Shown: positions 1 through 64,000, counted from the stretch's first letter. The stretch is DNA of 64,000 nt from Rhizophagus irregularis (GCF_026210795.1 NC_089435.1:2418001-2482000); one strand, 5' to 3'. The notes: generated by a model from the sequence alone, not told the origin. Translations and numbers: made by a program.

Positions 1-47
1 CAGGAAAAGAAAATAAAAACGCAGATGCCTTATCAAGAATAATATAA
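1..47 (+). CDS. C-terminus of retrotransposon Pol (RT-RNase H), partial
   Basis: The frame starting at 3 reads GKENKNADALSRII-stop (TAA 45-47). G-x-x-N-x-x-ADALSR is the canonical end of Ty3/Gypsy RNase H. Confidence 0.85.
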   Translation, partial: GKENKNADALSRII

Positions 48-83
48 ATAGATGGGTAAAAGAGTTACTTTTCAAAAATAAAA

Positions 84-323
84 ATGGAACAAGTGGTAAG
101 AAATACAAATCATAAAATAAAGGATATAATCGAAAATTTAGAAGGTATAACAAAGGAATTAAACAGGATAAATTATAACTATAAATTCAAAGCCAAAAAT
201 TTTGAAGATAGTGAAGAAAGACCATTAATATTGGAAACTCAAGGGGAAATATTACAAATAGAGGTGATATTAAGTAAAGTAAACAAGCTAAAATTATCAG
301 AATTATGTAAAAATGGGACCTAA
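84..323 (+). CDS. Small 79-aa ORF between RNase H and the kinase-integrase ORF, function unknown
   Basis: ORF track. Same frame as RNase H but separated from it by two stops (45-47, 57-59); overlaps the next ATG by 11 nt; looks helical/coiled-coil. Confidence 0.35.
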   Translation: MEQVVRNTNHKIKDIIENLEGITKELNRINYNYKFKAKNFEDSEERPLILETQGEILQIEVILSKVNKLKLSELCKNGT

Positions 324-2094
324 AATAATAATCATATGTGGAGTTGATGGTACTGGAAAAACATTCATTGTAAATAAACTTATAAAAGAATTTGAAAAAG
401 TAGGACAAAGTGTGAGGTTTAACACCTTTAAAAGGAAAAGAGAGGACAATGATAAGTATAAATTACCAAAGAAAGGTATAGAATGGGAATTCAGGAAGGA
501 AGTTGTTGAACAAATCAACAGGAGAATGGAAGAACATGATAATGAGGATTGGTTAATATTAGATAAAAGTCCCTATAGTGAGTACTTTTATCAACAAACA
601 CCATCATTCGACAGAGGATACATAACAAGATATGAGAACCACCTATTAGAAAAGGAAGTATTTAGGAACAAAAGGATAATTGATGAATCAATAGTGATAT
701 TTTTAGAAAATGAAAAATGTTGGGAAAATTACAAAGGTAGAGAATATTCGAAAAAGGATCAAGGACATAAAACATCATATCCATTATTAGATGAAGAAAG
801 ATATATGGAGATGGTGAAATCATTTAAAGAATGTCAAGATATTTACAAAGGAGAAAAATATGCTAATATTAAAATATCAAATAATGACACAGATTGGGAA
901 AGAGTATATAATAAAATAATAGAATTAGATGGAGATAAACCACCAATAGAGGTTAAAAATGTTGAGATTAAGGATAACATCAGGGTAACTGATGGTAAAA
1001 AGCATATTGAGAAAAATGGTAAAAACATCAGAATAATAGAAGATTTTGAAAAGATGGGAGCACTATATTTAGCTCACAGTCATGAATTATCGGCACATAT
1101 GGGAATCAAAAGTACTTATGATAATTTAAAAGATAAATATTATTGGGAAAATATGCTGAATGACGTTGAAAGATATGTAAGGACATGTGATGAATGTCAA
1201 AGAAGAGGAAAACCACAAGGGAAAAATGAATTACACCCAATTAAAGTAGTAGAACCATGGTATCAAATCGGGATTGACTTTGTTGGACCATTGAACACAA
1301 CAACAAATGGTAATAAATACATCATAGTTGCAATGGATTATTTTACAAAATGGCCAGAAGCCAAAGCAGTAAAAGAAGCAACTGCCAAAGAAGTATCAAA
1401 ATTTATTTATGAAGACATCATTTGTAGACATGGATGTCCAATGAAAATATTGAGTGATAGAGGAAGTCATTTCAATAATGAAATGATTAAGGAATTAATG
1501 GAAAAATTTAAAATTAAATGGAATTTTTCTACAAGTTATCATCCAGAGACAAACGGACTTGTTGAAAGATTCAACCGAACATTAGGTCAAGCATTAGCAA
1601 AATTATCAACCAAAGATGATTGGGATCAAAGGATAGCACCCATATTATTTGCTTACCGAAATAAAAAGCATAGTTCAACGAGAATTCGACCATTTTATTT
1701 AACATACGGAAGAAATGTACGGACAATAATGGATGAAAATATCAAAGAAATTAACCTAAACGATAGAATAGTTGGATTATTAGAAGAACTACCAAAAATC
1801 CGACATGAAGCCAAAGAACAAATACTGAAATCTCAAACAAAACAAAAAGAGTATCATGACAGAAAAATAAGCAAAGAACACACCTTTGGAATTGGAGATA
1901 AAATACTACTCTATGATAAAGCCAAAGCACAACAACTATCGGGAAAATTAGAATCAAAATGGTTGGGACCATTTTACATTCATGAAATACTACCGAATGG
2001 AGCTTATAGAATTAAAAATATTAAAGGTGTCATCAAGAAGATACCTGTAAATGGAGAATTATTAAAGACTTACCATACACCGATGAGTAAATGA
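313..2094 (+). CDS. Fusion protein: thymidylate/deoxynucleoside-monophosphate-kinase-like P-loop domain + Ty3/Gypsy integrase
   Basis: N-terminal IIIICGVDGTGKT (Walker A) and WLILDKSPYSEYFYQ (resembles the TMPK DR-x-x-x-S-x-x-x-YQ motif). C-terminal HHCC zinc finger (AHSHELSAH...CDEC), DDE core (IGIDFVG, ILSDRGSHF, NGLVERFNRTL) and KWLGPF (GPY/F). No chromodomain. Confidence 0.9.
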   Translation: MGPKIIIICGVDGTGKTFIVNKLIKEFEKVGQSVRFNTFKRKREDNDKYKLPKKGIEWEFRKEVVEQINRRMEEHDNEDWLILDKSPYSEYFYQQTPSFDRGYITRYENHLLEKEVFRNKRIIDESIVIFLENEKCWENYKGREYSKKDQGHKTSYPLLDEERYMEMVKSFKECQDIYKGEKYANIKISNNDTDWERVYNKIIELDGDKPPIEVKNVEIKDNIRVTDGKKHIEKNGKNIRIIEDFEKMGALYLAHSHELSAHMGIKSTYDNLKDKYYWENMLNDVERYVRTCDECQRRGKPQGKNELHPIKVVEPWYQIGIDFVGPLNTTTNGNKYIIVAMDYFTKWPEAKAVKEATAKEVSKFIYEDIICRHGCPMKILSDRGSHFNNEMIKELMEKFKIKWNFSTSYHPETNGLVERFNRTLGQALAKLSTKDDWDQRIAPILFAYRNKKHSSTRIRPFYLTYGRNVRTIMDENIKEINLNDRIVGLLEELPKIRHEAKEQILKSQTKQKEYHDRKISKEHTFGIGDKILLYDKAKAQQLSGKLESKWLGPFYIHEILPNGAYRIKNIKGVIKKIPVNGELLKTYHTPMSK

Positions 2095-2326
2095 TAACTA
2101 TCATCAATGGACTTAGAAAAATAAAGATAATTTATAATCATGTGAAATAAAATCACATGACATAAAAAGAATTTTCGAAAATAGGAAAAACTAATGAAAA
2201 TTTCCTAAGAAAGACCGAAGTGAAATCCGGTACAGGAAAACCGTAGACTTAACAAACACATGATAAACCGCAGATGTAGACGCAGCAAAAAGGAATATTT
2301 AAAACGCAACTGAGTCAAGTGACAAT

Positions 2327-2397
2327 GCATGTTTGATTTAGTGGTATAATTCGCACCTACCACTTCGAGACACGAGTTCGATTCTTAGAATAAATTT
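2327..2397 (+). ncRNA. Degenerate tRNA-Gly-like sequence (Pol III box A and box B) in the retrotransposon 3' UTR
   Basis: GCATGTTTGATTTAGTGGTATAATTCGCACCTACCACTTCGAGACACGAGTTCGATTCTTAG contains box A TGATTTAGTGG, an anticodon-loop-like CT-ACC-AC and box B GAGTTCGATTC. The stems are imperfect. Confidence 0.6.
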
Positions 2398-2419
2398 AAT
2401 GTGGGCATTAAATTTTTAT

Positions 2420-2431
2420 GTGGGGGATAGT
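2420..2431 (+). other. Polypurine tract (PPT)
   Basis: GTGGGGGATAGT lies immediately before the LTR's TGTAA. Confidence 0.75.
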
Positions 2432-3052
2432 TGTAATGCCGTAGTATACCTAGTAAATTTATTAATTGTGAGGCGCAGTATTACATTTAGTCTTAGTGTA
2501 TAAAATTTTAACTTATTTTTATTTTTATTTTAATTGGACCGAGAAGTCGTTAAACTAATAATCACATGGATCAAGGTAATTGGTCCGTGATGACCTTAAA
2601 CTATTAGTCACGAGATTTAAGGATAAATGAAGATCCGAAAGATACTAAATTGAATGAAATCAAGTGATCTGAGGTGTCAAGTGATTAATTTGTTGATCAC
2701 TACGTTAATATTATAAATCATAATTCAGGAGTTCATGATGATCAAATGGATACAAAATTAAGATAATGGAAATACTTTAAAACAATGGAAATACTTTAAT
2801 AATTTAAATCCATGAATCGAAATTATGAATTTAGTTACACAAAAACAAACATAAAAGGGCGTGAAGATCACCTTTTGGAAAGGACAGAGAGAGAGAGAGA
2901 AAATTGGACGAATTTTGTTATGAATTATTTATTTTATTATTTAATGTTATTAAACCAAGCATATTATTGTATTTATTTATATTATTAATAAAGAGTCATT
3001 TTGTTAATACCTGAGGTGGCAAACATAATTTTCTATGGGCTCAGGTGTTACA
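2432..3052 (+). repeat. 3' LTR (621 bp)
   Basis: Begins TGTAATGCC and ends GGTGTTACA (imperfect inverted termini). Contains a TATA-like CATAAAAG at ~2850 and AATAAA at ~2987. Confidence 0.8.
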
Positions 3053-3443
3053 ATGGCAAATTGACGAAGAACTCAAACGAATCAATGATGTATTAGGAGT
3101 AAAAGTAGGAACCAAAAAGGAATTTGCATGTGCGGATCGATACTGGATTCCATGTTATTTCCATATTCAGAGTTTTACAATTTACAAATAAAATTTTTAC
3201 AGGGTTAAAACATTATAATATCGGGCAATATCGGGCCGATAATGTTACTATATTTTTTGTTTTTTGTGATCTCACAACATACGTGTTTTTACTAAAATTG
3301 GAAATTCCGATGATTATTATATTTCGGACTATATTTTTTCCGATGCATTACGTTATTAAATTGTAAAGATTATAATCTCCAATTGAAAGAGATTAAGAAT
3401 TTTTCGAAGACCTTTTTTCAAAATTAATTAATATACATACAAT

Positions 3444-4009
3444 TAGTGCTCCGCACGAGCCAGTCCAGCTCGAGCCGGCTCGCGAGCTAGGTATATCGAG
3501 CTGAGCTGAGCCGCGGCTCGTAATAAATTTGGCTCGGCTCATTCAAGCCGAGCTTTGATACAGCTCATTCGAGCTGGCTCGCGAGTTATGAGCTGGCTCG
3601 CGAGCTCCAGAACTTTTTTCTTTATTATTGCCGGCGTCACGTGATTTTTAATTTTGGCCGGAATTAAGTGATCGACATAGAAATTTCCTTTTTTGGAATC
3701 CTGTGCAACGTATTTCCCCATTTTTGATAAGAAATAAAATTGCCTTTTTTGGATTGTGTAACGTTACTCAGGTGTTCAAAAAAGGAAATTTCCGTGTCGA
3801 TTACTTAATTCCGGCCAAAATTAAAAAAATTACGAGAAATATGCAGAATTTGATAAAAGCTTGGCTCGGCTCGAGCCAAGCCACCTTAAAACTCGGCTCG
3901 GCTCGGCTCGAGGTTGGCTCGACATGAGCCAAGCTCGAAAATTCTAATCGAGCCGAGCCGGCTCGAATTTTGGCTCAGCTCGGCTCGAGCCGGCTCGTGC
4001 GGAGCTTTA
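3444..4009. mobile_element. hAT-type MITE (566 bp)
   Basis: TIRs TAGTGCTCCGCACGAGCC / GGCTCGTGCGGAGCTTTA. Perfect 8-bp TSD CATACAAT at 3436-3443 and 4010-4017. Many subterminal GAGCC/GGCTC motifs. Confidence 0.9.
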
Positions 4010-4532
4010 CATACAATAATTAGAATTATATGGTAGCGAATAGACCAGTATAAATTTATTATGTAATCCTGATGGTCATTTTATTAAAGTATTTCTCAAT
4101 TTTACCTAGTAATCTTAGATATGTTAGAATTGGTTTGAAAGATCAATATCTTGACAATCTTGAATTACTTTTAATCAATTCTAAATTATTGGAAGGATTA
4201 TTTACTGAATACATTAATTAGAGTTGCTCTGAAAGCTTTATATAAAAGATTGTCGTTGTATTTGTATTTTGGGATTATAAATGATAGTGTTTTAATTTAA
4301 ATAATATAAATGAAATGAAAATTGGGATTAAAAAATATATAAATTAAGGTATAATTAAAAAAAAAATTCAAAATCGTAACTTTAATGAAGGTTATTAATT
4401 ATTTTTAATTTATTGTAACTTTTAACACTTAAATAGATGTTAACCCTTCATTTATGAATTATTTTTTTAAGTATATGATAACCAGAAAATTTATAAAAAA
4501 ATTTTTTTTTATTATTTATGTATTTTTGATTA

Positions 4533-4716
4533 CAGTCAAACCTTTATATAACGATATGTCGGGACATATATGAAATTTTTAGAAAATATCGTTATATCAA
4601 AGTTATACCGATATTTATATGTCCTCACATATAGTGGGAAAATAAAATTTTATCGGTATATCAAGTTTTTAATAGTATATCGGTATATCGAATATCGGTA
4701 TATCGAGGTTAGACTG
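4533..4716. mobile_element. Tc1/mariner (pogo-like) MITE (184 bp)
   Basis: TIRs CAGTCAAACCTTTATATAACGATA / TATCGGTATATCGAGGTTAGACTG, flanked by TA on both sides. Confidence 0.85.
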
Positions 4717-5899
4717 TATAAAGGATTTTTTATGAATTTACAATAATTTTTACTGGAAATTACTATTGAACGTAATTATCATATTTTTAAGAAATAACCA
4801 AAAATTCAAAAGCAAAATATCCAATTACAGTATATCAGTTATACGCCTAAATATTCAATTTACACTCACAGAGAAAAAAATGCTTATAATATTAAAACTT
4901 TAAACTAGCCAGTACTTTATCACCAGTACCCACGCCACGTTATACTAGGAAGGTATGATGGTAGAGGAATTGGTATGAAAATTTAATATGAAAATATTAA
5001 TTTGTGGATCGGCAATTTACGTTAGAGGTAGTGCATTGTTTGATCGTAGGTCTAATGCAGATTGTTAGGCAAACGTATACAATTGGTCAATTTATTGAAA
5101 AAAAAGTGGCTTCACAATTATCACAAGAAAATGATAATCAAAAGAGAAATCCATCACACTATTTTACCAATTTTTTTTAAAATCAGCCCAATGAAATCAA
5201 TTTCCAGATGACATAAATTATTTCAGATAATGATATCTTATTACTTCCTTATAGAGATATATGAAAATTTTATTTCATGTAGCACCGGATGATATGCTTG
5301 ATAGTTTGTGTTTATATGAAAAATAATGACATCATTGTAGATCTTGAAATTAGCGATAATCATTGTTAAGATAAAAAATTTCAAATAAATATTTTTTGTC
5401 AAAGTTTTATCATCCATAGTAAATAATATTTAATTTATAAGACCTTATACAATTCCTATTTTACAAGTTGAATTCTAGAAAATTTGACGAGAATAGACAA
5501 AAATTTGACAAAAGTTCTCGGTTGTACAGCATATTTCTCAAGAAAAATCATGAAAGATTTTTTTTTTTAAATAAAAAATATCATACGTATACTTTACATG
5601 ATACTTGTCTTGTTCTAATGATTTTACAAATCATTTATTTCGTATATGAACAAGTAACTATGACCTCGAAATTATTCGATTGAATTATAACTGCCGTGCT
5701 TTAATAGAGAAAAGAATTTTATAATCCGAAACCATTAGCATGAATGATAAGAGGACATAAAAGAACGTAATAAATACACAGTATAAACAAGAAAATAATA
5801 TGGCAAATACACTACCCAGGTAAACCAAATTTTTATTAATTATTCAAAAATGTACTGTACTTCCTGTATATAATAATCAGAGTCGAAATTTTGAGTTGT

Positions 5900-6400
5900 T
5901 AGTCAATAATTAATGATTCCAAAGATTAAGAGGAGCTCAATGATCATTTATTGGGCATAATTAATCCAGAATTTACTCCAGATTATTTGGTTATAAAATT
6001 GAAATTAAATGATATGAGATAAAATACCAATATAAAAAAAAGGCTTCTAATTAACTATCACAGATTTCATAAAATTTTTTAGACGTATGAGATCCACAAA
6101 ATCACAATTTGAATTGTATTCATTTCCTGCCTCATCTGTAATTCCTAATCTATTGATCCATTTTGAGCATTGTTAAGATGTGATGATTTCGGTATTAAAA
6201 TTAATTTTTTAGTAGTCATACGAGCATTTAATTTGAATCGTTGTTATCGAGATTCAAAAAATATTTTAATAGGTTTTTATAATACATTTGGTAAAGTTTT
6301 TACAAGATAACACTTTGAAAAATTTTCAAAATTAAATTATAAATTAAATTATAGAATTTAATAAATGGAATACAATGTTGTAAACTAGATCCTATCCGCC
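5900..6400 (-). pseudogene. Degenerate BACK-TLDc gene fragment, paralogue of the 7228-8731 gene
   Basis: Colinear nucleotide similarity to ~7450-7990 (e.g. TATCACAGATTTCATAAAATTTTT, GATCCATTTTGAG, CAATGTTGTAAACTA) with many indels. Confidence 0.7.
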
Positions 6401-7227
6401 TAAAAATATTGGATACGTTATCGGATTTGGGATCGGAACACTTAATATTTCTTTTACGAAGTATAATGCCATTGGAAACGTAATCAATAAAATGGTCTAA
6501 AAATTATCGGTAACTTGCACATGATAAATTTCAGATTCGATTGAAATTATTACATTTATTATATTTAAAATCACGGGATAAGTTATTTTAGATTTCCTTA
6601 AATTGTTATTGTTTCTATTTCTGGATAATACCATGAACCTGGATATTATTCACAATCCATCGTCACACGCAGTAATGGCACTAATTATAATGGTTTTATT
6701 TCAAAAGTTTGTAATTCAATATAAAGAGAAGAATAATTACAAAATGCAGTAATTTTTATATCTGTACTAATTTATAAGCACTAAGGTAATGGATATCAAT
6801 AAATGTCCTACAGTATATACTGATAAGATTCATAGGTCTAGTATAAGCTTAAAAAATTAATTTAATCATTACAACTTTTTTTCCATAAGAATTTTTTTTT
6901 TTAAGTCATTATAATTATACTTCGCCATAGTGTATTTGAAATTTTGTATTTATAAACTAATAACCTTCCTATCACTGATAATAAAAAGGGATCTTAAATT
7001 AAACAACGGTTCCAAAGATCGTCCGTGACTTTTTATTGATAATTTTTACAGATAATATTTACTTAAATGAGTAGATAAAAAGTCTATTAAAAGTTAGAAT
7101 CATATACAATAGTTTCCGTTATACAAACTAGATTCCGTGTGATATTACTGATCTTAAGGTGCATTTAAAAAAATAAAAATAAAATAAAATACTTTAAAAT
7201 AACCAAAATCGACAACTGCAAATATAT

Positions 7228-8731
7228 TTATTCTATAATTTGAAATATTTCATATTCTTCCACAGAAAATAAACCAGAAAGTTTAGTAGATTCTCTAATT
7301 TTTTTTTCGTAAGCCACCTTACAGCATTTACCACCGTATCCATAAAGAACAAGATCGATACCAAATGATGGACCAAAGCCATAATTATTATACGTAGCAT
7401 GTCCTTCATTTTCCACGCGACTTAAAATATAATTTTGCAAGTCGTCCCTATTCTTAAAAGAGAATATAAAACTATCTTTAGTAGTGGCATAAGAACCATC
7501 AGATTTCCATTCAATTGGATTATATCCACCAAAAATTTCTTCACTATGTTTCACTTTAATTATTGTCACAGTGCGAGATTGATTATCACAGATTTCATAA
7601 AATTTTTTAGTTGCAAATCCATCCCGAGTTCCACGAAGTAACAATTTGAAGTTGTACGTATTTTTTATCTCATCCGAATTTTCTAATCTATCGATCCATT
7701 TTGAGATTAATTCAGTATGTTGAATTGTAATGATATTAGAATCAATATTAATTTTCTAGTAGTAATACGAGGTTTTGATTTTTTACTTGATTGGATACTG
7801 GGCTTCAAAAAATATTTTAATAAATCTTTATATAACTCTTTTGGTAAAATTTTTTTATAGGGTAACACTTTGTCTGAAAATTCTTTAGAAGTTAAATTAT
7901 AGAATCTAATATGTGGAACGCAATGTTGTAAACTATTTTTCAAAGCATTAAAATCTTCTTTTGAAAAGTTTGTAGGATCAGAAGGAAGTTCTGGATTTTG
8001 TGCAAGTCCCCATCCAAGTACATCTTCCCATATTTGAATTTCATTCATTTGAAGAATATCACTTTGAATAAGTGAAACTAAAAGTTTTTCCGAAATTGAA
8101 GAAAAATTTGGAGATTTAAATATCTTAACTGGTTCTTTCGACGTTAAATCAGTACAAAATTTTTGAAGTTCCAAGAAAGAATCGTTCTCAAAACTTGTTT
8201 TATATATCAAATCAAAATTTTGTTCCATCCAATTTGCCTTATTTTCAACCAAAAAGGATTGTAAATAAGTGATTAATTCTTGGAGACCAAGTTCACTTCC
8301 AGCAACTAAGATTTTAATTATATCCGAAGTATCATATTCCTCTGAAGAAATTTTTCCACCATAAATATATCTAAAATAAAAAGTGTAAATTTTTTAAATT
8401 TTTTTTTTAAAAAAATACTTTATTATATAAAATCATTTTTGTAATTAAAATTCAATTATTTTCTTAATTCTTACCTTAATATTATTTGAAAAATTTTAGG
8501 TAAAATATTTGGTAATTTTATATGTACCAAAGTTCCATCATGTTTCTTTTTATTGGTTGACAAAATTCTTCTTAAACAATTAGAACGATAATGTAAGATA
8601 ACCATGTGAGCACGAAATATTTTTATATAAGGGTCTCCACCAACTTCAATAGTAACATCATAATATTCTTCATCATTTAAAATATCAAGTAAATTTTGTG
8701 ACAATTTCGTTAAAAAATTATTATTATTCAT
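7228..8731 (-). CDS. BTB/POZ-BACK-TLDc domain protein, 2 exons, with one apparent frameshift
   Basis: Exon 1 is 8731-8475 (DVTIEVG...FRAHMVIL), followed by a GT-AG intron 8474-8371. Exon 2 starts at 8370 (YIYGG...). TLDc motifs LLLRGTRDGF, GGYNP, GPSFG. One base is missing in an A-run near 7752-7755 between BACK and TLDc. Confidence 0.85.
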
Positions 8732-9148
8732 GATTTAATAAAATTTAAAAAAGAAATTGAAAAGGATAAGGATTAGCAATTTTTTTGAATTGTTAGCCTT
8801 ATATAATTGCTGCTGCAACTTGTTGATCTGAAACAAACGTACAGGATAGTTTGTGTTACTCAAGGAAATACCAAAAATATATGAGTATCTCAATATAATT
8901 TTATTCTTTCCATTAAGATAAAAAATTTCAAATAAATATCTTTTGCCAAAGTTTTATCATCCATAACAAATATTATTATTCAGTCGATTATGATTTTAAT
9001 GGCCGATATTTTTATGAACATCCAATATTGAAATAGTTATTAGTAGAATTAATTTCTATTGGTCACCGCAGTATTCCTAATGACCGAACTATAACTCAGT
9101 TATTGGATAGAGGATATCAATCGTAGACCGATATCTCTTTTCCCTCAT

Positions 9149-9374
9149 CAAGACCCCGAAATATATATACAGATGTAAGGTGGCGGCCAAAAAATTTACT
9201 ATTAGAAGTACGCATTTTTTCAGGGCCGTAATTATGTTAATTTTGGTTAGAATCCAAAAAAGGTAATACCTTTCCACCAGGAATTACCTATATAAGGAAA
9301 GATTTTCATGATTTTTTGTTGCTAATTGTATGCAAACTTGGACCTAACCTTTTTATGTATATTTCGAGGTCCTC
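9149..9374. mobile_element. Degenerate MITE of the same family as 49824-50363
   Basis: CAAGACCCCGAAATATATATAC...GGTGGCG...TTTACTAT...GTACGCA matches the reverse complement of the right end of the 49824 element. Other end TATATTTCGAGGTCCTC. No TSD visible. Confidence 0.55.
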
Positions 9375-10294
9375 CAATAACTATTTAATATTTAATTGCC
9401 GATCCGCATGTGATCGATAGAATTTACAAAATGCGGCGTTATATTAATTAATAAAAAAAATGCTGTTTGAAATCTCTGTTTCCCCAAGAAACAACAACGT
9501 CAAATACATACATAACACCAAAAAAACTTGTTGTGACTAGTCAGAACTTCATTATTATGGTCATATTTATATGACTTGTTTATTATTTTTTAAGGAAAAA
9601 ATTCAAGATAACTATCGAAAAAAATTTGTACAAAAAATTACATATATAATATTGTTAACTATATTACATAAATTTTGAGAAATTTAAGTATTTGTGCAAT
9701 ATTGAATACCCTGATATTTATCTATCACATGCTTGATGTTTTATCTGTCCGTAGCAATGGAAGGACCTCTTTTTGGATATATACAAATTGGGCTGACTAA
9801 TATAGGCTTTTATCTGTTACTGGCCTCCTTTTATATTATTTTCTTATCACGTGATATAAGTATATAATGTTGTCTAAAAATATGTACCTAATATCTGTCA
9901 TAAGTCATAACCTTTATTAGTTATTATATAAGAAATAGATGCACTAATAAATTGAATATTTCAAATAATGGATAATAATAAATTTAAATCTTGTAATGTT
10001 CATTAAAGACTGTATAATTTGGATATCAAAAAAATGTAATGTTTTTTTGAATAAAAATATCAGCTAGTTTTCTAATAATTCAGGTCAATGTAGCAGCTTA
10101 TGATGATTATAATTACAACTAAAAAAGAATACTATGGCTTTATAATCACTTTGAAAATTACATCTATTTATATAGATTTATGAATTTCTTATAATAATTA
10201 ATAAATAACAATTTATTTTCTAAAATCTCATATATAGGTAAATAACTATTTATATATACAAAAACTCAATAAATTAATTTTTGCAAATTCATTT

Positions 10295-13200
10295 GTTAAA
10301 ACTATTTAGTATTACATTGTTGGCATTTACAGGTAATCATTACAATTATTATATAAATGCTTGCATCCACTATATAATTCAACTCCATTTTTAAAACCAC
10401 TTTGTAAATTTATGCTGCTTATTGAAGCAAACAAAAGGGTTTAACTGAATTCTTATCTATTTCTTTCTTATCTATATATATATTAGCCAAAATATCCATT
10501 GCACGCTCATCACCATTTTCTGCTGCTTCTTGATACCAATAAAAGGCTACTTCAAAATCCCTTCTTGTTCCTTTTCCATCATAATAACAATTGGCTAAAT
10601 TAAACATTGCATCTTTAAACCCATTTTCCGCTGCTTTTTGATACCAATAAAAGGCCTTTTCTAAATTTTTTTCTACTTCTTTTCCAATCCTATATTTATT
10701 AGCTAAATTAAACATTGTTTCTTTAACACCATTTTTTACTTCTATTTTATACAAAATGAAGGCATTTCTTAAATTCTTTTCTGTATCTTCTCTACTATAA
10801 TACCAATTGGCTAAATTATTCATTGCTTCTTTAATACCATTTTCTGCTGCTTTTTTGTACAAATGAAAGACTTCTTCTAAATTCTTTTCTGTCTTTTCTT
10901 CATTTTCATAACATATGGTTTGTTGCATTTTGATACAAACAAAAGGTTTTTTCTAAATTTTTTTCTGTTCCTTCTTCATTATAAAACATACTCATTGCTT
11001 TAATATGATCTTTTTCTGCTGCTTTTTGATACCAATAGAAGGCTTTTTCTAAATTCTTTTCTATTCCTTTTCCATTTTTATAAAATATGGCTAAATTATT
11101 CATTGCTATAATATGATCTTTTTCTGCTGCTTTTTGATACCAAAAAAAGGCTTTTTTTAAATTCATTTCTGTTCCTTTTCCATTTTCATAACTATTGGCT
11201 AATTCATTCATTGCATATTCAAACCCATTTTCCGCTGCTTTTTGATACCAATAAAAGGCTTTTTCTAAATTCTTTTTTGTTCCTTCTCCAATTTCATAAA
11301 ATATGGCTAATTTGTATATTGCAACTTCATGACCATTTTCCGCTGCTTTTTGATACCAATAAAAGGCTTTTTCTAAATTCTCTTTTGTTCCATGTCCAAT
11401 TTCATAAAATATTGCTAAATTAAACATTGCATCAGTAAACCCATTTTCTGCTGCTTTTTGATACCAATAAAAGGCTTTTTCTAAATTCTCTTTTGTTCCA
11501 TGTCCAATTTCATAAAATATTGCTAAATTAAACATTGCATCAGTAAACCCATTTTCTGCTGCTTTTTGATACCAATAAAAGGCTTTTTCTAAATTCTTTT
11601 CTATTCCTTTTCCATTTTTATAAAATATGGCTAAATTGTTCATTGCTTTAATATGATCTTTTTTTGCTGCTTTTTGATACCAAAAAAAGGCCTTTTCTAA
11701 ATTCTTTTCTGTTTTTTCTCCATTTTCATAACATATGGCTAAATTATTCATTGCATCGGTGAAATCATTTTCTGCTGCTTTTTGATACCAATAAAAGGCT
11801 TTATCTAAATTTTTTTCTGTTCCTTCTCCATTATAATACATACTGGCTAGATTAAACATTGCTTTAATATGATCTTTTTCTGCCGCATTTTGATACCAAT
11901 AAAAGGCTTTTTCTGAATTCTTTTCTGTTACTTTTCCATTTTCATAACTATTAGCTAAATTATACATTGCTTCTTTAACACCATTTTCTGCTGCTTTTTG
12001 ATACCAATAAAGGGCTTTTTCTAAATTATTTTCTGTTCCTTCTCCATTATAATACATACTGGCTAGATTAAACATTGCTTTAATATAATCTTTTTCCGCT
12101 GTTTTTTGATGCCAATAAAAGGCTTTTTCTAAATTCTTTTCCATTTCTCCTCCATTTTCATAGCATATTGCTAAATTAAACATCGCTTTAATATGATCTT
12201 CTTCTGCTGCTTTTTGAAACCAGTAAAAGGCTTTTTCTAAATTCTTTTCTGTTTCTTTTCCATTTTTATAACTATTGGCTAAATTAAACATTGCTTTGAT
12301 ATGATCATTTTCTGCTGCTTTTTGATACCAATAAAAGGCTTTTTCTAAATTCTTTTCTGTTCCTTTTCCATTTTCATAACATATAGCTAAATTAAACATT
12401 GCATATTTATCACTGTTTTCTGCTGCTTTTTGATACCAATAAAAGCTTTTTCTAAATTATTTTCTGTTCCTTTTCCTTTTTCATAACAAATGGCTAAACT
12501 ATTCATTGCCTCTTTGACACCATTTTCTGTTGCTTTTTGATACAATTGAAAGGCTTTTTTTGAATTCTTTTCTGTTTCTTTCAGATTTCTATAGCATATG
12601 GTTAAATTAAGCATTGCATCTTTATTGCCATTTTCTACTGCTTTTTGAAACCAATAGAGGGCTTTTTCTAAATTCTTTTCTGTTCCTTCTCCATTTATAT
12701 AACATATGGCTAAACTATTCATTGACTCTTTATCACCACTTTCTGCTGCTTTTTGATACCAATAAAAGGCTTTTTCTAAATTAATTTCTGTTCCTTTTCC
12801 ATTCCTATATTTATTGGCCAAATTAAACATTGCTTCTTTAACACCATTTTCTACTGCTTTTTGATACAAAATAAAGGCTTTTTTTAAATTCTTTTCTGTT
12901 CCTTCTCCATTATAATATCTATTGGCTAAATTATTCATTGCTTCTTTAATACCATTTTCTGCTGCTTTTTGATACAAATGAAAGGCTTTTTTTAAATTCT
13001 TTTCTGTTCCTTTTCCATTATAATACCAACTAGCTAAGTTGAACATTGCTTCTTTAACACCATTTTCTGCTGCTTTTTGATAACAATAAAAGGCTTGTTC
13101 TAAATCTTTTTTTGTTCCTTCTTCATTTTCATAACATATGGCTAAATTAAACATTGCTTCTTTAACACCATTTTCTGCTGCTTTTTGATACAAATGAAAG

Positions 13201-14179
13201 GCTTTTTCTAAATTAATTTCTGTTCCTTTTCCATTTTTATAACATATGGCTAAATTAAATATAGCTTCTTTAATACCATTTTCCGCTGCTTTTTGATACA
13301 AATGAAAGGCTTTTTCTAAATTCTTTTCTATTCCCTCTCCATTATAATACCTATTGGCTAAATTAAACATTGCTTCTTTAACACAATTTTCTGCTGCTTT
13401 TTGATACCAATAAAAGGCTTTCCTAAATCCTTTTCCATCCCTTTTCCATTTTCATAACATATAGCTAAATTAAACATTGCTTCCTTAACACCATTTTCTG
13501 CTTCTTTTTGATACCAATAAAAGGCTTTTTTCAAATTTTTTATTGTTCCTTCTCCATTTCTATAACATATGGCTAAATTAAACATTGCATCTTCATTACC
13601 GTTTTCTGCTGCTTTTTGATACCAATGAAAAACTTTTTCTAAATTCCTTTTTGTACCTTTTCCATTTTCATAACATATGGCTAAATTAAACATTGCTTTA
13701 ATATGATTTTTTTCTGCTGCTTTTTGAAACCAATGAAAGGCTTTTTCTAAATTCTTTTCTGTTCCTTCTCCATTATAATAGCATATGGCCAATTTATTCA
13801 TTGCTTTTTCATAACCATTTTCTGCTGCTTTTTGATACCAGTGAAAAGCTTTTTCTAAATTCTTTTCTGTTCCTTCTCCATTGTAATACCTTTTGGCTAG
13901 ATTAAACATTGCTTCAATATGATTTTTTTCTGCTGCATTTTGATATAAATAAAATGCTTTTTCTAAATTCTTTTTTGCTCCTTCCTCATCTCTATATTTA
14001 TTGGCTAAATTAAACATTGCTACTTTATCACCATTTTCGGTTAATTTTTCCAAAGAACTAATACATTCTTTACACCATAATTCTTCAATAAAAGGTTTAT
14101 TACAATATAAACAATTTTCGTTGTTTATTGTATCAGTATCTTTGTTTGAGATATTTAAATTACTCAAATTAGTTTCCAT
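10295..14179 (-). pseudogene. Zn-ribbon + ~34 Sel1-like repeat gene, frameshifted, kinase domain lost
   Basis: Four consecutive ORFs in different frames form one array of 36-aa AMFNLA..Y..G.G...NLEKAFYWYQKAAE repeats. The N-terminus METNLSNLNIS...CLYCNK...WCKEC is paralogous to 18911 and 27825. A decayed linker relic (TGCCAACAATGTAATACTAAA on -) lies at ~10295-10405. Confidence 0.85.
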
Positions 14180-16699
14180 TTAGTTATTTTAGAAATTTAT
14201 TTTACCTAAAAAAATTTATTATTTTTTTTTTTGGATAAGTTTTTTTTTTATTCGGTACTGTCATTGAATGGGTTACTAAAAAGGAATATTTTAACCAAAA
14301 GTCGATGTTAGGATTTTTTTTTCGGGCCATATTTTTTCCGGTGCACTGATCTGCGTTGAGTTATGTACTAAAAAAAATTTAGTTTAATTTTTTTAAAAGT
14401 TTAAGATTATAAGTAACAATTTTATTAGCATTTTCTCAAATAAAATTTGGATAAATGAGTATTAATTTAATATTTTCACAAATAAAACTTTTAAAATATT
14501 TATAAGTGTACAGAAATCATTATTTTTAAATTAATTATTTCGCTTTGATTTCTGGTTATTATGTGATGATTCAATAGTAATTTTCTTCATTCTTGGAAAT
14601 TTGACGTTACATAAAATAATAAATGATTATTATAAATTAAAATCATGTTATACACATATAGCATTAAAAAAAAAAAAATTTAAGGACATCATATACTTAA
14701 AATTTAATAATGGCTAAATATATAAAAACTTTTTAAAAATAAAGGTGTTGAAAATATATAAAAACTAATTAAAAATAAATGTAAAATATATAATAACTTT
14801 TTAAAAATAAAATGTTAAAAAATCAATAGGAAATTATTATAAACTTCAAGTTCAGAACAAACAAATTCTAATTTCTCATACCGGTCCATGCGCCATCACT
14901 GTAATTCTAATTTTGTATTATATATTATTTGATTTTCATTTATAAGTATGTTTCATTATTTCTTGTCTAACATTAATAAAGAAATGCGTTGCAATTTAAA
15001 AAAAGAAGAGTCGATTATTATTTTCGGGATATATTTTTTCCGATGCATTGATCTGCACTATTGATTAATCGATGAGATTTCTAATTTTAGTTAAAACATA
15101 CTTTTCAGTAACTCATTATAGATTTGTTCCGGACATCACAATTCATGTTTGTTGATTTGAAGGGTGCAGATCTTACTAAAAAATTTTTATTTTTTTATCG
15201 GTAATAATTTTTATTTTATTTTAATGGTTTAGAAGCTTCTGACTTAAAAAAAAATTTTAAGATTGATCAAAAAAAAAAATCGATCACATGATTTTAAATC
15301 AAGTCAATAAAATACATAAAATATTTGCAATCGATGAATGGGGACTCAAAATTTTGGAACAATATATCAGACAATAGTTACGCTTTTTCTACTTAGTAAG
15401 AAACAAATATACTTTCACGTTGGAAAGAATAAAACATGAGCCAATTAATTTAAATATCAGCTTCGAATTAGCCTGTTTCGATAACGTAAAAATAAAGATC
15501 ATTTAATAATAGTTAGTCACAATTCACAAATCACAATACAATACTTTCAATCATTATTGACTGAATTAAAATACACTGGTCATATGTAGAGTTAAATTAA
15601 ATAATGATTTGACATCATCCTGATTTTCGTAATTATGATGCCTAAAACATAAGTTATTTACACTTCGATTTTATGGAAACTACTTAGACTAGTTATTTTA
15701 ACTGAAAAGGCACAAAATATAATATTTAGTATAGTACTTTCGCATTTTCTAAAGAATCTAGAGATATTTTGATAAACAAGAGATCAATCTTTTTGCTGAA
15801 ATTTATCAGACGCTTTCATTTAATTATAGAGACATTTAGATCTACAACTTTTAGACGAAATTCATATCTATGATGATTGATGAAAAATGAATTATTAAGA
15901 TTATTTATTAATAATAATGCAGATTTTATTTCACTTTTTATTCTATTTGATTATAAATATCAAATAAACTTTATTTCATGAAATAATCAATGCTTTTAAA
16001 TCTTAAATTCTTTTCTTGTCGTAATGATAATTGAGCAAATTGATTAAATTATTCAACTGGGTTATCGGAATAATTAGATTAATTGAAATTAAATAGTATC
16101 CGTATTGGTGAATATCATAAATATGGTATTAGTTAAAAAAAACTGCTACTATCCAAAACCTATATTTATTATCTTTTAATTGGACATTTTGTTTTACATT
16201 TTGTAAATACATGAACCTTTACAATAATTCGTCATTTCGTTAAAAATGTTTTATAATGATATTTTTAAAATTACTTATTTTCTTTATTTATTCGAATAAA
16301 AATTTTGTAATTTAATTATCATGTACCTTATCTTCCTTTTTATTGTTTATTAAAATTCATTCGCAAAGACAAAGATGATGTGAAAAATTTTTACATTCGA
16401 TTGAAATTTGATAATTTTGGAAAAAACTAAACAAGTTTATTATGGTAATGATGAATTTGATAAGTTTTAGATTCGAGAGTTGAGTGAACTTTAAATAAGA
16501 AACACTTTGAAATTCTTTAAAATGATAATTTTAAAATTTTTGATTATAATATCATTATTATTGTAGAATTACACATTTATCAACTGTTCACTCTATTATC
16601 CGCACTTAACATATATGGTGCGGAAGAAAATAATCAAATTCATATCCCGCCCATGCATCATTATTGTGAAGCATGAACTATAATTGTTAATACGTTACA

Positions 16700-17299
16700 T
16701 AAAATAGGCTGGTGGTCACGTTTGCGATAAATAAATAAGGGCGTCAGTTTTATCTTTTTTTTAAAAAAAAAAATGGAGTGGTTCATCAAAAATCCCTCTA
16801 TCATCTCTTTTTGTCTTGGTGTGAAACGGGAGGTGGCGGACGGAGAAAAAAAGGAAATAAAATTTTTTTTGAAGAACCAATTATTTTGGAGAGCGGTTGC
16901 AACATCAGTTGATCAGCGGACAGTGGGCGTAACAATCAACAAACGGAATTTTATTTAGCCATCACGAAACGTCGAAACGTCAAGACGTGTGAAACGAGGG
17001 TTGCTCTCGTCGAATGAGCGTATCACCCACCTGCGGATGCTCTAGTCCATGGAGCCTGGATTTAGTCTTTGGGGAGGATTCCGTCCTTGGGTATAAATTA
17101 GTATAGATAATTAAATAATTGATGGCGTAGTCTGGTGCATAGAGTAAATTAGAGCGTGTTTATTTATAGTGGTTTAGATTAGGTTAGTTATAGAGTTATC
17201 GTTAATATAGTTAACCAATATCTCTATGTATATTAAAAAATTATGTACCTGTTCGTGTTTCATAATTAATAAAATGTGTTGCTAATTATAAAAAAAAAA
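16700..17299 (+). mobile_element. Probable non-autonomous retroposon / LINE-derived fragment
   Basis: Relatively GC-rich non-coding island that ends in AATAAA plus an A-tract at ~17290-17299. No TSD found; 5' boundary uncertain. Confidence 0.3.
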
Positions 17300-17312
17300 T
17301 GTTGGTATATTT

Positions 17313-17730
17313 GTGATGGATATTTTCATTAAAAGAACATGGTCGCCACTAATTAACTATTTCTTCAAGAATTTAAAAGATTATTTAATTTGTACAGATT
17401 TAATGGCTAAATCACCCGAAAATATATTTAAATCATTTGATTTTACTTCACTTCCTGAAAAATCTTTGGTTTCACTTATTAAAAGATATGATTTACAAAT
17501 GAAAGAAATTAAAATTTGGGAACACGTATTAAAAATGGGGAATTATAAAAATCCTATACTTCTTCTGGATCCTACAACTTGGTCAGATGATGATTTTAAA
17601 ATAATAGAATGCAACATTGTATTCTAATATTGAACCAAGTAATTATATTTTTCTTCCTAGATATAGAAATATGATGGAATAATTGATTCAAAATTGTTAA
17701 TTTAAATATTGTTTCTCTAATTTCAAGAAA
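17313..17730 (+). pseudogene. BTB-BACK-TLDc family fragment (BACK region)
   Basis: CTDLMAKSPENIFKSFDFTSLPEKSLVSLIKRYDLQMKEIKIWEHVLK resembles the BACK segment of the 7228-8731 gene. Followed by an IIDSKIVNLNIVSLISR relic. Truncated. Confidence 0.7.
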
Positions 17731-18439
17731 TTAATGAATTATGATAAAAAAAAAAATCAAAACATATACTTTTAAATATCGTATCTCATTTATTAGGGAT
17801 TCAATAGGATTCTGAGAGTTTTGTAAACATTTTAAAGTAAAAATTTTTACTTGGATATCTTACAAAGTTTCCAGAATTATAAATCATTCTTTTCCTAAAT
17901 CGCCTTCCTATCCTTACCCAAAATGTTTTCCTAACTATACCTTAAGCTGGTACTGCAAGAAAATTTCATGCTTAATATAGATCACGTTCTGGACGGATGA
18001 ACGCATGGTTGAAGTCTACGTAATAGTTAATAGTCGTAATACAGTATATATGCAGATCATTGATCACGTGCCCGGCCGGCCATTGAATGCCGCTTTTGGT
18101 AATAAAAAAAATTCATGATGTCAATTTTTTTTTTATTAAAACTAACCATAGAAAAATAATTGCTTTGTAAAAAATTATCCCAACTTAAGAAATAATTTTT
18201 TCACTACAATAAATAAAACTAAATAATGAAAAAATCATCTTTTTTCAAAAATAAATTTTGATTTAAACAGAGTATGTAAACTAAAAATCAGCTACAATCA
18301 AACCAAATAACCAAATGCAATGTATTGCATTCTCAAAAAGGAAAATTGTGTTCATATGATCATATTTCGGACATTTATTCTTATTAGACAAATAATGAAC
18401 CTGTGAGACATAATTTCACTACTATCATATGATCATGCG

Positions 18440-18515
18440 TATATGATTGTCTCACGATTGTCTCATGATTTAGTCTCATGACATTGTCTCATGATTGTCT
18501 CATGATTGTCTCATA
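18440..18515. repeat. 11-bp tandem repeat (ATTGTCTCATG)n, about 6 copies
   Basis: GTCTCATGA/GTCTCACGA units are visible. The same motif occurs near 61080. Confidence 0.75.
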
Positions 18516-18910
18516 ACGAATGGATGAACGATTCCTGATCTTCCCGATAAACATCCGTGAATATTAAATTCACTCACATCTCCTTCCCTTTTTACTTTTA
18601 AATTTTTTTTTCTTAAAAAAAAAAATTTTTCTTTAAACTTAATATTTCTCATCCATTACCCTTTTTTAAAAAATATATTATTTTGTTTTTTTTTAACTAC
18701 CCGCTATCTCCTTTTTTTTTAAAAAAAAAAACGTATTTGATTTTTTCTCGAAGCTTTTTCTTTTAAAAAACTTCTTTATATTCACCATTTTATTTTATTT
18801 TTTATTTTGTAGACCCACGTCTACTTTTGGTTAAATTATTCTCTTTTAATAACTTTATTCATTAAATATTAAAAAAAATTTGTTTTTTTTCAAGTAAAAT
18901 AAATAACCAA

Positions 18911-21900
18911 ATGGAAGCCAAAATTAGTGAATTAAATATTTCAGATAAAGATACTGATACAGTAAACATCATAAATTGTTCGTATTGCAATAAAACTTTT
19001 ACTGAAGAATTATATTGCAAAGAATGTATTAATTCTTTTGAAAAATTAGCAAAAAATGGTGATATTAAAGCAATGCTTAATTTAGCCATATGTTATAGAA
19101 ATGGAGATAAAACAGAAAATAATTTAGAAAAAGCCTTTTATTGGTATCAAAAAGCAGCAGAAAATGATGATAAAGAAGCAATGTTTTATTTAGCCAATAC
19201 ATATAGAAATGGAGAAGGGACAGAAAGGAATTTAGAAAAAGCCTTTTATTGGTATCAAAAAGCAGCAGAAAATGGTGTAAAAGCAGCAATGTTTTATTTA
19301 GCCAGGTGCTACAATTATGGAGTTGGAACAGATAGGAATTTAGTAAAATCCTTTAATTGGTATCAAAAAGCAGAAGAAAATGGTGTTAAAGAGGCAATGT
19401 ATTATTTAGCCTTATGTTATGGAAATGGAGAAGGGACACAAAAACATTTAATAAAAGCCTTTAATGGGTATCAAAAAGCAGCAGAAGATGGTGTTAAAGA
19501 AGCAATGTATTATTTAGCCACATGTTATAGAAAAGGAGAAGGGACACAAAAGAATTTAGAAAAAGCCTTTTATTGGTATCAAAAAGCAGCAGAAAATGGT
19601 GTTAAAGTGGCAATGTGTAGTTTAGCCATATGCTATGAAAATGGAGAAGGAACAGAAAAGAATTTAAAAAAGGCCTTTTATTGGTATCAAATAGCGGCAG
19701 AAAATGGATATGCAAATGCAATGTTTAATTTAGCCAATTCATATAGAAATGGAGATGGAACAGTAAAGAATTTAGAAAAAGCCTTATATTGGTATCAAAA
19801 ATCAGCTGAAAATGGTAATGAATTAGCAATGCTTAATTTACTTACTTATTATCATGAATATGGAGTAAAAACAGAAGGGGATTTAGAAAAATCTTTTAAT
19901 TTGATTCAAAATGCAGCAGAAAATGGTAATGAAGAAGCAATGTTTGATTTAGCCATATGTTATGAAAATGGAAAAGGAATAGACAAGAATTTAGTAAAAG
20001 CCTTTCATTGGTATCAAAAATTAGCAGAAAAAGGTAATAATGCGAATGCAATGTTTAATTTAGCCATATGTTATGAAAATGGAAAAGGAATAGAAAAGAA
20101 TTTAAAAGAAGCCTTTCATTGGTATCAAAAATCAGCAGAAAAAGAAGATGGTAATGTGGATGCAATGTTTAATTTAGCCAACTATTATCATGAAAATGGA
20201 TTAGGAATAGATAGGGATTTAGAAAAAGCCTTTGATTGGTGTCAAAAAGCAGCAAAAAGAGGTCATAAACAAGCAATGTTTAATTTAGCCACATGTTATG
20301 AAAATGGAGAAGGAACAAAAAAGGATTTAAAAGAAGCCTTTGATTGGTACCAAAAAGCAGTAAAAGATGATGATAAACAAGCAATGTTTAAATTAGCCGC
20401 ATGTTATGAAAATGGAGAAGGAACAGAAAAGGATTTAGAAAAAGCCTTTTATTGGTGTCATAAAGTAATAGAAACTATTAATGAAGAAGCAATGTTTTAT
20501 TTAGCCAATGAAAATGGAGAAGGAACAGAAAAGGATTTAAAAAAAGCCTTTTATTGGTGTCATAAAGCAACAGAAACTGTTAATGAAGAAGCAATGCATT
20601 ATTTAGCCAATAAATATAGAAATGGTGAAGGAACAGAAAAGAATTTAGAAAAAGCCTTTTATTGGTATCAAAAAGCAGCAGAAAATGGTAATACAAAAGC
20701 AATGAATGATTTAGCCATATGTTATAGAAATGGAATAGGGATAGAAAAGGATTTAGAAAAAGGCTTTTATTGGTATCAAAAAGCAGCAGAAAATGGTAAT
20801 ACAAAAGCAATGAATGATTTAGCCATATGTTATAGAAATGGAGTAGGAATAGAAAAGGATTTAGAAAAAGGCTTTTATTGGTATCAAAAAGCAGCAGAAA
20901 ATGGTTTAACTGATTCAATGCATAATTTAGCCATGTGTTATGAAGATGGAGAAGGAACAGAAAAGGATTCGGAAAATGCCTTTCATTGGTATCAAAAAGC
21001 AGCAGAAAATGATAATGAATTAGCAATGTATAATTTAGCCATACATTATGAATATGGAGTAGGAACAGAAATGAATCCAGAAAAAGCCTTTCAATGGTAT
21101 CAAAAAGCAGCAGAAAATGGTCATGAAGTTGCAATGTTCAAATTAGCTATATATTATGAAAATGGAATAGCAATAGAAAAAAAATTAGAAAAAGCCTTTT
21201 ATTGGCATCAAAAAGCAACTGAAAGTAACAAAGTAAATTTTAAAAATGAAGTTGAATTATGCAATGAATGTGAACAACATATTGATTACCAGTGGTGCCA
21301 ACAATGTAATGCTAAACGATTTCAACAAGGTTTTTCAAAGTGGACTAGTAATAATAAATTTATTGATAAATTTATTCAAGAAGCACAACTTAATGCCAAA
21401 AGCAGTTATGAATTTTTGGAGTGGATACCTTATAATAAATTGTTAAGCATTAATTATTATGATAAAGGAGGATTTAGTGAAATTCATAAAGCTATCTGGT
21501 CAGATGGGCCTGTCTTTAGTTGGAATTTTGATAAACAGCAGTGGAATAGACAAACAAATCATGAGGTTATTCTTAAAATGCTTAATAATTCATCAGATGA
21601 ATTAGATGAATTTCTGAATGAGGTATAGTATTTATATTTAATGGTAAATTTTATTTTCCTTTGCAATAATTTAATAATTTTTTTTATAATATTGATTATA
21701 TAGTGGAAGTATCATTATAATTGTCAGAAAAAATCATTTTCAAAATTTGTTCAATTCTTTGGAATTACCCAAGATCCAAATACTTCAAAATATATGATAG
21801 TAATGAGTTATGCAAAAAAAGGAAGTTTTAGAAAATGTTTATATGATATAATTAAATTTAAGTGGCAAGACAAGTTACAATTATTGAAAAAAATTATATT

Positions 21901-22675
21901 AGGACTTGAAGTAATCCATGAATCAAAATTAACTCATGGTGATTTTCATGATGGTAATATTTTAATGTCAGAAAATTACAATGAGATATTTATTATTGAT
22001 TTAGGATTATGTAAACCTATAAATAGTAATTTACAAGATTCTGACAATGTAGTTACAGAACATTGTGGAGTTGTACCTTATATGGCGCCTGAAATATTAA
22101 GAAATAAACCCTATACACCAGCAAGTGATATTTATAGTTTCTCAATGATAATGTGGGAATTTACATCAGGTATTCCTCCATTTAATGGTGAAGCATATGA
22201 TGAACTTACCTCGAAAATTTGTCAAGGGGATCGTCCTAAAATTGATGAAAATACTCCACAATGTTATATAGATTTAATGAAAAAATGTTGGGATTCAGAT
22301 CCTTCCAGTAGACCTAATATAAAAATGCTCAACAATATTATATCTAAATGGGTTGTATGTATTAATGATTATTATATATTGAATAGGGATGGAAATCGTA
22401 TCTTTGAAGTACCTAATATTGATAAGAAATTAAAAAATGATATGCTTGAATTTGTAAAAGCAGACAAAGCTTTAACACAAGCAGAAGCAAATTTAACACA
22501 AGAAGAAGCAAATTTAACTCAGGAAGCAAATTTAACTCAGGAAGCAAATTTAACTCAGGAAGCAAATTTAACTCAAGAAAAAATACATTCACAAGCATAT
22601 TCTACAAGTTTTACAAATTCTATAAAGCATGAAACTTATATTCAAGAAGAGTCTCAGGAGATTAATCATATTTAA
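18911..22675 (+). CDS. Zn-ribbon + 20 Sel1-like repeats + tyrosine-kinase-like protein kinase (~1227 aa, 2 exons)
   Basis: Exon 1 18911-21622, GT-AG intron 21623-21703, exon 2 21704-22675 in frame. Kinase motifs KGGFSEIHKA, VILK, HGDFHDGN, IIDLG, YMAPE, SDIYS. Confidence 0.92.
22471..22578 (+). repeat. Coding 18-21-bp minisatellite (QEANLT)n in the kinase C-tail
   Basis: GAAGCAAATTTAAC(A/T)CA(A/G) repeated about 5 times. Confidence 0.85.
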
Positions 22676-22974
22676 GATTAAATAATTCTGTTATTTATTC
22701 TTTATTTATTGAATTATTTATCAGTTATTATATAAAAAATATTTATATTGTCAGTGTACTTTTACATACAGTTTTTATAATAAAGTAAAAAAGAATTGAA
22801 CATTACCATTTTGCAATTTGTTAAGTAAATTAAGTTTAATATCCAAATCCATCATATTTCAAATTACTAATATCATTACTTTAGAATGATATTATAATCG
22901 TTATTTCTTGTAACTAAATTATAATATCTAAAGTATCATTATAAAATTTATTTATTGAAGCTATTCCCAAATGG

Positions 22975-23520
22975 GACAGGTCAACTCGGATGACCTGTTG
23001 GGTTGACCTGAATATTTCGTGTGGGTCAATAAACTTATTGATCCGATAACGGGTCAGGTAAATTTTAATCTGATCCATTTGACCCATTGACCCTTTCATT
23101 AAAAACGTCAAACCTGACATTTTTTCATTAAAAAAAAATAAAAAATAGTTTTTTTTTGATTAAAAAATGTCAAACTCGACGCCTTTCAATTAAAAAAATG
23201 AAAAATAAAATAAAATATTTTTTAATTAATGACATTTTTTCACTAAAAGAATAAAAAAATAAACATTTTTTAATGAAAAAACGTCAAACTCGATGTTGTT
23301 TTATTAGAAAAAAAATAAGAAAATCCTTTTTTTTAATTAAAAATATTAAACCTGACTTTTTTCGTTTAAAAAAATAAAACATTTTTTTCAATTAAAAACG
23401 TAAAGCCTGACATTTTTTCACAAAAAAAATAAGAAAACATTTTTTTTTTCAATTAAAAACGTCAAACCTGACATTTTCTGTTAAAAAAAAAATTTTTTTT
23501 TAATTAAAAAAATCGAACTT
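22975..23520. repeat. Transposon-end relic (GGGTCA/TGACCC motifs) followed by about 7 degenerate ~60-bp AT-rich tandem repeats
   Basis: The unit core TTAAAAACGTCAAACCTGACATTTT recurs at roughly 23100, 23160, 23280, 23340, 23395 and 23455. Confidence 0.6.
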
Positions 23521-25503
23521 GCATTCCTGAACCTGATGAATTCAAAAGTAGAATCATAAAAACTTTGCTTTTTTGATTAGATGAAAAGAATAGTTCCTTG
23601 ATAATTGTTAATCATAGTGAATTTATTTTATTGTGCAAAATAATTTTATTTGTCCCAAATTCTTCATAAGAAACGTACCATAAACCTAAAAATGGGATGC
23701 TTGCTCAACATATATTAATTGATGATCATTTCTAAAACTATTGCAAACTATTTTCTATAGGAACTTCTAAAATCCATTTACCACCTTTTATTCTTTACTA
23801 GCCATCCTATCCTGCCATTCTTAACGCATTTTATTCTTGAAATATTTATTAAGACAAAAATTTAATGGTTTAACGGGTGATACAATTGTTAAAACACAAG
23901 TAAATCTATTTTAATCATCCAATAGTACCAACCTAAATAGTTTTAGCATTTTGCACCTTCTTTTTTCAACAATTCTGTTTTTAAAGAAAGATCTATAGGT
24001 GTCCAATTTTTGTTTTTTGATGAATAGAAAGATTATAATGGGCCATAAATGATCAAGTTAACCTTGAGAGCAATAAAAGTATTTTTACGAATATATTTGT
24101 AATAATATACATCATCTTTTGTTGAATCATAAAATGGAATTCCATCTTGACGTGAAATGTTTTCTACCAGTAGTCCAGTACCAATATGACAACAAGCTGA
24201 TTACAAGATCGTTTAAAAAATATTACCATCAAAGTAGAACAAGTAGTGGAACAAGAGAGAGTATATCGATGTTAAATCAATCCAGTTCACTTAAAAATAC
24301 AATTTATAAAAATTATAATGGATTACACAACTTAAGCATTTTGAATATAACTCGATTACCTTTAACACTTTTATTTAATAAGCTGACCATTGTGTCCTCT
24401 TTAATAAATATAAAGTAAGTGACAAACTGATGGGTTCAAAGCATAGGAATTTCAATTCTTACTTTGATTTTCTTGTTTCACTAATATGTTTCCATTTTTG
24501 TAATCAAAGTTTATTCATCATCATCAGCCTAAGATACAATATACATCAAGTTTTTAACACTAAGTGCACGGTGTGACCATTTGGATGTTGATTTTTTTGA
24601 TAAAAATTTAAACTATTATGTTAATAAAAAAAATTTATTTTATATAGCTAAAGTACGCAACAAAAGTATGCAGCAATTCATTTATAAGTTTATTGAAAAT
24701 ATTAAAAAAAAAAATTCCAGACTATAATGATAAAATAATTTAACCTTAGATTTCAACTAAATTTTTCCCTCTTTCACAATTAGAAAGTAATTTATGAACT
24801 TTTAAACTCAAAGTTTATTTAAAAATCAATATTATTAAGTTGATGATATTGCTGCCCGAAAATTAATGATTTTAAATTGAAATTTTCAAATGTCAAAAAG
24901 ATCTACTTAGCCCCAAACTTTCGGTTAAAAGTAAATCCAAACTTAATCAAACTACTTGGTGATGATTTAGTTAATATTTTAAATAAATTCTTATATTGGA
25001 GACCTCTTTCAACCTTAATAACTAACTCAAAAAATGTTGACAATTAATTAATAACCTTTCAAATTCAATAAGAACATAATCTTTAACACTGGTCAAAGTG
25101 GCATGATGTGATGATGTTTATGGCTCAGAAATAGCTGATAAATTTTGTTATCCCGATTGCAATTAAGAAATCTCCACTAAATTTGATTTATAGATTGAAA
25201 CGGTAATATTTATTGTAAATTTTATGATTTTAAATTTAATTTACAAATTTATAATGTGGAAATTCCGAATAAATTATTGTTAAATTTAATATCTACGTAT
25301 ACTGCACATATAATAAAATTTAATTAAATTATGATAATTAATTTACAATGCATAAATTTCAAGTAAATTTTGAAATTTCAATTAAATGCAAGTTGATGAA
25401 GCGTAAAAATTATCTATTATACGAATAGAATTATTATTTTGTGCTTAATAAAATATATACAGGAATTATAATCATTCTACTAACCTTATAAGCATTAGTA
25501 ACT

Positions 25504-26810
25504 TTATTTGGCCGCTCTAGAACATGTATTTCGGAAAACTGGTTTTAAGTTTGATTTTCGTTTTTTAGTAGTCTTTGGAGCAGGTTTTGGTGGTTTCACT
25601 AATTCCTGATCACGCTGATCATTTGCGTTTCTATCAACTTGCTTGGATAATGATTGATCACATGTATTATTTAGTTCGATATCAAGTCTTGTAGAACTTG
25701 CTAATAATGCTTCTTCAGAAACTGTCATTATCTACAAAAATAAAACTGAGTTTAATAATTAAAAAATTAACTTAACTTGAATCTATTTTAACTGACCTGA
25801 TTATTATTGTCCAACAAGGAATACTGCTCAGAATTTGTAACTTTATTATTGAAATTATTCAATGATCTTGTTAAATCACTTTCAAAGCCCTCTAAAAAAG
25901 CAATTATTATTAATAAATTTTAATTAAACAGTTAAATTATACAGTTAAATTATAAATTTACCTGTTACTGAATCAACATTCATTTGAGTAGACTTCGCTA
26001 TATCTTGATTTATGGTTTCATATTCTGAATCTGAGTCTACTGCATTATAAATACCAGTATTTAGATTGTATGATTTCTTAATAGCCCAACGCGGAAAATT
26101 TGATGATATTGGGCAGGCTGGAATGAATGATACTAGTTGACGAAATTTATCTTTATTTGGAGATACTGGTATATGTTGATTAGGAGTTGTTATTCCACTA
26201 ACAGAACCTTTGTGTAACTTTGCTTGACGTTGTTGTTCAACCTTAACTTTAGCATCAATAATATCACGCACTTTAATAGTCTAATGCAGTTAAAAAAGTT
26301 ATAATATTTATAATTTTTAAAATATTTTAATATAAAGTATCATAATTACCTCATTACTACATCAAGGGATGAAAGGAACATAATTTCTTCTGAAATTTCA
26401 TCATTAGCTTTATCTTTAATTGTGGCTTTGTCTTCACTAATTTCAAGTGATATTAATTCTCGTGCAAATAGTGCTTAATTTCTTTAATTGGATGTCCTAA
26501 TATTTTCACATCAAATGTATCAATAACACTATTTCGAGCATTAAATTTCTATAAAATTAAAATAGAGATTATTAATATTGCAAAAATGAACATTTTATAT
26601 GATTGTATATGATAGTTTATTTTATATTAACATACCTTTAATGTTCTATTGTTACGGCGGTTATTAATTTTTATAGCCTTTGATTTTTCTGGTGAAGATT
26701 TGAAGACATTACGTCTTGTTCCAAAATAAGTGTTACATATCTGTCTAATCATCTCTTCCGACAATATTTCATTTTTTTCTACAAAACAAATTCGATATGA
26801 GGGAATATTT
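25504..26810 (-). pseudogene. Multi-exon gene or relic of unknown function
   Basis: Several coding-like minus-strand blocks bounded by GT/AG sites (e.g. ORFs 25945-26271 and 25504-25728). At least one block appears disrupted. No recognised domain. Confidence 0.4.
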
Positions 26811-27824
26811 TTGATTTTTTTAGAATATTTTAATTAGTGTAAGAAGTTTTTTTATTAAGTTGAAGTTTTCTAAAAGAATATGATGAGAATAGATTTTTTT
26901 ATTGTTCATTCTTGCATTCCGGAAAAAAGTCATTTTTTTTAATAAAAAATTGGTTTTCATTTGATATTTAATAAAAAGATCTAAATTTTTTTATTTCAGT
27001 TTTTTTTTTCGATAATTTCGATAATAAAATAAAGGAGGTTGCAATTTAAACATGGGAAAAAAATCTATTTTGGAAATTTTTTTTTTAGAAGCACGATTTA
27101 TTTATTATTTTTATTTATTATTTCAGCTTCATCATCTGAAATTTTGCTGAATATGTGTTAAAAATTTTTTTTTATTATTTCATGATTTATGAAAATATAT
27201 AAAAGCCATCGATTCACAGTATATCCGAAAAATTCCGTATATTTGTAATATTTTTAATAAGGTTTAAAATTTTTTTCATTTAATTTGTAATTTAAAAAAA
27301 TTCAATGAATCATAAGGAGGGTGGGCGCTAATACTCTTATATTTAGGTTCATTATTCTTATTCCGAAATCCAATAATCTAAATCTAAGATATTAAAAATT
27401 CGTGGGCAAAGTTTTCATGTTGATCACATTACAAATTGTTTTGATGATCGAGTTTATGAGTCACTTTATTTATAAAAAATATAAAAAAATTGGAATACAA
27501 TATTTTAAAGAGTACTACAGATTACCAAATAGGAAAAAGTTTATTGTCTAATTTTTACTCTACGATAATCTGTTTATTTTTATTTTATAATACCTTCTTC
27601 GTTATTATAGAAAAATGGCTAGTTATTTATTAAACATGTAATTTCTCATATGGACCGAAAAAAATTATGACTTCTACTTTTGATTAAAATATTAATATTC
27701 CTTTTTAGTAACTCATTCATTTCATATTAAATAAAAAAAAACTTTCGTCTAAAAAAAAAAAATTGTTTAAAAGAAAATAAAAATAAAATTTATTTCTGGT
27801 AAAATAAATTCCTAAAATAATTAA

Positions 27825-29646
27825 ATGGAAACTAAATTGAGTAATTTAAATACCCCAGACAAAGATACTAATACATTAATCAACAAAAATTGTTTATATT
27901 GCAATAGATCTACTAAAGAATTATTGTGTAAAGAATGTATTATTTCTTTTGGCAAATTAGCCGAAAATGGTGATGAAGTAGCAATGTTTATATTAGCCAA
28001 TAGCTATTATTTTGGGAAGGAACAGAAAAGAATTTAGAAAAAGCCTTTCATTGGTATAAAAAAGCAGCAGAAAATGGTAATGAAAGTGCAATGTTTAATT
28101 TAGCCACATTTTATGAAAATGGAGAAGGAATAGAAAAGAATTTAGAAAAGGCCTTTTATTGGTATCAAGAAGCAGCAGAAAATGGTAATGAAAAGGCAAT
28201 GTATGATTTAGCCATGTGTTATTGTAATGGTGAAGGAACAGAAAAGAATTTAGAAAAGGCCTTTTATTGGCGTCAAAAAGTAGTAGAAAGAAATAAAGTA
28301 AATCCTAACAATGATGTTGGATTATGTAATGAATATAAACAACCATATACTGATTACCAGTGGTGTCAACAATGTAATACTAAATGTTTTCAGCAAGATT
28401 TTTTAAAGTGGACTAGTAAAAATGAATCAAGGAGCACAACTAAATGCTAAAAATAGTTATGAAATTTTAGAGTGGATACCTTATAATAAATTGTCAAATA
28501 TTAATTACCATGATAAAGGAGGATTTAGTGAAATTCATAAAGCTATCTGGTCAGATGGGCCTATTTATAGTTGGAATATTGACAAAGAACAATGGGATAG
28601 ACAAACAGATTATGAGGTCATTCTTAAAACACTTAATAATTCATCAAGTTTAAATAGCAAATTTCTGGATGAGGTAAAGTACTTATATTCAATTGTACAT
28701 TTTTTTTCTTTTGCAAAAATTTAATAATTATTTATCATTTATATAGTGGAAATATCATTATAATTGTCTGAAAAAGTCATTTTCAAAATTTATTCAATTT
28801 TTTGGATTTACCCAAGATCCATATAATTTAAATTATATAATAATAATGAGTTATGCAAAAAAAGGAAATGTGAGAAAATGTTTGCCTAATATAGTTAAAT
28901 TTAAGTGGCAAGAAAGGCTACAATTATTGGAAAAAATTATATTAGGGCTTAAAGTAATCCATGAATCAAATTTAACTCATGGTGATTTTCATGATGGTAA
29001 TATTTTAATGTCAGATAATTACAATGAGTTATTAATAATTGATTTAGGATTATGTAAACCTATGAGTGATTTACAAGATTCTGATAATAAAGTTAATGAA
29101 ATTTATGGAGCTTTATCTTATATGGCGCCTGAAATATTAAGAAGAAATCCCTATACTCAAGCAAGTGATATTTATAGTTTTTCAATGTTAATGTGGGAAT
29201 TTACATCAGGTATTCCTCCACTTAATAATAAAGCACATGATCTTGATCTTATCTTGGATATTTGTAATCAAGAAAAACGTCCTGAAATTATAAAAAATAT
29301 TCCAAAATGTTATATAGATTTAATGAAAAAATGTTGGGATGTAAATCCTTCAAATAGACCAACCGTAGTGATGCTTGAAAATATTCTATCTGGATGGGTT
29401 AAATGTACTAATGCATATTATAAGTTTAACAGGGATGGTGATTATAAATTTGAAGTACCTGATATTGATAATCAATTAAAAAATGATATGTTTGAATTTG
29501 TAGAAGCAAACAAAGCATTAGGACGAGGATAAATAAGCACTTCTGATATATACATCATCCACAAGCATATTATACAAGTCGCAAACTTACTGAAATTGTA
29601 GTTAAAGAAGATTCTGAGTGTTTGGAATGTATAGTTGAAAATTGAT
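27825..29646 (+). pseudogene. Zn-ribbon + ~3 Sel1 repeats + TKL kinase, frameshifted paralogue of 18911-22675
   Basis: Same N-terminus and same intron position (28674-28746); HGDFHDGN, DLG, YMAPE. Frameshift at ~28015, deletion at ~28428 (FIDKFI lost), and frameshift at ~29530 before an HPQAYYTSRKL tail. Confidence 0.85.
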
Positions 29647-29892
29647 GATAATTATATTATTTATTCTTTATTTGTTTGATTATTTATCGGTTATTATATA
29701 GAAGCTGTACTTACTAGTTAATTCTATTACATTTTTGCAACAGAGTAAAAAGAATTAAATATTATTAAATCTAAGTATACAGTAAATTTATTGAAACAAT
29801 GTTTATTTATATTTTATTTTAATTTGCATTTTGTTTAGAAAATTTAAGTTTAATATACAAATCCATACTTCAAAATTTACTAGTATTATTAT

Positions 29893-30414
29893 TAGGGATG
29901 CCAAAAGTTCGGTTATAACCGATCATAACCGGTTTTTACCGGTTCGGTTATCGGTTCGGTTTCAGTCCAAGACCGACCGGTTAACCGTCAGTTTTATATA
30001 TAAAAAAAACCGATCAAAAAACCGATCGGTTAATTGTAAATTTTAATATATTCCGGAAAAAAAAATGATTTTGTTTATTGAGAATACCATTAAAAACTAT
30101 TGTTTTAGTGTTTTTATGTATAATATTCTCATTTTTGAAATTATCGAATTTACGCGTTGATCACGTGATTTTTCGTTTCTCTGAAAAAATCACAACATCG
30201 GCGTTATTGTTGTAAATAATTACATAAATTCAAAGAATATTATTCAAAAAGTTATAATTGATACTTTATGGCATTATTTTATTCGATTTTGCGGTATTTT
30301 TGTAATCGGTTTTGTAGTTCAGTTTTATCGGTCGGTTTTGCGGTCGGTTCGGTTTTGGTTGAAAACTGCAGTTTTAAAACCGAAACCGAACCGAACCGAC
30401 CGTTGGCATCCCTA
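29893..30414. mobile_element. hAT-type MITE (522 bp)
   Basis: TIRs TAGGGATGCCAA / TTGGCATCCCTA. 8-bp TSD ATTATTAT at 29885-29892 and 30415-30422. Subterminal AACCG/CGGTT repeats. Confidence 0.92.
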
Positions 30415-33400
30415 ATTATTATCTTTGAGAAAATTATCCTAACTTAATATTATTAGTACTTATTGAAGTTGTATCATTAATGCTAGTCATTCTAAAACAA
30501 CTTAGATTTCTATGATTCCTTTTCTAATTGAGATTGATATTGTAGACAAAGAAGTTGATAGTGAATTAATGACGTATAGATAAAGCTTTTATGTGATTTC
30601 TAAATTCCTAGTTTTCTAAAAATAAATCAAATAATATAATTATTGGCTAAATTATAATATCATGCATTTTTATAAAATTGTTATATATTTAATATTGTAT
30701 AATATGTATAATATTTTTAAAATAAGGTAAAAATTACTAGAATTTTTAAGTATTTTGGATATGTTCCATGCATAATAGTGATCTTACGTAAGAAATATAA
30801 AATTTAACACCTGGTATCTTAACAATAAATTTTGTTGGCGAGTATACAAGTATACTTAGTTGAATATCAAAGAAAAAGAGAAAAAGCGTACATTTTAAAA
30901 ACAAATATACATCATGCTATTTGCTTTCAACAATATTATATGAACTAATTAAAAAAGAAAAGCTTCTTTGTTAAACTTAATAAAATAATTAATAAGAAAT
31001 TGACAAAGAACCCAACTGAATTTTTTATTCAATGAACTTAACATAAACTGCAAAATTTGAATTACAAATATATGGATAGATTTTGGTTCATAAGAAATTT
31101 TGTTTAATATCTAACTACCCTTTATAAGATTATGTAAATAAAACTAGACACTTTAGAGATTTTGATGTATGATTCTTATACCTTGACATTCGGAGTCCTG
31201 TCTTTGAGGTCACTGCTTGCATACCTTAAGGGGATGGTCCTGTCTTGGTAGTCACTCTACGACACCACTAAGGGTATGGTATAAAAAAAATGTTATACTT
31301 AGAATAGACGTGTATAAAGTATAAACGTACTAATTATGCAAGAGAATTGGGAACTCTTTCCATCGATCAAATTCTCAGGACTAAAAAATAGACGGAGGAG
31401 TGCAAAAGTTCTATTATAAAGTTATTTTTCTGCATTTCTGACATCATCAACTGTTTATTCCTCCTTTAGGAACCTTTTGATATGGGTTTTTTCCATAAGT
31501 TATAAAGAATTTAGAGAATTTTTACCAAAAAATTGTTTCGGACCGGGTTTGAAAGAAAAATATACCTAAAAAGCTAGCGTGAGCATAGGTTTTTCTATAA
31601 ACAAGTTTGGAAAGTGCAATACAGAGAAAGAACTGCAAAAATGACTTTTCTTTTGGTTTGTTTTGTTATTCTTTACCTAGTCTCTTGTGGTCTTAAGTTC
31701 TCTTGGGATTTCAAATCGCTTCGTCTTTTTTGGTAGCACAGAATTATGTTATTGCACATTACCGGAATCAAAAATTGGCAATTTGCGATCTTCAAAGGAA
31801 CGAATAAAATTTGTGGATAAAGAGGTGACGTGGATGCCGACTAGGATCATAATGGTTCGTTAGTTGAGTCTGAGATAAATAAATGTAGACGAGTTTTTCT
31901 TGTTTGAAGAAATACCATAAAGATAAATACTTGACTGTGATCCATAATGGAATTGAGTTGTTCTTTGGATTGGTGACTAGTAGATGATCCATGTCTTTGT
32001 ACGCGAAGATTTCTGGATTTTGGATCTGGGAAAGAAGTTTAGATACGTGGATGGATGTTGATTCACGATAATGTTTTCAGAGAAGATTTAAAGACTGGGA
32101 TTCTCATCCTCAATTTTTTGGTGTATGAAAATAACACTATGAAAGTATTCATATATAGTACGAAGTCGCAGTGATTCAGTAGTAAAAATTTGTATTGAAA
32201 TTGTTATCTATAATAAAATTGCTCATTATTTAGAATTACCTCAAAACCTTAACGTGATACACAAATATTTAACGTGAATAACTGTAAAGTCAATGACTGC
32301 ACAAATTTAGTTTTATAACTGCGACATATTTAATACGTCCTCTAACTCCCCCTGAATATGACCTTAAAATAGAATTATCTTTGTTAACCAACATCTTTGT
32401 GCTTCATATTTTTATAATTTAGAGATTTTAGAGTTCGAGTTTACAAAGTATTGAATTATAACTTTTTATTACATAATGGTATGACCAGTCTTTCTTCGTC
32501 GGGGTTTTCTGTGATTTCAGCAGTACGTGGCTTAAAAATGCTTGTTTGTTAATATTGTTTGATGTCGGAGTGATTTCAGTGATTTCAATCCGTGACAGAT
32601 TATCTACGGGCTAGATCACATCTCTAGTTATTATGAGATCAGATATTGTAATATCGTTGACAGATCTAGATTATAACTGTATTAAATAAATTTGTTATAC
32701 TGTTGCCTCTGCAAATTTTTCCATATAACTTATGATTAATAAGTAATAGACTTTCAGTAAGCTTTTTTATTGTCCGTAACGTAAGCGTAGGACACTTCCA
32801 AACTGGGGAATATTAAATTCTAGGATCTTGTGTAAATATCGAAATGTCATTTTTTGTTATGTATATCACGCGTGTTTACCGAAAAAATAAGTTCAACTCG
32901 TGTACTTGAAGGTTAAATAAATTAATGTATACATACGATAAAAACTTTATACTAAAACCATTGCCAAATTATATATCAAAAATAAATTTATTTTATTTTA
33001 ATCAATAACAATAATCAAAGCTAGATGTAATTATTTAATAATATAGGGTATTAACTATATTATGAGCCACAATCATAACATTATTAGTCATCATTAAGCT
33101 AATTCATATCACTAGTTTTGGTGGTTTTAGATTAAATATCTTTATAAATTAATTGATGCAATAAATGTGACTCATAGATAATCTTGATTTTTTTTTATGA
33201 ATCATAATAAGTTATCTATTTTATTATTAGTCACTATGTATTCAAGGGGTTTTTACATATATATATATACCCTTAAACTTCCTCATAAAAAATCAAATTT
33301 CTAATATCAAACCAAATTTTTCTAAAACTACTATTTTTTCAAATATCAAACATATCAAACCAAATTTTTCTAAATTTCAATTCAAATTTCAAATTTCAAA

Positions 33401-33421
33401 TTTTTTAAACTGTAATTCAAA

Positions 33422-33877
33422 ATGTCATATCACTTGTGCCCAAATATTATTGATACTATTTTAAAGGAAATTCCTATCAACAAATGTTACAATCCTCCTC
33501 AACCTATTGAAACATTCCAATATTTACCATTGCTTACTGGATTCTTCTACATTCTTTTTATCATTCTCCTCATAAATACAAATATTCTCACCAACATAAT
33601 TGTCCTAATTCTTCGTTTGTTAAAATTCATGTGTGCTACAATTATTTTCCTCCCTTCTCTCCCCTCATATCTCTTTAATATATTTCATTCTTTTAAACAT
33701 TTATTATTATCTATATTATTACCATTTCTTCTTTATCTATTATCTACATTATCATCAATTCTCCTTCATTTTCTTTACCTTCTTAATTGGATGATTTATA
33801 TTCTCCTTTTTTCTTATTCTTTACTTTATAAAATTATCCATTTAGTAAATACTATTCTACTTTCAATCCCCCAGTAG
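33422..33877 (+). CDS. Hypothetical very hydrophobic 151-aa ORF
   Basis: ORF track. L/I/F-rich, but encoded by a pyrimidine-rich tract, so it may be a compositional artefact. Confidence 0.25.
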   Translation: MSYHLCPNIIDTILKEIPINKCYNPPQPIETFQYLPLLTGFFYILFIILLINTNILTNIIVLILRLLKFMCATIIFLPSLPSYLFNIFHSFKHLLLSILLPFLLYLLSTLSSILLHFLYLLNWMIYILLFSYSLLYKIIHLVNTILLSIPQ

Positions 33878-34015
33878 TTTAGTCATCTTTTTCTTTCTTA
33901 TTTTTTCTCAATTCATATATTTTTCAAAATTATCTTATATTATGTAGCTAGGTCCATTGCTTACCAAATATAGCATGGAGACATAATCTTTACCCTTTGG
34001 TCAACTTGGGATTAC

Positions 34016-34233
34016 TTGACCATTCTTAGATAGATAATTTTTACAAGGGGATCGTTTGCATCGCCCTTAATTGGTGTCAGAGAGATCCTTTGTCTTGTAA
34101 AAATTTACCCTTTCTTGATCATTTGACCATTCTTAGATAGATAAATTTTACAAGGGGATCGTTTGCATCGCCCTTAATTGGTGTCAGAGAGATCCTTTGT
34201 CTTGTAAACATTTATCTTTCTTATGATCATTTG
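34016..34233 (+). repeat. Tandem duplication (107-bp period) of a long imperfect hairpin
   Basis: Two near-identical units. Each has TTTACAAG/CTTGTAAA and GGATC/GATCC stems around GCATCG-CCCTTAAT-TGGTGT. Confidence 0.85.
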
Positions 34234-36070
34234 ATCTATCTCATGTGATTTTCTTCTTCACATGTGATATCCTTTATTTCATTCCTTTGTTGAGTTCTTT
34301 CCTTAATAACTTATCAACTCAACAAAATCCATCACCGTTGGTTCCACAATTTCTGTGTCCAAGTTCAATTCTTGGAGGTGATTTTCTTTAGTTTATCTTC
34401 TTTTTTTTCAATTTTCTTTCTTCTTTTGTAGGAGTTCCAGACGAAATTATAAACTAGACTTTGGGTAGAAAATATTTTATTATTTGTTTTTTTAGTAGTA
34501 TTTTTAACATTACTTATTTTTCTTTTTCTTGTAGGGATTACTGAGACGAACTGGACTCAACAATGATGGTATTTTCAGTTTCTTCGTGCGGTAATGTTAA
34601 GTGTTTGAAAATCTAATGACAGAGTTGAAGTCCTGCCAACACTCCCATCAATTTATTATCCAATTAAAGCCACGGGAGAATACATAACAGATAGACAAGA
34701 TAACTACGATATACATTATGTTGAGATTCTGCAATGCCATGTTAGTGAAAATATTCTTGAACCTGATAGCAAAGTATTATCACCAAATCGAGAATTTATC
34801 TTACTTGGTTAAATAACTAAAATAAATATTTTTATAATAATTGTATTGTAAAATTGTATTTTATTGGTTTTTTGTTCATGTTAGCAGAATACGCTTAATT
34901 AAATAATACAATATTTATTATTAATAAATTTTTTTCATAAGGATTTATATACTTAATAATGTCGACTATTTTAACGTTCAAATAAAAGAAAAGGTAAGCA
35001 AAACAGGTACAATCGGTGCCAATTTTGACTGTGATATGACTACCTGAAAGACTGTCCAAAGATTAACCGAAGAAAATTTTATCAAGAGTGAGTAATAAAT
35101 TAAATTATTTTATATTTTATCACTTTTGATATTAATGAAACATCCTTTTTCTTTTTTAGACTTGAATCTAGTTGTTGATGGTGAGAATAATCTAATTAAG
35201 GAAGTAAAACAAGTAATTACTGAATTCGTCTAAAAATCCCTCTACAAGAAATTTTATTATTTGAATTCATTTCAAAATCTGATTATTGTTTTTTAATAAA
35301 ATATTTTTTATCAAAAACTTGAAATATGTCGAAGAAAAACCTAAAAAATCAACTAACGATCAATTTACAATTCTCTTTTTAATTGACAAAAATACTTAGG
35401 GTAATCCCTACTACCTTTACCTCCATAACTTTTGAATGACTTTTTTCTGTCGTAGAAAATCATATACAGAGAAAAGAAATTTTATTGAATTCTGGTTTAT
35501 TGGGAAAAATGATAATTTCTAAAGTATAATATGTAAAGCTATGGATCATATAATGTAGATTGAGATGTAGAAAAGTATGATCACAGATGAAATTTTTTCT
35601 GAATATGAATTGAAGGGTTAATGAAAAATATTTTTTTATTGCTTTATGTTTTATTTACTATAATAATTTGTTAATTAATAAAACTATAAATTTTAAATAA
35701 AATAAATTTGGCATAAATTTTAATAATAATTCATTTAGACTTAGATCGTTGACAATTAAATTCAGGAATTCTTTAATGATACGAAACAGCAGAAAAATTT
35801 ATGATATGAGTAGTTCTTTTTATAGTGATTATTTAGTTTTTGATTATTTTGTATGTAATTTACTTTTACTTATTAATGATAAGTGTAAATTTATTCTATT
35901 ATATATATATAAACATTAAAAAAGAATATATATATGTGTGTAACATGGGTACTAGCCTGGTTTAAAACAGAAGCAAACATAACAGCAATTTTTCAATTTT
36001 TTAACAAAATATTTTAAAATATGATCATATTTTTATTTAATAATTGATTACAATTTATTCCTGATTATCA

Positions 36071-36718
36071 TCATTTATTATTTTCAATTTTTGCCTCAAT
36101 CCTTGCTAATCTTTCTCCAAAGTTTCCATAACGACTTTCAATATTATTGAATTTCTAAATTGAGACATAATATTAGCAATTTCTTAAAAAAAAAAAAAAT
36201 ATAATTATCAATTTTTATACTCACTTCATTAAATCTCTTCTCAACTTCATCATTCTTTTTCTCAACTCTATCAATTCGTTTGTCAAGTCCATTGATCTTC
36301 TAAATTAAGACAAAATTAAGACGAAAGATGTTAATTAATTTCCATCCATTTTTATTTGTCTAATATGTAGATTATTTTAGAATGACAAACTGAAACAGAA
36401 TAATTAATTGTTTGCCTACTTCATTAACTGAAATTAAATTTGACTTGATCACATAATCCATAGCATAAAGAGTACCTCCCACAACACTTCCTAATCCAGT
36501 GGAGGCAATGCTGACAATCTTGATCTCTTTGGAGTATTTACTTAAGATTTTAGTAACAGGACTGCCTAATATGTATAAAGTTTCAGTTCACATTCCCAAT
36601 TTCCAGTAAAGAAATAAAAACAGTTTTTTTTTTAAAGCCAATTTCTGTAAGTACTCTTACTTTTTTCAACTAAAGATGAAAGCCTTTGAGCAATTTTAGA
36701 TAAATGAGGAACAGACAT
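36071..36718 (-). CDS. Small 120-aa protein: basic N-terminus, one hydrophobic segment, C-terminal coiled coil (4 exons; absent from the ORF track)
   Basis: Exons 36718-36661, 36565-36420, 36299-36225 and 36154-36071 are joined by GT-AG introns with consistent phase: MSVPHLSKIAQRL...IVSIASTGLGSVVGGTLYAM...INGLDKRIDRVEKK...RLARIEAKIENNK. Confidence 0.75.
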
Positions 36719-39700
36719 TGTAATTAAAATGAATTGTAAATAAGAAATATTAATTAATAAAATAATGAAATATATTTAATGTATAGTTCTTATTTAAGAC
36801 TAAAAAAATAATTATAAAAAAAATATTTATCAAAAATAATTTTTAGAGATTATAATAATAATTCAATATTTGGTAACAGTTAATTATCTCAAAATACCTT
36901 TTCATTAAAAAAAAAAATTATCATGAGTCATTATGAGTCATTGCAATAAATAATCTTATGCAAAATTTTTTTGTTGTCATACATCACGTTCAACTACCCC
37001 TTACTTTTAAACATTCATATCTAAACCCTAATCCTTTAGCCCCTATTACCTACCTAACCTATTACAATTTATAATGACCTCATTCCTTACTAAGAGTCTC
37101 CTGTGCTGTTGGAATAAAAATGGTAGTCAGTTAAATCTATACAAGATAGGCAGTGTCAGGACGTTAATCTCAAATAAGGAACTGCTGAAATTTTATTATC
37201 AGGCGAGAATTATGGATATTCATATTATACTCATGAATGTAGAAATGAGATTCAAATATACTGATCATTTTTAGCACCTTAAATATTATGTGGGTTTGAA
37301 CTATTTTTTACATATAACGAATTTTAAGTACGAATGTCCATCTGAGATTCAAATATCTAAAATTATATTCAAATTTACTTCATCTTTTAGAGTAAATATA
37401 ATACACGTGATTTACAGTTAAATGGTGGTTACCTTCCAGTCCAGTTTGCACATAAATGATACCATATAATACCATACTTGCTTTGCTTATTTAATGTCAA
37501 TAATATGATTGAAGCCTCACAAGATATGATAGGTCAGTTATAAATGACATAATTTTTATGAGTTTGAACGTTGTAGAATTGTACATGGCACTTTATGATT
37601 AATTGGAATGATAAAGACAAGATTTTCAAAATGTTATTTAATAAGAATTTGCAAAAAAATCATTTACTAATACTTAATAACTTATGTTCTGTATATAAAC
37701 AATTGATCTAAATTGTCATAATTCATAAATCTGGTCAGCGTTAATTTGCATTATCTCATGATCAATTTCACATTTCAAAGAAAGCAAAATTTAAAAATTT
37801 GAAACAGTGAGAAAGGGCAACTAATTATGAAATTAAAACGAGTACATTTGGTTATATAAAGAAATTGATTATTTTATATTTTTGTTGAAAAGAAAATATG
37901 TATATAAGTGATATAACGTGTACAAATATACTAGGAAAATAAATGGTAACCATTAAAGTCCGTTACGTTTATTTACTCGGGATCTTTTTTTTATTACAAA
38001 AAAAATTGATTACGAAAAATAGCAAATTATCAGTGTTACAAAAAAAGGTGATATAATCAAAAAAAGGAAGATGCAGGGGTGAACAAGGATGACGTAGGTG
38101 AATGAGAAGGGAGGAATAATACATGGGTTAACTATTAAATCGTCTAGACGTCTAGTCGTCTAGTGCATAACAATAGAATGTCTTTCGCTACGCTCTGGAC
38201 AATATTTTTTTGTTTGTAATTTACTCTTACTGCTTGTACATTTTGTACATTACAGATTTACAGTATCTATTTTATTATTTCACCAAATTTTGAGGAAATT
38301 ATTTGTGAATATTTAATACAACTATTTTACTGAAGCTATTACTATGAATTTAAAATACATTAAGAGGATTAGAATTAGCTACTATGAACTTTATTGGGGC
38401 AAAGTGTATTCGGGTAACATATTTATTATGTGATCTTCATTTATTCATTTACTACTCTGTAAATATAACGTTAATCTTTAAAGAATATTTTGTCAAACAA
38501 AAATTCCAAAAAAAAAATAAGAAATAAAGGTAACATTAAAATAAAATGACTAGAAATATTGTATTTTACAAAAAAAAAATTTCGCCCTAAATTGTCAAAA
38601 ATATTTTTGTAAAGTATTCCATTGAATATACGAGAAAAAAGAATCCTTATATGTTAAAATATATAGCACTCGTCATTTTTAGGAGACGGTAAATTCTGTC
38701 ATGCATTATGAATGATTTACTTTTATAATTTTAAGATCATAAAATTTTCATTTACTTTTTGAAAAATACTGTATACTTCGTATACATTCGAGTTATTATG
38801 AAATATGTGATATTAATATTGGCGACATTTTCTTTTACTTTCTTGGCCACGTGAAATTATTGTGACTATACTATGAACCAATTGGTGCAAAGAAAACATA
38901 TTCAGAAGCTAAGATATTTTGGGTAAAATGATTTTTTATAATAACATACAATAGGTTAAGAAATTTGCATTTTACGCCGGAGGTAATTTCCCTTTCATTC
39001 GCCACAAACTTTTAAATTATAAAACATGCAAATCCGATTAGTGAAATTAGTAAATCACTTTCAAAAGATTTACCTTGTGCATTGAACGTGTAATGACGCA
39101 CAGACTTATATCTTTCAAACTTTCCTTTTTTTGGAAATGATAGGCACGAGAACTGTGTTTATTTGATGTCATAATTCAATTTTTTTTTTTGTTTATTCAC
39201 ATATTTCACAACAGAATGCAGAATGTTAGAATAATAAATTGTAATTTTTCTATTGTTTGTAACAATTAATTGAAACAATAATAAATGTACTGTACGACAA
39301 ATTTTTTCGAGCTGAAAAAAATTATTTTTGTGGAACGGCTATCAGCACGAGTACTTGCAGAATATTTACTATTACTGTAAAATTTTATTTGTATGTACTG
39401 TATTTGTATTTTTTTTATTTAAAGAAGCTGAACATATTTTTTCGTTCTAAACTAGCAATACAGCCTTTTTTTTTAAAAAAAAAAAAAGCTTATTTTCTTA
39501 TATTTAGTATACAAATAATTGAAATTAACTTTTTATAAAGTTGAATCTCGTGATTGAGACAAACATAAAAAGTCGCTTTGTTTGTTTCCTATTTTAGAAT
39601 AAAACCTCTTTTAGGAAATTCTTGAAAATCGGAGATAAAGCTTCTTTTTTCCCCTAAAATAATTAAAAATAATTACGTCAGGTATGAAATAATTCACTTT

Positions 39701-39860
39701 CAACATTATTATTATAGCCCATGACTATGATGACTATGACGGAATTTCATAGTAGGAATCGCTGCGGTAAGATTTATCGTCATTATTATAAATACACTAT
39801 TTTTTTAATCATTTATCAAAAAATTAATTATTGAACTTTCAAAAAAAATAATTTTATAAA

Positions 39861-42800
39861 ATGTCAGAAACTTTTAGTAGTGCATCTTCCAGTAATTACG
39901 CAAAAGCACCACCTTCTTCCAAAACAATAAACCATTACCAAATCGCAATTAGTCTAGATGGAAGATTTGTTGTCACATTTGATACGGGTTATATTTCTTT
40001 CCCTTTATTTATTTATTTATTTGAACTCATTTGAAACGTTGCTCACATTAAATTTTTTTTTCTTGTCTCATAAATTAGTAAATCTCTTAATTAAAGTATT
40101 AAAAAATACTGATTATAGACCATTTGTAATCTCCAAGGACAATGAAAACGAGACTTCTTCAGAAGACAAGCCCAACGTGTCCAATGAAATCACTGAAAAG
40201 ATCGCTTGTTTTAAAATCAATAATAATTTAACTATTGATCAGCTTTACGAATCTGAATCTGATAGTAAAATCGAAACAAAAATTAATACCTCTTCCATTG
40301 ATAAAAATGACATATATAAATGGTCCATTGATTTGTCAAATCTACAAAAATATCCAAGTGGCGAATACTTTATTTTTATAGCAGTATCTCGAATAGAGGA
40401 TAAAATATCTCGAATGGATGAAGTATCTCAAACAGATATTAAAGTATCTCAAACAGATGATAAAGTATCTCAAACAGATGATAAAGAATCTCAAACAGAT
40501 GATAAAGAATCTCAAACAGATGATAAAGAATCTCAAACAGATAATAAAATATCTCGAACAGATGATAAAGTATCTCGAACAGATGTTAACAACAAAATTA
40601 ATTATAAGAAAAAAAATGTGGAAAAGTACGACTTTAATTTAAATTGTCATACCGTGAACATGGCTCAAAACACGACAGTACCTCTTAATCTTAAAAAAGG
40701 AACAGTCATTTATCGTCTTAAATTAAATGTCAAACCAAAAGACAAAAATAAAAAAAAAGATTTTGAAAATTCAATTTACAATATTGATTATAATTATAAT
40801 CTGACTTATTATCATTGTGAATGTGTTTCGGGAATACCAAGATTCATAGAAGATTTGGAATCAGATTTTAATGATGATGAATTTAATGAAATTTTAAAAA
40901 AATTTCTCGTATTAAGTTTTGATGGGATATATAATTTTGAATATATTAAAGGAGTTGCTATAGAATTTACTTTAACTGAAAAATTTGAATATCCTAAAAG
41001 TATCAAACTTGAATTAGATAAAACTCCAAGTTTTCCGATTTGCATGGAAAAACTTATAACCAGTCTTTACGATAAATATTTATTGGTTGAGCATTATAAA
41101 AATGGAGTACAGGCACTTGAAGGTAAAAATTATAACGCAAATTTTCTAATAAAACGAATAATAATTTTTTTTTTTTATTGTAGTATATGATCTGATAAAA
41201 ATGAAACATGTAACTATGGCGAAAAGAACAGAAAACAGGGACAAACATTTAAGAAAGTATAATAAATATACTTTTTCAGTTAGTAAGCAGAAATTACAAT
41301 TCTGTTTTACTCGAGGATTACATTCCATTAAGTGAGTGATCATTCGATGTCACATCCGTCACATCATATTATTTCATACTAAAAAATTTATTTTTTTTTT
41401 CAATTTTTTATTAGGTTGCATTTTATAGAGAATGGTTTGGAATTTTCGGCGAAAAATTTTCATGGAGAATTAGACAAAATACATTCATTAGAATTTATCG
41501 AGAATGATGAAAAGTTACTTATAGTCGGTGAGAAAATTGGAGAAGAAAAAATGAAGGTTCTCATTTGGGACATATATAATACTTGCAAAATTACTCCAAT
41601 ATTGTTAGATAAATCACTCACAATAGAAGATTTTAACTTAAATTGGACAAGAACTTCAGGAAATATTTTGCAAATAAATGATAAGGGTGAAGTTACGTCA
41701 TTCTTAAAAATAATTGATACTAAAATAAAAAATCAACGAAAAAGTCATGTAAAAATAAATGGTACAACAACATTAGATAAAATTAAAATGGAGAATTATG
41801 GAAATAAAGAAAATTCTTCACCTAATCATACTTATTACTTTGATAAAAGTACAAAAGATTTCGATCCAATAGTTAAGTCAAAAGAGCCATGGATAACGGG
41901 CAGCTGTGAAAGAAATTCATTCTGTCTTCGTGATAATGAGAATGAAACTTTACAACTTATAGTTGGTAGGTCGACTGTGCAAATTTGGCATCGATTCAAA
42001 TTAGGATCAGATCCAATTTATGAAGGTAAACTTCCTAATGAAGGAGAACCATTTCTCGAATTTATTTGGGCAAACGGAATTCCCGTGGATCAAGAAAAAC
42101 ATGAAAATAGATTGCAAATTGAAAATATTATATTTGGACTTGATTATTTTTACTTGAAAGTAAATTGGTGCGAAAGTGGCACATTGAAGAAAAAAATAAT
42201 TGAATGGCAAGATATTAATAAAAATTTGAATGGGGTAAGATATGCGTGTGAAGCACTGGAACATCTCAACAAACGTGCAAAAGAACTAATAAATTATTTT
42301 AGTAAGCACTGCGTAAGTTATTTCTAATTAAAAGATATTAATTAAGATGTTATTGTCATGATTGCTATTATTTTTTTAAAAAAAAAAAAATTTTTCTTTT
42401 AGTACGAGGAGATGGTTGTATATATTAATAATATAATCTGGAGATTCATTGATCACAAACCTGATGAATATAGATTGCTGGATGTTCGACATAATGTCAT
42501 GAGAAGTTTAATTCTTGGTGATAGTGATCATTTGATTAAGTTTATTCTATTTGGAAACGAGGAAAGTGATGATGATAATATGAGACATATACATATACCA
42601 AGGAGTTTTGAAAGTAGTAATGATAAATCCAAACCTATGAAAACGGTACTAACTAATGATCTAGAATGGGCAATTCTCCACTGTAGAGGTAATGTTATTT
42701 ATAAACGCGTTTGTTGGTGCTGTATTAAGAATACTTAGAAAGTCTATATGTTTATTTTATAGGGCGCGAACTCAAAGACACAATTATTGTTGCGTATCTT

Positions 42801-44905
42801 CTGGAATATTATTCGAGACACGCAAAAGAATCTGCTGGTTGGATGTGCACAGTTTCTAAGGCTCTTCCTTTACTATACAAATATCATTATGGTGTGTTTC
42901 TAATGTTATATTTTTACACTTATAATAAATATATTTGTGAATCTTACGCTTTTTATATATAGATGATTATGCTAGAAAATTGTTTCGCAAGGAATGCTTT
43001 GCGAATCAAGGCCACCTTTCAGCACAAGATCCCTATGATATTATTCCAAAGAGCTGTCAATCAAGACATTTTCAGGACAAAACATTTGTGGCATTCAGGC
43101 CCGAAGACACATTGAAATCAGATAAAGAATCATGGATTCAGCAAGTCCCTTGCAAAAGAATCTTTGATAAGGTTTCTTGTTGGTTCTACAAAACTCATTA
43201 TCAAAAACCACCTATAGCTTTACGTGTTGTGCCTCTTCCAGAGTTTACTGTTACTCCTAATGAAATTAAAAAAGATAATAGAAAATCTGCGGATTATGGT
43301 ATTGGGAAAATTATAACGAATATTTTTTTGTTTATATTCATCCCTCGACTTTACAAAGTTGGTAAATCCGATAATCACTTACTAAGCCCGTTTGCAAAAG
43401 TCATTAAATACGAAAATGATGATGATATGTACGATAATCCAGCTACAGAAGCGATTATCGACTTTCGTTGGAGAAAAGCAAGAGCTTTCTTTATACTTCT
43501 TTTTCTTAGATTTATAATCTATGCTATTGGTTTTGGGGTTGTTAGTTGGGCGTATTTAATTCATGAAATTGTAGGAGGAAAATTCCAAGTTTGTTTATTA
43601 ACGCTAATTGTATTATTTTATTATTTAGCGTTATATTTAATGATAACAGAAGTCATACAATTAGCTCATTATAGAATGAGATATTTTACCAATATTTATA
43701 ACTATTTCGATTGTCTATCGATTATACTTCCAACAGTTGTAATGACTATCATGCTTACTCATTTTCAATTTTCTGATGGATTTGGAAGTGTTAAAGTAGT
43801 CGAAAGAGGATTAGTTGTTGGAATAACTTTCTCAATTTTTTTACTTTGGATTGAATTTGTAAGTCTTTAAAATGTCATCTTTTTTTAATTATCAAAACAT
43901 TTACTAATATCTTATCTGATTTAGATCCTATATCTCCGATTGATATCATGCAAGTACAAATAATGTTATATATCATATATTTTATTTATCAGATTTTAAT
44001 TTATTATTATTATTATTATCTTTAGATATGTCGATTTACATATATTATATTATAATCATTATAAAAAATGTATTTCCGTTCATTTTATTCATGATTTTGC
44101 TAATCATTGCGTTCGCACACACAATGTTATGATCGTATCCAAGTTTTCATTTCTTATATATAAAAAAGTACTTTTTTTAAAAAAATTTAACTTATTATTA
44201 TTATAATTATTATTTATAGGTTAGTCTTACTTAAAAATCCGGAGATAATTAAGATCAATGATAATACATTTAGTGGGAACGCTATAAGCACTACAACAAA
44301 TGAAAGATTTAATATTGATATTAAATCCGATTTTGATCCACGTAACACTAATGACAACCCATTTTACGAATTTCTAACATCAATGAAAGCTACATATCTT
44401 GGTAACTGGATACAAAGTGATGTATTTGACTTTTGGGCTATTGATGTATTAAGTTTAATTGCGAGTATCTTCCTTATAACTATTTTACAAAATATGTTTA
44501 TCACTTTAATGAGGTAAGAGAGATCTATATATACAAGTATATATAAAAGTATTACACACAATACATTTTTATACTAAAAAAAAAAAAAATTATTCTTCAT
44601 AATTTTTCAGTGGTATATATGAACAAGCAGCGACAAAAGGAAGACAAGCTTTATTAAGATATAGAGCAAACCAAATAGCTGATTATGAAGCATTACATCA
44701 TATTCACTTGCGACCTCATGAACCGGATCCGAAATATATTTATTATATTGGAAGATCAAAAAATTTTGAAGAATGGCAAGAAAGTAGAAAAGATCAAGAT
44801 ACAATTTATAAAGGTTTTGAAAATAAATTTAAAACAAATAATCTTAGGAAATTTGTCGATGATAAATTTTTAATTTGGAAATATGATGATGATAGTAAGA
44901 TGTAA
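39861..44905 (+). CDS. TRP-like cation channel with a large N-terminal (WD40/beta-propeller-like) region, 11 exons, ~1413 aa
   Basis: Exons 39861-39987, 40079-41122, 41184-41331, 41415-42312, 42403-42688, 42763-42891, 42963-43858, 43925-43949, 44026-44125, 44220-44513 and 44611-44905 splice in phase. EAIIDFRW precedes about 6 TM helices; pore-like DNPF; S6 ILQNMFITLMS; TRP-helix-like YRANQIADYE. Confidence 0.85.
40383..40586 (+). repeat. Coding 21-bp minisatellite (SQTDDKE/V)n, about 9-10 copies
   Basis: ATCTCAAACAGATGATAAAG units lie within exon 2 of the channel gene. Confidence 0.9.
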
Positions 44906-45329
44906 AAAAGATGGTTATATAAATTTATAAACATTTAGTATTATATTAATTATTAAACCAGAAATTTACTGTAGTAATAACCGATTTTATTATAAAAATT
45001 AACAATTTATAAATATTCTTCACATAAACTAATTCTTCTAAATTAAATAAATAAATTTGTTCATTTACTATCGATGTAGCACATACTAAGCTTTTTATCA
45101 AAATGATGTTTTACATCACAATATTATAACGTGTAAGTTATAGTTATATTGCGTTGTTTATTTAAGTACATATAGGTTAAATAAATAAGTTAAAAGATTG
45201 GTAAGAATATAAAAAAGTATACATACAATATATATAGAAGGTTTTTTAAAAATATATAGTCAATATATGACATACATAAAATGACAAGATCATATATAAA
45301 TAATAAGTATCATCAGCACTAGTAGAAGA

Positions 45330-46457
45330 TTAATCAATTTCTTTCAAAGGATACGGATTTTTAAAGAGATTGGCTTTCAATCCTTCATTAGGAAGTATTG
45401 ATCTGACATAATCGAATGTTTTCCCTGCTATGCAAGCATAATGCAAGTCTCGTGGATCAAATCGAGGAGTTTTGATTAACTTCCTATATGTATGTTTAAG
45501 TTGTCTTTTCTCACTTTCCGTACGACAATTAATAAAGCCATAATCTACATTCACGGAAGGTACGAGACGTGCGGATTCGCTTAGCGCATATTGCTTGAGG
45601 TCGTAAACACTTTTATTTGGTTGATTATGCCCACGAACTTCTATCTTGTTTTCTGATAACCAATTACAATTATTACTGCTACAATATTTCCTTAATAAAT
45701 CCAATATTGTTCCAGATAAGTAAGCATCATGGAATTCATCGACCTTACAGTCCTCTTGAATAATTAGTTCCTTATACAAATCAGCCAACCGTCTTTCTTC
45801 TATCTCTCCTAAATGATCACTACCAAATTTACAAGAACAAAACCCAAAGTCAATCCAATTTTGTTGATCAATCCCCGGAATATGATCACTGAGTATAGTT
45901 ATATAGAACAAGCAAACAATACGTTTTGTTTCTGGAAGAGATTTGATGGGAACTGTTAGATCATGCTCGGAAAGATATGGTTTAACCATTGCATGAAGCT
46001 TATTCGCTATTTCTTTATTAGATTTTTCGCCCTCGTATTTTCGTAGACCCTGCAACACATGTTCATTTTTTAAGAACCATTGATAGTATCCGCTAGTGGT
46101 GTTCGAATCTTCAAAAGCCTTTTTGATGTGAAATGGCAAATTTCCACTTTTCCACCATGAATGGAGCTGAGAAGCACTGCATTCTATATACTTTATAAGA
46201 CCACCATACAAGCCTAAAAGCATTGATTCTTCCTCAGGATATACGCAATTGCAAAAGCCGTATTCATATCGCACCGCGTAGTTCGTGGGAAGTGTATCAC
46301 TAAAAACATCCTTAACAAGAATTTCCGCAGACCTTGAAGGACAATCTCGTACATGATTAGGATAGTCTTCTTTTTGGCACGATTTACTACAGTAATACTT
46401 AGTATGACATCTCGAACAACGTTGAGTTGTAGGTTTTTCACATATACTGCATTTCAT
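45330..46457 (-). CDS. MYND zinc-finger protein with a threefold-repeated C-terminal domain (intronless, 375 aa)
   Basis: CSIC...CSRC...YCSKSCQ..D...H...C MYND signature in one uninterrupted ORF. Confidence 0.9.
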   Translation of the reverse strand: MKCSICEKPTTQRCSRCHTKYYCSKSCQKEDYPNHVRDCPSRSAEILVKDVFSDTLPTNYAVRYEYGFCNCVYPEEESMLLGLYGGLIKYIECSASQLHSWWKSGNLPFHIKKAFEDSNTTSGYYQWFLKNEHVLQGLRKYEGEKSNKEIANKLHAMVKPYLSEHDLTVPIKSLPETKRIVCLFYITILSDHIPGIDQQNWIDFGFCSCKFGSDHLGEIEERRLADLYKELIIQEDCKVDEFHDAYLSGTILDLLRKYCSSNNCNWLSENKIEVRGHNQPNKSVYDLKQYALSESARLVPSVNVDYGFINCRTESEKRQLKHTYRKLIKTPRFDPRDLHYACIAGKTFDYVRSILPNEGLKANLFKNPYPLKEID

Positions 46458-48453
46458 TTTTTTTTACAATATTCGAGACGAAAAAAAGAATGATGTATTT
46501 ACCAACAATTTCGTAAAAAATGTCAATATAAATATATAAATATTGACTGATACATGTAACACAATTAAGCCCCATGACGGTCCGAAATTTTATCTAAATA
46601 TAGTTTAAACTCGTACAAGTACGTTCCGTCAGAATGTCGCACAAGTTATCGTATGATAATAATGATACTCAATATATAAACATTAAAATCATTGAAACAT
46701 GCTTACATTATTATTTAATTTTCTTTGTACACAGTGGTCTAACCTTATCAGCGATGTGTTTTTTTTAAGAAATGTAAAAATTAGTACGAAAACGTTAATA
46801 AGATTTTTTTAAATTAATTAATGATCATGGTTTAAACTCGAACCAAAACTGAAATGGTTTATCTTTTGAGCGATGGTTTTATTTCAAATGTTCAATCCAG
46901 TAAACCGAACTGAACTATAATAAAATCTTTTGATGAAAATTCGATTCAATATCAATTAATTATGATGAAAATAATTGGTAACGTAATAAATTTACTGTAA
47001 AAAGTTTTTTTATTTTATTTAAACAAATTCTATAAATTTTTTGTTCCATTTTTAATTGTAAATAAATTTATTAATAAATATTGATTATGTTTTAATTTTG
47101 AGTGTAAATGATTTATGTAAAATTTAATATTAAATTTATTTAATTATACAGTATAAAAGCAACAAATCAAAGGAAATTGATAAATTTTTTTAGTTTGGTT
47201 TATTTCGAGAAAAAAGTTGTGCTTCAACTGAATCGTGATTCACTGATTCAAAGTGTGAACAAATTGAGTGTGAATTAGTTCAGTTCGAAAATCAGTTTAA
47301 TAAATTATGACCGTCCATGGTCATATATCAACTTTTATAAACATAATATATTTATGGAGTATCACTAAGGTCAAAGTCGATAATCGCTTATCTATTATTA
47401 TCATTATTGGGATGATCTATAATCCTCTGATGTGTTTAGATCTAGAATTGTCGATGCGAGTAGCGAATCATAAAAAACCCTCAAAATCAATTTAAAATTA
47501 AAAATTAAAAAAATATGCGTACGTAACAAAAATAAACAAATTTATAATTAGATCTTACATTTTAAACTTTTAAGTAATGTTACATCATTTGTTTTTTTGT
47601 GATTCACGATTTTTTAAATTGAAAGAAAATACGTGGGAAAAAAATATAGCAAAGTGTACAAAAGTGATCAAACATAAAAAAGTCATGTCAGTTCTTACTA
47701 ATGAAGGAATTGAAAGTATAACATACTAAAGAAATAATAATAAAAAGATGGTAACTGTAGATGATAGTTGATATTTTCATCTTATTCTTTATTTATATTG
47801 TTACTGCCAACGTTTTAATAAAAATGATCCAAAATATAGACAATATTTATCATAATCATTTCTACTCATAAAAATATGACCATTAATCACTTTCTTCTCT
47901 AAATTAATCTTTCAAATCGCAACCGTGATGGAGATTGGATCGATTGGGTCCGTGCAGTTGGCGCAACGTGCATTGTTTTAAATGATATGCGCGATATTTC
48001 ATAACGGCGCTTACAAGCTATGATTTTATTTTATTTATAAGAATGCATATGGCTTCATGAATTTTTATAGCGCTTGTTCATTATAACTTCTAGCAGTACT
48101 CTTAATGACAAAATTTAGTACACTACACATATAATCTAATTTTTTTTTTATATTAGTTATTTTATGGTTTTTTATGTATTATCATCTTAAATATTACACA
48201 AATTATTATATATAAATTTCTTTGATTTTTGCAAAGAATATCATTTTTGCGCCCCCATCATTAGTGTTATAAAAGCGTAAATTGTAATTGGACAAATTTG
48301 ATTCACAAGTGAGATATCATGTTATTTATTTAATGATTGGTTAGAATAAAAAATACACATAAATATTCAATTTCTTAAAAGGCAAATATATATATATATA
48401 TGAAACGGTGCAAATACAAATAACAAATACATAAAATATAATCAGTTGGTTGA

Positions 48454-49587
48454 TCAAATATCTTTCAAAGGATACGGATTTTTAAAGAGCTCGGCTTTCA
48501 ATACTTCATCAGGAAGAATGGATTTGACATAATCAAATATTTTTCCTGCTAAGCAAGCTTCATGTAAATCCCGTGGATCAAATCGAGGAGTTTTGATTAA
48601 CTTCCTATACATATGTTTAAATTGCCTTTTCTCATCTTCCGTACGACAATTTATAAAGCCATAATCTACATACACAGGAGGCACGAGACGTGCAGATTCA
48701 CTCAACGCATACTGCTTGAGATCGTAAACACTTTTATTTGGTTGATGGTATCCACGAACTTCTATCTTGTTTTCTGATAGCCAATTGCAATCATTACTGC
48801 TACAATTTCTCCTTAACAAATTCAATATTGTTCCAGATAAGTAAGCATCATGGAATTCATCGACCTTACAGCCTTTTTGAACGATTAGATCTTCATAAAA
48901 ACTAGCCAACCGATTTTCTTCCGTCAATCTTAAGTAATCATTGTAATCATCACCAGATTTACAGGAGCAAAACCCAAAGTCAATCCAATTTTGTTCTTCA
49001 ATCTTTACAATATATCCACAGAGTATTGTCACATAGAATGCAAAAACATTACGTTTTGATTCTGGAAGAGATTTGATGGGAATTGTTTGATCATGCTCGG
49101 AAAGATATGGTTTAACCATTCCATAAACCTTATCCGCTATTTCTTTATCAGATTTTTCGCCCTCGTATTTTCGTAGACCATGTAACACATGTTCATTTTT
49201 TAAGAACCATTGATAGTATGCGTTGATGAAGTTCGCATCTTCAAAAGTCTTTTTAATGTGAAATGCCAAATTCCCACTTTCCCACCATGAATGGAGCTGA
49301 GATTTACTGCAATTTAAATACTTTATAAGGCCCTGATACAAGCCTAAAAGCTTTGATAGTTCCCCGGGATGCATGCAGTTGTAAAAGCCGTATTCATATC
49401 GCACTGCGTTGTCAATAGGAATCAAATCTTTATAAACATAATCAACAAGAATATTCACAGACTTTGAAGGACACTCTTGTACATGATTAGAATAGTCCTT
49501 TTTTTGGCACGATTTACTACAGTAATACTTAGTATGACATCTCGAACAACGTTGAATTGTAGATTTTTCACATATACTGCATTTCAT
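48454..49587 (-). CDS. MYND zinc-finger protein, tandem paralogue (377 aa; true start probably 49587)
   Basis: Colinear and highly similar to 45330-46457. The ATG of MKCSIC is at 49587. About 200 bp of upstream sequence is also duplicated. Confidence 0.9.
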   Translation of the reverse strand: MKCSICEKSTIQRCSRCHTKYYCSKSCQKKDYSNHVQECPSKSVNILVDYVYKDLIPIDNAVRYEYGFYNCMHPGELSKLLGLYQGLIKYLNCSKSQLHSWWESGNLAFHIKKTFEDANFINAYYQWFLKNEHVLHGLRKYEGEKSDKEIADKVYGMVKPYLSEHDQTIPIKSLPESKRNVFAFYVTILCGYIVKIEEQNWIDFGFCSCKSGDDYNDYLRLTEENRLASFYEDLIVQKGCKVDEFHDAYLSGTILNLLRRNCSSNDCNWLSENKIEVRGYHQPNKSVYDLKQYALSESARLVPPVYVDYGFINCRTEDEKRQFKHMYRKLIKTPRFDPRDLHEACLAGKIFDYVKSILPDEVLKAELFKNPYPLKDI

Positions 49588-49823
49588 TTTACAATATTCG
49601 GGACGAAGAAAGAATGATGTATTTATTAACAATTTTATAAAAATGTTATTATCAATATACTGATACATGTAACACAGTTTCGTCTGAAATTGATGATCTT
49701 TTAATCTAAATATAGTATTAAACTCGTACAAGTATGTTCCGGTCAGAATGTCGCACTGATTATCATATGATAACTAGTTTGGTTCAGCTATCACTGAGTG
49801 AACTAAACTATGGTTAGTTAGTT

Positions 49824-50363
49824 CAGGACCCAGAAATATATATACAGGGGTAGGGTACACAGATGCGTCGCCATCATAGTGGAGTAAAGTTTTGATTTGT
49901 GTACAATTTTAGAATTTTTCATCTATAGTTAGGTCATCAAGATTGCGTATTTTTTATCAAAATTTTTATATGTAAAAAAATTAGTTTGCGTATTTTTGGC
50001 CTAAATTTGGCTAATTTTATATATAATATATTTACTGTATGTACTTATTTAATTAACCGCATTGTAATATTTAGTATTAATTGAAAGAAATTTCTAAGGG
50101 TTAAAAAGTGAAATTTTAGATAAATATTATTAAAAAAATGGTAAATTCTATTTTTTCACATTAGTACTTGGTTTTAAATAATATAGAAGCCATGATAAAA
50201 TAATTAATTACTCAATGTCTGAAATTTTATTTGCGTATTTTTGCAGGATTTTCAATATCAGGTGTCAATTATGCGTACTACTCATATAAAAAGTCTCTGC
50301 GTACAGCTCATAGTAAAAAAATTTTTCGCCACCTGACCCCTATATATATATTTCTGGGTCCTG
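49824..50363. mobile_element. TIR MITE (540 bp) with a 6-bp TSD, superfamily unassigned
   Basis: TIRs CAGGACCCAGAAATATATATA / TATATATATTTCTGGGTCCTG. TTAGTT flanks both sides (49818-49823, 50364-50369). Nested in an older GGTTCAGTTCG-rich relic. Confidence 0.88.
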
Positions 50364-52715
50364 TTAGTTCAAATATTCTGTTCAGTGATGTCAATTTCAA
50401 CTAACTAATTTATAATAAATGGAAGTGAATTGAAACATAACTTTAGATTTCATTTTTTTAAATCATATTTATTGAAAAGTATATATTAACCGGATTGCCA
50501 GAAATACGTTTTAATTTTGATGAGCGTAAATAGTAGATTTATTTAACAAATCAAATCCAGACTGCTGATGAATTCGGTTCAGTTCGAAAAAAAAGTTTGA
50601 ACTGAATCAGGTTCATCTGGTTCGATTCATGAACTGCGCTGTTTCATACTGAATAAATTTCATATCCTTCTATCTACTAAAATACTATTAGTGTATGGGG
50701 TACTATACCAGACCACTATGTTACGCTAAAACGTAACTAAAATTGAATGAATACCTAATAACACAGCTGCAGACCGAAAAATTAACCTAAACTAATGTGT
50801 TAGTACCTATCAATTTATAGCTATTTGTGGTTTTTTTTTTGACTAATTTCACATTTTTTGTAGTTTTTATATCTTTAACTTACAAATCTAAAAGAATTTT
50901 AAATACTACAACTAAATTAACCAAAATTCTATCCATTTACCATGAATTAAAATTTTCTTATTTCTCTTTCTAGTTGTATATTTATAAATTGAAGTCGTTT
51001 TTTTTTTACAATAACATTCACTTAAAAGATCTTTTAAAAGCATGTCAAGCTCCCCCATGAAAATGACCTCTTGTTAGTATATAAACGAATTATTAAAAAT
51101 TTTTGTAAAAGGAAATAATCTGACATGGAAGTAAACTTTGGCTATCTTTGACAAATCGCGCCTTTATCTTTCCTTTTTCCGAAATATATGAAAATTTATC
51201 CCTAAATGTGTGATTAAATAAATCCGATTGTGATGTAATGTGTATTTTAAAATCTTTTATAGTGAACATCATATACTTTTTTTTAAAAAAAAAAAAATTT
51301 TCGTCAAAAATTATATTCTTTTTTGAAAATGATCGGCATAACGTTCATATTTAGAGTCATTAATTTTTTTTTTTAAACTCTTATGAAGCGCGTGAATATT
51401 AAAGAATAAATTATTTACTACAAATCAATTTATCTATATATTACAAAGCAACGTGTTGCTATGCTATCCTATTATACGAGGCACAAAATATATTAAAGAT
51501 CGATCGCGCTCTTGTGTAACAGACTGAGATTACCCGGTTTTCTTTACTACAATATTATACATTTTCCCCCCCTATTACACCAAAAAATCTTATAGTGAAT
51601 AAAATATAGATTAGGGATGCTGAATGATGAAACAACGAAAGAAGTTAGATGAATATACGAATCAAGAAGAGGTGGTACAGACAGATAATTAGTGAGTTTA
51701 GACTTTAGACAAGTAAACAAAAGGAGAGAAATAATCACGTGATAGAAGATATTAAGAAGAAAAATTTAGACAGACAAAAATTTATAGTTATGGGACAATC
51801 GTTGAAAGTAATGTATTAGGAAACAAAAAGACCGACGAAAGAAGAATTAAAAGAGTACGGTGAATAAATACAGTTTGTTCGATAAGGCTTCCCGAAAATG
51901 AGGAAGAAAAAACGTGCTAAGACTGGTAAAGATAAGCAGAATTTTAAAGAAAATATATAAATGTAGGTTTGTATATAGTTATTAGCCATCAGATATATGT
52001 TTATTTTCTGAATAAATAATAAAAAAAATCAAAAATCCTATTGAAACCTAGTTTAACTAAAGATGTGAAGAAAATTCCAGAAAAGTATATTATCTGTTAT
52101 AATTAGAATTGTAATACTAAAAATATTTTCGTACAATATTGATAACAGTAATACAATAATAAAATGAAAATTTTTGTGTCTGAAATATTAATTTTTATTT
52201 ACTTGTTGTAAAATTCCACTATTTATCAAATCCACTAAATTATAAGTATTCATAGTAATTTTTAGATTAGTATTGTTAGGATTAATAACTTTTTTTATTT
52301 AGTTATATATTTAATTTTTTTTTTTTATGGGAAACTGAAAGAAACCGGAACGATTTTGATAGAAATCATTTTATATAAAATATTAAAAATCAACTAGTAA
52401 CGGTTTTTAACTTAGCTCTAAATTTATGTTTACTTTTTATTATCTTTTACAAATTGAACTTTTTCGGTTCCTATATAAATTTATTTTTCGAAAATAGAAA
52501 GAAATGCAACATTAAACTTCTACATTTTAAAATTTCCGATGTTGAAAGTCATTTTAATTGAAAATATCATAACAGCACCAAATATGTTTAATTATAAAAG
52601 AATGTATATAGAATAAAATAGGTAAAAATTTTAACTATCATTATTTTAGGGCAGTGTGTTTACTATTGTGTAAATTTTTATAAAAATAAATACTGTAAAC
52701 TAATGATCTAAAATT

Positions 52716-54914
52716 TTAAAATTTGAATGAGAAAAGTTTATTAAAAAACTTATTTTGAAGTCTTTTTAATTTATTTTTTGCTGACTCATATCCTTGTTTG
52801 GCAGATTTTTCATACCAATAAATCGCTTTATCTATATCTTTTGCAATTCCATTTCCTTTTTCATACATTAAAGCAAGATTATATTGTGCTAAATCATGTC
52901 CTAAATTTGCAGCATTTTGATATAATTCAAATGCTTTTTGTTTATCAATTTTAGTTCCAATACCATTATTATAACAATATCCCAACATCATTAATCCTAT
53001 TATATGTCCTTCTTCAGCTGATTGTTTAAACAATTCAAAAGCTTTATTATAATCTTTTTCAACACCAATTCCATTTTTATATAAAATACCAAGATTATAC
53101 ACTGCACCTATATTTCCATTATTTGCAGCTTTTTCACTATATTCAAAAGCTAATTTTTTATTTTTTATAGTTCCATATCCATAAAAATAACACTCACCAA
53201 CAAAATTTTGTGCTAATGTATGATTTTTTTCTGATGCATTAATAAACAAATTAAATGCTTTATCATCATTTTTACTTGTTATAATTCCATAAAAATTAAA
53301 ATATCCAAGAATAAAAATAGAATTTGAACTATTTTGATTATTTAATAACCAATTATAAAATTCTTGTGAATTTAAATTATGATTATTAAAATATTCAATA
53401 ACTTGCTGCTTTAATAATTTCAAACTGATTCCTTTATTTTCTAATTTATAAATAAAATCATTTATTTCATCAACTATAATGTTAAAATCTTTTTCAGTTG
53501 AAAGATTTTCTTGTTCACTTGATATTGCCATAGAATCAATTTCTTTAGTATTCATTTTATCAAAATTTTGAATAAGTTGAGATAAATCTCCTTGTAATTC
53601 TGAACTATTAGTACTTAAAGAAGTCTCATTAAGTTCTTGTTCATTTGATATTTCATGATTTTCTACTATTACATCTGATTTTGTAATTATTGCCTTTAGC
53701 CAATCAACTACTTGATATATAGTTGGACGATTATCTGGTTCCCCATCCCAACATTCTAAAACCAAACATAATTTAGAATTAATAATATTTAGAATATAAA
53801 ATTTAAAAATTAAAATATTACTCACCGGTATAAATTTTAATATATTCTTCAGGAGTATCAGGAACAACAGTTTCTCTAAGACCTTGTAAAATTTCCACAG
53901 CTAAACCAACATCATATTCTTCATCCTCAACATAAAAAGGAGGCTGCCCACTAGATATTTCCCAAAATAATACGCCTATACTATAAATATCACTTTTTTC
54001 ATTTAATGAGAACATTTGTGTTGATTGATTATTATTGTCTCTTCGTCTACTAAAGCTTTTTGGATCGACATAAGGAATCACACCAAATAATTTAGATTGA
54101 AGATTAGATGATGTTCCAATTCTTTTAGATAATCCAAAATCTGCTAATTTGATTGTGTTATTACGGACTAGTATATTACAGGAGTGCTATTAAAGAAAAA
54201 TATAAATATATTTAAATTTTTTTTTTAAAATTAATAATACAAATACATTACCAAATCACGATGCACTATTTTTTCATTATGTAAGCATGATACGGCACAA
54301 GATAACTGGTATGCCATATTATATTTGTCATCCCAAGTAAGATTGTTAAAATTTTTCTTTAAATAACTTCGAAGAGTACCACCGTCGGCGTATTCTAATA
54401 CTAACCGATAATTATTATGATTTTCTAATGAATAAAAGAAGTAATTACTAAATAAACTTTTGTAAAATTTTGCGATTAAAAGAATATTATATTTATCAAA
54501 TGTGATGTTAATAATACCTAACTCAAGTTTTGTTATTCCATAGCAACTAATAATGTTATCATGGAAATCAACTTTACGTTGAATTTTTAACTGAATAAAA
54601 AAATAAAATATTTGAAATAAATATATTAGATAAAAATACATCGACGAAAAAAAATGTATTATACTGCATTAAAATACCTCACGAACGATTTCTTTCATGG
54701 TGAAGTTATTAAGACTAATAAACGATTTTAATGCAACTAGTTTTCCTGAATTTTTCCAATTTGCACGATATACGTTTCCGAAACCTCCAGTACCAATATG
54801 TTGAATATTATTAAATCCTTCATATTCATAAAATTTTAAATGTTCTTTATCAACAGCTTCTTCAATCCAATTAACCCATTCATTTGTATTATTTGTATTT
54901 TCGGTATCTTGCAT
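52716..54914 (-). CDS. TKL protein kinase with C-terminal Sel1-like repeats (5 exons, ~627 aa)
   Basis: Exons 54914-54678, 54590-54518, 54424-54252, 54186-53826 and 53755-52716 are in phase. Motifs GTGGFG, VALK, HRDLHSCN, ADFG. About 5-6 Sel1 repeats. Confidence 0.92.
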
Positions 54915-57730
54915 TTTGATATTATCGAACGTATTAAAGTTAAAAAAAAATGAGAAGCAACAATTGTTAAAGTTTTATTGTGTATGCCTATTATATAAAT
55001 TTTTTTTCTCCGAATAGTCGCACAACGTACAGCGTGATTTTTAGTATTACCAAACAAAAAAGTCAATCAGTTACCTCAGCCATGGTACCGCAGTACCGCA
55101 GTAATTTACGTAAGAAAATTTTTTTTCTATAAAAAAATAAATCTGTTAAGAGATTATCAAAAAAAAAAAATTTATGATTTTTTTTTTAACTTTAGTCTTA
55201 CATACGAAATAGTTAAGTCTGTTAGACTTGAAATCAATTTTATTTTTAACGCCTTAGATGGTCAGATGACTCTCAAACTTCCATTCGAAGATAACGAAGA
55301 TAAACTCCCTAGTCCTGAAGGCATATTGAAAAATACTATAATTTGTATTATTATTTTCAATTAAAAGTATTATAAGTCACATAATTATTTTTGGTTCTAT
55401 TATTAGAATATATACTTTTACGTTATTTGAATAAAATTGAATAAATGATTCCTATCACAATCATTCCAACAACATATTTGAAATTTTTTTTTTAAAATGT
55501 TTTATTATAAGATGAAAGAAAGAGTATTCTGATTTATCAAAAGTATCATTACATAGTTTACATTTATATTGTTGTTTAGAATTATATAAATATAATAAAA
55601 ACGTTGCCTTTTTTAAAAAAAAATTTAGAGGTTTTTTTTTCATTTCTTTCATATTGAGAAAGTTTCAATCCAAATTAGAAAATTTTCAATCGATTGACGG
55701 TAGTGATAAAATTCAGTAAAGAAAGAATTTCGAGTTTTAGTAAATAAATTTCTTTTAAATTATTAACATCAACACTATTTTTCATTTTAAACAAATTATG
55801 AAAACAAATTTTTAATTCCGCTAGATTAATAAGAATCGAAATTGTTTGAATAATTAAAGCGCAATTACAAAGTTCAAGAATTCTTAAAGAATTAGAATAA
55901 TAAGAATTATCGTGTTTAAATTTATTTTCTCTCAAATTTTTTGTGAGAGAAATAAATAGCACTTACATTATATTAACATTGTAATTTATCTTCGAAACTG
56001 AATTTCTGCTGCTTTTTGACACCAATGAAAGGCTTTTGACTATATTTTCCACACAAAATTTAAACTTGTTATAGCCGAAACATTTTATATTTTCTAACGG
56101 TCATGTGACTATATTAATTCAGCCAATTTTAATTCTGGCCAGCGCTATAAATTTGAATATTTATATCTAACGGATTCAAAAAAAATCATTATGCCAAATA
56201 ATCTTAAATTAAAAATAATATTACTTTTTTAATCTAATTTATACTCTACTTTTGCCAAAATTTGATTTATCATCTTTTATGAATCACTTACATAATACTT
56301 AATAATAAAACTAACGCTGAACGATTAAAAATTAAATTTTATTTAATTGGAAAATAAGTGAACAAAGTTATATCAGGAATGTAGTTATATTAAACTTCTA
56401 CAAATTTAAATTACTGATATAGTAAATATTTCAATTTAAAAAATATACAATGATAGTATATACAGAACATGTTCAATTATAAAGACATACTATATTAACC
56501 ATAATTATATAAGAGCAAAAAATATTTTATTATAAATTATCGATCTATTTTTTGATTTCTCAACTGCGCCATTAAATCCTTGTTATATATAAATGAATTA
56601 ATTAAATTAATTTCTTATAAATAATTACAACCAGTTTATTTATAATCACTTTTTATATAAGTTGAAAAAATAGAACATCAATTAAATTACTTTCCAAAAA
56701 TTTGGAAACTATTAAATTTAGAATTATTATGTTATAAAGCTAAGAGCATTAACATTGAATAATAGTAAAGATGAATTAAAATAAAGTAATGCAATAAAAA
56801 TATGGCAACGTTCTTCAGAAACAAGGGCAGAAACATCAACTAAAAGATTATAACGTAATTAAAGAAATTATTTAGTAAAATTAAGAGTGAAAAATAAAAA
56901 TAAGAAATATTAAAATATCTTGATATCTGCTTAAAATTAACTATGAATCATGTGGCAATATGTCGAACGGTTTGGTCTTATACATAGCGAAATTTAATAT
57001 AATGGAACCATCCGTTCCATTAGTTAAATTTGTCAAAAAATCCATTATATCGAGAAATCCATTGTATCGAGGGTAGTATGATTTGTAGTTCATTACTTAA
57101 ATATATTCATTCATGTAACATTCATTTATTATGCAGCCAAATAGGATAATGTCGTTATTAACATACTGATATTTTTAGATAAATTATTATCTTTGATATT
57201 TTTGACGCATTACGTCATTTAGATTTAATTTTTGTAAAATACCTATTGTTTACTATGCTTTTTATATGGTACATGATCTTGAACGTTTGCATAATAACAC
57301 ATTTATTGGGTATGGTGCTTCACAGTTTGGTGATATTTCAACCCCCTTACCAGAACCCCGAGCAATATATAAATAGGTAACAAGAGATCAGCACTCATTT
57401 ACTATTGACTTTTACGATTTGGAATTGCATGATTCCGCCTGAAACTATCCAAAAAAGGATGGATCTACACATTATTTTGGTTCATTACCCATCTACTATT
57501 AAATAACTCTCATATAATATGAGATTGTATTGCACATTGTACTGTACACGCAATCATCCGAATAAAGAAGGATGGCTAGGTGTTGCCAGACATATCATTG
57601 AAATAATGAAATTTTTCGTACATTGCAGCGACGTTATTCATGCTATTTTATCTAAATAAAACGAATAATATTGAATATTCGGTATAAAATATCCTCGTTC
57701 TCGTTTAATTCGCAACTATTAACAAAAATA

Positions 57731-59102
57731 ATGCCCGTCAAATTATCGGACAACTACGATCTATCAAAGCATGTTATAATTCTTACTGGTGCAACTGATG
57801 GTAATTATTTTTCTTAAAATTTTAAAAATTATATCAATACTTTAAAAAGTTTTAATAATTATTGATGAATTATAACTGAAGGCATCGGTAAAGAGATGGC
57901 AAAGATTTTATTTGGATTTAATCCAAAACGTTTGATCTTACCCGCTCGTAATAAAGAAAAAGGAAATAAATTATTAGAATATCTTAAATCTTTTAAAGGA
58001 CATACAGATAATGTTGAAATTTGGGAAATGGATTTAGCAGATTTACAAAGTGTAAAAACTTTTGCTAATAAATTCATTAATGAAGTTGGAGAATTACATA
58101 TGTTAATTAATAATGCAGGTAAATAAGATTTATTTACAATATTTTACGGATAAAAAAACCCCATCACGTGACTTCGAACGAAAATAATACCTTTTTTATT
58201 TTAATCACGTCGTTTGACATTTGTATGATATTAATATTAATATTCTTTCAGGTATAGAAACTAAAAGACAAATCCTTAAAACGAAGGATAACTTGGAATT
58301 ACAATTTCAGGTAATCTTTCTTTACGAGTCATTTATATAATATAACCGAATTTTAACGATTATACATTTATTTTTTAGGTCAACCATTTATCACAATTTT
58401 TGCTTACCATATTATTATTGGATACGATGAAGAAATCAGTCTCTACTGAATTACCCGGAAAAATTGTACTTACTAGCTCGAGAGCAAACGATTTCGGAGA
58501 AATTGATTTTGATAATTTAAATCTTGAAAAAGGTGCTTACTGGAACCCTCTTAAGGGTTATGCAAATACAAAGTTAATGGTAAGATTTCCAATTAAAATT
58601 TATTTGTTGAATCTTTATTTAATAATCAATATTAATAGCTTTTACTAATTATATATACTTGTTTGTTAAAACAAGAATATTCTTATTTGTAAAGAATTAG
58701 GTCGTATGCTTCAAAACGATCGTAAGTATTAAAAGAAGAAAACAATTTATTATAAACATATGAAAGAAAATTTAATCGATAATTTTATTTTTTAAATATG
58801 CAGATATTACAACATATTCGCATCATCCTGGTGTAATTTTAACAAACATAGCCCATTTGAATACCGGTTTTTCCATCTCAACTTTTATCATAAATACACT
58901 TTCGAGACTAAACGGAATAACAGCCGAGCAAGGTGCTACCAATGTTCTATATCCTGAGTTTTCTCTTGAAAATAAAGAAACGGGAAAATATTTTGATGAA
59001 GGCATTGAACAAGAACCAAATAAAATAGCAGATGATCAAGAAATCGCAAAGAAACTATGGAGTGTCTCTGAACAAATGTTAAAAGAACGTGGAATGATTT
59101 GA
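57731..59102 (+). CDS. Short-chain dehydrogenase/reductase, retinol-dehydrogenase-like (6 exons, ~303 aa)
   Basis: Exons 57731-57800, 57882-58118, 58252-58310, 58379-58579, 58676-58721 and 58804-59102. Motifs TGATDGIG, DLADL, NNAG, YANTK (YxxxK), HPG. Confidence 0.92.
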
Positions 59103-61559
59103 AACTTTAATCTTTAAAATTCTTTAAATTTTTATTTATTTCTTACTATGATTTCTTTGTGTATACAGTATAAATATATATATCACCAAATTTTAAAATT
59201 TTTATCTCTTATTTGTACATGTTAAAAGCAATTTATTGAATAAAATGACTTTTTTATTTTTATAAATTTTTTGTCATAAAAATTTTTATTTAAAAATAGT
59301 AACGTTACTTCCTGTAACTGAAAATTTCGTAGTTTGTTAATTAAGTTACAGTCACCATTATTATTAAGCTAAAGTGAAAATAAATACTAATTGCTTAATT
59401 AAAACGGTTATGGGTCTAAATCGCGACGGGTCAAATTTGTCCTACTGAATACTTCTAATGATTCCGAATGTATAATATATTATTATGCTTCATATGATTT
59501 AAAAACTTTTTCATACCCAAATAAACTTTCTGAGACGGCTGATCAGCTATTGACATCACTACTTTTGTGCGGAATTTAGATTAGTTGGAATTTGAAATGG
59601 AAGGATATAAGTTTTTCGAGAAAAAAATGATGGCGCAGTAAAATGATAAAATTAGAATTGTCTTTTAATAATAATTTGATTATATTTTTAACTATTTAAA
59701 ATATAAATTTATTACCAAATTGAACTTTTATTATTCTATAAATAAATCATTGTTAAAATAAGAAATTTAATTAATTTAATTGTAAAGTTTATAATCACGA
59801 GTCACAACTCATTTTTTTTGAACAAAAAAAAATTTTTTTTTTTTTACGAAATTTATTTATTTATCTTATTTATTTTTCGTTAAAACCTAATTTTCACTAA
59901 CGAACTTTCAATTTAGATATTTTTTTTTTTGAATTTAAGTCGATTCTCTAAAATTTTGAACATTGTACCGCACATAAAATGATTTAACTCAATTTCGTAT
60001 TATAAAAACTTAAACAACAAAGTCTTGTATCACCACCAAAAAATTATTACGATTGATGTAATTTACTACTTATCTATAATTTAAGTATTTCCGTATTATA
60101 TGAAAGTGCATGATCATTTTCATCAATCGTAATATTAAAAGTTCAAAATTAACACTGATGTTATAACGCTTGGGTTTGTCTTAGAAGATAATGCAATTAT
60201 ATCTGAACAATTTATCATCAACCCTGTATTTTCCTAAATAATATCAAGATAATTCACTAAAAAGATACATAAAAAAAGAATGAATTATTTGTTTAGTAAA
60301 AGTATCAGCTACAATATCTTTTGAAATTGGAGATCAACGGAACTTATCAGACTATCATACCGAGTTATTACAAATCAAAGAAAAGCAGCAAGCTTCTAGA
60401 AGACTGTGAGCAATAGCAAAATCATGATGTATTAGTGCGGTTGATGGAGATAAACTTTTAGATGTTAAGATGCAAGATATTCAGGAACAATTAAAACATG
60501 TTACAAAAGAAGACACACAACCTTACAATAAGTGAGTTGAAGTTTCACTGAGTTATTGAGCATTAAGCGTGCTTGTAATAGGGTTCTTTCGATAAGTTCC
60601 TTGAAAGAAGTTGCCAAACAGTTACGATAATAAGATTGAGAATTGATAAAAAAATCAAGATGAATAAAGTGATGCAAACTCATTGCTTTTTTAAGCGTAA
60701 AAGTAAATGAATCCTTATTTGAATTTTGACAATTCTGGAACGCCAAACTTGATAACATTATCACTTTCGCGTGTCAGTGAATAACGCCAGGATGGTTACA
60801 AAAAAAATTGTAAATCTGGATGTTTTACATGAGACGTCAGACGTCTGAGACGCGATTTTTAAGTTTACAAGTTTGTTTTATTTTAATAATATATTATTTT
60901 TACGTTTAAAAATGGTTTGTTTATTTAAAATAAATAATTATTAAACACATAGTTCTATATTGGGCCGGTGACCTACAGTACCACAGTATGACTAAAAATC
61001 ATATAAGCGGTATAAGCGGACTTTGATCAGCTAAAATATTATCAGACTAATCGGGACTATTAATTATGAGTCATCTCTTTTGTCTCATGATTTTGATTAT
61101 GACATAATTGACTAACAAATTTATATAAAAAGCCCCTCCAGAAATTTTTCTCTCTCTTTCTCTTCACTCTTGTCAATAAACTTATTTATTTCACAGTATT
61201 TTATCCCTTCCTTTTTAAAAAGTTCTTAATAAAATTTTTTTATTTTATTTTAACTTAAATTTTTACTTTTGTTTTGTTGTTAATACGTCCTTCTGTCTCT
61301 CTCTCACACATTTCAGGGAAGACTTATGATCTAAAGCTTAGGGTGGGCTTCAAAGCCTAATAAACAAAGACGTCACATACACCTAAGAAAGGGACGAAGT
61401 GTCAAAATTTTTGATGATATTTTCAGCAAAGCTAATAGTAAATATTTATTACTTTATTATTTTTATACTTGAAACTTTATTACAAATATTGAAAAAAAAA
61501 TCTTTTTTTATTATAGAGTGATAGGATATAATGAAGATGAAGGTGTACATATTTTCTTA

Positions 61560-64000
61560 GAGAAGTTCTTGAAAAAGAATGTGTATCAAGTATTAAAAAC
61601 GCGAAATTTTTTTTTTTGATGTTTATACTTTATATTTGTTATCTGATTTCTTATTATTGAATTGTATTCAATTATTTATCAATTACAGCATTATTTTGTA
61701 TTGAAATACTGGACAACAGATAAAAATTCTCTGAATGGAGCAATACTGATTTTCTAGATGAGTGTAAATGGCTTATTAAGAGACTTTAAAAGAGGTGTGT
61801 ATTTTTTTATTTGCAAAGTGGGTAACTTCCTAAGCTAAAATTAGAACAGATAACTCATTGAGTCGGGGAGTTCACAAATTTTACTTAGGAGGGTACTGGA
61901 TTTATTTGTTTGGGTTGGGTAAGAGTGAGCAAAGTAGGTAATTCCTATGAAATTACCTGCTTTTTTATTTTATTTTATTTTATTTTATTTTTATTTTTAT
62001 TTTTTTATTCCCTTTTTTTCTTTTTTTTATTTTTTTTTATTTCTCTTGTTCACTTGATAACCAACTCAAGCAAATAACATCCTACTTCGTTATTGATAAA
62101 GTCTGCTAATTCTAAAGGAGGAATTGGCTATGACTTCTTTACCATTAAATAAAAATTTAGCACACTATTAATAATTTTTTCATTCTTATAATAGGTAAAT
62201 GCAGAGATTTATAATCACTGGTAAAATGAAGAAATTTCCTAGAGGAATTCTTGAAAAAGAGTACATATCAAGTATTAAAAATGTGAAAAATTTTTACTTT
62301 ATATTTGTTATCTGATTTCTTATTATTGAATTGTATTCAATTATTTATCAATTACAGCAATTTTGTATTGAAATACTGGATAACAGATGAAAATTCTTTG
62401 AATGGAGCATTACTGATTTTCTAGATGAGTGTAAATGGCTTATTAAGAGACTTTAAAAGAGGTGTGTATTTTTTTATTTGCAAAGTGGGTAACTTCCTAA
62501 GCTAAAATTAGAACGGATAACTCATTGGAGTCGGGGAGTTCACAAATTTTACTTAGGAGGGTACTGGATTTATTTGTTTGGGTTGGGTAAGGGTGAGCAA
62601 AGTAGGTAATTCCTATGAAATTACCTGCTTTTTTATTTTATTTTATTTTATTTTTATTTTTATTTTTTTATTCCCTTTTTTTCTTTTTTTCTTTTATTTT
62701 TTTTTATTTCTCTTGTTCACTTGATAACCAACTCAAGCAAATAACATCCTACTTTGTTATTGATAAAGTCTGCTAATTCTAAAGGAGGAATTGGCTATGT
62801 CTTCTTTACCATTAAATAAAAATTTAGCACACTATTAATAATTTTTTCATTCTTATAATAGGTAAATGCAGAGATTTACAATCACTGGTAAAATGAAGAA
62901 ATTTCCTAGAGGAATTCTTGAAAAAGAGTACATATCAAGTATTAAAAATGTGAAAATTTTTTACTTTATATTTGTTATCTGATTTCTTATTATTGAATTG
63001 TATTCAATTATTTATCAATTACAGCAATTTTGTATTGAAATACTGGACAACAGATGAAAATTCTTTGAATGGAGCATTACTGATTTTCTAGATGAGTGTA
63101 AATGGCTTATTAAGAGACTTTAAAAGAGGTGTGTATTTTTTTATTTGCAAAGTGGGTAACTTTCTAAGCTAAAATTAGAACGGATAACTCATTGAGTCGG
63201 GGAGTTCACAAATTTTACTTAGGAGGGTACTGGATTTATTTGTTTGGGTTGGGTAAGGGTGAGCAAAGTAGGTAATTCCTATGAAATTACCTGCTTTTTT
63301 ATTTTATTTTATTTTATTTTTATTTTTATTTTTTTATTCCCTTTTTTTCTTTTTTTCTTTTATTTTTTTTATTTCTATTGTTCACTTGATAACCAACTCA
63401 AGCAAATAACATCCTACTTTGTTATTGATAAAGTCTGCTAATTCTAAAGGAGGAATTGGCTATGTCTTCTTTACCATTAAATAAAAATTTAGCACACTAT
63501 TAATAATTTTTTCATTCTTATAATAGGTAAATGTAGAGATTTACAATCACTGGTAAAATGAGAAATTTCCTAAAGGAATTCTTGAAAAAGAGTGCATATC
63601 AAGTATTAAAAATGTGAAAAATTTTTACTTTATATTTGTTATCTGATTTCTTATTATTGAATTGTATTCAATTATTTATCAATTACAGCAATTTTGTATT
63701 GAAATACTGGACAACAGATGAAAATTCTTTGAATGGAGCATTACTGATTTTCTAGATGAGTGTAAATGGCTTATTAAGAGACTTTAAAAGAGGTGTGTAT
63801 TTTTTTATTTGCAAAGTGGGTAACTTTCTAAGCTAAAATTAGAACGGATAACTCATTGAGTCGGGGAGTTCACAAATTTTACTTAGGAGGGTACTGGATT
63901 TATTTGTTTGGGTTGGGTAAGGGTGAGCAAAGTAGGTAATTCCTATGAAATTACCTGCTTTTTTATTTTATTTTATTTTATTTTTATTTTTATTTTTTTA
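61560..64000. repeat. Tandem array of ~666-bp units, at least 3.6 copies, continuing past the window end
   Basis: The marker ACTCATTG(G)AGTCGGGG occurs at 61853, 62520, 63187 and 63851 (periods 667, 667, 664). Copies are near-identical. Confidence 0.95.

Follow-up and report, generated by a model that had tools for sequence, protein, structure and literature searches.

The window, that is, the whole stretch of 64,000 nucleotides of Rhizophagus irregularis DNA that was analysed, starts inside a Gypsy-type LTR retrotransposon, a multicopy element of which it contains the 3′ half and in which RT-RNase H, a 79-aa protein and a kinase-integrase occupy three separate open reading frames. The following features were located, with positions counted from the first letter of the window.

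1..47, plus strand: C-terminal end of RT-RNase H (…ADALSRII) with its stop TAA at 45-47; the 5′ part of the element lies outside the window
52..81, plus strand: micro-ORF of 9 codons, 4 nt downstream of the RNase H stop and 2 nt ahead of ATG 84, as a bridge between the two; putative role
84..323, plus strand: small ORF of 79 aa, conserved, with a predicted fold of two helices in a hairpin and no AUG in its interior up to 304
96..300, plus strand: candidate intron GTAAG…GCTAA…CAG; signals only
305..310, plus strand: ATG-TAA start-stop, 2 nt ahead of the kinase-integrase ATG
313..945, plus strand: kinase domain of thymidylate/deoxynucleoside-kinase fold with P-loop GVDGTGKT and LDKSPY motif; N-terminal part of the 593-aa ORF
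946..2094, plus strand: integrase with HHCC zinc finger, D322-D382-(35)-E418 core and GPF/SH3-like end, without chromodomain
1399..2445, minus strand: antisense spliced RNA contigs, GT-AG introns at about 1558-1656, 1756-1883 and 1990-2360
2419..2430, plus strand: polypurine tract
2432..3052, plus strand: 3′ LTR of 621 bp, TGTAA…TTACA

The LTR bounds are matched by loose ends at 2430 and 3053 and by a step in depth among four sequencing runs aligned to the window that we guessed to be RNA (X17-X20; none of the 24 runs listed is on record as RNA). A Pfam search with the 593-aa ORF returned Integrase_H2C2 and rve downstream of a weak N-terminal match to P-loop/thymidylate-kinase families, and the catalytic triad D322-D382-(35)-E418 is intact. 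The chromo family was absent from the window integrase (22 Pfam rows at E<=1) and from the integrase of the related locus L008. Neither a second copy of the element nor a tRNA gene was found in the window, the remainder of which has a GC content of 26% and harbors Sel1-repeat, kinase and BTB/TLDc-type genes. Together with matches of 97-98% identity to R. irregularis proteins, this content assigns the host to the Glomeraceae.

In frame 3, the RNase H end reads GKENKNADALSRII and is followed by TAA (45-47), by IDG and by a second TAA (57-59), so the immediate stop and the second in-frame stop described in the first-pass annotation were both found. The small ORF (84-323) shares its frame with RNase H, and the kinase-integrase ORF (313-2094, 593 aa) lies in frame 1 and overlaps the small ORF by 11 nt; its ATG is located nine residues ahead of the P-loop. 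ORF reading thereby confirmed the earlier description of a 79-aa ORF followed, in another frame, by a kinase-integrase ORF with its own ATG at the kinase N-terminus. Both start codons are contained in the same 9-mer, TAAAAATGG (79-87 and 308-316). The micro-ORF (ATG 52 to TAA 79-81) fills the interval from the RNase H stop to ATG 84, the start-stop at 305-310 ends 2 nt before ATG 313, and not one further ATG occurs in any frame between 87 and 304. Measured from start to stop, the gaps are +36 for ATG 84 relative to the RNase H stop and -11 for ATG 313 relative to the small-ORF stop.

Fungal LTR copies are often decayed, and copy-specific decay or an assembly error could be put forward as the origin of the split. 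We aligned positions 1-520 in four runs from four studies, one of which may be the window's own source. In all four runs, the dominant contig (depth 50-821) spans at least 1-347 and differs from the window only by G244A, with no difference at the stops or starts; the stops and the 79-aa ORF, whose conservation had been posed as a question by the first-pass annotation, are the same in these contigs. A low-depth diverged copy in two of the runs has lost ATG 84 and retains both TAA codons. The high-depth contigs of a sister family diverge after 45 and, judging from their loose ends, would with T45 read TGA at the same codon. The annotated R. irregularis Pol model P0171 (GET61173.1), with the domains Retrotrans_gag, protease, RVT_1 and RT_RNaseH, runs from gag through protease and RT to RNase H, and its final 14 residues are identical to those of the RNase H end in the window. 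Among the 15 members listed of a 47-member protein cluster, 10 begin with MGPK and none contains RNase H. Eight of nine closely similar small-ORF copies have a length of 79 aa, and the remaining one extends to 87. Furthermore, an RNase H stop one or two residues past AD[AF][LM]SR is found in at least four lineages (P0171; L010, L013 and L014; P0172 and three cluster mates; P0148 and P0156).

The opposite case, sister copies with one continuous RT-RH-kinase-IN frame, was not encountered in the DNA that was read. A search for long fusions, which counts as weak evidence, gave one match among 399 candidates, P0071, which extends from gag to the kinase without an integrase. Three gene models, P0022, P0062 (R. 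clarus) and P0104, join the RNase H end, the kinase and the integrase in one protein; the joins in P0022 and P0062 look like predicted introns, with the last kinase helix and the first integrase helix missing. The junction is identical in four studies and in many annotated copies, the split is repeated in relatives at 53-60% kinase identity, and the integrase ORF is intact with its D-D(35)E, all of which argues against decay or misassembly, an explanation to which we assign a negligible probability. We consider the split to be confirmed and fixed in the family, and we are nearly certain of the separate-frame architecture of the element.

A profile search with the kinase recovered 14 metagenome loci from 193 candidates (53-60% identical), 12 of which reach the integrase; L003 and L013 stop short. 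The integrase is a separate ORF in all 12, which according to the tree represent about four or five lineages and are not twelve independent cases, and its ATG lies 0-10 codons behind an in-frame stop. The gaps from the integrase ATG to the upstream stop are -14, -20, -14, +46, +3, +8, -1, -28, -4, -4, -8 and 0 nt, so that 11 of the 12 fall between -28 and +8 nt, and the frame relation to the upstream ORF takes all three values (5/2/5). The first integrase Met occupies a single alignment column in the nine loci with the zinc finger on the contig; for L001, L002 and L009, the integrase was recognised from its N-terminal motif alone, which is circular for the initiator Met. The position of the kinase varies. 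It is fused to RNase H in L002, L007, L008 and L009, fused to the integrase in the window, and free between RNase H and the integrase in L010, L013 and L014, where the RNase H-to-kinase spacers measure 41, 51 and 123 nt with a change of frame. Because both spacer length and frame change within one family, these spacers are non-coding. What is constant across the families, in the DNA read, is that the integrase is never in the RT-RNase H frame. This comparison of sequences supports the reading that the split is fixed both in the family and in the larger clade of kinase-bearing elements, in which the integrase probably starts on its own.

The kinase tree, with 12 of 23 inner branches open and the window family on a long branch, gives no order for the fusions and splits, and the RT-RH tree, from which 8 of 24 rows were dropped for motif failure, does not place the clade. 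The profile of the representatives search included RNase H columns, with the consequence that its 150 rows consist largely of RNase H from unrelated Gypsy elements; a regular expression classified all but 78 of the 150. No relative was found in three scans of viral contigs, and the prokaryote genomes yielded a single distant locus at 25% identity, which was set aside.

The kinase model (pLDDT 83, 11 sequences) has an NMP-kinase fold with a P-loop. It matches the S. aureus TMK structurally (Z 14.4, rmsd 3.8 Å over 175 residues), its Foldseek match is a Giardia deoxyadenosine kinase (E 3.6e-6), and the nearest Atlas clusters are phage TMK-like, with phage or large-virus TMK/dNK proteins also present. 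Identity to the structural matches is only 9-20%, and dNK rows rank beside TMK. The gathering score of the thymidylate kinase family (PF02223) was missed, at 18.3 bits versus 27 (18.6 for L008), and a PDB sequence search gave P-loop matches only. The DKSPY motif of the element kinase stands where the TMK family usually has a DR/ERS motif. More distant kinase relatives are fused to a NUDIX hydrolase, and no context for them was found. We infer a role of the kinase in dNTP supply: it would feed the dNTP synthesis on which reverse transcription draws, a role comparable to that of dUTPases in other retroelements.

The small ORF of the window resembles an 81-aa ORF between the kinase and the integrase in L009 (E=4e-5), and the two have the start sequence TAAAAATGGAACAA in common, the TAA of which is the kinase stop in L009. 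A three-sequence profile retrieved 23 clusters from 111 candidates, 21 of them of 69-89 aa, in a search that covered 43-142 aa only and in which the L009 and L003 clusters match by construction. Eight columns are invariant across 24 small-ORF sequences at 26-96% identity. The predicted 79-aa structure consists of two long helices (pLDDT 83, pTM 0.39), with no Pfam family at cut-off, a best Atlas value of 0.80 and a best structural match at Z 8.7 to generic helical hairpins. The 79-aa ORF is a conserved gene family, with a helical hairpin as its predicted fold. In other families, the slot ahead of the integrase is taken by an unrelated 47-52-aa ORF (L001, L002, L004, L007 and L012) or by a 33-aa ORF (L005).

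If the split were overcome by recoding, readthrough and frameshifting would still yield one RT-RH-kinase-IN polyprotein. The upstream junctions of L008 do look recoded or split: Gag, protease and RT are in separate frames in this locus, gag and protease are separated by an in-frame TGA-CTA, and the protease/RT relation is -1, likewise in L013. However, two in-frame TAA codons and a frame change would have to be passed in the window, the initiator Met is conserved, and around the stops tested (those of RNase H, the kinase and the small ORFs), no in-frame slippery heptamer was present at a distance of up to 45 nt. Moreover, the integrase frame relation takes every possible value, and spacers change in length and frame; because frames and gaps ahead of the integrase vary in this way, no single frameshift or readthrough event can explain the split. 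We therefore regard recoding as very improbable. For the protease/RT junction of L008, we considered a -1 slippery site of the canonical kind, which failed a strict test.

The distribution of AUG codons is informative on how ribosomes may reach the integrase start. Eight small ORFs ahead of the integrase contain 6 AUGs versus 37.4 expected from the long ORFs of the elements; these eight are related (about three classes), the pooled P is overstated, and one ORF per class gives 2 versus 8.1. Out-of-frame AUGs number 3 compared with 20.8 by codon shuffling. ATG ranks as the most depleted of 38 trinucleotides in the small ORFs, and it also ranks first in each of two unrelated small-ORF classes (1 versus 6.2 and 1 versus 11.8). 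The small ORF of the window alone (1 AUG versus 3.2) is not significant by codon shuffles (P=0.10). AUG is not depleted in kinase ends (44 versus 49.9) or integrase starts (49 versus 43.8). Under established scanning rules, selection against AUG in all frames of the small ORFs would be the expected effect of scanning subunits that cross them en route to the integrase AUG. An A at -3 is found at 15 of 24 separate starts versus 23 of 70 internal Met codons (p=0.016), and AUG 84 is in a strong context. In the families without a small ORF (5 loci, three lineages), the integrase ATG lies -4 to +3 nt from the kinase stop, and other AUGs sit 10-58 nt upstream. The 18S-complementary motif of TURBS, UGGGA, occurs within 100 nt upstream of 3 of the 24 starts and is absent in the window. 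No stable local RNA structure was found at 14 junctions, with fold z-scores from -2.7 to +2.2, mostly near zero, based on pseudoknot-free energies.

Judging from these sequence patterns, we give about an even chance to the proposal that the integrase is made from its own AUG by termination-reinitiation plus scanning. Ribosomes would terminate at the RNase H stop without leaving the RNA, and small subunits would resume scanning. A putative relay in the window would run from TAA 45-47 over 4 nt to the micro-ORF and over a further 2 nt to AUG 84, and later through AUG-UAA 305-310 to AUG 313. Some subunits, possibly with the micro-ORF 52-81 as a relay, would initiate at AUG 84 and give rise to the 79-aa protein; others would pass AUG 84, cross 220 AUG-free bases and start at AUG 313. 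Alternatively, restart could occur at AUG 313, 11 nt back from the stop of the small ORF. The families without a small ORF display a pattern that would fit direct termination-reinitiation at the kinase stop. Stop-restart after long ORFs has precedents in fungal viruses and non-LTR retrotransposons, according to the accessible text of PMC5972666 and PMC10275272. Several observations weigh against reinitiation. The AUG depletion fits a subgenomic RNA with leaky scanning equally, and the strong context of AUG 84 should limit leakage. In L008, frames are already separate upstream, so that perhaps only a small number of ribosomes arrive at the RNase H stop and the integrase yield of successive restarts would be low; the restart efficiency of a hypovirus is under 5% in the accessible portion of PMC5972666.

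A subgenomic RNA could begin inside or just after RNase H, from an internal promoter or by a splice from a donor near the 5′ LTR, and carry the small ORF and the kinase-integrase, with leaky scanning giving access to the second ORF. Such an RNA would account for the AUG-free small ORFs and remove the stoichiometry problem. A Met in AAAATGG context about 22 residues past ADALSR in the RNase H-kinase fusions L001, L002 and L007, near the starts of free kinases, also agrees with it, and the extra ORFs of rotifer LTR elements are described as coming from spliced messages in the accessible sections of PMC5408684. However, this internal Met is absent in L009-type fusions, and AUGs 25 and 52 precede AUG 84 in the window. 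A restart would still be needed where the integrase ATG adjoins the kinase stop at -4 to +3 nt, with AUGs upstream and kinase ends that are not depleted. A subgenomic RNA is, in our estimation, the second-ranked explanation, possible but tentative.

Splicing at CAG 300 would likewise expose AUG 313, either through the 96-300 intron, which adds MEQV-NYVK, or from a distant donor. The signals of this intron that were pointed out in the first-pass annotation (GTAAG 96-100, GCTAA 287-291 and CAG 298-300) are present, and removal of 96-300 produces an in-frame join. An in-frame donor, a branch-like motif and an acceptor of this kind appeared in 29 of 2000 codon shuffles under criteria set post hoc. 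Introns of the type GTAAG…AG are spliced by the host from antisense transcripts of the element, and apparent introns join the kinase and the integrase in some gene models. The antisense GT-AG-spliced contigs over the integrase were observed in X18 and X20, with no ORF longer than 73 codons in the exons seen. Although the signals exist, removal of 96-300 leaves the RNase H stop in place and deletes a conserved ORF, the L009 homolog has no GT at the donor position, and a decayed copy alters the donor (A98G, G100A). Moreover, an acceptor and a branch motif precede only 1 of 24 separate starts, the window's own, versus 8 of 70 internal Met controls, and splicing is therefore not the rule of the clade. 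The 96-300 junction was also sought in RNA: X17 is the only one of the guessed RNA runs in which the small ORF is covered (54-307), and it contains no 95-301 joint among its contigs, which drop rare forms; the missing cover in X18-X20 carries no weight. A joint 78-308 through the 9-bp repeat was seen at depth 15 in X17 and at depth 4 in X19, and it was absent from all four junction-check runs; a rare deletion copy or a template switch may account for it. The proposed intron thus stands as a set of signals with an in-frame join, and not as a bypass of the RNase H stop; we consider splicing at CAG 300 to be improbable. The first-pass annotation had proposed a separately expressed integrase through reinitiation, a subgenomic RNA or splicing. 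Its separate start is retained, reinitiation with scanning gains from the AUG depletion and the close stops and starts, a subgenomic RNA is compatible with the data, and the 96-300 intron is the weak part.

The element resembles Ty3/Gypsy (Metaviridae) in its TG…CA LTR, polypurine tract, RVT_1 and RT_RNaseH domains, HHCC/DD35E/GPF integrase and gag-PR-RT-RH-IN order, the last of which is found in P0171 and L008. In Ty3/Gypsy elements, Pol is one polyprotein of PR, RT, RH and IN, as described in the accessible parts of PMC3248453 and PMC4427930, whereas the integrase is outside the RT-RNase H frame in the window and in 12 of 12 loci, and the kinase and small ORFs are located between RH and IN rather than behind IN. 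The element is accordingly a Gypsy-type variant, not a canonical member, and it differs from chromoviruses in that its integrase has no C-terminal chromodomain. Where separate ORFs are mentioned in the accessible parts of PMC3248453, PMC4427930, PMC2582038, PMC5911963 and PMC13468544, they concern gag/pol or an extra RNase H.

Captured domains are known from LTR elements (accessible text of PMC6431247, PMC5408684 and 10.64898/2026.05.21.726589). In content, the element resembles dUTPase- or ORF3-bearing LTR elements (bdelloid Juno/Vesta/TelKA, fungal and planarian), which carry a captured enzyme of nucleotide metabolism and extra ORFs that include coiled-coil ones (PMC5408684 and PMC6431247, as far as accessible). 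However, in the same accessible text, their dUTPase is situated between PR and RT, ORF3 after pol and the integrase within pol; in the present element, the captured enzyme is a kinase of TMK/dNK fold, and pol is interrupted by the extra ORFs. With respect to the junctions, victoriviruses (HvV190S), the hypovirus CHV1, caliciviruses, SART1 and LINE-1 have overlapping or adjacent stops and starts, with overlaps from a few to 28 nt and short spacers, in the available portions of PMC10275272 and PMC5972666. AUGA junctions are present in L002, L010, L011 and L012, and UAAUG in L008. As differences, neither a TURBS motif nor, by pseudoknot-free folding, a stable structure was found at the junctions here, and up to three cistrons follow in a row; victorivirus-type stop-restart involves a pseudoknot just upstream of the junction. 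Caulimoviruses are likewise reverse-transcribing, and the ORFs of their polycistronic pregenomic RNA, which are closely packed with slight overlaps, are translated by reinitiation (PMC5972666). However, the TAV transactivator is used there, and no counterpart was identified here. Caulimoviruses are not known to have an integrase or LTRs.

In the literature searched, which consisted mostly of open papers, we found no report of termination-reinitiation for the integrase of an LTR element, no Gypsy element with a separate integrase ORF and no LTR element that carries a TMK-like kinase; Repbase, Dfam, GyDB and the curated AMF TE library of PMC11075540 were outside the scope of this search. The accessible parts of three AMF transposon papers (10.1101/2021.03.30.436303, PMC11075540 and PMC11952901) describe no element architecture. 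We conclude that the element is a conserved Gypsy-type variant in which the integrase lies outside the RT-RNase H frame. A bolder reading, which we offer tentatively, is that pol may have turned operon-like in an LTR lineage of mycorrhizal fungi, with the integrase, a captured kinase and interchangeable small proteins as cistrons reached by stop-restart and scanning, no known reinitiation element, an integrase packaged apart from Gag-Pol and possibly a 79-aa protein acting as adaptor or transactivator.

For the annotation of AMF genes and transposons, the finding means that intact elements are treated as broken or bridged by predicted introns, or that their small ORF is listed as an orphan host gene. 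The natural series of junctions (gaps between -28 and +46 nt, all three frames, small ORFs present or absent) is suited to reinitiation reporters after long eukaryotic ORFs. Furthermore, a nucleotide kinase joins the enzymes captured by retrotransposons. The presence of the integrase within the Pol polyprotein is the accepted explanation of how LTR elements and retroviruses bring this enzyme into the particle and set its proportion relative to reverse transcriptase. A multicopy lineage with a free integrase needs another route to translate and package this enzyme, and the free kinase-integrase would have to enter the particle without belonging to Gag-Pol.

The 79-aa ORF that separates the RNase H end of the element from its kinase-integrase ORF is annotated as an uncharacterised stand-alone gene at at least eight loci, and several public gene models (P0009, P0060, P0010, P0022, P0062 and P0029) appear to bridge the separate ORFs of the element, with the flanking helices dropped. 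Among contigs of sequencing runs presumed to be RNA, a joint between positions 78 and 308 was found in X17 and X19; here the small ORF is removed via a 9-bp repeat (window 79-87 and 308-316), and the kinase ATG takes the position of ATG 84, the start codon of the small ORF. A second joint, 63-305, occurs in X17. The 78-308 joint was not among the joints listed for four runs, from four studies, compared over window 1-520.

On the minus strand, spliced antisense contigs with GT-AG introns extend from the 3′ LTR over the integrase (window 1399-2445), possibly starting near 3007-3040. Two of these introns are common to X18 and X20, which are runs of two studies, and the stop-free stretches of the contigs do not exceed 73 codons.

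Elsewhere in the window, the following were observed; the Sel1, kinase and zinc-finger labels come from motif reading.

3450-4000: MITE-like, G+C-rich stretch made up of short GAGCC/GGCTC repeats, with an internal inverted repeat at 3645-3827
7228-8393, 10419-14179, 18866-22675, 28004-29532, 45330-49773, 52716-54668: host families that have expanded, several of them with broken frames: BACK/TLDc, protein-kinase ORFs together with long arrays of Sel1-like repeats, and a pair of zinc-finger ORFs related to each other
61977-63996: tandemly repeated units, period ~664 bp, each having 27 bp in common with LTR 2505-2531

Metagenome loci with a related kinase carry further small ORFs between kinase and integrase. 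A second small-ORF family, of 47-52 aa, is conserved and hydrophobic with a YHC motif, and no Pfam match was found for it. In L003 (788-1140), the kinase stop is followed by a broken second copy of a kinase C-terminus in another frame and then by a homolog of the 79-aa ORF, 3′ of which no integrase was found in the remaining 70 nt.

L001 863-1012, L002 2254-2412, L004 679-831, L007 977-1120, L012 634-780: members of the 47-52-aa family
L005 746-847: third small ORF, 33 aa

Upstream junctions were compared in two of these loci.

L008 372-400 and 880-930; L013 37-80: gag/protease and protease/RT junctions

In L008, gag and protease are set apart by an in-frame TGA with CTA next to it, a readthrough-like context. 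In each locus a Lys codon directly precedes the protease stop, and RT lies in the -1 frame; at this protease/RT junction the two have AAGTCTTGGC in common, and no canonical slippery site was found.

The kinase also occurs in fusions. Its distant relatives P0160 (a 71-member cluster), P0251 and P0228 are fused to a NUDIX hydrolase, and some kinase-RNase H fusion families have kept Lys-Met-Asp/Glu (AAAATGG) in the linker, near the position at which the free kinase starts.

L001 52, L002 1442, L007 123: linker Lys-Met-Asp/Glu

The linker methionine of these three loci is a possible internal start.

Follow-up and report, generated by a model that had tools for sequence, protein, structure and literature searches.

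Ty3/Gypsy LTR retrotransposons of Rhizophagus carry a domain with the predicted fold of thymidylate kinases (TMPK) and deoxynucleoside kinases (dNK), and what is constant in these elements is the location of this domain between RNase H and integrase, not its fusion partner. The domain is under purifying selection and, judged by its motifs, its invariant DK marks it as a new branch within the TMPK/dNK superfamily. On balance, we favor a model in which it is an element-encoded deoxynucleoside-monophosphate (dNMP) kinase that would feed reverse transcription. The stretch of DNA analyzed here (64,000 nt, referred to as the window) opens within such an element, and the features identified are listed in Table 1.

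Table 1. Features of the Rhizophagus element in the window; positions are counted from its first nucleotide.
Feature	Position	Strand	Basis or remark
RT-RNase H frame, final codons (ends NADALSRII; stop 45-47)	3..47	+	Remaining element lies upstream of the window
Small accessory ORF, 79 aa	84..323	+	Stop overlaps kinase start as AUG-n5-UAA
Kinase-integrase fusion ORF, 593 aa	313..2094	+	Single stop-free frame; member of a 47-member cluster
Predicted nucleotide-kinase-fold domain (TMPK/dNK superfamily), aa 1-205	313..927	+	AlphaFold2 model and fold matches
TMPK-type P-loop GVDGTGKT, G10-T17	340..363	+	D12, G15 and K16 invariant in 32/32 rows
DKSPYSEYFYQ, counterpart of TMPK DR-x3-S-x3-YQ and dNK [DE]RS	562..594	+	K85, P87, Y88 and Y93 invariant
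LID-position motif Y140-x-x-R143-E144	730..744	+	Y140 and R143 invariant; aligned with RxRxR LID of dNK P0126
Short linker from last kinase helix to integrase N-terminal extension	928..975	+	Alignment
Integrase HHCC zinc finger	1063..1209	+	PF17921 (Integrase_H2C2), E 1.5e-17
Integrase catalytic core, D322, D382, E418	1264..1566	+	PF00665 (rve), E 9.2e-11
GPF (GPY/F) motif of integrase C-terminal domain, aa 552-554	1966..1974	+	Frame stops 39 aa further on
Polypurine tract	2420..2430	+	Sequence
3' LTR, TGTAA...TTACA	2432..3052	+	Sequence; sequencing runs show a step in depth, with loose ends, at 2430-2432

The element in the window is represented by its 3' half and belongs to the multicopy Ty3/Gypsy LTR retrotransposons of Rhizophagus. 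The motif that ends its RT-RNase H frame also closes the RT-RNase H proteins P0003-P0027 and is followed by a stop in loci L011 and L016. As the original prediction had stated, one uninterrupted frame joins kinase motifs to an intact integrase, and this frame contains the P-loop, LILDKSPYSEYFYQ (aa 81-94) and IVIFL (aa 127-131). The integrase occupies the last 350 aa (H255-x6-H262, C292-x2-C295, D322, D382-x35-E418); its best solved relative is the Ty3 polyprotein (7q5b, E 1.5e-30) with foamy virus next (E 2e-18), and the RT of the sister locus L009 matches Ty3 (4ol8, E 2e-110). The domain order is that of Ty3/Gypsy elements (Metaviridae), with PR, RT-RH-kinase and IN in L009 and the end of RH before IN in the window, and the element has the HHCC, D-D(35)-E and GPY/F motifs, a polypurine tract and a TG...CA 3' LTR. 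Similar polypurine tracts precede TGTA/TGT in L007, L009, L013 and L015. Ty3/Gypsy pol is usually a single polyprotein, a trait that is not strictly defining; in L009, stops split PR, RT-RH and IN. Within the 64,000-nt window there is no second LTR copy, Pfam gave no chromodomain match in the C-terminal part of the integrase, and a tRNA-like stretch at ~2327-2385 had no match with ARAGORN or Rfam. The linker between kinase and integrase takes the place of the Met-initiated first helix of free-standing integrases in the alignment and is probably of derived origin.

The fold of aa 1-205 was modelled by AlphaFold2 with a pLDDT of 87.3 and a pTM of 0.83 using an 11-row alignment (a model of the full-length fusion, pLDDT 49.6, was left out of the analysis). 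The best VIA-align matches are Giardia dAK (8puu; Z 15.1, rmsd 3.1, 187 residues aligned) and human dGK (Z 15.0), with other dNKs at Z 14.3 and 13.9, T. thermophilus TMPK at Z 13.7 (5x7j; rmsd 3.2, 178 aligned), another bacterial TMPK at 13.6 and NadR at 13.1. Foldseek also places dAK and TMPK at the head of the list, the viral fold matches are TMPK/dNK as well, and the VIA-align list further contains NadR/NRK, NDUFA10-like subunits (ranks 12 and 25) and polyphosphate kinases. The predicted fold is thus of the NMP-kinase type that had been proposed for this region; the two best matches are nucleoside rather than nucleotide kinases, and the values of 15.1 and 13.7 do not settle the acceptor. 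A sequence search of solved structures was led by FtsY, and because the fold search indicates NMP kinases we dismissed these P-loop-level matches as noise.

Profile comparisons point in the same direction. PHROG 761 'thymidylate kinase' matches aa 3-194 (E 2.8e-12) and is matched by 14 of 14 family rows. In hhalign, a 14-row TMPK alignment matches aa 3-98 only (E 3.6e-16), with the P-loop and the DR/YQ motif in register, and a 7-row dNK alignment matches aa 5-204 (E 7.5e-11). Against Pfam, the N-terminal 206 aa score 27.4 bits with AAA_28 (E 4.4e-6; cut-off 27) and 21.5 bits with Thymidylate_kin PF02223 (E 2e-4), which is below the cut-off of 27, and the relative P0042 reaches 25.1 of the 83.25 bits set for TIGR00041. 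Of the captured thymidylate-kinase-like enzyme that was originally proposed, the conserved domain of predicted TMPK/dNK fold in a retroelement lineage stands, but the DR motif of TMPK is absent and the PF02223 and TIGR00041 cut-offs are missed.

The motifs were interpreted by the catalytic functions that single residues have in TMPK and dNK. When aa 1-205 were shuffled 20,000 times, the word GxDGxGK[ST] arose once; it is present in 84 of the 97 readable P-loops of the family, the window having C at the first position of [ED]GxDGxGK[ST]. Fourteen residues are invariant across 32 family rows (D12, G15, K16, R61, K85, P87, Y88, Y93, Y140, R143, Y164, M167, F171 and Y178), another four (K40, R43, R71 and E90) are nearly so, and residues at catalytic positions are kept despite identities as low as ~26-35%. 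The DR-equivalent motif, readable in 103 of the 130 family proteins, is DK in 101, EK in one and NK in one and never DR, whereas the arginine is invariant in 14 of 14 TMPK rows. The R-to-K change that had been noticed in the window copy is therefore present, but it is fixed family-wide and as such a lineage trait rather than damage; DK in place of DR may weaken or change catalysis. In dNKs, the glutamate of EP after strand 2 is the catalytic base; EP is found in 6 of 7 dNK rows (EE in one), in P0126 and in Drosophila dNK, and the family has NTFKRR there instead.

In total, the family shares with TMPK (PF02223, TIGR00041; PHROG 761) the fold, the P-loop word and S-x3-YQ after the DR position, but it lacks EP/FP after strand 2 as well as DR, and its profile alignment with TMPK covers the N-terminal half only. 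With the dNKs (PF01712; Giardia dAK, human dGK/dCK, Drosophila dNK) it shares the fold and a LID arginine, and its DKS-x2-S-E resembles their [DE]RS-x3-D, but it differs from them in the missing EP glutamate, the TMPK-type P-loop and a single LID arginine; at the positions of the [DE]RS motif and the RxR LID of dNKs, the family has DKS and one invariant arginine. Since the family fails defining features of both TMPK and dNK, it should not be filed as either, although it would work like a kinase of this fold, and given that the best fold matches are dNKs and the TMPK DR is missing, the acceptor is not narrowed to dTMP; E90 suggests that the base need not be thymine. According to the accessible part of one source, DR is a highly conserved catalytic element of TMPK and the P-loop and LID are conserved too (10.1101/466938).

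Combining the fold and the motifs with the genomic context, we suggest that the domain acts as an ATP-dependent dNMP kinase, and that by phosphorylating dNMPs it would make more dNDP/dNTP available to reverse transcription: (i) ATP-Mg would be bound by the P-loop (D12, K16, T17) and LID R143, (ii) a basic ring (K40, R43, R61, K85) would accommodate an acceptor already carrying a phosphate, as the basic residues together with the absence of the dNK catalytic glutamate suggest, (iii) ribosomes on the element RNA would begin translating the ORF by reinitiation of the stop-restart type, (iv) fusion with RT-RNase H in most lineages, or with integrase in the window lineage, would co-express the enzyme and package it near reverse transcription, and (v) host NDP kinase would complete the step to dNTP. 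The ATP-site residues are intact, and the fusion or locus partners are nucleotide or reverse-transcription enzymes. This model assumes that dNTP supply is limiting for these elements.

Distant relatives of the kinase are Nudix-kinase fusions among metagenome proteins, in which the Nudix domain is intact (PF00293 E 3e-9 and 4e-11); this partner is a second nucleotide-pool enzyme. As the kinase tree has these fusions in three or more divergent branches (P0042, P0095 and P0091/155/156), and as the family-wide DK, PY and KRRR signatures differ from those of canonical enzymes, the kinase could alternatively act on a non-canonical or chain-terminating nucleotide, one being removed by the Nudix partner, and in that way protect rather than feed the RT, as a means of pool sanitation or counter-defence. 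Nudix-retroelement and Nudix-dNK fusions are also reported in Glomeromycota in the accessible part of PMC12210691: subfamilies C/F (Nudix with dNK, Diversisporales) and K (Nudix with retrotransposon domains, Glomerales) represent the same pairing in the same fungi, although, compared by description, no kinase inside a retrotransposon is mentioned there and the supplements searched do not contain PF02223. However, Nudix is absent from all loci with known retroelement context, and reading the N-terminal extension of sister lineages as a Nudix remnant was unsupported (E 0.14). We consider this alternative unlikely.

Somewhat less probable still is a salvage function, in which the enzyme would add the first phosphate to deoxynucleosides. 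The dNKs head the fold matches, their profile is matched over the full length of the domain and DKSPYSE is in register with DRSIYED of a phage dNK, but N-T-F-K-R stands where a dNK has its EP glutamate and the P-loop is of the TMPK type GxDG, not EGNIG. About equally improbable is that the domain is a catalytically silent module that binds nucleotides or nucleic acids, as scaffold or sensor, or a 5'-OH polynucleotide kinase. The DR-to-DK change, the basic KRRR patch, the NDUFA10-like subunits among the fold matches and a weak match of PHROG 505 polynucleotide kinase in 2 of 14 rows are consistent with this reading; on the other hand, the P-loop Asp and Lys and the LID Arg are kept without exception in the 32 rows, which would be beyond the usual need of binding alone. 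The dNMP kinase model is compatible with both the intact ATP site and the basic ring.

The original prediction centred on the fusion to integrase and also considered that the kinase might serve integrase as a sensing or targeting module. Such a targeting or regulatory role is very unlikely. The in-frame fusion is fixed in the window subfamily and is found in two species, but it is not the defining architecture of the lineage: a stop separates kinase from integrase in 11 of the 11 metagenome loci that hold both, so that 0/11 sister loci are fused, and most sister kinases are joined to RNase H or stand alone. Among 44 proteins, 33 have RT/RNase H families, 9 have integrase families (one has both), 1 has Nudix and 2 have neither. 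In the DNA of the 18 loci, the RT-RNase H frame closes with the kinase in 4 (L002, L006, L009, L010), the kinase is an ORF of its own behind a stop in 6 (L008, L011, L014, L016, L017, L018), and its 5' side is cut or ambiguous in the other 8. We observed a true in-frame kinase-integrase junction in the window subfamily and in R. diaphanus P0131 (RGB21387.1) alone. In the kinase-integrase database models of other lineages (P0009/68, P0021, P0037/73, P0038), the last kinase helix, which the cluster-mates P0067/P0069 retain, is missing, and these models therefore look like products of predicted introns that bridge two ORFs. A constant position with a varying partner argues against integrase targeting, and parallels the variable placement of dUTPase in fungal Gypsy elements.

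The kinase recurs well beyond one copy. Protein searches gave 31 and 44 proteins, the named ones from R. irregularis and R. clarus, with R. diaphanus added, and the kinase is also present at 18 metagenome loci with 52-60% identity; the relatives with a species name that reach 97-98% identity belong to Rhizophagus irregularis, which points to this fungus or a close relative as the host. Among the 15 members listed of the 47-member cluster, 9 have 593 aa and lie on 9 contigs of different length, a count into which two assemblies of one strain could enter the same locus twice, and these nine differ from the window kinase part by 3-7 residues each. Because a collapsed contig of sequencing run X15 also covers positions 1-1354, gapless and with 11 letters different, the junction is more than an accident of one copy. 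The kinase domain does not evolve neutrally: its dN/dS (Nei-Gojobori; pairs not independent; L014 with one internal stop) has a median of 0.14 and a maximum of 0.33 over the 60 of 171 pairs with dS 0.02-1.5, the closest pairs giving 0.05-0.18 and distant pairs being rough since dS saturates in an A/T-rich genome, compared with 0.22 for integrase (51 of 66 pairs) and 0.16 for RNase H (6 of 10 pairs). That the kinase is a neutral passenger or an assembly artefact, for which the few changes private to the window copy relative to multi-copy contigs (K42, L51 and K179) might be cited, is refuted by this selection, by the 130 of 166 collected proteins that belong to the kinase family and by the independent runs and species. 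Over 15 elements, the distances between kinases are correlated with those between integrases (rho 0.61, p 0.0002), and third-position GC is similar in the two (0.23 and 0.21), suggesting that the capture is old and that the module was inherited with the element. The kinase tree did not place the window lineage; as long branches meet in it and it is unrooted, we draw no order of events from it.

The stops that split these elements appear to be coupled to starts. At 13 of 16 kinase stops the next ATG lies within -20..+5 nt (TAATG, ATGA and similar), in contrast to 0 of 1600 control positions, and the window junction of 84-323 with 313 follows the pattern AUG-n5-UAA. We infer stop-start coupling of the ORFs from this arrangement; splicing may be an alternative. 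In the accessible text of PMC5972666 this spacing is listed for coupled termination-reinitiation, and SART1, a non-LTR element, is named along with viruses of fungi. In the polyA runs X20, X21, X22 and X23, in which the presence of the organism is not established, depth over the kinase is 0-1.7 and LTR reads are mostly divergent; the reads showed no joint produced by splicing. Judged by sequence, small ORFs shuffle around the kinase. The 79-aa ORF is homologous to 81-aa ORFs that L010 and L003 carry on the 3' side of their kinase (hhalign score 36.8; shuffle maximum 17.5, n=100), with no Pfam family under E 0.05. A 47-52 aa ORF was found again in five loci, and an F-box ORF is present in L012 and L014. 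With split, coupled ORFs, gene predictors mis-join elements by means of false introns.

No donor of the kinase was found in searches of representative proteins, viral contigs, prokaryote genomes and phages. HMMER over 1.84 billion representatives gave 64 matches, 44 at E <=1e-10, one of which (P0096) is a repeat artefact, and non-family matches, which are TMPK/dNK-like proteins or FtsY, start at E 2.5e-5. Queries A1 and P0091 had no match in viral contigs, where looser profiles gave 42 and 16 weak loci; prokaryote genomes gave at least 30 weak loci only, and the best phage match had E 0.1-0.6. After rescoring, 95 weak viral and prokaryote loci did not exceed 28 bits, and retroelement genes were absent from them. 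The local motif closest to DKSPYSEYFY is DR-x3-SE-x2-Y of uncharacterised TMPK-like kinases of phages and large DNA viruses (L074, L093, L102); SPbeta YorR and the baculovirus kinase-dUTPase fusion O10287 (rank 19) are fold matches. However, viral kinases score <=28 bits with the family profile and every readable viral motif is DR. The Atlas clusters that come closest by features (score 0.95-0.96) consist of TMPK-like or AAA_28 proteins from viruses, archaea and bacteria. The viral motif and the Atlas neighbors are leads only.

The known precedent is a retroelement with a captured nucleotide enzyme. In the accessible parts of the sources, dUTPase has likewise been taken up by Ty3/Gypsy elements (Postia PosPlaTy3; rotifer Juno/Vesta/TelKA; planarian Burro) and by retroviruses, which differ in where pol contains it; in fungal Gypsy elements it either forms one of the two ends of Pol or separates PR from RT (PMC2864245), and it is assumed to aid replication in non-dividing cells (PMC2864245, PMC5408684, PMC6431247). 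The Rhizophagus enzyme differs in being a P-loop kinase, i.e. anabolic, in lying between RNase H and integrase and in a pol that is split into coupled ORFs. The kinase-bearing Gypsy family is apparently undescribed: in the literature searched, outside Repbase, GyDB, Dfam, subscription journals, Figure S1 of PMC3248453 and TE libraries, there is no description of a nucleotide kinase in an LTR element. In the accessible text, 'thymid' occurs 0 times in the Rhizophagus TE papers PMC11075540 and PMC8647823, 'kinase' occurs 0 times in PMC3248453, PMC5408684, PMC6431247 and PMC2864245, and a term search of PMC10799480 and PMC12440569 gave no matches. Automatic JGI labels already name some RNase H-fused members 'thymidylate kinase'.

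More tentatively, the clade may consist of virus-like Gypsy elements with a polycistronic stop-restart RNA that shuffle a cassette (DK kinase, small coiled ORFs, F-box, ancestral Nudix) between RNase H and integrase, and the kinase would then be the first retroelement enzyme to build or select its own dNTPs, possibly as a counter-defence involving non-canonical nucleotides. Reverse transcription relies on dNTP supply, and dUTPase, the enzyme listed for LTR elements in the accessible literature, merely removes a harmful nucleotide. The domain is small, predicted to be soluble and assayable, and therefore the question whether dNTP pools limit transposition becomes testable. If the dNMP kinase model is true, a retrotransposon would invest in nucleotide supply in the manner of large DNA viruses, in a coenocytic symbiont with long-dormant spores.

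Across the metagenome loci L001-L018 and at window 45-323, the Gypsy pol region is laid out as separate protease, reverse transcriptase-RNase H, kinase and integrase ORFs, and at 13 of 16 kinase stops the stop and start codons overlap or are adjacent. Such junctions suggest that this LTR element is translated from a polycistronic RNA by a stop-restart mechanism.

Two kinds of ORF lie between kinase and integrase (see table): an F-box ORF, found in one element lineage (L012, L014), and a conserved ORF, for which no Pfam family was found with the L002 copy. The 79-aa ORF preceding the kinase is skipped at a 9-nt repeat in contigs of sequencing run X5 (window 78-308), and these contigs perhaps represent a subfamily missing that ORF. 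The same DK-type kinase is also fused to a Nudix hydrolase in P0042, P0091, P0095, P0155 and P0156, which are known as proteins only; one Nudix-kinase cluster has 71 metagenome members.

Features between kinase and integrase in the metagenome loci, and features of the window
Feature	Position	Location	Evidence
F-box ORF	L012:670-1089; L014:945-1127	kinase/integrase interval	PF00646, E 2e-5
Conserved 47-52 aa ORF	L001:863-1012; L002:2254-2412; L004:679-831; L006:977-1120; L015:634-780	kinase/integrase interval	
GC-rich element	window 3445-4008		terminal inverted repeats, internal palindromes, 9-nt direct repeat at both flanks
BTB-BACK-TLDc-like gene pieces and long Sel1-like repeat arrays	window 7228-8734 (-), 10300-14200 (-), 18900-21230 (+)		by eye

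The 3' untranslated region contains words that we take to resemble tRNA A-box and B-box (window 2327-2385). An 18-nt piece of this stretch is present twice in L009 (L009:4241-4310), and neither ARAGORN nor Rfam gave a match to the tRNA-like stretch. Close to the LTR start (window about 2460-2476), the word GAGGCGCAG is common to the LTRs of the window, L007 and L009, which are otherwise unalignable.

Given its terminal repeats, palindromes and flanking direct repeat, the GC-rich element is likely a non-autonomous DNA transposon. The Sel1-like arrays have, by eye, a 108-nt (36-aa) repeat unit; expanded families of the BTB-BACK-TLDc-like and Sel1-like kind are ordinary for Rhizophagus.
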